Shown in pieces: positions 1-64,000 of a stretch of DNA of 64,000 nucleotides. The DNA comes from Trichosphaerium sp. ATCC 40318. Its lineage: Eukaryota; Protista; Tubulinea. The position numbers and the translations under genes are program-made. The notes beneath the pieces were generated by a model. It did no database searches. It was given only the letters and a program-made list of their open reading frames with translations, and was not told the origin of the DNA. Location: the NCBI GenBank assembly GCA_038496445.1, contig JALMLS010000354.1:310001-374000 (forward strand), in the 5' to 3' direction. Positions within the stretch are counted from its first letter, which is position 1; each line of letters begins with the position of its first letter.

Positions 1-38
1 CTTTTTTTATCTTTTTTTTTATTTACAACATTCTTAGA

Positions 39-3000
39 TTCAACACTCTCTATCGCCGTATTTCAGAGCTTTCCAACAAGAAAACTCAAGTACCCAGTAT
101 AGCGCGTCTAAGGAGTCAAAAGAGACTGGCGCACAGGCTATTACAAAAAAGATGGAAGACTTGGAGTTAGCGCTCTATAACTGTAAACTTAACTTACGCA
201 TTCCCTCTATTACACTAATGTGGGATCCAGAAGTAGTTCAGGCAGTAAGCAAGGTACAGTTCACAAAGTTGTTTGAGTATTATTCGCTAAAAATAACTGC
301 TTTTAAGGACGTGGATATCGATGATCTACCTTTTGCTTCTGATCCTTCTTTTTTAAACAAACTTCAAAAGCAAGCTACTGAGTGGACAAAGGATATTCAA
401 CGTGTTACAAAGCTTGAGCAGATTGATAATATGCCAGGAGACGCAACAACTTCTCAAGAAGTACAAAAAACAAAAAGCAATCTCTGTGTCACTAGGCTAA
501 TTTTGTGCGTTAGGTTCAATTCTGGATGGAGTTGTCGAGAGAACTTAGTCATATTTCTCTTCAGCTGAAGTCACGTGAAACCTTACTAACGCTTGCTATA
601 CTCAAGAGAGCAAGGCGTTATCAGGCAACTACTCCTTTTGATATGGATACCATTGGACTAAGATCTGCAACTAAAAAGTTGACAGCATACAAGCCAATAA
701 TGAAGGATCTTCCTATCTCAGAGTACGTAGAAGTTTCACAAGTACAAACTAAGCTAACGTTCTCTCAAAAGCCTTCTTATGTCACGTACAGTACCTCAAT
801 TAACGGCAGCAGTAAAGAAGATCTTCGAGCAATTGAAAAGTACAAAGACTCATCAATATCCAACAAAGAGATACCTCATGCTCATAGAGGTAAGCTTTTA
901 TCTTCTTCATACGTAAAATCCCTTTTGACGCTCTGTTTCAAGGCTATTTCCAGAGACGTTAAAACGAAATTGATAGAGATACTGCAGTACAAGCGTAAGT
1001 TTCTCGTTTTGTTCTTGTGTTCTTTCTTCTTTGGTTTCTAATCTCTTTTTGACTTAGAGCTCATGAGAGAACCTTTTGAAAGCTTCAAATCTAAAGTTTC
1101 AGAGTGCAATGTATTGTTTGCTTGTTGGGCAGAACAATTCAGTAGATTTAGAGAAATCTTAAGAGAGCTAGCACATAAACGACAGGTACACTTCCAGAGA
1201 CTCGTGTTTTTGATCTATTTTTGGAGGTTTTTGTAGCACTGACCTCAGAAATAGGAATATGATGTTGCTGTTCTCATCAATGCTGCTCATAAGTCTATGG
1301 AAATGCATCTCTACAGAATGTCTAAGTTCAGACACGTGAGTATTTCATACTTCTTCAGTTGGAAACTTATTTATTTAATAAGGATCACCACGCACTTGCC
1401 AGTGTAATTGAAAAGGTCTTAGTTCCTACGGAGGAGTTTGATCCTGCGCAGGATATAAGAAATGCATACAACCTTACTTGTCAAGCTGACGTATTCAATG
1501 ATACAAGGTAATCTCTTTTTCACGTTTATGACTATGCTTATTGATTTGTAGCGCTGATGCTTTGGTGTGGAATGAAGCCACAAAGAATTACGAAGATATT
1601 ATTGCAAAGGCAGAGATGAAAATAAAAGACGAGCTGAGAAACCGTCTTGAACATGCAAAGACTGCAACAGAAATGTTTCGTATTTTCGCAAAGTACAATG
1701 CTCTTTTCTTCAGACCGCGTATCAAGGTAAGAGGAATACATCTTGTGTGATTCTGTTTCTCATTTTTTTCACAACAGGGTGCTGTGCAGGAGTACCAAAT
1801 ACGGCTTATAAAGCGAGTTAAAGAAGATATTGAACGCCTTCATGATAGATTCAAAGGGAGGTATCATAACTCTCAAGCAGCAAAAATGTCACGTTTGCGT
1901 GATATCCCACCTGTATCTGGTGCGATTATATGGGCTAAACAAATACAACGTCACTTGGAGGTGAGAATTTCGTTCGCGAAACAAGAAACTGAGAATAGTA
2001 CTCAAAAGTTCAGAAGTTGAGTTTTTGTTTAGATTTACATTGAACGTGTTGAAAACGTTCTTGGTCAAGGATGGGTTTACGATACGGAAGGAATGAAGCT
2101 CAAAGAAGACTACACCAAGTTTTCTGCAAAGCTTGATACAGACAAAGTAAGTACCGATGAACAAAAATTTCGTGAGGTAATTGACTTTTTTTAGATATTT
2201 GACGACTGGGTGGAATCAGTTAAGCATAAAACGTTCGAAATAGGAAGTGCTATTTTCGCTGTTGTTGATAGAGATGACAAACTTCATTTGGAAGTGAATT
2301 TCGATCCAGAAATTATCATGCTTTTCAAGGGTAACAAGCACAAGCCTTTTCGGTTTTCTCGAATCTTCTACATATGGGATGGAATACTAACTATTTTTTT
2401 TAGAAGTACGCCATTTGCAAGGCATGGGATATCGTATCCCTATTGGTATTTCTCTTCTCGCTTCTGAAGGAAAACAAGTTTATCCTTACGCTGTGTCTCT
2501 CCGTGATATTATTCAGGCACGTGCCATGAAAATAACGTTTTGAAACCACAAGAAAAAGACAAGTTCGCTTACAGCAGTCTTATTCATTCCCTTTTTAGGC
2601 ATATGAAGAGACGTTACTGGATGTAGGAGAAGACATATCATTACTTCTTGCACAATACCAAATAGGAGTTCAAAAGTTGATAGAGCAAGGTATAGTGCTT
2701 GACTTCTTCTTGTTGAATTTTTATAGTTTATATTTTTAACTCGTTTTATAGGCGCTTCTTTGACATGGGAGGCCTTATCTCATCTTGATCCATACGTCAC
2801 TGAAATGTCAAACTGTGTATCAGAGTTTCAAAAGAAAGTGAGCGAAATAAGACAAAAACACAATGTTATCGATAGAGCTCTCGAAGTACGTAATCATGGT
2901 CAACTTAACTCCCCTTCTATTGTTTAACCGGATTCTAAAAGGAACTTGAAACATGCGAATTGCATCCTTTGGCTATGGCTGCACATTTGAAGGATATACA

Positions 3001-6000
3001 AGATACTATTGATAAACTCAACTTAGAAGACAACTCAAACTTGGAGTACTGGACAAAACAGTTGAACGCAAAGGTATAACATTCTTAAAAGTTCCCTTGT
3101 TTTACACTTTATAGGTCGAAGCTGTACTACTGACCAGGTTAAAAGGAGGCGTTGGTGACTGGATAGTTGCTTTTAAGAAGCAATCAGATCAAGCACAGTT
3201 GACGTTAACACCTTTATCAATGCAGTAAGTGTTTGGCTTTATGAATGAAAGATTTTTCTTATCTTCGTACTAGAACTGATAAAAAATCTGATTCAGTACC
3301 AGTTGTGATACAACCAGCACAGCATGAAATAGTGATCCGCGATCAGGTATGGATGAAGCAAAGGATTTAAGAGACTCAGACTGACGTAACTATTTAGACA
3401 ATGCAACTTGATCCACCTTTACCAGTTGCGAGAGAACTTCTTATGCAGAACTTCCATAGTTATCTCGGTGCTATCACAAAGCTTAATGTTATTGTAGCAA
3501 AGCGTTATGACCGTGTCTTGGAACAAGAAGACGATACAATGCCACAAGAAGAGACATACGCTCACATTGTACGAACACAATCACCTCCAAGCATTCGCAC
3601 CTGATTTTTTCTTCTAGCTTAAAAAGTTGGCTCCAGGAGTTCTTGAAGAGGCTTATGATCTTATATCTGGTAAACTAGATGAAGTGAGAGAGTATGTGGG
3701 TAAATGGGTTCAGTACCAATCGTTGTGGGATGTCGATCCAGGAAACCTTTACAGTCAACTTGGTACAGACCTCAAGGAGTGGAGAGATACTCTTATTGAG
3801 ATAAAACGTGGTCGCAGAACTTTCGATACATCAAAGCAATACAAGGCAATACAACCAGTTTACTGGTATGAATTATAAGTAATATTTTTGTATAGGACTT
3901 TGGTACTGTTGTAATACTTTATGGCAACGTACAATCAAGTGTTAACAACAAGTACGATTTCTGGCACAGAGATATTCTTTATCATTTTGGTCAACATCTC
4001 GGTGATGCTATGAAGACATTACACGTGCGTTAGAGTCACTTAGAAGTGTGTTTTATGGTAGCTAATATGCTGGTGTAGTCAAAAGTGTCAAGAAGTAGAG
4101 TTGATCTAGAAGACCAAACTATTGAAACCGCTTCAACAGCTCAAGCCCTTGAGCTAATCCTTCGTCTACAAGAACTTAAAAAGAGCGTAGAAGTACGCTA
4201 TTCTAAGTAATAGTCAAGTTTTTCTAATTTATTTTTACAAAAGGGATGGGGAAGCGATTTAGATGTGTACAGGACAGGTCAAGAGATTTTGATGAGACAA
4301 AGGTTTCAGTTCCCAAAAGACTGGCTTGAATTCGATATGGTCGAAGGAGAATGGAATGTTTTCATGCAAATCATGGATACAAAACTAAAGAAGCTTGACT
4401 CTGAGGTAAAGTTTTCTTCATCTGCCTTTTTTGAAAAGAAGCTCTTACTTTTGTTCATTGTTTAACACTTTCATGCTAGATGCCAACTCTGCAAAGGAAA
4501 ATCAATGAGGAAGGAAAGAGTTTGACTGAGTCTATCATGCTTCTTATTGGCGATTGGTCAGCTGACAAGCCTTTGGCAGGTGACTTAAAGTACGTTGTAA
4601 AAATGACTGTTGGTATCATTGATCGTTTACTAAATCCGCTTCACCTTCAGAGCATCTATTGCCATGTCCAGACTTTCTTCATTCTCTGAGCGTACTACAA
4701 AATTACAAAATGACTGGCAACGTGTATCCAAAGCAAAGCAAGTTCTTGGAATGGAAACAAAAGAAGGAAAAGATCGCTTAAAACCAGTTCAACAAGAAAT
4801 CAAAGATCTTCAAGAGATCTGGACAGAACTCGGTAAAGTATGGGAAGTTATTGACAAACAAAAAGAGGAATCATGGTCTGCTGTCCACCCTAGAAAACTA
4901 CGAACAGTCCTCGAAGCACAAATAGGTAACACGAAGATTTGTTTTCTTAATATTTTCGCAACTAATTTTTTCCGTGTTTAGATCACCTCAAATCTCTACC
5001 TAATCGTATGAGACAATACGCTGCTTATACACATGTTAACAGAACATTAAAAACGCTGCTTGATACTAACATGACTGTCAACGACTTGCACTCTGAGGTA
5101 TTTCTTCAAACAGCTAAAAACAAGTTTTCTTGTTTATTTTTTGCTAACTCATTCTGAAGGCTCTCAAAGACAGACATTGGCGCCTCATCAAGGCAGAACT
5201 TAAGGTTGACTGGGTGTTAACTGAGCTTACACTCGGTGATGTTTGGGATGCTATAATCTATAAGAACGCAAATGATTACTTCAGGGAGATTGTCACTAAA
5301 GCTCAAGGTGAACTCGCTTTGGAAGAGTTTATTAAACAAGTCAGAGAAACATGGAACAACTACGAACTTGATCTTGTCAACTATCAGAGAAAATGCGAAC
5401 TCATCAAAGGTAAGAAAACATGCAATCTTAACTTTATCTTACGTAAACACAAGGTTGGGACGAGTTGTTCGAAACAGTTGCAGACCACTTGGGCAGTATA
5501 GTTGGTATGTGCTTTAAACGTTTTATAGAGTTAACCATGGAATAGCCATGAAGAGTTCGCCTTTCTTCAAGGAGTTTGAGGACGAAGCAGAGAGCTGGGA
5601 ACAGAAGTTAAACAAAATACATGTAACTTTTGACACGTGGATTGATGTACAACGTAGATGGGTATACTTAGAGGTACATAACACATACACGCATCATCAC
5701 ATTCTTATTTCCTACTTAGAACATCTTTTCTGGTGCTGGAGACATAAGACGTTTGCTACCAAGAGAAAGCTCTCGTTTTGATTCTATTAACGCTGAGTTT
5801 CTATCTTTAATGCGGAAAGTTAGCAAGCTTAAGTTAGTCGTCAGTGTTGTTAACATTGAAGACGTTTTAAAGACTCTAGAGAGATTGAGCGACTTGCTAT
5901 CGAAAATCCAAAAGGCAAGCAGGATTTTTGATTTAACGATGAGCCTAATGTTAACGTTTCCTTTAGGCTCTTGGAGACTACCTTGAGAAGCAACGTTCAG

Positions 6001-9000
6001 CTTTCCCTAGGTTTTACTTTATCGGTGATGAAGATCTTCTCGAAATTATTGGTAACAGTGACGATATGTACGTCTTGGGGATTCGCACGTGGTGTCTAAC
6101 TTATGTCAAAACAGATTGAAAATTCAAAAACATTTGAAGAAGATGTTTGCTGGGCTTTCACAACTAGTACTATCACACGAAGGAGATATGATAGTAGGTA
6201 TTGCTGATGCAGTTGGAGAGCAGGTTGAGCTCAAAGAACCGATTACATTAAGCGTACGCCATTTTGTTCGTTGGGTGGTCACGTTTTTCTTAACTTCTTC
6301 TTGCAGGAATTGAAGTCAATAGATGCACGTCTGAAAGCTGTTGAGAGAGAAATGAGAAGAACTCTTGCTATTATGTCCAAAGAAGCTGTACACGAGATAA
6401 AATCTATTCGTGACGAAGTACAAAATTACCCAACAGCTTATCTAAAGATGGTTCAAAAATTTCCAGTTCAAATAGCTGTTCTTGTATCACAGGTACGCTA
6501 ACACTTCATCCTGTCTTACCTCATACATACAAAGATTGGATGGTGTGAGTCAATAGACAAATGCCTAGCTCAAGAAGATGCGTCAGCAGCAATCGAGGAC
6601 GAGCTAAAACTTACAATACGTACACTGAGTACACTTGCTGATCAAGTTATGCAAAACCTTGATGCAATCACTCGTAAAAAGTATGAACAGCTTATCACAG
6701 AAATGATACATCAAAGGGATGTATGCCGTAGGGTACTATTATTCAAAGCGAAAAAATCCAGCACGTGAATGTCACGTGATATTAATTTTATTTTAGTTAC
6801 TTAAAGACGGCATTGATTCTCCAACATCGTTTGATTGGCTGTCTGAGCTTCGTTTTTATTGGGACGACAGCTCTAAAAACATTCTTGAGAACTGTGTTAT
6901 TAAAATCGCAAATGCTTCGTTCTTTTACGGATACGAATACCTTGGCGTAGCCGATCGCTTGGTACGTACTTACCTTTTAGTTTCTTTCGCATATATTCAC
7001 TAATGATAATAGGTACAAACACCACTTACTGACAGATGCTTCTTGTCCCTTACTCAAGCAATGGAAGGTAGAATGGGTGGTAGTCCTTTCGGTCCTGCTG
7101 GAACAGGAAAAACAGAGGCACGTGCATATCTTTTTTCTTCAATTTAAACTAACCACAACAATAGACTGTTAAACAGCTTGGTTCACAACTTGGACGTTAC
7201 GTACTTGTATTTTGTTGTGACGAGGTAAACCAGTGAACACCACTCCAAGCGCATTTTTGACTTTCCTCAGGGCTTTGATTACCGTGCTATGTCTCGTATT
7301 TTCCTTGGTCTTTGCCGTTGCGGCGCATGGGGTTGCTTCGATGAGTTCAATAGGCTCGAAGAACGTATTTTGTCCGCTGTTTCCCAGCAGATCCAAACAA
7401 TACAGATTGCTCTCAAAAACAGAGCTGATACAGTTGATATGCTTGGAAGAAAAATAGACTTGAACCAAGACATGGGTATCTTTATTACAATGAATCCAGG
7501 CTACGCTGGTAGACGTAACTTACCAGATAATTTAAAGGCACATATTATTCACGTGTTCGATTACACTGACAGGTTTTGTGTTAGGCTCTTTTCCAAGGCA
7601 TTGCTATGATAAGACCAGATAGAAAGTTGATTGGTCAGGTCATGTTGTACTCTCAAGGTTTCAAAACTGCAGAGAGGCTATCAGGAAAGATTGTACCTTT
7701 ATTCAAGCTTTGTAAGGAACAGCTGTCTCCACAACCGCATTACGATTTTGGATTGCGTGCGCTGAAGAGTGTACTTGTACGTATTCTACTTAATGGGTTT
7801 TTGAAACATCACTAAAATACTCAGGTACGTGCTGGTAACTTAAAAAGGCAAATGATGGCTGATAAAGTTGGAACTGATGAAGAAGAAATTGAAGAACATG
7901 CTCTAGAAGATTGGGAGCAGGTACGCTAAGAAAGATTCAAAGATTATTGTCAGCCACATATTTATTCACTTTTTAGGATGTGCTTATTTCAAGTATCAGC
8001 GATACTATTGCTCCAAAACTTGTATCTGAAGATGTTCCTCTATTCTACAGTTTACTTTCTGATGTATACATATAACACAGTTATATAAAATTTTACTAAT
8101 GCACGTGTAGGTATTCCCTGGAGCTGATATCCAACCGTTCCAAGTAAATCAACTTTACGAAGAAATCATTAAGATTTGTAAAGAAAAATGCTTAGTCGCT
8201 GATAAGGTAACCCAAAAACCCGTGCTAAACCTGAAGAGAAAATGATAGGTTTACCGTAAACTAACGTGGTTTTATAGAATTGGGTATCAAAGATTCTTCA
8301 GCTTAACAAAGTGCAAACATTAAGTCATGGTGTCATGCTTGTAGGACCTGCTGGTTCTGGTAAAACAGAAGCATGGAGAGCTCTCGTTGAAGGTATAGAG
8401 AGAGTATCAAGTACGTCCTTTAACCTTGTGATGAAAGGATTAGTCAGTTTAACACTTATACGTAGAGATCAAGTGTGATACATACGTTATTGATCCAAAA
8501 GCTATTTCTAAAGATGAACTTTTTGGTACTTTGGATCCAACAACGAGAGAATGGACAGACGGTATTTTCACGTTTGTTCTTAGAAAGATAATTGATAATT
8601 TGCGTGGTGCGTATAACAATAACCAAATAATGTATCGCTTTCACAGCTAATATCATTTTAAGGTGAGATGGACAGAAAGCATTTCATTGTTTTCGATGGT
8701 ATGTGTTTTGGTGATTCTTTTTTTTGTCCTAACTTTGCACGTGCAGGAGATGTCGATCCAGAGTGGGTAGAGAATCTAAATTCTCTTCTAGATGATAATA
8801 AACTATTGACTCTACCTAACGGAGAACGTTTGGCTCTTCCTAACAACATTCGCGTTTTCTTTGAGGTAAACTTGTTTTATCCAAATTTCTTAAATATTGA
8901 CAGCACGTTGCAGGTTGAACATTTGAAATACGCTACTCCTGCTACAGTATCAAGATGTGGTATGGTTTGGTTCAGTGAGGACACCCTAGCTACAGAGGTT

Positions 9001-12000
9001 ATAATGACACAGTACCTCGATTCTCTTCGTTCAATACCAGTGACAGACAAGGTCGAATTTACAAACGCCTCACAAGATGAAGTTTCTCCTATAATTAAAA
9101 TACAAACTCAAATATCAGATATATTACAGCCTTTCTTCAAAGCCGGAGGCATTGTTGTACGTCTCGCAAACAAAACAATATTTACTTTCTTGAACCAATT
9201 GCCTAATTGATCTAGGACCGATCACTTCAACACGCTGCCTCTGCTACACATATCATGGAATTTGTTAGATTCCAGAAACTTTCTTCATTGTTATCCATCA
9301 TAAACGGAGGTACGTCACGTGTTATCGAAGTTTTTGGGTTTGTTTGTTTGTTTCACATCATGATCGCTCACAAGGCCCTTTCTCACTTTTTTTACAGGTA
9401 TTATTCAAATACTCAAGTATAATGCAACGAATTTTGATACCTGGTTATCGAAGGATATACTAAAACAGTACATGGAGAAACGTCTTATCTTTGCTATACT
9501 TTGGGGTTTTGCTGGTTCCATGTCTTTAAGAAACCGCGAAGAGTACAGTAGACACGTAGCATCTATCGCTCCAACAGATGTCCCTGACCCTAAGGGTCCT
9601 CCACTGATTGACTTTGGCCCAGATTTGACAACAGGAAAATGGGTACGCTCCACTTTCTAACAAGAGCTTTTGGACTAAACTTAGTTTGTTCTTCTAGAAA
9701 TTATGGTCAGATGGTATTGCTCAAGTTGATATTGATACACACTCTGTACTAAGACCTAATTGTGTTATACAAACTGTTGATACTACACGCCATGTTGAAG
9801 TACTTAGTTCATGGATTCAAGCAAGCCAACCACTTATTTTATGTGGACCTCCAGGTATGTTTCGTTTTCTTCAGTTTAGTAGTCGCGCAGGGTTTCTTAC
9901 TAACAACACTTAGGTTCTGGTAAAACTATGACTTTGGAGAGTACCCTCAGAGCTATTCCTGATCTTGAACTTGTTTCTTTGAACTTTTCAAGTGCTACAT
10001 CTCCAGAACTCATCATCAAGGTACTGTGATACTCACCCTCAACCCTGAATCATTTTGTTGCTCACTTTACAAACAGACTTTTGATCACCATTGTGAGTAT
10101 TCCAAGACACCAAAAGGAACTTTCCTTAAGCCTAGAAACCACAGTAAACGTCTTGTTGTATTCTGTGATGAAGTTAATTTACCTGAGAACGATCTTTATG
10201 GTACTCAAAAGGTAATAACATTTATAAGACAGATAGTTGAGCAAGGAGGATTCTGGCAACCTCAAGGCAAGTTAAAGATATCCTTCAGAAAATGTTCCTC
10301 CTTCTAACCTTGAAACAGAGCATATCTGGGTCAACGTCCAGAACATTCAATTTGTTGGTAAGTACATGCACGTTATGTTGTGAGTTTTGATAAGTTTTAC
10401 AGGCGCTTGCAATCCTCCCACAGATGCTGGTCGTGTTCAAATCACACCGAGATTTCTTCGTCATGCTCCTCTTTTATTTGTCGATTTTCCTGCACCTGCT
10501 TCTTTGAAACAGATCTACGGAACATTTAACAGAGCATGGATAAAGCTACTACCAAACCTAAAGCAATACGGAGACGCTGTTACTGATGTACGCCTTCAAA
10601 AATATCAGCTGCTCTTTTACTAATCGAGTGTTTAAAAAGGCAATGGTTGAATTCTACTCAAAGTCGCAGCAAAAGTTTACACCGGACTTACACGCGCATT
10701 ATATATACTCTCCTAGAGAACTTACTAGATGGATGAGAGCTATGTACAAAGCCGTAATACCTTGGGAAGGAACAGGAACCTTAGATGAGCTCGCAAGGTA
10801 ATCAACTTTTTTTACAAAAATAGAAATCTTACTTTGTTCCAAAAAGGTTGTGGGCACATGAAGGCTTACGTCTTTTCTCTGATCGCCTTGTCGAAGAAGA
10901 AGAACGTACATGGACTGCGGACTTAATAGACGAAGTAGCAAAGAAATACTTTCCAAGCATTTCTGATTCTACATTGAAAAGGCCTATTCTTTACTCAACT
11001 TGGCTAACAAAGAACTATCAATCTGTTGATCGTGAAGAGCTTCGTAAGTATGTTCAAGCAAGGCTTAAAGTATTCAATGAAGAGGAACTTGATGTCAAGC
11101 TTGTAATCTTCGACGAAGTATTAGATCACGTACTTCGTATCGACCGCGTTTTCCGTCAACCTCAGGTGAGATTTATTTTAAAATGCGAACACTGTGCTTA
11201 TTTATTTTAGGGTCACGCCTTACTCATTGGTGTTTCCGGTGGTGGTAAGACTGTATTGAGTAGGTTCGTTGCTTGGATGAATGATTGCGATTTCTTCACT
11301 ATCAAAGTCAACGCAAACTACGAAGCAGAAGACTTTGACCACGGTTAGATATTCATTGTTATCACTTTGTGTCTTATGTTTTTCTTAGATTTACAAGTCG
11401 TTATGAAGCGAGCTGGTGTTGATAGAGATAAAATATGCTTCATCTTTGATGAATCCAATGCAGTAGAGAGTAGTTTCCTCGAAGTATGGAAACTATCAAA
11501 CGAATCAATCCAACTAATTTTTTTCTAAATAGAGAATGAACACTTTGCTTGCTGGAGGTGAAGTACCTGGTCTATTTGAAGGAGATGAGTGGACATCACT
11601 TATGCATCAACTTAAAGACTCTGCTAATAAGAGAGTATGTATTTTAAGCGCTCGCTAAAAGTAATTTTTTGTGAAGGGACAAATGCTTGATTCTGATGAA
11701 GAGCTTTATGATTGGTTCTGTCAAGGAATTCGAAAAAATCTTCATGTCGTATTCACAATGAATCCAGCTAGTCCAGACTTTCATAATCGTTCTGCTACTA
11801 GTCCTGCTTTATTCAATAGGTGTACTTTAGATTGGTTTGGTGAATGGTCAGACACAGCGCTCTTCCAAGTACGAAACAGAAAGTTGCCTTCAGTTAAGTT
11901 GTTTTTCCAAAAAGGTCGGAGTGGCGTTCACTAAGGATATTGAAATACATGAAGATATTCGTAAAGCAACGATAGGATCACTTGTGTATACACACAATAC

Positions 12001-15000
12001 TATCCGTGAAGCAAACGAGAGATTGGCGAAGAAGGGTAGACATAATTTTGTAACTCCAAGGCATTACCTCGATTTCATCAAGCAGTTCAAATTACTAAGT
12101 ACGCAAGGATACAATCACGTGGTTCACTACAAATATTTAATTGCTTTGTTCATAGTCGATGAAAAACGAACAAAACTAGAAGAGCAACAACAACATCTTA
12201 ACACAGGTTTAAGAAAACTTTACGATACAGAAGAAAGGTGAGTCCAGTTCTCTTCTTGAAATATTTTTTTGTGACTCTTTTTCAAAGGGTTAAGATGCTT
12301 CAAGAGAGTCTTAGAGAAAAGAAACAAGAGCTACAAGCAAAGAACCTTGAAGCTAATACGAAACTAAAACAAATGGTTGCTGATCAACAAATTGCTGAAA
12401 CAAAGAAGCAAGAAGCTGAAAAGCTTCAAGTTAAAGTAGAAGCACAGAATGCAGAGATTGCTAGCCAAAAGAAATCTGCTTATGCTGATCTTGAGAATGC
12501 TGAACCAGCCCTTATGGAAGCAAAGAATGCAGTATCAGGCACGTCATTTCGAACAACTACATTTGAATAACAGATTCTTAAAGGAATTAAGCCTAAACAT
12601 CTACAATTTTTGAAGTCATTGGCAAGACCACCAGAGGCTATCAAAACTACACTGGAAGCTGTAGTGCTGCTACTAACAAAAAAGACAAAGGATTGGAAGG
12701 GAATCCGCGATGTTGTATTAAGCAAGGACTTTATTGGTGCGTTTTGGTTTAACGACTTGAGCTAACTGATTGTTAGCCCAAATTGTTGATTTTGACTCAA
12801 ACAAAATTGATAAAAAAACACGTGCAACGATAGATGCAAAATATATATCAGATCCTAATTTTACATATGAACGTGCAAACAGGGCTAGTGAAGCTTGTGG
12901 ACCTCTTGTTAAATGGATACGTTCAATAGTTGTATGTTTTCTTTTCATTTTTTTCAGAATTTTTTTTTATTCCCACGTGATTTGTTTATTGAATACTCGT
13001 TATTAGATGTACTCCAAAATTTTGCATAGTATCAAACCTCTTCGTATCAAAGTCGAGAGACTCGAAAAAGAGGGTGCAAAGCTTGCAGCTCAGCTTAAAC
13101 AAGTACAATCGAATGTTGATCAACTTCAGAAATCGATCGACACATATAAGGTTAGATTCTTTGTTTTATATCGCTTTATTCTCACTTGTGTCTTCTTTAT
13201 AGCAAGAATATGCTGTTCTCATTGGAGAGTGCGAGAAGATAAAAGAAGAAATGAATAAAGTAGAAACAAAAGTAACAAGATCTGTGTCGCTCTTGAAAGG
13301 ATTATCATCTGAGAAAGGAAGATGGGAAGATGAAAGTAAACAATTCGAGGTTCGAATAGAATTTGTCACGTAATACTTGCTATTGTTAGCTAACGATTAT
13401 AGGAACATATGTCTACTGTTGTAGGAGATGCTCTATTGTCCGCTGCTTTCCTAGCTTACGGTAAGTTTTTGTATGAACGTTTCACGTGATATTTACTTTT
13501 TTGCTCAACAGCTGGATACTATGATGAAGGATGGCGTGCTCTACTCATGAAAAAATGGGTTGGTCATCTAGAGAAGAGTGGCCTCAAATTCAAAAAAGGT
13601 TTGTCGATAGTTGAATACCTATCAACACCAGAAGAAAGGTAACATAAAAAACCTCACAAACAACTTCGCTTTTACAATCTAACATGTCTTTTAAGGCTTC
13701 ACTGGCAATCTGAACATCTACCAAATGATCCGTTATGTCTAGAGAACGCTATCATGCTTTCTAGATTCAATCGTTACCCTTGTCTTGTAGATCCAAGCGG
13801 ACAAGCCGGAAAGTTTATCATGCTTCACTACGCCGAGAAGAAAATCACAAAAACAAGTTTCCTGGACAAAGCGTTTATGAAGAACCTAGAGAGCGCCTTG
13901 CGCTTCGGAAGTACGCATTTTTTACGTCAACCTGGATTCATCTTTCTTAATTTTTTCTAGCTCCTTTGCTTGTTGAAGATGTTGAACAAATTGATCCAGT
14001 ACTTAATCCAGTACTCAATAAAGAGATCAAAAAGAGTGGCGGACGTATTCTTATCAGACTCGGAGATAAAGATGTCGATTTCTCTCCATCATTCGTTATT
14101 TTCTTGTCAACAAGAGAACCTAACCCTAAGTTCACACCTGGTACCTATCATTCTTTAAAACTAGTTGCCTTGTTGATTGTCCACTCTAGATTTATGCAGT
14201 CGTGTGACCTTTGTAAACTTCACCGTGACTCCGAACAGTCTACGTAGTCAGACTCTGGACGCTGCTCTTAAATCTGAGCAACCAGAAATGTACAGAAAAC
14301 GTATTGATCTTATCAAACTTCAAGGAGAATTCAAGGTAAGTACCATCTTGAAGAACAATGTTTATCTAAAAACTACTCTACAGGTGAAACTCCGAAATCT
14401 TGAGAAGGGTCTTCTGGATGAGCTAAACGCTATTGAAGGAGATATTCTTGAAGACGATAAAATCATTGGAACTCTAGAGGTACATTATTTCAAAAATATT
14501 TTGAAAATTAACAGTACTTCTGTAGAACTTGAAAACAGAGTCACAAGAAGTCAAGGCCAAGGTAGCTGAAACAGATCATGTCATGGAAGCCATTAGACAA
14601 AAAGGTACCAAAAATAACATGTTACTGCTCCATTGACAACCTTTAAGGACAATTGTATGCTTTATTGGCGAATGCTTGTTCAGAGATTTTCTTTACACTT
14701 GTTGAGTTGAATCGCGTACACTTCTTGTATCAATACTCATTGAATTTCTTCTTGGATGTATACAATGGCGTACTAGGTACCAGCGTCGCACAAAGCATGC
14801 CCAAGCAAATGGCTAACGTATTTGATTCAGAGAAACAAACAGGTTTAGAAAACGTAACTGAAATCGATGCACGTGTAAACCAATTACATGCAACTCTATT
14901 GGAAGAGATCTACAGTAAAGTATCGAGAAGTCTACTACAAGACGACAGACTATCTTTTGCTATCAGACTAGGCCAAATCAAGTACGTGAAGCACTACGAC

Positions 15001-18000
15001 AAGAAAACAACTTCTAATCACCACAATTAGGCTTCAAGCAGGCGCTGATAAGTTACCTTCAGAAGCCTTCTCCTTCTTTATTGGTGGCGGTGAAAGTACT
15101 ACAACTGGAGAATTTCCAAGTGAAGTTTTACGTCTCATGAACGAAGAGATGCGTGGAGTACTTTGGGAGATGAGAAAAATCCCTCAATTCAGTAAAGTAT
15201 TTGATCACATCGAGGTACGATTTACAAACAACTATTCCAAGACAATCTTATCTTATTCTCATTTCTTTAGAAACACCCTGGCGCATGGGAGCGCTTCTTA
15301 AGCGCCAATGATGCTGAAGATCATGTTCCAGATTGTTGGAATGCAGAAGCTGCAATATCAAAAGTGTTGACATCTTTCTTCCAATTAGTTGTTGGCAAAG
15401 TAAGTTTGGTCGAAATTAATACTTCAATTCTTCTTGTTGACACTCTCGTTCTATAAAGGCCTTCAGGGAAGATAAGTTACTAGAATTAGGACGTAGATTT
15501 GTTCTTCAAGTGTTTGGTGATGAATTCAATTCACTCGAAGACTTTGACTTTGGTAACGTTGTAAAGGTATGCCAAAGACCCTTCTTTCAGATGTATTACT
15601 AATACATTAATAAGAACGAAAGCAAGCCTGGTAATCCTCTATTGCTCATTTCAACTCCTGGTTACGATGCTAGTCCATATGTTGACGATCTAGCAGCTCA
15701 ACATCCAGAAGTCAGCTACAAGTACAACTACACATTGAAATACAAACGACTAACTTGTGGCTACTAGAGCTATTGCTATTGGATCAGAAGAAGGTTACGG
15801 ACAAGCAGAGACTGCTATAAACGAAGCATCAAGATTTGGTGGATGGGTTGCCCTTAAGAATGTCCACATGGCTCCACAATGGCTCACAACAATCGAAAAG
15901 AAAGTCAGGTCAATGAACAAGCACAAAGACTTTAGACTCTTCATGACAGCATCTATTCATCCTCACCTACCTCAAAGTCTACTCCGTTTATCGGCTATGT
16001 TCATGTTTGAACCGCCACCAGGAATTAAGGTAAATATCAAATACAGTCACGTTACTCGTATCTAAATTCCATTCTTAGGCGAATATTCAAAGATCTCTAC
16101 AAGAATGGGGAACTGCTAAGATGGATAAACAACCTATTGAAAGAGCAAGAGTGTACTTCCTTCTCGCATGGTAAGTTATTGGTTTTACAAAGAGCTTTGG
16201 TGTTCTGTTTTGGTTGTTAACTTAATGGATAGGTTCCATGCTGTTATACAAGAAAGACGTAGGTACATACCATACGGATGGTCTAAGATGTTCGAGTTTA
16301 ATGAAACAGATAAGAAAGTCGCTCAAAAATGTGTTGGTACGAATCTATCTTATTACATTAACTTGCGTTTTATCAACCACGTGCTTATTAAACATTAGAT
16401 TATTGGATTGGTTCTGTGAGTGAAGGAAGAGATACTGTATCTCCTGATACTATTCCATGGTCTGCTATGCGTCGCTTGCTAGGTCATACTATCTATGGTG
16501 GTCGCGTTGACAATGAGTTTGATCAAAGACTCTTAGACTCGTTCCTTTCACATCTCTTCCAACCAGACGCCTACAAAGACGACTTTTCTCTTGTTTTAAG
16601 TACAAGCCAAGATGGTAAGCCCATGTCCTTGTGAAGCAAAGTTTAAACCTCTCTAGAATTACAAGTCAAGCTGCCAAAGAGTACTAGAAGAGAAGACTTT
16701 GTGAGATGGGTTAGTTGTTTTTCTTACACCAAAACAGGACTTCTCGATGCTAATGTTTTTACTAGGTTTCTACGTTACCAGAGTGGACGCCTCCAGCATG
16801 GCTCGGTTTGTCTCCAAACGCTGAAGTGATTATACTCAAGACAAAAGCAAAACGTGTTGTGTTTAATCTACAACAGATGCAACTCCTTCAAGCCACCGAT
16901 GATGTTTCTGAACAAGTACTTTATTGTTTCAAGGTTGTAATTTAACTCACGCAATAGGAGGGTGGTGGAAATAAAGAAAAGCTAAAACAGCTCGAAACCA
17001 TAGCCACAGACTGGGTAAAACTGCTTCCTAAGGTAAGAAAAAACAGGTCCACGGTCTCGCAAGTTTGGCGTTCTGTCAAAGAAAAACATGGACTGATTTG
17101 TTTTGTAGGATATCAAATCTCCAACTGAAAAAGGAGCTGATAAATCATCTCCACTATGGCGTTACTTTAATAGAGAAGTAAATCAAGGCGCTTCACAACT
17201 CAAGAAACTCCACAAGGACCTTGACGAACTTACTCAGGTAAAACTAAAAGGAACCAGCCGATTGACAATTTCTTGACTCTTTTGCTCTTTTTTAGGCTTG
17301 TCAAGGCAAACTGAAGCATACAAATGATATCAGAGATCTTATGGATTGTATTGGAAGAGGTGACGTTCCAAAGGCATGGCTCAAATACGAGGTAAGAAAA
17401 AGCGAAGCTAACACAACAGAAATACTAATAACATCGGCGTAGATTTCACCATCAACACGTGTATCCGGATGGGTAAGGGATTTCACAAAGAGAACACGCC
17501 AGCTCACCTCAATTGGACAATCACTTGATGAAACACCAAAAGAGCAGCCAAGAATAAGCTTAAACATTGGGCTACTTCTTAATCCTGAACCATTCATCAC
17601 AGCAACACGTCAGGTAACTATTCAAAAAATATGATGTATTCATTTAATTAAATTCTTCACTAGGCTGCCGCACGTGCCAATGGATGGTCTCTAGAAAACT
17701 TAACTCTAAACTTGCGTATTGCTGACGAAGAGTTGAATGACGATTTACTAAAGAGTTGTCCAGCAGGAAGCTTCTACCTGAGCGGACTCAAGCTACAGGT
17801 ACAATTTATACATCTCCAAAAAGTAAATAACATACACAATAGGGTGCTGAATGGAAAGAAAACCACCTTGTCGTATCAACGTCTATGGAGGCTTCTATGC
17901 CACCGGCTCAACTTCTATGGGTAACCAACACAGACGCACCAAAAGACGAAGGGACAAAGGTAAAAGAACATTCAAAAAAAAACAAATTCTAATTTAGTTA

Positions 18001-18137
18001 TGAAGGTACTGGTTCCTTGTTATCTGACAGCAACTCGAAAGACTCTATTGTTTTCAGTTTATCTACATGCTCATGAAGAAGTTGATGAACATGTTTGGTT
18101 CCAAAGAGGTGTTGCTCTTATTGCCTCTAAAGTATGA
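39..18137 (+). CDS. DYNC1H1: Cytoplasmic dynein 1 heavy chain, 5'-partial (N-terminus lies upstream of the window), ~92 short introns
   Basis: Spliced translation contains the four AAA P-loops GPAGTGKT (~7090), GPAGSGKT (~8345), GPPGSGKT (~9845-9925) and GVSGGGKT (~11230). It also has [52 protein letters not shown], stalk/MTBD and tail motifs typical of the cytoplasmic (DHC1) class. Stop TGA at 18135-18137. Confidence 0.98.
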
Positions 18138-18554
18138 GCAAAAACAGAAAGACACGCTGTTTCGTGTACCTTCAATAAAACCCAGTTTCACTTTTTTGAG
18201 GTAACTTACAAAGGCAACTGAAAGATGACTAAAATACCCACTAAGTCATCCTCTACATTGTGTAGCATAACGTTAAACCATTTTCGCGTTAGCCGATACA
18301 CTATCTACACGTGAGCAAATATCGGGAGTATGGAATTTACCCGAGGCAACAGCTAAATTTGCCCGTTTTAAAAAGTTTCGAATTTTCATAGCACGTGAAC
18401 TCATGGAGTCTACTATTTGTCCGCCCTTGTAGTACTTGTGAGGTAAATAATAATGACTAGCATAAGCAAGATTTGTGTGTTCATTAATTTAAGTTATCAG
18501 TCAAAGCGTTTAAGTTTTTTTATTATTCGAACATACTCAACAAAGCAACTCCTT

Positions 18555-19950
18555 ATGACAACAACTGTTATCAATAATCTTAAAACCCTGATTGAGAAAG
18601 GTATCAAAGCTTGTTATACAGCCATGGTTCCACGCTAATCTTCTTTGTAAGACTACGAAGCACATCATGTTGAATACAACACAGACTACTGTAATCATAT
18701 GCTACACATGTTGACAGCACTAAGCAATCTTGGAGGTACCTATTAGATCTAGACTTAGCAACTAAACTCATGAACATTGTATAGCACCAGAAGATGTACT
18801 TCTCGAAGCTTACCAAAGATACGAAAAAAACACAGGCTTTGGTAGTCGGTCACATTCTACAGTAAATCTAACACTTTTTTCGTCAGATTTCAGTTTAATA
18901 CCTAAACTACAACCTTCGAAAGATACTGCTATAACGCTTGACAATTGGAAGGATTACTTGGGCAATCGTACACACTTTGCAGAGTATTGTGACTTCTTCA
19001 AGAACGAGCTAGTAAGACTCGGTTCTCAGAAAGCTCTGGCAAGAGAACACCTGCTGTTGACTAAATTGATAGTTTTATGTAGATTAATTGCTATGTACCG
19101 GAGCTTAGTAAAGGTATCATGGGCTCCCTTCTTCATCCAATGATTCATATTGGATTCGCTTTAAAGAGTGGGGTTGGTATTGCAGTATGTTCAGGACTAG
19201 CATATTTGGCGTACGCTCTTGAACCACTAGGACAACTAAACGAAAAAGGTTAACATTGTACTGATGTTGAAAAGTTTTTACTGAATATCTTGTTCAAGGT
19301 GGAGACGAGAATCTAACATCGCTTGTGTCCAGTATTACAGGTGATGCGGTTTTGAATAAATGTGTTGATGGTGTGTTCGGCTTTCGTCTACGAAAAGCAA
19401 AACTCCAAGAAAAGGGGTTAAAAGAAATAGTGGGATATGTTAACAAATGGAAATGTGAAGATTCAAAAAAAGGGATGATGGAACTTCAGAAAGCTAGTGT
19501 CCATTTATTCGGAAACTCAGGTTGTACTAACTTTGTTCTTGTACATGTCGTCACTTGTGCTTATGCTGTGAAACAGGTAAAACAATATTTTACATGTTAT
19601 CAATCTATCAGTCGCGCTCACTCCCTTAGATTCTCGACGTTTTGAAGAATGAGAAAGATAAGATCACTCTTCTTCGTGAATTCGTCCAAGCGATAATCTT
19701 GGCCTTCTTGTCCCAACCAGAGCGCACATTTGATACAAAGCCTCCCAAGACATCAAAGTCATGGGACGAAATATCTAAGATTGCTGTGAGCCACATTGAC
19801 GAACACGTGATGAAAGCTGTTTTGGCTTGTAAAGATTTCGATAAAGAAATGAATCTCCAGTTCCTTAAGGACGTTGCAGCTCATACTTGCTCTCAAATCA
19901 AGATCACTAAAGAAGATTGGTTAATCGACCAAGCACGAAAATCCGATTAA
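18555..19950 (+). CDS. Questin oxidase-like (DUF4243/AflY family) protein, multi-exon
   Basis: Spliced motifs YCNHMLHMLTALSNLG, WKDYLGNRTHFAEYCDFFKNEL, GSLLHPMIHIGFAL, GLAYLA, NFVLVHVVTCAYA and DEHVMKAV match the family pattern. Stop TAA at 19948-19950. Confidence 0.8.
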
Positions 19951-20373
19951 AGTCCAAATAAAGACGTAGTTTAGATTACACGACGAATCGTTTTGTCAAA
20001 AAAAAAAAAAAACGCATGATTTTTTAAGTATGCCATGCTATAATGGAGACTGTTTGATTGTGCAAAGCCACTTTAGGAGTAGCTTAAATAATTGACAGAG
20101 AAGTGCTTTACGGCCACTCAAGAATAATTTACCGAATAAGAACTGTATAGCACATTTTCAGTTAAAGGCACATAACTTAAAGTATAGAAGTTGCAGTCTT
20201 GCTTCAGTTCTATTACTATGAAGCAAAAATTGTTTTACCTACTGAGGGAAACTACGTCAATGCTGTCGCTGCCAGTGGAACTTCACCACACCATTTTCAT
20301 TGAATTAATTTTTGGTTGTCACCTAACATAGACTCCCAGTCTTTATTTACAACTGGTAACGTTCGCTACCGTT

Positions 20374-20754
20374 TCATACGTAATGCACAGCTACAAAAAG
20401 GGCTTGTAGTGTAAATAACGTTGCGTTGACTCCCAATCCAATGTAAAGGTTGTTTAGAATGGATACAGAGAACCACCACATACCAATGGCCATAACAGCA
20501 TTAATAACGGAACATATGGGAGCAGTTAGCATCGTCATCATTGCAAATGCTGTAGAAGGCCTATTTCCTGGCTTCATATCTGTTCTAATCTTATCACCAA
20601 TAGCGCATGGTACAAACAAACCTGGAAAGTGTTAAACCTGGCACAGTGGTCGCTAAGTACCTAAAAAACCGACTGCGATACCTACAGAAGACCATACACC
20701 CAAAGATACGGCGAATACAACTACATCTAAAAACATGCTCATGTCGGAGCTCAT
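20374..20754 (-). CDS. Small (~113 aa) multi-pass membrane protein of unknown function, one intron (~20623-20661)
   Basis: ATG at 20754. A GT-AG intron joins ...GIAVGFL-G-LFVPC... in frame, giving about three hydrophobic segments. Confidence 0.6.
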
Positions 20755-21657
20755 GTTAGTGATGTATGTTATTTAAAGTATTGGCTCGTTAAGCCAAGCT
20801 GTGCGTTGTCATTATCGGAAAGAGAATTGGTTTTTTTTTGCGTTAATTGTCTTCTTTCACCTTGTAAATCGTTCACGTAATATATTTTGGTGCAACACAA
20901 TGTGACTTTCCATAAACATGCTTCTACAGCGCACTTTACAGCGCTGTTGTAGCGTAGCGTTCTCAAAATTCGTTAGAGTTCTATTTGAAAATAGCCACGT
21001 GGCAAGAACCAATAATTAGCTTTGATGCAATTACAAGTCATTTAACAAGCTAATTGAAAATTTGCTCATGTCATAACGGACTTGACCGCTTGGTCACGAA
21101 GCATGAGATCCTTGTTTATTCCAGACACACAATAAAACTACAACCAAATAACTTTTTGCACCTTATACAAACCCGTCGTTCAATCGGATGGGGTATTGGT
21201 AGAATGACAGGGGCACCTAATGACAGTGATGGTATTTTGGGTATTCTGAAACTCGACGAGTCCAATACTCCAAGTTTATTATTGTGTAGAGATTCCGGTT
21301 ATGACAGGTTTTCAAAAGAGAGTCAAGAAAGCGTAATGGAATTTCTGGATTAATCACAACAAATAGACGTTGGCCTCTTTTGTATGTGCAAATTACTACA
21401 TACTCCACGTGCTACAAAAAGACAACAACGTTTATTTTTTGCAGATTTGTTACATTCCTTTTACTATTTCAACAGGCAACCTTTGCCTTAGGGTTTGCAA
21501 CTTACCTACTCATTGACTCGGCAAGGATAATTATAACAGTGAAACATCGTCGTGTAGTTTCGCGTGTTTTGTGGTTATGTGAAATCGGGATTACATCGGA
21601 CAAACTCTTGAAAAACTCGTTACACCTTTTCACTCAAAAAACTATTATCACCTTACA

Positions 21658-22054
21658 ATGAGCAACTTTCTTTAATACCGACACTATCCCTGGCTATTCT
21701 TTTTGTAGTCTTTATGTTCGCATGTCCAGTATCAGGAAACGACGAAGAGGTAGAATCGTGCATAGGCAAATGGTGCTCAAGGCTGTATCGAAAAGACGGA
21801 GGTTCGGGAACTTATTGCGCTGACCGTTGGGGATCTTGCCCTGCAAAGAGTTATAGTGGCGTACGCACTTCTCCATTGTCTACGCTGTTCAACTTTAGAC
21901 TCACTTCAAAGTATAGTATGCCAACATATCAGGCAAGAAAAACTGTGGTAAACGATGCAATCAGAGAACACCAAGCGCTGGAAGATGTAACAACCACGAT
22001 GGTACCATGGTAACTGCTGTAAGTGGGGATGTAACCCGCTATAAATGTAATTAA
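21658..22054 (+). pseudogene. Cys-rich cationic secreted peptide gene with an apparent 1-nt frameshift after the ATG (pseudogene or assembly error)
   Basis: The signal-peptide-like LIPTLSLAILFVVFMFACPVSG is out of frame with ATG 21658 (atg agc aac ttt ctt taa). A phase-0 intron at 21861-21916 joins two Cys-rich exons. Confidence 0.5.
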
Positions 22055-22502
22055 GCGAATCTATATAGTAACCACAACCATGTTGTATGTGACTTGGTAT
22101 CTCAGTGGCAGTGTTAAGCAAACTATAAATAAATTGGTTTGAACGTGTTTGAAGGCATCAATACCTGTCATGTTGTTTTCGTTGTGAATTCTTAACTACA
22201 GCAGAAAGTGAGTAAATTACAGCGGTTGTAAAAGTTCATTATTAACAAACTAACAGAAGTTGCAAGATATGTCAGATTTGACTAAACACAAAAACCAAAC
22301 GTCACGTGGCACAGTTTTGCAAACTTGAATAATACGGACAATATAAATTACAAGGCATGCGAATAATTGTGATAACATACGTATATGCATTTAGAAGTCA
22401 ATTTGTGGTAGCCTGTAGAAAATTAGTGCAGTCTGTTGGGGCTATAGTTTTCCGAAAACAAAAATTTGAAGTGTAGAAAGATGCATAGCTAGGGCAGTCC
22501 AC

Positions 22503-22575
22503 TAAACTAGAAAGCGCCTGGTTCACTTACGGTCGGGTCCTCGCTGTGCTCGGAACTAGAAACCGACCTTCGCTC
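22503..22575 (-). mobile_element. Possible tandem Helitron/Helentron-type 3' termini (GC-rich subterminal hairpin + CTAGT)
   Basis: The minus strand reads GAGCGAAGGTCGGTTTCTAGT and then CCGAGCACAGCGAGGACCCGACC...GGCGCTTTCTAGT. This is a GC-rich patch in AT-rich intergenic DNA with a GGTCGG/CCGACC inverted repeat. Confidence 0.3.
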
Positions 22576-22907
22576 ACATATAGTGATCCATTGGTGGGTA
22601 TAGGCATTCGGTTTTTGTATCGAATTCTATTTTTTCGAATTTTATCTTTCGAAAAATTCGGAAAAAACGTGGGTCCGCAGTCGTTGAATAGATTAAATCA
22701 AAAGGGTGCTAATACCACTTATTTAAGTGGTAGTACATGACGATCATGCCGTTGCATCATAAGTTAAGTCCTCATGAAGCTGTAAACAGCTATTCTCATG
22801 AAACAGTTGCAAGGAAAGGTAACTACTAGCACTTCATTTAGCCAAAAGCTATTACAATATTTCATGTTTTTAATGATATCTCTTGATCTAAGGTACTAGA
22901 TCACCAA

Positions 22908-24296
22908 TTAATTCCTATACTTTGTATAAAGTTGCCTGCGTCTAAAGTTGAAAAAATTGTTTCTCAACTTACTCACATCCACTGTTTTTTTCTGTCTACC
23001 ATTTCTGTAAATATTTAGACTTTTTAGTTCGCCATTCATTTCCCAAATCTTTTCTTCTCCTTCTTTCCTTCCATTGACATACCAACATTGACTCTTTGGC
23101 TTACCTGCATAATACCAATGCTTTTCTTCTTGTTCCTTGTTGCCATTGATATAAAAACAACAACTCCTCAGCCGTCCATTTTCATACCATGACTTCAGTT
23201 CTCCTTCCGGTACACCATTCTTATATGAACATTGCTTCTGTAGTTTACCGCCAACAGAAAAAACCTTCTCAATTCCTTCTTTACGACCTGACATATAAAA
23301 TGCTTGTCTGGCTAATGTTTTATTCTCATAAAAATCTTTCTTCTCTCCTTCAATCTTACCTTTTACATAACAGCATTGTGACTTTATTTGGCCATTTGTA
23401 TGCCATTCTCTAAACTCTCCTTCTTTAACTCCATCAACATAATAACAATGACTCTTTTCACGTCCATCCAAATACCAACAATGTTCTTCTCCTTCTATCT
23501 TACCGTTTATGTAAGAACATTGACTTTTTAAACAGCCACTCCCATGCCAGGTTTTTTGCTCTCCATCCTTCACCCCTTTGTTAAAAGCAGAATGAGTTTT
23601 CAATTGTCCTGTAGAATACCACTCCTTATCTTCACTTCTACCGCCAACACCAAGAGGGTAAACATGGCGACGCATTTTGCCATTGTCAAAGAACTGTTTT
23701 TCTACTTTGAACCCATCTACCATAGAGTATTCCTTCTCTAACTTACCGTCATCAAACCAGTATTTCGCTTTCACTTCTTCTTCTATACCATTAACAAAAT
23801 GACGATGTTGGATTAAGGTGCCATTCCTGTGCCATAACTTGTACTCTCCATGAATCTTACCATTTACATAAAAGGTGTGTTCATATAAAACCCCGGATGT
23901 TGTCCAATTCTTGTACTCACCATCAAGGTGATCATTAACAAACCAACATTGTTTTGTCAGTGAACCAAATTCTGTCCAAGTTTTAAAGTGTCCGTCTTTA
24001 TATCCATGAGAATACCTCATCTCTGTCACTTTTTGGTTACCATTGTACCTTATCCATTTACCTTGTTTTTTAAGCTCACGATCAAACCTGGAGCATACCG
24101 CAGCTACTTTTGATAACAGTGGCCATTTAATATAAACATAACTATCCAGGTCCATTATATCTAGTTGGAGCTCCACTGGAAGCAAAAGTGGACTCCTTTC
24201 ATCTTTTGTTTGGCTGTCAGCAGATAACTATTTCATTTATTAATAATAGGTAAACGCTACTAGCCTTACTCGTAGGTTATTACGTTTCAAAGCCAT
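22908..24296 (-). CDS. MORN-variant (MORN_2/YwqK-like) repeat protein with an F-box-like N-terminus; single 5' intron 24228-24269
   Basis: About 14 repeats of G-x-[KH]-[ED]-G-E-x-K-x-W-[YH]-x-x-G-x-L-x-x-x-x-x-Y-x-[ND]-G (~24 aa), preceded by LLPVELQLDIM. Exon 1 MALKRNNLR joins in phase 0 via gtaagg...aaatag. Confidence 0.85.
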
Positions 24297-24596
24297 TTTT
24301 AATATTAGTTCCTTCAGTATGAATTGTGTTTATTGAAAAACTTGTTGACCGTCGTTCCAAAATATGGTTATCAAAAAAGATGGTATGAACAAAAGGATCA
24401 ACCTGTGATTGTCAACTTACTTTGGTGTAACAGCGTAGCCGCAAAATGTTCTTGGATACTTATAGTACAGACGTTGTCAATTCCTCAATGTATCGATGGA
24501 AAATAACGACAAACAAGTTGTACAAAGTTCTTTTTTTTTTACCGTTTACAAAAACAAAATAGTGGTGAAGTTTTTTTTTCAATAATTATAAAGCTG

Positions 24597-27500
24597 TTAC
24601 TCCTTCTTGGAGCTCTTTTCTTTTTTATCGTGTTTATCACTCTTATCACTCTTATCACTTCTACTTTCTTTTTTATCTTCCAGTTTTGGACTCCCTGTAC
24701 TCTTTTTAACAGGGTTACTTCCTTTTCTTGATAATAAAAATGAATTTCTTCGAGATGTTCTAGCGACCTTCATCCACCTTATTGCAGCTGATATATGTCT
24801 TTCCCATTTAGCTTCACTGCCTTCTTTCTCACCAACAAATATGCAAGACGTTTTTTTAGCTTTGAGTACCAGGACTTCTAAAAAAATGAGTGAGACTTCA
24901 AGTCATGATTTTTTCTTTTGAAAAATAAAACAAGATTTGAAAATAACGTACCAGCGACATCTCCACCGTATGGATTTTTCTTCAGTTCAATTATTGAAGA
25001 GCCACTTAAGGTTATAATACGTTTAAAGTTAAGCTTTATTTTAGATCCAAAAATCCTAAAAAAGGCGGAAAAGTCAACAACAAAAATCACGTGATTTGTA
25101 AAAAAAAAATTTTACAAAAAATCTGCGATTGTTAGAATAAATATTGCGATAATCAACTATGAAGTCTGATAGCGCTTGCTAAATTGCCACGTTTTTTTTA
25201 TGAAGAGAAAAATAAGATCTTGTTAGCGTACTGTTTTGTGCTTTTACTTTCAACAATCATATCATTAAAAAGATGCCATTCGAACTTTCTAAATTTTTTG
25301 TTTACAGCCACCAATACACTACCTAGTGACAGGTTAAACATGTTCGAATAGGTTTTAATAGTCAAACGTGTTTATGGAAAGAAATTTAAGTCGTACCTGA
25401 GTAGAGATATCTTCTATGTGGTTCACCCAAGTTAGGGCAGTCAGAAATAGCATATTCCACAGTCAATACTTGTTTTAAATTTTCTGCTTCACGTTTCTTT
25501 TCATTTACGTAGTTTGCTACATTACTCATTTTTTCAGTTGCCGCTTTAATAGCTACATGATCTGGATGGGATTCTGGTGTTTCTTCCAACAGTTTCTGAA
25601 GAAAAAAATTAGTTTAATTTGTCTTGGCAGCTTGCGTTGAAAAGCAGAAATTGTGGGCTTTGTGTACCTCTAGTAACATTAAATACCTCGGTAACCCTAC
25701 GGTGTATATAAGACATATTGTATAGAATATAATTTGGGGGAAATAAAAAATCACGTGCGTTGGATAGGAGCAATTAATAAATCAGATAAATAACGACCTT
25801 TAAGGTCTGCTGCGTATTGAACCTCTTGTCGCTCCAAATAGGCTCTGAACTTGGAATTGCGTTTTTTTATATCCATTAACGTAGTAATTCTAGCATTATA
25901 TCCATTTACATATCTAGTATACACTTTCAAGTGCTCTACCTACATACGGTGTCAGGATAGTAAAGAATATTCGAAGGTTAGTACAAAACCAGCATCGAGA
26001 AAAACATCGCCAATGTTCTGGCATACAGCCCACGTGTCTATTCGGGTCTATATTGTAATATTAGCTGAAATCGATTTAAAGGTCCTCAATACGCACCTTT
26101 AAATCGCCTTGAAGAATATTACTACACAAAGAAATATATTAGCGTACAACGAACCCAGCTCCAAAAAAAATTTGGAAATACCTGAAATTTTTAATGACCT
26201 CAAGATCTTCGAATAATACTCTAATATCGTCCTTATCTATCATAGGTTCTTCTTGAAGTTTTTTTAGATAACACTAAGGAATATATGTTAACAAAGAGAA
26301 TGGAGTAACAAAGATTGGGATACCTGAATGATAAGTTCAATGTCACTCTTGTATTGTTTCTCCGAATCGAAAATCTCATTCGCTATTCGGGTTCTTACGT
26401 CTATAAATGAAAGTCTCAGTACAATAATTTTTTTGAGTACAATTCCTAAAGGTTACGAACCGTAGTTTTCAAGTAACTGAGAATTTGAGATTTGTCGTTT
26501 AGGTGTTTTAGGAGATTCCTTCGAAGCCTTTAAATGTTTTCTTCTTTTTGGAGAAGACTTTTTGTTCGATTCTCCTGCCTTTGAGAAGTATCGCACCAAG
26601 CTACCAACAGGTTTTACTTCAGTCTTATCAACGCTTAAACCTTATCAAAAGACCTTAGATAAACGAATGATAGACAGAAAGCTCTAGGTACTTACTTTTT
26701 TCAACGCCATTTGTAAGAACTTCAACAATTATTTTTATATCCTTTGAGTTGTGGATACTATAAAAGGTTGTGAGTGAACGATTATTTCAAATTTTATATC
26801 ACGATTAGGTACTTCACATTCTAAAATACATACCCAGAGTTTATCACAATACTATTATAATGCTCACGCTTCAAACGGGCAAGACGGGAAAAAGTTATGT
26901 GCCACTTTTCACAGAAGCGCACGAAGTTTTTAACTTCTGTCTTGCCCAACTCTGTAGCTTTTAGTTCCGTTTCTAAAGCTTGTATTGTATCGTATAAACG
27001 TTGTCTTAAAAAAAAATAAGAAGGTATAAATAACCTTTTACGCAAACAAAAAAGAATACAAAAAAAACAAAAAAAAAAAAAAAGGAATACAAAAAAATCT
27101 CTTAATTATCACGTGCTTAGATGCAGTCCTTGTAGTAAGTCTATCCTCAGTTGGTACCCGATTATCCAATAATTCTTCTGCAGCAGAACCAACAGACGCC
27201 AAAGAATGACGACGTACTAGTTTACTCTCTGTTACATCAGGTCCCTCCACTTTAATCTGAGGAGTAGTAGTACTTTTGCCAAAGTCGTCAGACGCTACAT
27301 TGCGCAATAAATTAATACAAAGAAAACATGACGCTTGCTGCTATTAACAGTAAACAAAAACCCAAAAGGTGTTTTTTTAAAATTTCAGTCTTGTCGAAAT
27401 TTTTTGATGTTAGAAAAAGATAGGGGTATTTCTTACACTTTTTTTTACTTGTCTGTTTGATATGAGACTGCTCCATTAAGAATTTTAGTATTACTGGATC

Positions 27501-27789
27501 ATCATCTATTGAAGTAGATTCTGTGCTAACACGCTTTTTACGACGTGATAGAGTAACAGAGCGACCACGAGAGCGTCTGTAGGAGCTTTTACTGCTATGT
27601 TTTTTAGACTTAGCATCTGATACTTGTAAGCTACTTCTACTGCTTGACGCGCGTATATCAGGGTTGCTTCGAGACATATTAAGAGAATCAAGCACTGTAA
27701 TAAATCAAAATAATTTACAGCCTATCGCTTGGAGATAAAAAATCATATTGCCATATATCGTCAACGAGGTTCACGAGTACAGTAGCCAT
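24597..27789 (-). CDS. Dbl-family RhoGEF (DH-PH) with Ser/Lys-rich N- and C-terminal regions; 5' end uncertain
   Basis: Spliced DH motifs RTRIANEIFDSEKQY, HLKVYTRYVNGYN, LSDLLIAPIQRLPRYL and ETPESHPDH...NYVNEKKREAEN are followed by PH-like FEWHLFNDMIV...KWERHISAAI. Stop TAA at 24597. Confidence 0.88.
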
Positions 27790-28004
27790 TTCAATAGTCT
27801 ACACAAAGATCATGTTAAAGCCAAAGTTAGGAGCCTTTCTTTTTTTATCGAACAGTTAAAAAGATCAAATAAACCCCACGAAGTGTTTTAAGTTTAAAAA
27901 CTCAGCGTTTTAGACGGAGTAGTTAGTTTTATTTCTGTTTTGGCTTAGTGTACAAGAGATAAGGAGAGTAATAGGGAGGTTCGCTTCAGCGATTGCTGAT
28001 GTAA

Positions 28005-30276
28005 TTAATCGCCGGCTACTAATCGTTACGCGTGTTACTTTTTTTTCATTCGAGTATAATAATAAATAACGTACTTGCTTTAGTGCTATCCACATCATCG
28101 CCAACTAGCCTCCGTCGAGACTTTCGCTTCTTACTTCTCTAATTTTAGTGAGTCGCCCACAGCTAATTTATTTTATTTGTAGGAACCTTTTTTTGTTTTG
28201 CGGATTCCATCACATCATTAGATTTTGAGGTTTTGCCTTGAGAATTTCGGTTTTTGGTTCCTTTTTCTTCGTTAACAACGTCCTTTTTAGCAGCTTTTGA
28301 TTTACGTAAATCCGCCTTTGGTTGATCGGAAGATTCAGGACTTGGTTGGGTTTCTTCTTTTGCTTCGGCAGCTTCGCTTTCCTCTGGCTTAACACCATTA
28401 GCCTCTTTACTTGACTCTTCGTCTTTGGTTTCAGCCTGACAAATTGAGTAAACTAAAAACATAGGGAGCTATCGTACTGCACCACCGGATTCTCCCGACT
28501 CTGCCGAACCCTCATCTGTGTTTGTTTTAGAAGGTATTTTAGTCTCTATGGCCTCATCGTCAGCAGGTTCTTCCTCTTCACTTTCAGACTCGTTGAATCG
28601 TTTTATTTTGGATTTTTTCCAGTTGTAGTCCCAATCCTTGAGGATTGATTAGTGCCGTATAAAAAAAAATTAAGAAACTAACTTTAAATTGTTCTTGTTC
28701 TTCTTCAGAGAGGGGGTACTTGTGCTTCTTTGATTTAGGCTCAAACTGTTCATCCAAGTCATAACTTCCATCAACGTGAGCTCGTTTCTAAACCCTTGTG
28801 AGTAAGGTAGGGAAAAACGAAAGCGTAATAATTTAAAAACGAAGTAGAAGGTATCTTACTGGATCTGGTTTCCAAGGCGCTTCAGCGATTTTATTCTCCA
28901 ATGCAGACCAATCTAAATGCTTAAAACAAGCGTGCTTCTTTAGCTCTTTAAACCCAAACCGTCTAGCAGGATTCTTTTGCAACAACCCAACCAATACAGC
29001 TTTAAAATTTGGGTCAATATTCCGTGGATAAGAAGGATGAGTCTTTTGAACATTTGCCTTCAAATCTTCAAAGTTACTTCCTGAAAATGGCAAACGACCA
29101 CAATAAAGTTCGTATGCTAATACACCAAGACTCCACCAATCTGCACGCTCATCATATCGTTGACGGTTCATGACTTCAGGCGCCATATATGGTCGGGTAC
29201 CCGCAACACCCTTGATACCGTTCGGCGCGAGTTTTACTGATAAATTAAAGTCTGTCAAGTGACAGTTGCCGTCCGAGTCAAATAAGAGATTATCCGGTTT
29301 GATATCCCTATGCATGTATCCATTTTCGTGAAGGTAGTTGAGAGAGAGCGCTGTTTGTACGACGTAAAAGCAAGTTCGAGTTTTTGAAAATTTTTTATCA
29401 TGGCGATAGTGAAACCGCACGTCACCACCTTGCATTAGATCTACAACCATATAGAGGTCATACGGCGATTGTAGCGCAAATCTACAAAATAGAATTAGTA
29501 CAAAATACAGCACATTTAATCTCTTTTTGGTGGTTTTAGAAGAAAACAAAACATGTTATAACGTTTGTAGAGCGATTTGATGATTTGTTTCAAAAAGAGA
29601 AGTTGGCGTTAAACTAATTTAGAATTTTATCACAGTACCTCAAATTTACGATTAAAGGATAATTTATCTTTGTGAGTAGATACGTTTCGTTCAGTACATT
29701 CTTTACCATCTTTTGATTCATTATTTTCCGTTTTTCTAAGCACTTCATAGCGTATAACTTCTTTGTATCTCTTCGTTGTACGGCATGTACCTACAAAAAA
29801 ACGTTAATAAATAGTATATTGGTTTTTGTCAAAAAAAGCGAAAAAATCTGCGCTCAAATCGAGCTGAGGTTGCCAGCACTCAACTACCGACAGTGCGCTA
29901 TGCGAATTATAATGTTTAAAATGCTCCTGCGGGTATTACGGTATGCTGAGCAGCGATTGTTTGGAGACACTAAAAACATCTTTTGTTGGCTTTGCATGCT
30001 TCGTACCTTGCCAAATGCTCCTTTTCCAATAACCCGAAGGCGATCAAAATGGTCTAGGCCAACTACCGACGGATAAGCTTAAGGAGATTTAAAATGCTTT
30101 TTTTAATCAAATTCGCGGCTCGTAGGGTACTTTGGTGCTCACGCACAAACACGAACGGCAAGAAATTAAAAAAAAAGCTCTTCGTAACAAACAAACGCCA
30201 ATTCATTGTGTTATGTCATACTGTTAATAGGGTCTAAATTGAGGGGTTTTTTCTCTCCGCCTACTAGACAACCCAT
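28005..30276 (-). CDS. STK32: AGC Ser/Thr kinase of the STK32/YANK family with acidic/basic C-terminal extension
   Basis: MGC start (N-acylation-type), LDHFDRLRVIGKGAFGKV, YAMK, YMVVDLMQGGDVRFH, HRDIKPDN, the family-typical DFN instead of DFG, GTRPYMAPE and DWWSLGVLAYEL. Confidence 0.9.
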
Positions 30277-30732
30277 TTTGATGTTTCAATTCCCTCTTTG
30301 ACCGATTAATGAGTACGCATGGCTTCGTAGAGCGTTCGTAGCAACATAATAGTTCTTTCGAACAGCATTTGACCCCAAAAATCAAGCTGCAAAAAAAAAA
30401 GAGTAAAAGCAATATATTTACTTCCGTTAGCATTTTCGTATTGGTAACTATAGGGATAACTTCCGAACTGTACCAGTTACAATTTGTTTAACTTTCGCTG
30501 TTAAACGTACTTTTGCACGCAAGTGCAATGTCATGTAGTTGGTACGCAATTGGTAACGTGTATAACACGAGGACACAAATGGAAAGTACTCAAAGTATCT
30601 TTTAGGTCTACCTGGGACTCGTATTGAGCTAAAGGAAGTATTGCACAGTAACGCACTCTGAAATTGAGGTTTATTACTTTTTATGACAAGTTTACTTTTT
30701 TTCCGTCAAACGCCACTCCAGCACAACTGCCA

Positions 30733-32831
30733 ATGGCAGAGAAAACGTACTCACGCCTGTCATTAATTGTATTAACTATAACTACAGCCAGAGTGGTGGA
30801 AAAGGTCCACCTGATGTCTTGGAGGGGATAAACAGGCGATATGTGGCTGAAGGTACAAGCAAATGACGTTTTGCGGCTAATTTACCACAGAATGCGCTAG
30901 AATTGGTAGTATAGTACCGAATATTAACCCAGCAGGCGCTGATGTAAGCACTAAAATGCGCCAGAAATTATTGTACTCAGTACTTGTCTAGGCAGTACGC
31001 AGGCTCACAGAATACTGTACCGGGTACACAGATAACGTGAAGACTAAAGTTAATGGATTACACTCAACAATAAAGAAACTTGAACAAGCACTTGCTCAGC
31101 TGATAAACCGCACTTCTGATATTACCATTACGATGCGTACTGACCACGTACGCTTTTTATTTCATTAACATACCACAAATTAGCCAATTTACGCTTCAAT
31201 ACGCTCAAACGTAACCATAAATCTATAGCTAGCTCGTAAGATTCAAGCAGAAAGAACAATAGTTGGGAACTTGCCTTATTTTAAAGAACGGCTAACGTAC
31301 GGGAACTCTCTATAACATAGTTGAATTTGTAACGGCTTTAGAATGCCTCTTGGTTCTCATGTCTTTATGGAAATAGAACCAACCTACAATGACGTTGAAA
31401 TTAACGTAGATTGCCTAATAACACTCAGAAATTCTTGGTATACAGACAACCTACCTGTACAAGTAACATCAAAGAATGTTGTCGGTGTGTTGACGGTAGC
31501 GCATTGTTTTGGTGATAAAGGTTCGATTTTTTGGGGTTTTTTTTTGAAAAATCTATTTTTTACGCTGCTTGGTGTGGCTCGTTGCTTTGTAGTACATAGT
31601 ATTTATTTCTTACACATACATTAGAAGCGATAAAAGTATGTAATAAGTGGTTAACAGAGCACTGTGTTGCTAACAAGACTGAAATGGCATCCATTGTTAA
31701 AGTGCTTGAAAAAGATATTCAAACAAAAAGTTGGAGTAAAGCACTTGATAAGCAGAGGTAACGTTAAAAAATTTACTCAAAGGTGCATTACATGCTTAAT
31801 ATTATTAGTGAGTTTCTTCATATGGGTCTATGGGATGATGAGCTACAAGACTTGTTTTTCACAAACCTAAACTTGGAAACAATTTGCAATTTAGGAAAAA
31901 ATTACAAAGAACCAGAAGCGTACGCTTCCTGTTTACTCACTTATACATACATCTAAATTAATTTAATAGTATTGCTCTCATTCTCCAATGGGCTGCATTC
32001 GGTGGACATTTCGAATTCGTTAAGTTTGTGTACCCTAAAAGCAATGGAGACAAGAGAATTGCCACTGCTATCAAAAAAATATTACCAAAATATTGTAAAA
32101 AATTCTTGGACTCAACTAGCGAAGAATCCGATTCTATTGCATGGCAGATGGCTACTAAGAGTGTAGAAAGATATATAGGCATAAGAGACCAAACTAGAGC
32201 TATATGGGATCCACTAGAGTACACAGATGATGTAATGGCTGATAATCCAATACCACAACAAGTTCAACCTTTACCTCAGTTAACAGACTCAGATGTACTC
32301 TCTGGTTTTTTCTTTCTTCAATTGCTTACGCACTTCTAGGACGACGAAGATCTTCCTCCATTGATACAAAGTTCAGATGACGATGACGGTATGCCACCAC
32401 TCGTGGAGAGTTCAGATGATGAAGATGACATGCCACCTCTTGTTGAGAGCTCTGATGATGATTTACCTCCTCTTACTTATAGCTCGGATGAAGATGACGA
32501 TGACGAACCTCCACCACTTGTTTTTAGTTCAGATGACGATGACGATGGTCCACCTCCGTTGACCTATAGCTCAGATGAGGATGAAGATCAACCTCCTCCT
32601 CTAGTGTCTTCACCACCTGATAAGCCTCCTGGCGTTGAGTTGGTACCTGTACAACGCTCTAAGCGTTCTGGAAGGAGACGAAAACGAGCAAAGAAGGATC
32701 CACCAAAGGTGAATAGACGTGAACATAGAGATCATAAAGATAAAGATAAAGACCATAGGGATCGAAGAGGTGGCGGTGGTGGTACTGGTGGTACTTCCAG
32801 TTCGTCTCCTGGGTTAATGGACCTAGACTAA
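30733..32831 (+). CDS. BTB/POZ-like protein with C-terminal acidic PPL tandem repeats, basic NLS-like patch and MDLD terminus
   Basis: Spliced DCLITLRNSWYTDNL...VTSKNVVGVLTVAHCFGDKEAIKVCNKWLTEH resembles the C-terminal half of a BTB domain. The last exon ends PGLMDLD-stop. Confidence 0.6.
32340..32610 (+). repeat. Coding tandem repeat, ~7 units of D-rich [LMEGQP]PPL-x-x-SSD
   Basis: DLPPLIQSSD, GMPPLVESSD, DMPPLVESSD, DLPPLTYSSD, EPPPLVFSSD, GPPPLTYSSD and QPPPLVSS are read directly from the translation. Confidence 0.95.
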
Positions 32832-33078
32832 ATGCTGTACATAGTCGCCTTAAAATGCGATAGAAAAAAAAGAAAAAGAAAACAAACTGAATAAAAATGT
32901 CACTGTTAAAGACACTCACGTGACACATTGCATTCTATGCAACAACACATATTATAGTACTTTGGTTATTGATAGAATTGGCTTCACGGACAACAGTGTC
33001 GTTGAAAAAAGAAGCGATGAGTCATCTTTGACCGTTTCTTATTTGAAAAGAATTCTTTGTTTTTGTTCCATTACAACA

Positions 33079-35992
33079 ATGCAACAGTTGCTCAAACTCT
33101 TACCGTATAACGGCGAAGTAGATATGGAAAGCTTAATAAAGGTTGTTAAAGCAAACCAGTTAGTTACAATTCGCAGGGTACCTATATAGCGGCTAATTTA
33201 CCTATGTACAGTTTCAAAGCGGTTGAAATGTATCGGAGGACATATTATTAACGCTGTTAATAGATTTATAATAAACTGCAAGGAAACATGTTTACGGTAC
33301 GCCATTATGCGTATTTATTGTATAACAGGCGTTTAGATGCGAGATAAAGACGGTAATTCGTTATTGCATTACTCAGTGCGCTTTGGTACTATTGAATGCA
33401 CTAAACTATTGCTTTCATTTGGTGCACCCCCTAGAACAGCCAACCACAACATGGTAATATATTCAAGTATTTTTCTGACACAAACAAAAAAAAACAGAAG
33501 AACTTGATTTCAGGAGATCCTAGAAGGAATCTCTGGAGAACCTTTTTTTTAACGGCTTTTTCTGGCTTTCAAAAAAAAATTATTGATTTATTTGTGCCTT
33601 TAGGAAATTCCTCTTGTAATTGCTATCGGCGAGAAAAAGTATGAGCACCAAATTGCTTTGCTTGAGTACAAAACATCCGATCAAATATTATCCAATAATA
33701 AAATAGGAAAGAACCCAATACACTTGGTGCGTGATCTAACTGTCTTGAAGTATTGCTACCCTATAATTGTCATGAACACGTGATTTTTCTAATGCGTCAT
33801 GTGATATAATTGATTGACACCTTTAAATGAATAGGCCTTGGATGAGTATGATGACAATCCAAAGTGTTTTGATATTTTATTCCCTAAATATAACGATTAC
33901 GAATTGACTAATGCAGTACGTTTTTTCCACTGATATTGGCGTAAATTTTATCTAATACCAATAAGCCGACTGTTCATGGAGCGCCTTTGGTATACGCAGT
34001 GAGAGAAGTTCAGGTAATCTCGTTTGTTATCGCAATACAATTGTCTGACATTTTTTCTTCAAAAAAAGTCTGAGAAGCCACTTGCAGCAATACTAGATCG
34101 TAAGGATATTAAAATTTTGTGTGCATCTAAGAAAGGTATTCCAAGGAGTGTATCTAATGACTCTAACGTATGACAGGTATAACGGGTATTCACTGGGCTT
34201 GTAAATTGAACAAAATTGAACATGTTCGTTTGTTTATTAACAAAAAATGTAGCGTGAATGTTACAACACATACAGGTTTGTAACTTTTGATTAATTTACT
34301 TCTATTGCTTACTATTAATACCAAGGTATGACTCCGTTACATTATGCTTGTAAACAAGTCAGCATCGATATCACAAAGTTACTATTTACTCTTCAAGAAA
34401 AACCAATTGTAACTTCGAGGTACAGAGATAACCTTTGTTCTTGAGGATACCACTCTAATTGTTTGAAGGAATATTCACGGTGATACACCTTTACACTGTC
34501 TCTTGAATGCAATAAAGACTATTAAGGGTGATTCGAGCGATACAGTTAACATAGATGATGTATCGAATATCATCAAGATCATGGTTGGTCATAACAAACC
34601 TGAGAGCTTCTTCTTCGAAGAAAATGATAATGGCGTTTCACCTTATTCTATGAACCCAGAACTTCTCTCTAAATTCACTAAACAAACAGAATCAACTCCA
34701 GAAACACTTTTAGGTGATGAATTCAGACTACAGGTTTGCTCAGGTACCGTTTTATTTCACGTGAAGATTTTACTAATCGTTTAACAAATAGATCTTCACA
34801 TTGAGTTTGGTCATGATGTTAAAACACTTCTCACTCCAAAAGCAAAGTATTTAGCACTCATAGGAGAGTAAGTTATTTAAGATATCTTCTTCTGATTGGT
34901 AGGTTTGTACTAATGAATGTTATAGTATTGGTGTGCTTCATAAAGAGGATGCTTATAAATCGTTTCTGTTGCAATGTGCAGATCAGTTTGAAAAAGTGTT
35001 TGTTGTTTCTGGTAACCACGAATACTATAGGTCAGAATATCACGCCTGTAATAAGAAAATTAAAGATATTTGTGATCAGCACGAATCTCTTTTCTATCTT
35101 CTCAAAGGGTACTACCACATTGCCTTGTCTTTTTTTTTTTTACACAGGTTGACATTTTGATGTGCTAATAAGTTTATAGGAGTCATTATCTTGAGAAAGA
35201 GAATGTTCGTGTTATTGGCACCACATTGTGGTCAAAAGTTCCAGAAGAGAATACAAAAGCAGTACAGGTACGTCACCAAAAAAAAAGGAACTTAACGCAA
35301 TATTTTGGGTATTTTTTGACTCATTGTAATTGTAATTTGTTTAGACGTTCTTGAACGATTACAGGAGAATCTCAATCAAAGGTAGGACATACAACCACTT
35401 CAATATCTGTTGGAATTTCTCGTTACTTACTGTAATAGATCCTGATGATCCAGAGGCTAAAGAGAGGATGATATTGTGCAAAGACACCAATGCTTGGTTT
35501 GATAGTGAACTTGAGTTTGTAAAGAACCAAATTAAGGAAGCAAGTACCCTCAAACAACGGGTTGTTATCCTAACTCATCACTCACCTGTTTTGGGTTTTG
35601 GTTGCTCTAACCCAGAGTACTGGGGTCAAAACACAAACTGTGCATTTGCAACAGATTTAAGGCACGTGCTGCCAAGCAGTTGGTTTTGCTAGATACAAAA
35701 TCTGTTGTTGCTAAAGTTGAAGTACTAGGCATATGTTTGAGGAGCCTGTAAAATCTTGGTGTTATGGACATACACACTGGTTTCATGACATGACTTTCAA
35801 TGGTAAGACTAATTTTTTTCAGAAAAAAGGAACCTAAAGAAGAAAAAACGAGCAGACTTTTTATTCTCTTGTTTTGTTTACATTATTATTTTAGGTGTTC
35901 GTGTCATTTCAAATCCACGTGGTTACTACGAAAATAAGGCATATATACCATCAAAGATATTGATTGTGAGTGATGGTAAATCCCAAGAGTAG
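33079..35992 (+). CDS. Ankyrin-repeat + calcineurin-like metallophosphoesterase fusion protein (N-terminal exon structure uncertain)
   Basis: Ankyrin motifs DKDGNSLLHYSV, GKNPIHLAL, GMTPLHYAC and HGDTPLHCL are in frame with metallophosphoesterase motifs SDLH, GD, GNHEYY, IGTTLW, THH, GHTH and SNPRGY. Stop TAG at 35990-35992. Confidence 0.85.
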
Positions 35993-36398
35993 AAAATAAA
36001 AACGGAAATAAACATAAATAACACTCTATTGTCAACTTGGATTGAGTTCCTATTCCTAGTTTCCTACAGTATGAATACCTCTTAATTGGCATGATCCATG
36101 TAAGGAAGTCGCACTTCAGTGACACTTATAACTTGGTCAAGTCATCAAGACCAGAACCGGGTCAACAATTAACTTGTAACTCTAAGTAAATGTTAATAAA
36201 TAGAACTTGAACCTTAAACAAGAGTTACAACGTTTTGTATCTACAATCAGTAAATAATAATACTGGTCAGGTGTATACCTATTTGCAATCACTCACAATA
36301 TTAATCTCGACTAGTCGCTGAGCACAAAAAGAAAACAAAAAAAAATAGGTTTGAATTGTCTAGACTGTTCTTATTTGTGAGTTCACGTCACCTCAACA

Positions 36399-37082
36399 AT
36401 GGCTGAAAAACAAGGTGATCCGGTTTTTGATAAATATTCTTACGAACCAAAGCATTGCCTACTTAAACGAGACAGTGTAAAGTGTATTAAACCAGAAAAT
36501 AGAAAATATACTAACAACTCAGTAAACAGTTCTGTTTACTGCTCTATGCTTCTTCGTTATAAAATAACAGACTACATAATACCAGAAGAACTCATTCAAA
36601 TGATAGTATCATTCATACTTGTACGTACAAGTCCAACACTTAACCTAATATACGTACATTACAACTACGAATTCAGATTCACGTGCCCGAAAACAGTGAC
36701 AACTCTTGACCTTGCCAGAAGGTTTAAACAATGCCGTATACGTGCTACCATGCCCACAGATTCATTCCTTGTTGCAGTAAAACTACGACACGATGGTTAT
36801 AAACTAGAGCTTCTTCAAATGGGCGGGAGGATAAATGGTGGATTAAACAGCAACAATTATTATGCTGATTGGACTGTTGGTCCTCTTTCAGAAGACGAAG
36901 TTGAATGGCTCAATAATAGAACCCTTGAAGAGGCAGGATTAGAAGATGGCGATTATATTAGTGGCGACTATGTATATAAAATGGATGAACTGATGAGAGG
37001 GGTACCTGTTTCCTATGAGAGGAACTCTAGCCATTGCGAAAATGTTGGAGATTTAATGGCACGTGGTTGCTACAGAGAGTGA
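36399..37082 (+). CDS. Intronless 227-aa protein with an F-box-like motif and a ubiquitin-like C-terminal signature
   Basis: Uninterrupted ORF containing IIPEELIQMIVSFI (F-box-like) and RTLEEAGLEDGDYI (Ubl-like). Confidence 0.65.
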   Translation: MAEKQGDPVFDKYSYEPKHCLLKRDSVKCIKPENRKYTNNSVNSSVYCSMLLRYKITDYIIPEELIQMIVSFILVRTSPTLNLIYVHYNYEFRFTCPKTVTTLDLARRFKQCRIRATMPTDSFLVAVKLRHDGYKLELLQMGGRINGGLNSNNYYADWTVGPLSEDEVEWLNNRTLEEAGLEDGDYISGDYVYKMDELMRGVPVSYERNSSHCENVGDLMARGCYRE

Positions 37083-38941
37083 GCAAGACCTTTTTCTATA
37101 ATGGGTATCTAAGACTATGTGCGTTCTGTCATATTATTGCAGGAAACTACCTTATGTGATACTCGTTCATGTTGTAATATCAATAAACTTGCTTAAAGCA
37201 GAACTTGTAAACTAAGAAATGACAGATAACAACCAAAGGTTTCTACCAAAAGATGTTCTCAATTAACGTTAGAAGCATTACAAAGCTTAGAAAGTTGCCA
37301 ACACGGTTTCGTGCTCTAGCTAGCTGAGGACATAAATACTGAAAAGTATGCTTCTTTAGGAATTTCTCCTTAGTATGCCAAGCTTGACTGTACAGAATTC
37401 AGCCAATAGATTTTTATAATACGCTACTATTTTCTTGCACAGCCTTATTTAAGGAACTGCTGGGGTTTTTAACGGCGCTCATAAGTATGTAGCACCAAAA
37501 AAGGTGTCACAAAAAAAAACTGCAATTGGCGAAGCTTTCTACTTTCGCTTTTACCTTACTGGAGCTACTACACGCCATTTAAACAAAGTAGTATACGACC
37601 CAACCTATGTGAGATGAAGTTGAAAGCGGCGAGAGCTTTTACAAGCCATAAGACATGCTGGTAACCGTTCAAAATGTACCACACCCCAACATTTGCATTC
37701 TAGTCCTTCACAAAAAGGTTTGCATTCTATGACAACAAACAACGTACTACTACTACGTAATATTGCTGACGACAGTCTAGTGGTTGTACTTTAAGTTGTT
37801 TCAAAGTTATTTAATGAAACAAATATTGTCACACAGAAGAAGGGTTTTTACGAGTTACGGTTTCATACTACTTGCGCATGAGCGACAAAAACAATACCTT
37901 CTATGCCTACCATACGCTTTAGTAGTATTCTAACTGTGAGAACAAGAAAGGAAAACGTTCGTTAGTGGGCTAAACCTTTTTGGGAATATTCAGGCTTTGT
38001 AAGCTGTTTGGACTTGGTGTAGAAATATGCGCTTTGTGGCATACACGTGAACACACGCAAGGGATAATGGTAAAAGAAGATAGTGGAATTTGTCTTGTGT
38101 ATGTAGAGATAGCTAGTTTTGATTAATAGGTTTTGCTAGGCGTGTGGAAGAGAGTTCATTCAGGAGTTTAGATTACAATGTATGTCCGGATCTTCGCTAT
38201 TTGTCAACAGCCAGGTGTTTTATAAATAGCTGTAACGTAAGTTACAAAGTAGAACAGTACCCCGTGAAGGTAGAGTAGTGCTGTAAGGTTTTTACAAAGT
38301 GTCCTCTTGTACATCCTTCATGTGCAACTCAAAGAAAAATATTTCTATGCAAAAAAAAACAAGTCAAGGTTTTCTTAGCGTTGTGCATATTTTAGCGTTG
38401 GAACTATGATGGGAAACCACGAAAAAAAAGAATGCAACGGCACAGCAACCTCCAGGTGCAGTCACATCGAAGCATCGGAAGAATTATATTTCCCCAATTC
38501 ACCCGACATTGAATAAATTTAAGAAAATACCCGCAAACGCTAAACTATCCCCCACAGCACTTAGATACGTATCTACAGACTTATTCTTAGGTTTACCAAA
38601 AGAGTCGTTCCGCGGGAAGCTTAAAAAGGAGTTTACGTTCTTTCTTTCAACTCGAACTTCTCTCGCAATTCCGAACTTGTCTCCACTACGCTATTTTCCA
38701 AAGATGCTTATTCCATCTCGCCAACACATATAGGACAGTTTCATAGCGAAAACCAACAGTAATTTTGGGTCTACAGCCTCAATAGCACATTCCAAAAAAG
38801 GAATCAGAGGTCAGAACTTTCGTGGTTACGTTCTTACGGCAAAAATAATCTGTATTTCGTTCATCTACAACAACTATTTTATTTCGTATATTTACATCTG
38901 TTTTTTTTTTCTTTATGTTACAATATAGAGCCTCATCGCAT

Positions 38942-39799
38942 TCACAACACTATCGGACTAAAGTACTTTGCTCTTGGAGAGGGTAACAAAGACTTATTGT
39001 TTCTCATTGATAGTGGCGATTTGTTGCACGAATCGTGCATCAACGTCGTAATAAACTGAATTCTGAGCTTATGATGAGTGCTGGTTGCAGTTAAACAAGT
39101 TTGGTCTAGTGATCTCCTAGGCTTCGAAAGAGCGCTCATAACGATATCAAAAGGCGCCATAGTGTTCCTTTTAGACTGTCTAAGACGAACCATTAGTCTA
39201 CAAAAAACAAAAAAAAAAGGAACAAAAAAAAAGCAAAACAAGAAAAAGGGAACAAGCAAAACAGTTTGAAACCAGAAAAAAAAAAAAGAAGACGTACTTT
39301 CTATTTACTCTTTTGCATGGTGACTTTCTACGTGTTGATACTACTTTCTGGCATGAAGGATGTTGATGTTCTCCTTTGTAAATTACATCTCTAAAGGGTA
39401 TCATTAGTACCAAGCGGACGCAAGAATATGAGCGTAAAAGTCACTCAAAAACTCAAAAACCAAAAAGAGAGAAAAAAAAACGCTAGTTGAACGATGAATT
39501 CAAAACGAACTAGAAAGTATCTGTACGTACAAACAATGTGGTGCGTAACAGTTTCTTTGTACTTGTTTTCTCGCAGGACAACCTTGAGTAAAACAACGAT
39601 AGTATGTGCGTTTAAAGGTCATTCCTTTAATCTGTCTACCGCCAATGTTCCTACAAGAGGTATAAGAACAATAATAACTCTAAGGTCAACAGACACTTTA
39701 TACGTACCTCCACCTGTACCCATCAATGGTGACGGGTGAGTTATAAGGAATAGTAACTTTTGTAGTTGGAGCACGAGGTGTTGTTTGAGAGCCGCACAT
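38942..39799 (-). CDS. Atypical WRKY-domain transcription factor (WRNIGGR variant); introns 39651-39707, 39391-39530, 39198-39297
   Basis: The spliced domain is DGYRWRNIGGRQIKGMTFKRTYYRCFTQGCPARKQVQRNCYAPHCLDVIYKGEHQH, with exact C-x4-C-x23-H-x-H spacing. Confidence 0.88.
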
Positions 39800-41775
39800 T
39801 TCTGGTTAATGAAAATTTCAACGTCTATTTTTGCTTACTTCAGAAATTACGAATTTTATCGATTTTCGGCTATACCATTTTATCCTTAACTTCTATTACC
39901 TAAATCTAACATGAAACAAAAAGAACGGCGGTTGGGTAGTGTTGAACACTTTCCCTTTTTTGGCAGTATAGCAAAAGGGTACCGGATGTAGTCAAAACGT
40001 ACAAGTGGTGATATTTATACGTGTTTGCAAACTACGAGAAAAGGTCTACAGAAAAATTTGCCCGAACACTCTAAAAGTAAATAGGTTGTTCCCAAATTGG
40101 TTTCCACATCAAATATGACGTCTATAGAACAGACAAATACGACCTAAAGTGTTTCTAAAACCAAAATCAAAAAAAGTACGAATACACCCGACCATACGCC
40201 TAAAAGTACTACTAAAACGCCTAAAATAAGCTTAAAAAGTGTTACTGTGCAGGTGTAGCTTTTTACGCCAAAACGTGTTGTAATTTGACCCAATCGCGTT
40301 GTGAGCGCATACACAACGACAAACGGCGTAGATTTCGCAAAATTGTGGCAAAAAAACCTTTCAGCAAAAGACGTGTCTTTTGACATACACGTGTACACAA
40401 GAGTCGCCAACGGTTGATACAACGGTAGAAATAGTATCTATAAAACGTTGTGCTACGTTCCTACAACGAACTGATTTGTCAGCGACATGCCAAAATAGTC
40501 CGGGGAGCCAAAATGACAGGTCACCTTAAAAAAGTCGAAAAGGTATCGGTAACGCTCGTTTTTATGCTATACTGTATGAACCGGTGCTTTCCGTAGCGTT
40601 TTATAGCGAACTAAAAAAAACTTATTCCGCGTCTAAAAAAAGCTCAGGAACTACCATAGAAGTGTCGGGGTATGTTGCTACGTTCTTTTTGCATATACAA
40701 CTTATCTAGAGTTATAGCTAGGGCTGATACCGGATATTTAAGTTTTAGCGGCTAATTTACCCGATTTTTTTGTCTGTCAAACCTCATGATTGCTACAGCG
40801 TTTAATTAACGTTATAGAGATCAAGGACTACCTTTTGTGTAGTTTTGCACTTTTGGAAAGAGAATACTTTTTTTGTAGCACTTCCGATACGGTTTTGAAT
40901 CTCGGTACATGTGTCATTAATAGGTTCACTACAAATGCAACGTTTTGTTTTCTTAACGTGTTCCCATAGGTTTTTTTTTTATCGAAACACGCGTCGCAAC
41001 GATACCTTATTTATAACAACAACAGACAAAGTGGTACGCAAACAAACCCGAAAAACAAACGATACAGAAACACGTAAAACTTCACAAACTCGCACGAATT
41101 TTTACGCTTTTTTTAGATCTTTTTGTCCAATCTATGAACCAAATTAACATACATACTTTGTACCTATGTTTGGCGCAATGGTACAAATCATTGTGTTTGT
41201 GCGGTAGATATATTTTAGCCGCTGTGTTCACGTGAAACATCTTTCTTAGTTAGGTAAACAAATATCGCGTTATAAGTCCAAGCCTCTTACGAGTAGACCA
41301 GCGAGTTTTAGACTACGGGATGCAGCTTGCAACACGTAGCAAACTAGCGACAATTTGAATCAAATCGCGGAAATTAAAGTACCGGCCATGTTGTAGCTAA
41401 AATAAAGTTGCATGAACAAGTCATTGACTTTTAGGTTACAGTTTTCCCGGGTACGAAAACTCATTGAATTTGTATCGATTCTATATTTTCGCGAATATGA
41501 ACATTGTAAACAAATCAACCTAGCAAACTTTTCAATGAACAAAATGTGTCAAAAAAAAAATGTCAAATGTCATTGCACTGCACCATGATCAAATACAATA
41601 CTTCACCTAGGTGAAATTTAATTCACTAGTCAATTAGTAAATTATTGAGATATCTTTCACACAAAGTTGTACAAGCAACTTCGCCTACTTGTCAACATTG
41701 TTTTTTTTTTCGTTTGCTTTTTTTTTTTTGTGTTGCACAAATTGTACTTGAAAAGGTCAAAGCGGTAATGTAAAC

Positions 41776-42662
41776 ATGTCGTTTGCAGACTTTCAACATA
41801 ATACGCCACAAGAATGTGAGAGCGTCTATGAGCTCCAAAAGATAGTTGATGATGCTGTTTTCAGATACCACAGGCTACAAGAGTGTGAAGAGATTCTATG
41901 CACGTCAAAAGATAATATGGCATTCAGAGATCAAGTGTACGAGCGTTTTTGCATGTAGACAAAAAACAAAAGGCGGAAAAGCTCAAACGCTTTAGCAAAC
42001 GTAAAATATACGATGTGAGAGATGCAATGAGACGTATACGCATAGAAATCAATAACCTTTCTGAAAAGAAACTAGAAAAGGTACACGAATGCTTTTACGA
42101 AGACCATTGCATAATAACAGCCTAGTCTGAATCACGGCAGTTCACAAATACCAAAAAGGAATTTTTAGCCGTAACCCAAAAAATGAACGAGCTAGAGGAG
42201 CGTCTTCAAGCTACGTTAGCCGGTTTACCGCAAGTGTGCGTATATTTCGTTTTCCAATATGTACTAACGTAGTATTAGACGATCTAAGCCTCCCAGTACA
42301 CCACTATTTAGAAGTACGTTCTTATTGAGAAAAAGTACTAGAACGTTTGCTAAGTTTACTCTTTTTGTTCAGATTCGAAAACGCTCGAAAGTGACATTGC
42401 AATACACATTAATACCCTAACAGAGGAGAAACCGGTTGGCCTTGACAGTATATCTACTAATCTGGGTCAAGTAAAGCGTTGGAGTACAGAACAGCGAGAA
42501 ACAACAGCACTACTTAATGCACAACAAAGTGCAAAACAAGAGAGCGTCAAAAAGCGTTTAAAGATACTTATAGTACTTACATCCGTTTTACTTGTGCTTG
42601 TCATACTTGCCGGAGGTGGGCTTGCTCTGTGGTGGTACTTGGACGAATATACAAACTCTTAA
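41776..42662 (+). CDS. Tail-anchored syntaxin-like protein (Habc-like N-terminus, C-terminal TM)
   Basis: MSFADF start and ILCTSKDNMAFRDQ resemble the syntaxin 7/12 N-terminal region. The C-terminal KKRLK-ILIVLTSVLLVLVILAGGGLALWWY is a TM anchor. Confidence 0.65.
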
Positions 42663-42918
42663 ACCTTCATCAAGGCACAAAACACATTTTTTTATACCGG
42701 CACGTAGCACGTGCGATTTAAACGTGCAATTGTACAATAATAAACGGCGCCAGTACTTGTTTAATTCGTACCCGGACTCCCATTTTATTACGAACTATGT
42801 ATCTTGGTGTTGACAGTTTTTTTTGAAAAAACCGCACAAGAAAAAAACTGAAGGGTTGAAAATCTCAGGACTCGCCACAGAAAAGGCAACGAAGGAGCAA
42901 AAACCAACGCTGGTAATT

Positions 42919-43656
42919 ATGGTACGTGCGCTACAGCCACGTATTTAAATTGTGACTTTAATTACAAATGTTGCCCAATGACGCAAAAATACCGTGCTAT
43001 ACTATATAGCGTGAAATAGAGGATGCCGAAGCGAAAAACTTACGTATTTGTTCTAGTCGTACAACAATAGACGCAACGGTGGTAGACAGCAAAATAGACC
43101 ACAAAACAACAATCGGTACACCTTTATCTAGTCAATAAGCTTTATAAACTAATTCAAATTCAGAGGTGGTGGAGCTAAGCACACGATACTTCTAGTACAA
43201 GCAAACAAGTGAGTTGTTAATGCACTAACGCAACGAAGCTGTCATAATATTCTTCTCACACAAAAATTAGCCGCCCTAACTCAAGAACGTACTATGATTA
43301 CGAAACAGTATCATCTGCTATGAGTGGTACGTCTCGGCTTTAACGTCAAAAAAAAAAACTTGACAGCACTAAAAAAACGTCTAGGAATCTGCCAATTGTT
43401 TGAAAGCGAGTTAAAAAAGAGAAATCCTGGTAAAAGAAACCTAGAATATGGTATTCAAGATTTGTATGATTACGTAGACAGCCTAGGAGATATGGGTTGC
43501 TTAGTGTACGCATATCACTTCGTCTTTTTAATGCTTTGTTATTATTGACTTATAAATTAAAGATTGAACACCAATACCCGCAGCTATGAGCCACATGATA
43601 AAGTATGGATTAAGACCCGTGTTACACGTCACTTGAAGCAACAAGTTGGCCAATAA
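42919..43656 (+). CDS. ERH: Enhancer of rudimentary homolog
   Basis: Spliced HTILLVQ...SRTYYDYETVSSAMSGICQLFESELKKRNP...YGIQDLYDYVDSLGDMGCLV...YEPHDKVWIK. The first coding exon appears to be the ATG alone (42919-42921). Confidence 0.95.
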
Positions 43657-44474
43657 ACTTGACTCCTTTTTTGTAAAACAAAACTAAGTTTTCTTTTTTT
43701 AGTTTGTCAAAATACGCTGTTGCTAACTACAACTGTTGTCCTTTTGGAAACACAATTTTGCGTTAGGTTGGCTTGACAAACATGACATTGAACGAAGTTT
43801 CATTGACAAATAAAGTGACATGTTGCAACCATTTTATTTTTTTTACTTTAATGCAAAATTGTGCCAATATGATTCTCTTTCTGCTATGTACAAGTAATGA
43901 GAATACTTCATGTTATAAATAACGCTGGCTCCTCTATTTTAGAGCCTCCTCCTTTAGTGTCCTCAGATTGTTTCGTTGGTCTAGTGTCAACTTTGACACT
44001 TGCTCTTGATTTATGTTTTTACCGAAAGATCCTGATTGCTTAGACAGTACGTTGATGTAGTCTTGCCATTTTGTAACGAACCTAATAAACGAATATAAGT
44101 GATTTCAGTTGTAACAAAAGAAAAAGCTGCATTCTCAACGACAAATGGATTATATTAACGTACTCTAATCTGTGGGCTGTCTTTGCGTCTTTTATTTTTT
44201 TGAACTCTTCACGGACATAATTATCGCCGATAATACGCATGTCCTTCGGTAATTTAACCTTATGAATGCCTAATACACTATTATATTCAATGTTTGTGGA
44301 TATGTACCGCTCACACGTTTATTACGTACGTAAAATGTTTCGGTACAACTGAAGTACTACAGGCCCTGACATTTGCGATGGTTGTAAAAAAGTTTCGTAA
44401 CTTGAAAAAAGTACAATTGCTGTCGTCAACCAAAATCGCATTACAAATGCAGTCTGGCGCACCAATTGACGTAC

Positions 44475-47400
44475 ATGGGCAATTACGGACCCTTTAAGAG
44501 GGAAGCCAAGAGCAATGATGCTCAAAAACCCAAGGTCGACTGGAACGCTCTAGATCCTGTCTCCAAACGCCTTGATCTCAAAAACAAGAACATACGCGAT
44601 ATACCTAACATTGTATCTCAATTTAACCAGCTGACATGGCTCAATATTCCACACAACAAACTCATAGCTCTGCCTGAAGCGCTATGCGATATAATTAGTC
44701 TGCGAACCCTGAGAGCACAAGGGAATCAAATTGAGGCGCTAACGCCGTCTTTGGGCCGGTTGACTAATCTGACCTGTCTCGATCTCGCAAAAAACCAGCT
44801 GATCGACGTTACACCCGATATAGGCGAACTACATAACCTTGTGGAATTAAATCTGCATTGGAATAAGATAAAGGCGGTTAGTGACACTCAATACGCCCAA
44901 CACTCACTAGAGTACTAGCTTCCTGTAGAAGTGGGCAAATTGACGAAACTGAGACACTTAAATCTGTACATTAACAGGCACGTCAAATTTACACTCGGAG
45001 TTAAACTAAACGTGCTGTATAATATGCGGGTAAATTATAAAAAAAACATACTCACAAAAAAAAAAACAATCAAATTGAAATAATCCTTGTTGCGGAAGTA
45101 AAATGTGCTCTATTTGATTAGTTCATGTTTTATCTCTTATGTTACTTTCTTTTAAAGTTAAACGCATTAACAACCTTTCACATCAATATTGTACACCGCC
45201 ATCAAAAACCCCGCCTACCTCTCGTTGTGAAGACAACGAGAGGTTTTGATTTTTTTTTCTTTTGTTTATTAACGTGTGAAATTAGATTAACGGATTTTGC
45301 TGCAATGGAAGATCTAACAGCACTACAAGAACTCGACCTTGCTCATAATAAGTTGACATCCTTGCCAGAAGGATTACTTGTTTTGGAAAACCTCACGTCC
45401 CTTAACTTGGCAGGAAACACAATAGATACGCTCCCACCAGAGGTACATTCACAATCTTTCTTATTGAAAAGTGTCAAGTGTCACTTTTTTTTTTTTTTCG
45501 GATAATTTTAGGCACGCTGTGTACATTTCTCACTCAAGTCTGTTTTTAGATTTCTGCATTTACAGCTTTAAAACATTTGGATTTACAGTGTAACAACATC
45601 AAGAATATACCAACTGAAATTGGGCTACTTAACCTTAAATCGCTTAAATTGCGATCAAATCAACTGAGCGTTTGTCCTGATACAATGGCGAATTTAACTC
45701 TTCTACAAGTACGGAACAAAAAAACCAAAACATGATGTTAACTACGTTGATATCAATTGCGTATTGGTTGTTTTACAAAATTTTGTTGATTTTTGTTAAC
45801 GCAATTGTCTCTACGCGCGTAGCGCCTTTTAAAATTGTTAAGAATATTGTTTGGCGTCTTTACTAATTAATTAAGGATTTGTATGTCGAAGATAACGAGC
45901 TTTCTTCATTACAATGGGTTGGAAAAATGACTAAAATATCTTCACTATTCCTCTATAACAATAACTTAAAATTACTGCCATCATCTATTGCAAATCTTGA
46001 AGGTCTCAGGATACTTGACTTGAGTCACAATAACTTTTCTAAGCTTCCAAAGTCTCTTGGCAAAGTATCATCTATTGTTAATTTACTTGCTATGAATAAT
46101 AACATGAAGAGCGTGGACCCAAGGGCATTAGCAGGTGCGCACGTTTGTTGACGTTTTTTTTTTTTCCAAAGTCAAACCGAAGATTTTATTTCTTTACCGC
46201 CGCCTGGTGGTAGTGCGTGTAATTAATTGCTTGTTTTCTTTTTTGGATTACATTTTATTTTATCTACCGTCTGATTGAAGTTTCAATGCTCTAACAATGG
46301 CGTTATACGTGAATTCACGAAACGGAAGTTCTCGTTAAATTTTTAGTATTATGTTTAGTAACATCAAGCCTAACTCTTTTAAAAGGTCTTCAGTCTTGTC
46401 AGGATCTAAACTTATCTCACAATATTATAACAGTATTACCACCTACTGTAGCATCAATGGTTGAGTTGCGTAAGCTTATTCTCAACAACAATAAGCTTTC
46501 CAACTTTCCTGTAACGAAGGGTATCACAGATTTAAGGTGGCTTGAAGTAGGCGATAATAATCTTACAAAATGGCCGAATGTTACACACCATACATCATTA
46601 TTGACGCTTAATGTATTTGGTAATAAGCTCACCAATGTCCCAGATCAACTTGAGAAACTTGCATCTCTTCAGAGTTTATACTTATCATACAATCCGATTT
46701 CGAAGTGGCCTGCTATACCAGTAATGAAGAAGATGACAAGTATAACAATTTTACATTTGGGAGGATGTCAGTTGAAAAAAATACCTGATGCTGTTTATGC
46801 TTTACCAAACTTGAAGGATTTATGTCTATCAAATAATTTACTTGATGTCGTACCCGATGAGATTGGCCAATTAGCAAATTTACAAGGCTTAAGGTGTGTG
46901 CTTAAACAAGTTTTCTTTCTTGAAATCTTTTCACGTGTTTACGTCTTATAATCACTATACTGCTTTGATGTATTCATAAGCATTTTATTTTATTTTTTGA
47001 AAGTATCTACTCTTTGTTAAAGCGGGAAAAAGCGCTTTAAGAGCCAGAGATTGAAGATTTTTTTTTTCGGAAAAAAAAAGGCTTTGTTGTCGTTTCATGC
47101 TTTTGTACCGTTTCTTATTACGTTTTAGAATGACTGCAAATATTATTACAAACGTCTGTGATGGCATAAAGGATTTAGCAAAACTACAAGAGCTTGATCT
47201 GTCCCATAATAATTTAGTTGATCTACCAGCTGTTTTTTGTACTTTAACAACGCTCACTGATCTTGATTTATCTGGAAACGGCATTCAATATCTTCCACAG
47301 GAATTTGATAAATTAATACGTATCCGTCACCTTAAGATTGCATTCAATCACCTCCGTAAAGTACGTACAAGTTCTTTTGAATACCAAGAAATCAATCCGC

Positions 47401-49590
47401 CTCGATTTACTGGAAATTTTTTTTGCAATGTTGTAGTTGATTTGTTGCTAGGTTCCAAAGTTTGATCAGGAGGAACATAAAACATGGATAAGCTGTGCAG
47501 GAAATAAAGCTCTACAGCCATATTACAATATCCAAACGCCAAAGCAGGAGGACAAGGTTGTAGCCAAACTGAATGCTGTTGAAGATAAGCGTGTTAAAAG
47601 AGAACGAAAGAGGATAGTTAAGGTAAACTATTTAAATCTTTACTTGGGTATGTCTTTTGCTTAAACTCTCCACAGACAAGTGATGGTAGGCGCACAACTT
47701 TGTTGCGAGACAGGTACACACTTTGCTTTAACGTTGGCATCTTATTGGTGTTTTTAGTGGTAGCAAGATGGACTTGACTGACGAAATTAATGGTGACCTC
47801 ATTAATGCTCTACTTCCTCAAGAATTTGATCCTGATATTGATGTACCTTACCGACCACATCTTGGATGGGCTGAAATGAGAGGAAGAAGACCTGATATGC
47901 AGGATACGCTTGTTATTCTTCCAAACTATCGCGGCATACGTAAGCTTACATAATTTATTTTTTCATTAATCTTAAATATAGCACGTCATTACTTGGTTGC
48001 TGTATTCGATGGTCACGCAGGAAGCAAATCAGCAGAGCTTGCAGCACGAATGCTTCCAGCTGTTCTATCTCATTGGCTCAATCGTCTTGATTCGAATGGT
48101 GACGGCAAACAGACAAGTATGGATTCATCTTGCTGCATGTTCTCTTTTTTTTGTTTTATCATCTTTCTGAAATTTTTTTTTTTTTAGTCAATGGATCACA
48201 GAAGAAGGTAGGCAGCAGATTGAGGAACAGTCTATTTAATGGCGTCTCTCAGAGAGCTTCTATAATCCCTAGAGTATATATATATATGTATCGCTTATAA
48301 GCAAACCTGGGTGACAACTGGGAATGCGTTTTTAGCACTCTGCCAACCGTTGTGGTTGGCGAGTATCTAAGCGCATATTTCGTCTAAAATTTGCACAAAT
48401 AACGTTGGTAGCTGATGCATGATTTGCCATCTACCAGTGTTGTTGTGTTTTTTTTTTTTTGCAATCCAAACCCGTGCTGTCTGTCACCCCATTTCGCGTT
48501 TTTTTTAATATTGTCGTTGGGTAGAGTTTCTTACGAATAATTAGGCGTTGACTAGTGGTGATGTGCCTGTCGATGATATAAAGCAGGCATTGCATAACGC
48601 TTTTAAGGTACTGTTAAAACAAAAAAAAAACAATGATGTGATATTTTTTTTTATGTTGTTTATAATGATTGTTTTAGAGCGTCCACGACTTGATAATAAA
48701 GAATGGATTCTCTGATGGAACTGCCGCTCTAGTTATGTATGCTACACCCGAGAAACTGGTGAGTTAGCAGTAGAAAGCAGTCCTTTTTTTGATGTAAGTT
48801 TTTTAGATAATAGCGAACTCTGGAGATCAAAGAGCTGTTCTATGTTCCAAGAACGGTAAAGCAGAGCAAATTACCTATGACCATAAGGTATGCTAATATA
48901 CACAACCTTGTAATATTTTACTTACTGATTTAACTCAGCCAGATGCTCCGCTTGAGCGTAAACGCATCACAGAGTGTGGTATGTTACCTTTTTTTTTTTT
49001 TTTTTGAACATTTTTTTTCTAAGCTAGAATTTTAAGGTGGTTTCGTCACAGAAGATCGTCGTGTTAATGGCATTCTTGCTCTTTCTCGTGCTATTGGTGA
49101 TACAGACCTTCAACCTCATGTTACTTTTGTTCCGGATATCTACGTCCATGATATTACTGATGAAGATGATTTCATTGTTCTTGCTTGTGATGGACTTTGG
49201 GATGTTATTTCTAATGAGGATTGTGCAAGACTTTGTGGTAAAGAACCTGACCCAGCTGTAGCAGCAACAAAGTTACGAGATTACGCCCATTGTATGGGAT
49301 CAACAGATAACATCTCTACTATCTGTTATAAGTTTAAGGCGAAGATACGTAACTCTCAGACAAAGAGGCAACAGGTTGCAAGGTCACCTAAACGTAAGAG
49401 GGGAAAAGGAAAGGAAGAGGTAGAAACAGGACCAGATGTTACTTGTCCTAGTGAACCTGTAAAGCCTACAAAGAAGGAAAAGCCAGAAAAGAAAGATAAA
49501 GATAAGGATAAGGCTCAAAAGATGACTGATTCTGTTAACGACGACAGTGGATCTCCGCCTGGAAAGGCCAACTCTAAAGGGAAGGAATAA
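44475..49590 (+). CDS. Leucine-rich-repeat + PP2C (PPM) phosphatase, PHLPP-like architecture
   Basis: More than 20 LxxLxLxxNxL repeats are followed by PP2C motifs [51 protein letters not shown] and GSTDNIS. Confidence 0.92.
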
Positions 49591-50918
49591 GCCGGGCGTT
49601 AAGCGGGTTTTTCTTTTTCTCTTCTTTTTTTTTGTTTCTGTTGCTTCTTCTTTGATGGAAAGCGTAGAACTAAAAAGAGAAGGATGGTTGGGTGTATTGG
49701 GGGTGTAAATTATTGCATTGTACTTGTAGCAAACACTTTAAATAACGAAAAAAAAAATGTAAGAGTATTTTTTTTTTTTTTTGCTGTTTGTTATTAGGTA
49801 TTGACGGCGTGTTTTTACTTTTTTTTTTAATTGGGGTTTGTTTTGGGTTTTTCAGAAAAGTTGTTTTGTGATTTTTTGTAGTTTTGCTGTAAATCGTGTA
49901 GTATTTGTTCATGCGTTAATTGTGTGGTTAGAAAAATAGCGTCTGTTTAGGCAAAAGTTGACTTAGGTACCTACAGAGCAGTTCTATTTATGTAATGGTG
50001 TCTGTAACTTATTACTGTATTTATAGCTACACATGGGATAAAACTGGTACATGTTAAACAAGTTATGGACTTAAGTCGTTAAAATACATCCAATTGGCTG
50101 AAACAGTAGTGTAATGGTATGAGAACCAGCGGGGCCACTCTCACGCCGACTGTTGTTGTTAGATTCTATTTTACAGCAACACACAAAGAAGTGGCATTGC
50201 CTGTGGTAGGCAATGAGCCGGTATATACAATTGTAGCCTGTTTTTCGAGAAATAACATCACTAGATCGGTAAAATCAAAGAGCGCTTGGCGCCGTACTTT
50301 GGCCTCGTTGCCAGTGGGATGAAAATATATTACCAATCACCGCAAGGTGTAACTCAGTTGCAAAACTATCAACAATTAGTGGGTATTCGCCCTAATACAC
50401 GCCTTCTAGTGGCATACGAGGTATACAAAATCGTATTGGACATATTTCGCTAAAATAACCCCAGGTTTCTCCAAATGGACTATCCTCAATGCAAACAATG
50501 CCTACGTTGAGTGTAGGTAATACTCAAAGGTACTTCTTTTACATTTTGGTTTAAATTTCATCACGTCATCTTTAATGCGTCGATAACGCGCACATTATAT
50601 ACAATACGCGTTGTAAAGTTCTCTAGAACCTTTTTACAAGGCAATAAAAAAAGTGTGTCCGATTTTTTTTGTTTTTGTTTAAAATTTATGTTCTGTTTGG
50701 ACAAACTTGTTAATTATCCACTTATAGAGCATCATCACAACCTCCGCCTCTCATTCAATCTATTCAAAAATCAAAGACGTTTTCTCTATCGTCAGAAACA
50801 CTAAATCAAGGTACGATAACGCCATAACACTTTTTTAATTATCTGGTTTTTACGAAGTTTTTATATTATTCAGACTGTTGGTACTGACACGTTTTTAGCA
50901 CGTGATTATCCGCCACCT

Positions 50919-53900
50919 ATGACTTACAAAGAATCTAATCCAGTGATGCAGTCTAATATTGCTTTCCATACAGCTCCTTCTACGCTTACAACGCAGAATA
51001 CATTGTTGAGGCCGGAGATTTTGACACCAGAATTTGTTGCTAAGGAGTTGAGTAACACTATGCATACAGGTGGTCATTCTTGGTCTACAACACATGTAGC
51101 TGATTGGACAACTTCTGACGCTGTTGATTGGTTAGTGAATGGGTTGTCCCTTCCTCAGTGGCGCGTTTTGTTTCAAAACAAAAACATTAATGGACAAATT
51201 TTATCAACGATTACTGCAGATCAGTTGAGCAATTATGGCATAATTAATAACCAACATTGTAACATGATTGCCAGCGCTATTCGAGAACGTATAGATGCTG
51301 AGAACGAAGCAAAAGATGCAGCAACTGAAGCTTCAAAAGAAAGGGTAATAACAGTTTTCGTCTTTTTTTCGCGCAGCTGTTTATCTTCTTTAGAGCCGAA
51401 CACCTGAGCCACAAGTTCGACCTAATCCTACCCCAAAAGCTCCATTGGATATGGCTCCTGGCATTCCTGTGCCTTCAAAGGGTAATCCATTTCAAGCGAA
51501 GCGACCTACAAAGAAAGCGCCTGTAAAATATCGAAAAGGACCTGGAGGAAAGAGACCGAAGAGACCATTAAAAGGAGTTAAAGGAGGTAAAGGTGCATTC
51601 AGAGGGAAGAAGCGGCCTATGCGATTCATGGGAAAGGGTCCTAAACAGCCAAGACTTCGTACGCGATCGTCCCCTGCTCTACCAAAAAAAATGATAAAAA
51701 AAGGTAGCAGTTATATATTGATAGTTATAAATATGTATATTTATATTGTAAAGTATTTTTTTTTTTGAGATTATGGCTTTACTGAGTATAATATAGCCCC
51801 ACCAAAGAAAATGCCTATGAGACCAAAGGTTCCTTATAGACCAACAGCACAACCTGGATCTGTAAAACGTGTTCGAAGATTAACAGGTGCGCATTTGTTG
51901 TATTTCGAAGTTGCTTATGGAGTCTTTTTTTTTATAGCTGTGAATGTTGCGGATTTAGTTAAGTCGAAATTTACGTGCTTGAAGAAGTGGGTTGCTGGCA
52001 AATCTTCACGCATTGTTATCAACGCTACAAATAGTAATGGTGAACAAATTTTGACGGGAGGCTGTGACTTTGTTGTTAATGTGAATGGTCCACAGAAGCA
52101 ACGGTATTCATTTCAGATTTTACTGTTTGCCTCTAACTTAGTGTTTCTAGCGTTGTAGCTAAGGATTCAAGGAATGGTATTTATATCGCAGATTGTAGTG
52201 TTTCTGTAGCTGGTTTGTATGCGGTTTCTATAACATCATGCAACAGACACTTAAGCGGTAGTCCATACAAGGTACTTTGTTTGTTCAAAAGTCTGCTAAA
52301 TTTACATTTCTTTAGGTTGTTGTAGAACCTGGTCCTGCTAGCGCTAAAGATACAACGGCTAGTGGTGCAGGTATAATATGCCCAATGTCAGCACAATCTG
52401 CTTCTTTTTTTATCCAGAGTAAGGATATGTACGGTAACGACAAGACAAGTGGTGGCGACAATTTTAGCATTAGTATAAATCATGGTGGCATACCTCTGCC
52501 GCCAGAGATACAAGATTTCAAGAACGGAACCTATTCTGTATCTTATATGCCTGAAAAGGCAGCAGATTATGTTATAACAGTACAACTTGGTGGTGTTAAC
52601 ATTAGTGGAAGTCCATTTCAAGTCACAGTAACTCCAGGTACTTTTTTTTCTTTGAACTCTATACAAAAAATTGGAAATTTCACGCTACAGTACTGAGGCT
52701 TTAACGATTTACTTCTATGGGTTTTAATTAATGTTTTGTTCTTTAGGTCAAATAGATCCTAGTTCATGTACTTGTGAGGGTCAAGGGTTGGCATCATGCT
52801 TTGTTGCAAACCCTAGCACATTTTTAATTGTATCAAAAGATAAATGTTCCAACAGGCTTGATTATGGTGGTGCTAAGTTTCATGTTGAGATGAAAGGCCC
52901 TGGAAAATGGAGAGGTAATATAAAAGATCATAGAGATGGTACATACACAATATCATACATGGTACGTCTTCCATCTTTTTGACAATATTGTTTTTTTTGG
53001 CTTCAATGTTGATTTTATCGTACAGGTGTCGCATCCTGGTACATACGCGATATATGCCTCACTTAATGGGAAACATATAAGGGGTGTACCTCATAAGGTA
53101 TGTGTGATATATGTGCATAACGGTAGATTCTAAATCCAGGTCGTAGATGAGAGCAGAACCTCGTCCTGCTAATACTGCACCTACTAAGAATACAAATTTT
53201 GGTACACCTTCTCCACATAGGCGGCAACAGAATACGCGAAAGAATCCTGTTATATATTTACAGTCAGTAATACGTTCATACAATGCGAGAGAGACTATGC
53301 GAGTACTTCGATTACGACGTAAAGCAGTTCAAGAAATTGTTAACTCTGAAATTAAATACCTCTCAAACCTTGGCATACTCATTGATGTAAGTCACGTGTT
53401 TATTACGAAGAATAGGAGTGTTATACATTAATTGATTAACTTTATTCTTTAGGCGTTTTTGAGGCCCATTAAAGAGAAAGTATTGAGGACTGATCCTTCT
53501 GGTAAAAGCGAAGAAGATGGCGTTATGACACAAGCTACATATGCCTTGATTTTTGGCAACATTGAGTTTATCCACGCACTTAATAGTGATTTCTGTGCTG
53601 TACTTAAACGAAGGGTTGCGCTTACGTATAATGCAAAGTTATCAGATTGCTTCATTCGTGTGGTAAGCCAATATTTTGTCTAGTATAATTTTGAAGTTTT
53701 CTAGAAAAAAAATCAAGTTTTTTTAGTTGTGGTTTCACCTTTCTTACACGATTTGTTTTTTCAGGCAACTTCATTCAAAACTGCGTATACACAATATGTT
53801 AATAAGTATGAACAAGCAATTAATACATATAAATGGTGCTTCGACCGTGATAAGAATTTTAACGATTTTATTAAAAAAAATGAACAACACCCTAAGCATG

Positions 53901-54732
53901 GATACCTCTCATTGGCTAGCTTTTTGATTATGCCTGTACAACGTATTACAAAATACTATTTATTACTAAGGTACCTTCATCTATAAATCACGTGATGTGT
54001 GTAGTGGCCCCTTCAAAGATCTGACACGTTTTATTAGGGAACTGTTAAAATACACTTCTCAGATGCATCCGGATTACAAGGGATTAGTGAATGCACATGC
54101 TATAATGGAGGATACAGCAAGTGCTGTAAATGAAGGAAAACGTGATTCAGAGTTGGCATCAAGGTTATCGTTTATTCAGTCTTCTATTAAAGGCGCTTCA
54201 CCTGTACGTTTAAATGATCTTTTTTTTTTTTTTTTGTTTGAGTTGACTTTGTGGTTGCATTGCTGCCTTGTGTTTTGTTTTTATATTTATTTGGTGGTAG
54301 GATATGTTTGTAAATACAACAACTTTAGTAAAAGAAGGTAACTTACGTCTTCAAATGGGAAAGAAGGAGAGATTGAGAAGAATATTTTTATTCGATAATA
54401 TGGTTATCATTGCAAAAACTGGAAAGACAAAACAAGATACTGAGACATTTACATTGAAAGAAGTTATTAATATTCGTTCTACAAATGTTGACCCACAAGG
54501 AGATACTTTTCTTCATTTTTCTGGTGGTATGGAAAAAGCAGGTATTCTCACTTTGATGGCTGATTCCAAGTCTGATCGTGATGCTTGGGCTTTAAAAATA
54601 AAAGGTATAAGAAAGGCTTTGGCAAGGAGAGATGAAGCAGCAAAGGATAAACTTAAAAAAGCAGGAAGCGTATTTGATGTACAAGCTAGTATGTTTCGTG
54701 AACATGTTATTGCTTTAAAGAATAAGACATGA
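50919..54732 (+). CDS. RhoGEF with SAM - 3x filamin repeat - IQ - DH - PH architecture
   Basis: SAM (WTTSDAVDWL...FQNKNINGQIL), three filamin repeats (GGDNF...DFKNGTYSVSY...GSPFQVTV), IQ-like LQSVIRSYNAR, DH (QEIVNSEIKY, LIMPVQRITKYYLLLRELLKYT) and PH (FLFDNMVIIAK...RDAW). Confidence 0.9.
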
Positions 54733-55908
54733 GCAAGTACTTCAAACAAAAAAAAAAAGAAGAAAAACACGAAAAAAAAAAAGAAGTTACTTCATGGTTG
54801 AGTGCTCTGGTACTGTAATGAGTAGTAATTGCATATTTGTAAAATAATGATATATAAAGCGTGTTTAAAGCATTTTGATTGTTGTTAGCTTAATATCGCG
54901 TACAAGCCAATCCAAAAAAGATTATTTATTGCCTGGTGAATAAAAACTGAGAAATGGAATTCCATTGTTTTAGCACCAGTACAATGTTTTATCAATACTA
55001 CATTTATGCTGGGACACTTTTACCAGTCATACCAAAGGCACGTGTTTGTACCCAATCGTCAGTAAAATCATCAGGATCACTCAATTGAAAGGCCTAAAGC
55101 TGATTACCGAACACTCATTCAAAAAAAAAAAGCAGTTTACTGTTTAAGCACGTGGTTTTAGCACGGAGAAACAGCGAAAAAGCCATTCAAGAACAACTTG
55201 TACCTTTAATCCTTTAAACTGGCGTTCCATTTTTTGCACCATCTCTTGGTAGGAACGTTTTATATCAGCTCTAGTGCTCATTTCGTTGAACCATATCAAC
55301 AGTACAGCTTACAAAATTAAGAGGCATAAAAAGATCCAAGAATGTTTAAAATCATGCAATAGCATTATTATCGGATACAGGAAGGGTTGTTGTAGTGTCC
55401 TGGACGGTGACGGCGGTAAACGATCAGGCACGTACCGCTTAGTTCCTACTCAGGTGGTTTTAGTGTGTTTTACGCAGTTATAAGCGATTTAATCGTTTTT
55501 AGTACACAAAAATAACGGAACAGATTAAATCCGCTTAATTTACTAGCATTAGGTACGCACGTCCGCCAAGTCTTCAATACTCGCGTCCGTAAGGTATTCA
55601 TCTTCTACAAGTGTTTTGGTCTTTAAATTACATTTCACTATGCTTCATATCAGCTACATAGCGTTTGTATAGCTTACCGATGATTGCTACATTATTTTTT
55701 GTTTCATCGTCGCAAATCTCTTGTATTTTTGCCCGTACGTCATCACCGATTGTACACGATACAGCTGCCTAAAAGGGAGTCATGTATGGCGATTAATACG
55801 CGACTTGCCATTGATAGAACCCAGTAAACAGAAAATTACGGTTTCAGAAACCAAACTTAACCGCTTTTTTATTCGTTTCTTTTATAACAGCCATACTTCA
55901 CTAGATCA

Positions 55909-56797
55909 ATGTCCGAAGCGCCAAAGTACAGCCTGTGGAAGACTCCAGTGTACTTACCGTATTTACAACCACCATTGACTCCTGAAATTGTAAAACGCAC
56001 AGAGGAACAACTAGGCTATAAACTACCAGAATCATACATAAAAATACTAAAAGAACAAAATGGCGGCTATGTCAAATACAATCACCCTGAATGCGTATTA
56101 ATAGACCAAATTCATGGTATAGGACCAAATTTCCCTTCTATAACAGATCCAAACAGTATACAAGCGGATTCTGAATACGTCAGTTTTGATTGCAATCACT
56201 TGGTACGTTTTTTGAAGATTTTTTTACAAGTCTTGCTTATTCGTGTTTTTGAAGGTACCGTTTGCAGGTGTAGGTACTTTTTCAGTTTGTTTCGACTATC
56301 GCGATAATGCTAAAGAGCCTGGTGTAACTTATATTGATATGGAATGTGATATAGAAAAGAAATTGGCAAAATCATGTAGTGAATATTTATCATCATTGGA
56401 ACTTTCTTGTTTCGGTTATAATGATATTTGGGTTCTAGAGACAACAGCTCCAATCGAAAAAGTAGTACAAGAGATAAGCAATAAGATTGGTCTCACATTT
56501 GCTCCACCCGACTATTCAAGTGGGTACGCTGATTATACAGCACGTACTGCAGAACCAGGTTACTTTACTGTTTCTCCGAATTTTGCACCGAAAGGACTTG
56601 TCAGGGAAGATCATCCGAATTACAATACTCTAAAGAACATGTCAAAAGGAAATACAAGTCGTTTTGAAGGTATTTCTGAAGACTGGATGCTTGTTAATGG
56701 AAGCATATTAACACCAGAATTTCTTGAAAAAATTAACAAGTTTTTCACAGTCAAGCATTTAAGTAAGTATTATGACAATACAAAGTATGTACCTTGA
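55909..56797 (+). CDS. Bacterial-type SMI1/KNR4 (SUKH) family protein, one intron 56203-56254
   Basis: YLPYLQPPLT...EEQLGYKLPESYIKILKEQNGG, IHGIG, LVPFAG, CFDYR and EPGVTYID are SUKH-family motifs. The phase-0 GT-AG intron joins the two ORFs. Confidence 0.85.
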
Positions 56798-57435
56798 TCA
56801 AGCTATACCGTATAATAAACCGAACACAACCATACAAAATACTCACAAAAACTTACAAATCCTGAGCACTACAAACAGCTCCTAAGTCTCAACAAGTAGG
56901 TAAAAAAAAACTGTCTTTTTTGATGAGCGGAAAATCACTATGGCACGTGATATTCCCTACCAAAAATTGGCCTTGGCTATTCGGCAGAAAGCCAGAAGAT
57001 ATTGTAAAACATCTGTCAATAAGTGCAATGACAGTACGATCATCAATATCCCCGTGTAATATGACACAATGGTGATGAGAGCATCCCTCTACCAGCGAAC
57101 ATGACTCCAACAGTCTTGCCAGTATACAAAATGAGATGATTGACACCAAGTGTCCACGGTAGTACCTCCTTTAAAGAAAAGAAAACTTTTCTAAAAGAGG
57201 CACCGTTAAGGAAGGATAGGTAAGTGAGGACAATAGATTCGACAATTTCAATCTTGAAAAGTTACCACTTTTTACTTGTGGTTAATCCATTCAATTTTAT
57301 CGTTCCGCCTCCATCATCATGAATAGGTACCGTGCTGTGCAGTAGACGGTTAAAATCAACCAAGAAAAGTCAACGCGTTTCGCTAGTCTACAAATTCGAT
57401 AGATTCACTTCAAATCATCAACAGACAAGATTGAG

Positions 57436-58812
57436 ATGACGTGCGATATTGATCAGAGACCCTTGAACATTTCTATACAATTGAAGGTATCCAATGCGTC
57501 TGAACAAGGTGTCACCGCAATGTTACGTAATTTAATGTATTCGTGTGGCCTTCAAAGCAGTACAAACACCACAGACTTTAATAAGGTATTTAAAACAAAC
57601 AAGAGATTTCTAACTCATGTCAAAACTATTTAAAAACGCATTTATCGCGTAAAACAGCGCTTGTTACAAGAAAAAAATCCGTTACACTCTATCAGGAACA
57701 AATTCCTTGAAATCCTTTTTGATACATCTTGACAACTTCAAAACGTTGTTTAAATCACGTCCTGTAACAACTATACGCTTATACACCACATTAAACTAAC
57801 CACGACGCGTATAGATGGCCAAGACAGCTTTTTCGACTTCTGGCCTCAGTTTTCAGGTTGAAGACGCCTCAGCGTCAATAAAACTACAAGCGAATAGCCC
57901 TCCACCTATTAGAAATTGTTATTCAACCCAACACGTGCCGCTATTAACCCAAATTTGTCGAAACAATGCAAACATACCATTTCGTGTCGCCAACAATACT
58001 CCAACGTGTGCAAAGAGACAAAGAACAGAATGTTTCAACTCAAGGAAACCTAAGCGACAACGTACAGGTCGTTTGATACAACCAAACTTAGTAAAAAGGT
58101 AACAAGCTGCAATCAATTATCCGGATTTTTTCGGGTTTTTTTTTGTCGTCTTCCCCATTTTTCTTATTGATCTTGTCTTGTAGTATACCTGACATTCCAC
58201 ATCATTTGACTCATTTTATTATTGATGCAAATGATATTATTTTCTCTTCGAAATATATGACTGGGTTATTCGTTAATGCAACTGAAAAACAAAGGATAAC
58301 ATTACAAGACTCAATATATGATTTTACAAAAGCATTTTCACAAAAAGTGAGGCAACCTTTATTCTCTGGTGGTCTAGTTCTTGTAGATAAAGCAATAGAT
58401 GTATCAGGACCAAAGACAATAAAGATAGGACATACGACACTAACAATGGCTGCTTGTCAACCTAGTTTTTCGACCATCTCTGAAGCGGCATCTTCTTGGG
58501 CAAAAAGTCAAAATGTCCAACTTTCAAAATGTATTGTAGCTTCATCCGACACGTGCGTGTACTTTTTTTTTCACCATAACGTAATCACAGGCAGTGATAA
58601 ACTAACTAATTTTAAATAGAGACTTATGTGATCGCTTGGCTAATCTTGGTGTACATGACTTTATAAAATCAAGTGATTGGTTAAATATGGTAAAACCTAA
58701 CACGGTCACTTTGGAAGATTGGCTTTCAAATATATTCGACGTATACAGCAACGATAGCAGTAGCTGTAATAATATTGCACCTCAAAGAGCGGATACGATG
58801 GATGTAGAGTAA
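57436..58812 (+). CDS. Protein with a C-terminal NYN/YacP-like (PIN-fold) domain, possibly degenerate; 5' exons uncertain
   Basis: HFIIDANDII...VLVD...IVASSDTDLCDRLANLGV...IKSSDWL follows the YacP-like NYN layout. Ends TMDVE-stop. Confidence 0.5.
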
Positions 58813-59014
58813 AGTCACAGCGTCCACGTGTCACAGTACCATTCTTTGAACTCCATTTCTCGAAGCTCAATTGTAAATAAACAACTTTATGTCCTAACGT
58901 GTTAAATATATTCCTTACTCTACCACCCAATATAATATGAACAACTATCATTTTAAAAACTCGTAGCTACAAAAACCGGTTTATAACTTCTACAAAGTTA
59001 GATTACACTTTTTT

Positions 59015-60411
59015 TTAAAATACTGTTGCGCCACCAGCTTTGGAATTAGAATTGCCACCGTAGCTGCTACCACCATTGTAATGGCCACCTCCATGATGTC
59101 CGCCATGATGGTGATGTCCTCCATGATGATGATGATGGTGATGGTGATTATCATAACCACTAAAAAAAAAGTGAGCTTTGTATCAGAAAAAACTATCCAA
59201 GTACGTGTTGTATGTAGTTCCACCAAAGTTTGCGTAACCGCCACGTCTGCGTCTAGCACAGAAAATAGCAGCGAATATACAGACACCACAGAACTAATAA
59301 GTGTCAAACAAAAGTAAGAAGTAACAGTTAAAAAAAGGAGCTTGACAAAAAAAATGGGTATTGGTTACTTACACAAAAGCAAACAGCAGCGATGACGCCA
59401 ATTGCCCAATTAGCTAGTTTACTTAACTTTCCTACACGACATCCATTGTATTTTTTATCAAAATATACCTTAACAAAGAAGTAAGGACAGGCACAACAAC
59501 AAAAAATAACCAAAGAGCAAAAACTGGTTTCACACAAAAAAAAACTTACTGATTCGCGCCATGTACTTCCACTTGATAGATAAGAACGACTTCCTGTCCA
59601 GACAGCTATTGTATCATTTCCACCGCCTTGATTAGGTGGAGGAGAAGCATTATCTAGTAGAACAATAAACAAGGACGCGAAACAATTGGAACACAAAAGT
59701 TTTTCTTAGCAAAACAATTTGGGTTGAGTTTTAAAAGGTTATGGTGTAAGCAACGCACTTATTGGTCCAGGTATCTCTAGACGGTAAGTCAAGTCATTGA
59801 AATAAGAAATGCCAGCCCAGTTAGAATCAATCATAATAAAGTCGAATAAGTTGCGGTCTTCGTCATCGAAGATAACATCAGCCTTTTTGATCAGAAAAGT
59901 TAGAACAAATTACAGAAAACTCGTTTTCAAGTACTGTATTTGTACTTTCGAAAAAAATTTCTTACCCTGTAGTTTAAGCGTAATACAACTACGTATTGGC
60001 CAGCTGGTAGTTCATAAGTTACATGGAAGTTTTGTTTCCCACCAGATAGATAAAAGCTTGTTCTGCAATTGTAAGCAGGTTGATCACCTTGAGTTGTATT
60101 AGTTACATGGTTTGTATACTCTTTTACGTACATGTAACCGATATGGAGCTTACTTGACTTGGACGTCCTCTGTACGAGTTTGAAAGTGCTATCTGACGTG
60201 TGATACCATGGAAACCAGAGTTTTGGTAGGTTATAGCAAGAACTTCATTTACCATTACCTACGACTCCATCAGAGTTGTCACACAATATGCGCTATTACG
60301 TACATCGCATGTAGGTGAATAAACCATGTTAAAGTCATATTTAGAGACAAAGACTGATGCTACACAAGCAATACAAGCAAAGGTTAGTAATGCTAAGGTA
60401 TTGCCCGACAT
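59015..60411 (-). CDS. Type I membrane protein with signal peptide and His/Gly-rich cytoplasmic tail
   Basis: N-terminal MSGNTLALLTFACIACVAS, TM WAIGVIAAVCFCFCGVCIFAAIFC, stop-transfer RRRR, and tail HHHHHHHGGHHHHGGHHGGGH...GATVF-stop. Confidence 0.75.
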
Positions 60412-60933
60412 TAGTGTTGTTGTTAAAGAAGGCGAGTTGCTAAAAATGTCACGAAATTCAACAAACTTCTGACGTAAAAATATGGGATAACTTTTTGTGT
60501 AGCGCAGTTTTGTAAATTCCGAAACTAATACAATAAGCAAAAGGTATACTAGTAAAGTAATATGCCTTTAAAAACAATAAAACCTAACTTCCGAAGTTAG
60601 AACTATCAATTTTACACTAAATACGCGCTTACAGACGTAATTAACTCGCGGAATAATACCAGAACACATATAAATGTGTTCCTACCCAATCACAACCCAA
60701 CAAACCGATCAAGTCTACGTCATCACAATGAATAACTTAAACACCTTTTACCGAGAAGCGAGAACAAGGCAGGTGTCGTGTAATGGTTCCACCAACACTC
60801 CGGCAGTACGTGGTTAATACGCTTGAGAAGTAGCGGTTTCTGTAGATGAGACATGGAACAAAAAGTCAATTACATACACCTTTTGTTTATTTTACTTTTT
60901 TTTGTTTTGTTGAGATTAAAAAAATCCTTCGCT

Positions 60934-63700
60934 CTAGTACTTTGTATAGCGTTCAAGGTTAGGTCTCCTAATATCCTCGAATGAAGGCTCATTTTTAACG
61001 GTAGCAGCAACATCACCAATATCCTTGCTTGTCTTATTAGCAAGGATAACATCAAGTTGTCCTTGAACACGTAAGAGTGCTTTTTGTAATTGTACTTCTT
61101 GCTCAATAGTTTCCACAAGTGAATGAAATATCTTGTCAGTAGCAGGTGATTGACCAACGAATGGACCATAAAAATCTACAACAAAAGTAAGAACCACACA
61201 AAGCACAAACAAAAAAAGTTTTGATGAAGTTTTCATCTTCAGTTTAAAAAAAGACTTGGTTTAAGTACCTAGGACAATGTGTACAGCAGGTAGTAGCGCT
61301 TGAGCGTAAAATGGGTTGCCAATACTTCTATTTAAGAAATATAATAAAGGTTTAAGGCTACTGTTATCGAACATGGATAGAGCATTTTCCAAGCGACCAC
61401 GTCTTAAAAATAAGTCAGAAAAAAAATTTGCGAACAAAAAATGTACCTCATCAAGTCAATGATAAGTCCAATAGTTATTGGTGCGGCATCATGCTATGAC
61501 AGCGTTAGTAAAAAATAAAGTTCTTTTAGAATTGCGTACCCTTATGGACATCTGGAGTGCTTTTTTATGCTGAAATTCCCTTGATAATTTATTTACAGAT
61601 ACAGGTGTGCGTTGCTCAACAGATGAATGAAGTTTTTTGATAAATTCAGCGTCAGATTCCTGGATTAAACATAATAATAAGTATAAAGTATTAAAAAAAA
61701 TCAATAGTCTATGTGAGCGTGCTTCACATTGCAATACAAAAAAAGCCGAAAAAAAAGTGAAATTTCACTTTTCACCTCTGCGGGCTTTTTTGAACCAAAT
61801 TGTTGGTTGAACGTACGTATGCAAAGTGAGCCAAATTAGCAACACGAATACGATGGCTTGTAGTAGCAGAAAAATCGTTTTTGAATTTAAGGCGTGATGA
61901 GATATACCCATTAGCCATACCAGTTACGAGACAATCACGTTCTTCCTGCGAAACAAATTAGTACAAAAAATGTCTTGTTTAAAATTTGTTTTCGTACATC
62001 TTGGAAGTATTGCATGCAAGTCAGCTCGCTTGGGTATTTGATAGAATGCAACAGGTTGTATTTATTTGTGTCATATATTTTTACTACTTTGTCTTCGCCT
62101 GTAGGTAAGCAGTGAGTGAAAAGAAGTCTTTTTCGAAAGTAATATAATTTGGTTTATCAAGCACGTACCAGCAATGAAGAGTCGACCACGTGAATCATCA
62201 TGAGATAAACATGTGACAGCACGAGGTAAATTTGTAATTTCGGTAAGCATCTTTCCACCTACTACGTCCCATCCACGAACAGTTCTTCCACCTTTTTTTC
62301 ATTAATTAGTCACAAACGTAAAATACTTAAGCATTTCTTAATTAAATAAAAAAGCGAACCTCCAGAGTAAATCAATTGGCCACCAGGTGTAAATTGAACA
62401 CTTGTGACAGGTTCTCCGTGTTGCCATGTTTGTACACATTTGCCTGCACGAATATCCCATAAACTATAGAAGAGTAAGATTAATGTTAAATACTCTTTTT
62501 TTGGGATAATTGTTTTCTCATCAATTACATACCGAAGGGATTTATCATAAGAACCAGTTGCCCACATATTCATACTCGAGCTATTGATGTCACCTGCACG
62601 CACATAATCCTTTTTTAAAAAATGAGCAAACGACCATTTAACACACAAAATCATTGTAAGAATATCAAATAAACGCACTGTATGGCCTTCCATTTTAAAT
62701 TGTTCAAAGTCACGTGATTCAGTAATATCCCAACCGCGTACAGTCCGGTCATCACCAGCTGTCATTAGCATAGGCATTTCACCAAATTTACAATACCTCA
62801 CAGCGCTAATACCAACAATTAAGAATATACTCGAACAAGGAGATAAAAAGAAATTGCACTTTCTCAGCTAACTTGCAACTACTTCTTTTGATGATGATTC
62901 AAAAAATAAACTTCTTCGTACCCTTTATGTCTCTTTTTAAGCATAATAATACGCTTAAGTTCTATACTATCCCATACATGTATAATACCTTCTTGAGAGC
63001 CTGCAGATCGTTAGTAAAAAGCACCAATTCGGGAAGGTAAAAAAGGGAAATAAATCATTGCAATAAATTACCAGCAGCGATGAGTTTGCCGTCCCCTGGC
63101 CTGTATGTAACGCCATAAAGTGGCGATTTAGCGTAAGTGCGCTTGGAATGGAATGATTTTGATGTCTCGTAAATGTATATCTAGGTAGACTGTGAGCTGT
63201 TGCAACGCTCCATGAGGCTACTGATTCGAACACCAAATTAAAACAACGTTAAGTATTCCTTTACGCGTAGAAATGCTTTGTACGTGCGCGCAAACGTTAT
63301 CTTTATGCGTACGTCAGTGTGTGATGTAACAGCGTAGCGTTTTCCTGATGGATGAAAATCAACGCTTGTTACGCCTGCTCCTTTGGCTGTGTTGGTTATA
63401 CGTGTGAGAATTGGCCACTATTGGGCCATTAGCCAAAAAGTAACAAATTGTTTTTCTTACTCTAAAATCTTGCCAAAACAACGATTCTGTTGTTTTACTG
63501 CCCTTTCCAACTGGTATTTGCTTGATATCAATATTTACATCTGGTACATATCTCTGAGCAACATTTGAGCGCAGTGTAGGCACATCTTGTTTATTTGGTG
63601 GCGGTCCACGCTTTTTGTTCTTGTTAGGCCTTTTCCTCCTTTGATCACTACGTCTACGTCCTGGAGACTTTCTATTATCACCACGAGCACGGAATGCCAT
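60934..63700 (-). CDS. UTP15: U3 snoRNA-associated protein 15 (WD40 + UTP15_C)
   Basis: N-terminal TTESLFWQDF, WD repeats GDDRTVRGWD / HTDYVR / TGSYDKSLRLWD / HGEPV, and C-terminal RRGRLENAL...DFYGPFVGQSP...QEVQLQKALLRVQGQLDVIL. Confidence 0.9.
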
Positions 63701-63814
63701 GTTACAATGAAGGAAATAGCAAAGAAAATCAAGTAAATTTCTGACAAGGCTTTCATTTGGTCGTTTTTTTTGTTTTTAATGTCCTATTTTATTGTTACAA
63801 TTGCCGTAGGCATT

Positions 63815-64000
63815 TTAAGATACTTCACTTCCTTCTTGGTTTGGCATTGCGTATCCCAAAGGAAGCTTTAGAATACCGTTTGTCATAAAGTCCTCAATAA
63901 CTGCAGCTAGCTCTTGGGGAACTTCACGTGCTATACTGTGTCCTATTGCATGTATCAGTGTATGTTTACAAGAAAGGAAAACAATGATAACTGCAATTTA
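63815..64000 (-). CDS. 3' end of a probable alpha/beta-hydrolase gene (partial)
   Basis: Last exon GHSIAREVPQELAAVIEDFM matches the catalytic-His GH-x4-E-x-P...I-x-x-F pattern. Stop TAA at 63815. Confidence 0.6.

Follow-up and report, generated by a model that had tools for sequence, protein, structure and literature searches.

A transcribed WRKY gene with the heptad WRNIGGR in a non-plant, probably amoebozoan, genome

WRKY domains are a textbook example of a transcription-factor family in which an invariant strand ties its members to a single DNA word. The locus analyzed here lies on the minus strand of a 64-kb stretch of DNA (hereafter the window) and appears to encode such a domain with the heptad WRNIGGR in place of WRKYGQK. 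This raises the question of whether it is a genuine, expressed gene of the genome in which it is found, and, if so, what a domain with such a strand would be expected to read.

A transcribed and spliced WRKY gene

A sequence-only reading of the locus had proposed a WRKY domain split by two introns and missed by the ORF track. Its coordinates and strand proved right to within a base or two when the sequence was read again, and the oversight is easily accounted for, since the ORF list gives the gene only as pieces of 33, 40 and 71 aa. We find four exons on the minus strand, running from an ATG at 39799 to a stop at 38942-38944, with the following parts:

38910 to 39807, minus strand: spliced transcript contig of 583 nt, spanning the entire coding sequence (contig alignment)
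39708 to 39799, minus strand: coding part of exon 1, with the ATG at 39799-39797, 30 codons to DGYRW, plus AG, the first two bases of the Arg2 codon of the heptad (translation, contig)
39635 to 39712, minus strand: coding span of the heptad WRNIGGR, with intron 1 inside (translation)
39651 to 39707, minus strand: intron 1, 57 nt, GTACGT..TAG, phase 2, within the codon of heptad R2 (contig joint)
39531 to 39650, minus strand: exon 2, with heptad residues 2-7, KRTYYRC, both zinc cysteines and GCPARKQVQR (Pfam, translation, PDB alignments)
39391 to 39530, minus strand: intron 2, 140 nt, GTACGT..TAG, with an ACTAAT branch-like site, phase 2 (contig joint)
39298 to 39390, minus strand: exon 3, with DVIYKGEHQHP carrying the two zinc histidines, then the basic patch RRKSPCKR (translation, contig)
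39180 to 39297, minus strand: intron 3, 118 nt, GTACGT..TAG, with ACTAAT (contig joint; absent from the sequence-only reading)
38942 to 39179, minus strand: coding part of exon 4, a basic tail rich in Ser, Thr and Pro, with the stop TGA at 38944-38942 (translation, contig)

When joined by a local script, these exons give a 543-nt coding sequence whose single stop is terminal, and a predicted product of 180 aa (20.7 kDa, pI about 10.5) that is very basic and has a single WRKY domain, at residues about 24-82. An in-frame TAA is present nine bases 5' of the ATG (39808-39806), and the contig has no joint there, which makes the ATG at 39799 the likely start.

The transcript contig comes from a public run of 53,766 contigs and 17.6 million letters that looks like a transcriptome. 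It maps to 39807..38910 with three joints that correspond to the removal of the three introns, all of them CT..AC on the plus strand, that is GT..AG on the strand of the gene. A contig lacking three canonical introns must derive from RNA, which shows both that the gene is transcribed and that the splicing model is right. The contig skips 39651-39707 and 39391-39530 exactly, and the two introns that had been proposed within the domain are therefore real, including the 39651-39707 junction that the sequence-only reading had singled out for confirmation on RNA. An acceptor for intron 3 at the AG of 39198, which would give an intron of 100 nt, is ruled out, the transcript using 39180. The contig differs from the window at only two sites, 39590 and 39755, both third codon positions and both synonymous (Phe and Val). 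These differences suggest that the contig stems from another strain or allele, and give a weak hint of purifying selection on the gene.

The identity of the domain is clear from exon 2 alone (39 aa), which matches the Pfam WRKY family PF03106 with an E value of 3.1e-10 and 40.6 bits (cut-off 21), over profile positions 10-41 of 59. This bears out the proposal of a classical-type WRKY domain in a non-plant genome. PF03106 is the sole Pfam family matched by exon 2 even at E 10, and a degenerate DNA pattern made from this exon finds one match in the window and none in 100 shuffles. The zinc cysteine codons lie in exon 2 (39595-39593 and 39580-39578) and the zinc histidine codons in exon 3 (39368-39366 and 39362-39360). 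Together they form C50-x4-C55-x23-H79-x-H81 in the spliced product, which confirms the zinc finger that had been claimed and falls within the classical C-x4-5-C-x22-23-H-x-H arrangement. The canonical DGYRW, KRTYYRC and PARKQVQR are likewise read in the translations of exons 1 and 2. The heptad occupies residues 30-36 of the predicted product, W being coded by 39712-39710, R by 39709-39708 together with 39650, and NIGGR by 39649-39635. Translation of the transcript-supported splice thus reproduces the replacement of K, Y, Q and K by N, I, G and R.

Origin of the gene

All library matches of exon 2 among the best 150 of 390 that are WRKYs are of plant or green-algal type, and one could consequently take the gene for something non-functional in its host, i.e. 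a plant or algal contaminant, a recent transfer or a decaying copy. We regard this as very improbable, and several lines of evidence have largely refuted it. First, the best single-domain matches reach only about 32 bits and 45-56% identity (among the best 150 of 390). Second, the base composition of the coding sequence (GC 0.405, GC3 0.348) matches that of seven neighbouring ORFs (GC3 0.30-0.36). Third, GTACGT stands at the start of all three introns, and ACTAAT lies 8-14 nt ahead of the acceptor in two of them. The window contains 63 copies of GTACGT, where dinucleotide shuffles give 21.5 +/- 5.1. This hexamer is enriched about three-fold and is probably the preferred donor of this genome.

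The positions of the introns tell the same story. Plant WRKYs of groups I-III have a conserved intron, either of PR or R-type, which precedes the zinc finger, or of VQR or V-type, which follows the second Cys (PMC4350883, PMC3834811). Neither is found here: intron 1 interrupts the heptad itself, and intron 2 falls in a Leu codon 16 residues past the second zinc Cys. Because the introns are off the plant PR and VQR positions, a recent transfer from a land plant is disfavoured. Decay is also contradicted, the frame being intact, the transcript spliced and the sole changes between contig and window synonymous.

Contamination is further contradicted by two genes of the same window:

about 8668-15030, plus strand: large, intron-split dynein heavy chain, with AAA_5, DYN_lid, AAA_8 and AAA_9 ORFs (Pfam)
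28833-29549, minus strand: 238-aa ORF with an STK32/YANK-like AGC kinase domain (Pfam, homology search)

To our knowledge, flowering plants have no dynein heavy chain. The best named relative of the STK32-like kinase is from Rhizamoeba saxonica, an amoebozoan (EukProt, 45% identity); zygomycete fungi and animals rank next. We conclude that the WRKY gene is native to a non-plant genome, and that this genome is probably amoebozoan.

A different concern is that the domain might not be a classical WRKY at all, but a transposon-derived member of the wider WRKY-GCM1 group (MULE/FAR1-, FLYWCH- or GCM-like). Babu and colleagues are said to have reported in 2006 that WRKY-GCM1 domains are often carried by transposases, which would give some credit to this origin. 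The Pfam result speaks against it, as FAR1, FLYWCH and GCM are absent even at E 10. Moreover, no terminal inverted repeats or repeated copies could be found within 5 kb of the gene, where only A/T runs are present, nor could a second WRKY copy be found in the 64-kb window, and a transposase ORF is absent. We hold that such a derivation is hardly credible, and a transposon origin is rejected on the repeat search within 5 kb.

Expected DNA recognition by the WRNIGGR strand

Compared with WRKYGQK, the heptad of the native gene has W1, R2 and G5 identical, a conservative replacement of K7 by R, and N, I and G in place of K3, Y4 and Q6. What these may mean can be judged from the crystal structure of AtWRKY1-N, whose heptad is numbered W1 R2 K3 Y4 G5 Q6 K7 (PMC7026264). 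R2, K3, Y4, G5 and Q6 contact the thymines of TTGAC, mostly by apolar contacts; K7, termed absolutely conserved, forms hydrogen bonds with two guanines on the other strand; and R131, Y133, R135 and K144 grip the DNA backbone, the Y133A, R135A and K144A mutants having lost binding (PMC7026264).

Exon 2 aligns without gaps to AtWRKY1-C (2AYD, 32 bits), AtWRKY4-C and AtWRKY1-N (6J4E). In the alignment with 6j4e_B, the residues R, Y, R and R stand opposite R131, Y133, R135 and K144, the last being a change of K to R. By sequence comparison, exon 2 has a profile score above the cut-off, and the domain has the zinc ligands and the DNA-contact residues outside the heptad that are expected of a classical WRKY, while its heptad is neither WRKYGQK nor a close variant of it. 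The backbone grip and the scaffold are therefore intact, and what has been rewritten is the portion reading the TT of the W-box.

The reading that we favour, and consider probable, is that the gene encodes a small nuclear zinc-dependent factor that would bind DNA sequence-specifically by the WRKY beta-wedge, at a preferred site other than TTGACY. Since the WRNIGGR domain retains its zinc site and the residues that define the fold or hold the backbone, DNA binding would be expected, with the first beta-strand inserted into the major groove as in plant WRKYs. In keeping with this, AtWRKY1-N mutated to R2A, K3A or Y4A still binds DNA (PMC7026264), so that some of the altered positions tolerate change. 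In the W-box TTGAC, the thymine methyls are touched by the side chains of K3 and Q6, which would be lost by the changes to N and G, and the preferred site would thus most likely not be the canonical W-box. The R at heptad position 7 could still bond guanines, and the target site possibly keeps a G-containing core. A nuclear location is suggested by the basic patch RRKSPCKR immediately after the WRKY domain and by the 99-residue tail, which has 20 Lys and Arg against 3 Asp and Glu. The tail also contains several Ser-Pro and Thr-Pro sites, and a Pfam search of it gave no family.

It may be asked whether the function is not simply that of an ordinary WRKY, in which the changes in the heptad would be tolerated and a W-box-like GAC core still read. 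Arginine commonly reads guanine, which makes the conservative K7 to R compatible with this idea, and R2 and G5 are retained, as are the four contact positions outside the heptad. In addition, GAC is the invariant core of the W-box (PMC7026264; PMC3834811), and the binding retained by the R2A, K3A and Y4A mutants of AtWRKY1-N (PMC7026264) fits here as well. However, the Q6A mutant of AtWRKY1-N loses binding (PMC7026264), a single Q-to-K change is already enough to shift specificity in AtWRKY11 and AtWRKY50 (PMC3834811), and in WRNIGGR three base-contacting side chains are altered simultaneously. Retention of the ordinary function is thus unlikely in our view.

Conversely, the protein could have kept the WRKY fold and lost DNA binding, acting through protein contacts, for instance by pairing or competing with canonical WRKYs or as a module resembling a decoy. 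Some residues that plant WRKYs need are indeed replaced: binding is lost in AtWRKY1-N with Q6A and K7A, and K3A abolishes binding by AtWRKY4-C (PMC7026264). A strand with N3, G6 and R7 might by analogy bind DNA weakly or not at all. The PDB matches of exon 2 also include integrated WRKY decoys of plants, such as RRS1. Nonetheless, the backbone-contact residues and zinc ligands are all kept, as is G5, which permits deep entry into the groove, and the protein is strongly basic and has no partner domain. This makes a purely protein-binding role quite unlikely, and the DNA-binding factor with a site other than the W-box remains our preferred reading.

Relatives among known WRKYs, and surroundings in the window

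We searched 1.84 billion representative proteins with exon 2 (E up to 0.001) and obtained 390 matches. With the exception of one repeat protein without a WRKY domain, the best 150 of these 390 are of plant or green-algal type, and the heptads of their domains are canonical or nearly so (275 WRKYGQK and 16 WRKYGEK, plus scattered single changes), and the named matches that we looked up belong to flowering plants and green algae. Neither an N at heptad position 3 nor the string NIG occurs in any of the best 150 of 390. This part of the list is crowded with multi-WRKY-domain proteins, and the absence holds only for close relatives, of about 42 bits or more; a single-domain relative of 34-42 bits may stand among the other 240 matches. 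The WRNIGGR protein itself is absent from the representative library, and such protein libraries do not hold the intron-split genes of unannotated genomes.

Other searches gave the same picture. ESM Atlas returned no usable match to exon 2, and a word search using the surrounding frame of 59 aa, which is free of stops, gave no candidate among proteins of 33-103 aa. The exon-2 DNA pattern had no match in metagenome contigs. An intron-less pattern, DGYxW-x-N-[IV]-G-x-R, had two in the same contigs, about the number expected by chance, one lacking a zinc finger and the other lying at the very end of a human-gut contig. A DNA-pattern scan of viral contigs gave a single match, attributable to chance. 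In the literature, we could find no paper with WRNIGGR or five similar heptads, nor any on amoeba WRKYs since 2016. Within the limits of the literature, the best 150 of 390 library matches and the metagenome contigs, the WRNIGGR strand is thus found nowhere else. The suggestion of an undescribed subfamily, made in the sequence-only reading, fits these results.

The closest structurally solved relatives are plant group I domains (AtWRKY1-C, 2AYD, being the best solved match, then AtWRKY4-C, 1WJ2/2LEX, and AtWRKY1-N, 6J4E), which belong to the same Pfam family and share with the WRNIGGR domain DGYRW, K/RxYYRC, GCPxRKxVxR and C-x4-C-x23-H-x-H. An R preceding W and a spacing of x23 are features of C-terminal domains, whereas the IYKGEHxHP tail is typical of N-terminal ones; identity to each is about 40-42%, and the WRNIGGR domain falls clearly in neither. 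It differs from plant group I by having WRNIGGR for WRKYGQK, and by being the only domain of a 180-aa protein.

Outside plants, WRKYs have been reported in diplomonads, dictyostelids, Acanthamoeba, Fonticula and Mucoromycota, some of them falling outside the plant groups (Rinerson et al., 2015; PMC4350883). The novelty of a WRKY gene in this lineage is therefore only partial, since both amoebozoan WRKYs and variant non-plant heptads were already published (PMC4350883). The amoebozoan ones, from Acanthamoeba castellanii and dictyostelids, are probably of the same supergroup as the host of the WRNIGGR gene, and are, as far as their published description allows them to be set beside it, mostly two-domain and group I-like (PMC4350883).

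Among the variant heptads, the fungal type of Mucoromycota, WKNNGNT, comes with an odd zinc finger (PMC4350883). It is a single domain and has N3 and G5 in common with WRNIGGR, but its zinc finger is C-X6-C...H-X3-C and its heptad ends in N and T, in contrast to C-x4-C-x23-H-x-H and a final G and R in the protein described here. Its zinc spacing being classical, and N3 and G5 the only residues in common, identity with the fungal type is rejected. The C-terminal domain of Giardia, WKKYGHK (PMC4350883), and the plant WRKYGKK and WRKYGEK are natural heptad variants in otherwise classical domains. These keep K3, Y4 and K7, whereas WRNIGGR alters all three plus Q6.

Taken alone, the gene adds a further non-plant WRKY to those already known from its group, and is thus a modest extension. 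Its value lies in the fact that four of the seven reading residues are altered, with scaffold and backbone contacts kept, in a natural expressed domain, which lends itself directly to asking how much of the reading head can be rewritten and which DNA is recognized as a result. More tentatively, and as a possibility that we would not rate as the likelier outcome, the sequence may be the first sight of a multi-copy, amoebozoan-specific WRKY clade whose strand, W-x-N-[IV]-G-[GR]-R, reads another DNA word than the W-box. If true, this would represent a natural re-targeting of the WRKY beta-wedge, and the gene's own intron positions would speak for WRKYs having long evolved on their own in amoebae, and not for a recent acquisition from plants. 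Were the variant common to paralogues and to other amoebae, a distinct non-plant branch would be added, which would bear on the debate on lateral transfer versus descent of non-plant WRKYs.

Concerning the rest of the window, the following features were also recognized:

22908-24185, minus strand: 425-aa ORF with MORN_2 repeats, E 3e-29 (Pfam)
36399-37082, plus strand: 227-aa ATG-started ORF, the closest neighbour beyond the 3' end of the WRKY gene (ORF list)
44466-46951 and 50919-51407, plus strand: leucine-rich-repeat ORFs and a SAM-domain ORF (domain matches)
56243-56797, plus strand: ORF with a weak SMI1/KNR4 match, E 0.007 and 17.4 bits, under the cut-off of 25.4 (Pfam)

The 227-aa ORF matches no Pfam family and has no exact copy in a collection of 15 billion proteins, and an exact look-up of two neighbouring ORFs found neither in the protein collection. 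An Rfam search across the window gave nothing. The 2 kb upstream of the WRKY gene contain five W-boxes, against a window average of 1.4 per kb, too few to interpret. The argument of the sequence-only reading that gene-free flanks suit a regulated transcription factor is likewise a weak one.

Finally, an 18-nt word, CATACACGTG[AT]ACACA, has exactly two copies in the 64-kb window, at 38040-38057 and 40384-40401, and these flank the WRKY gene, about 870 bp past its 3' end and about 580 bp upstream of its start. They sit within a 33-nt direct repeat of 76% identity (38023-38055 and 40367-40399). The window holds 55 copies of the hexamer CACGTG, where shuffles that preserve dinucleotides hold 9.5 +/- 2.9, and the flanking word could either serve as a common regulatory or boundary element or simply result from this excess.
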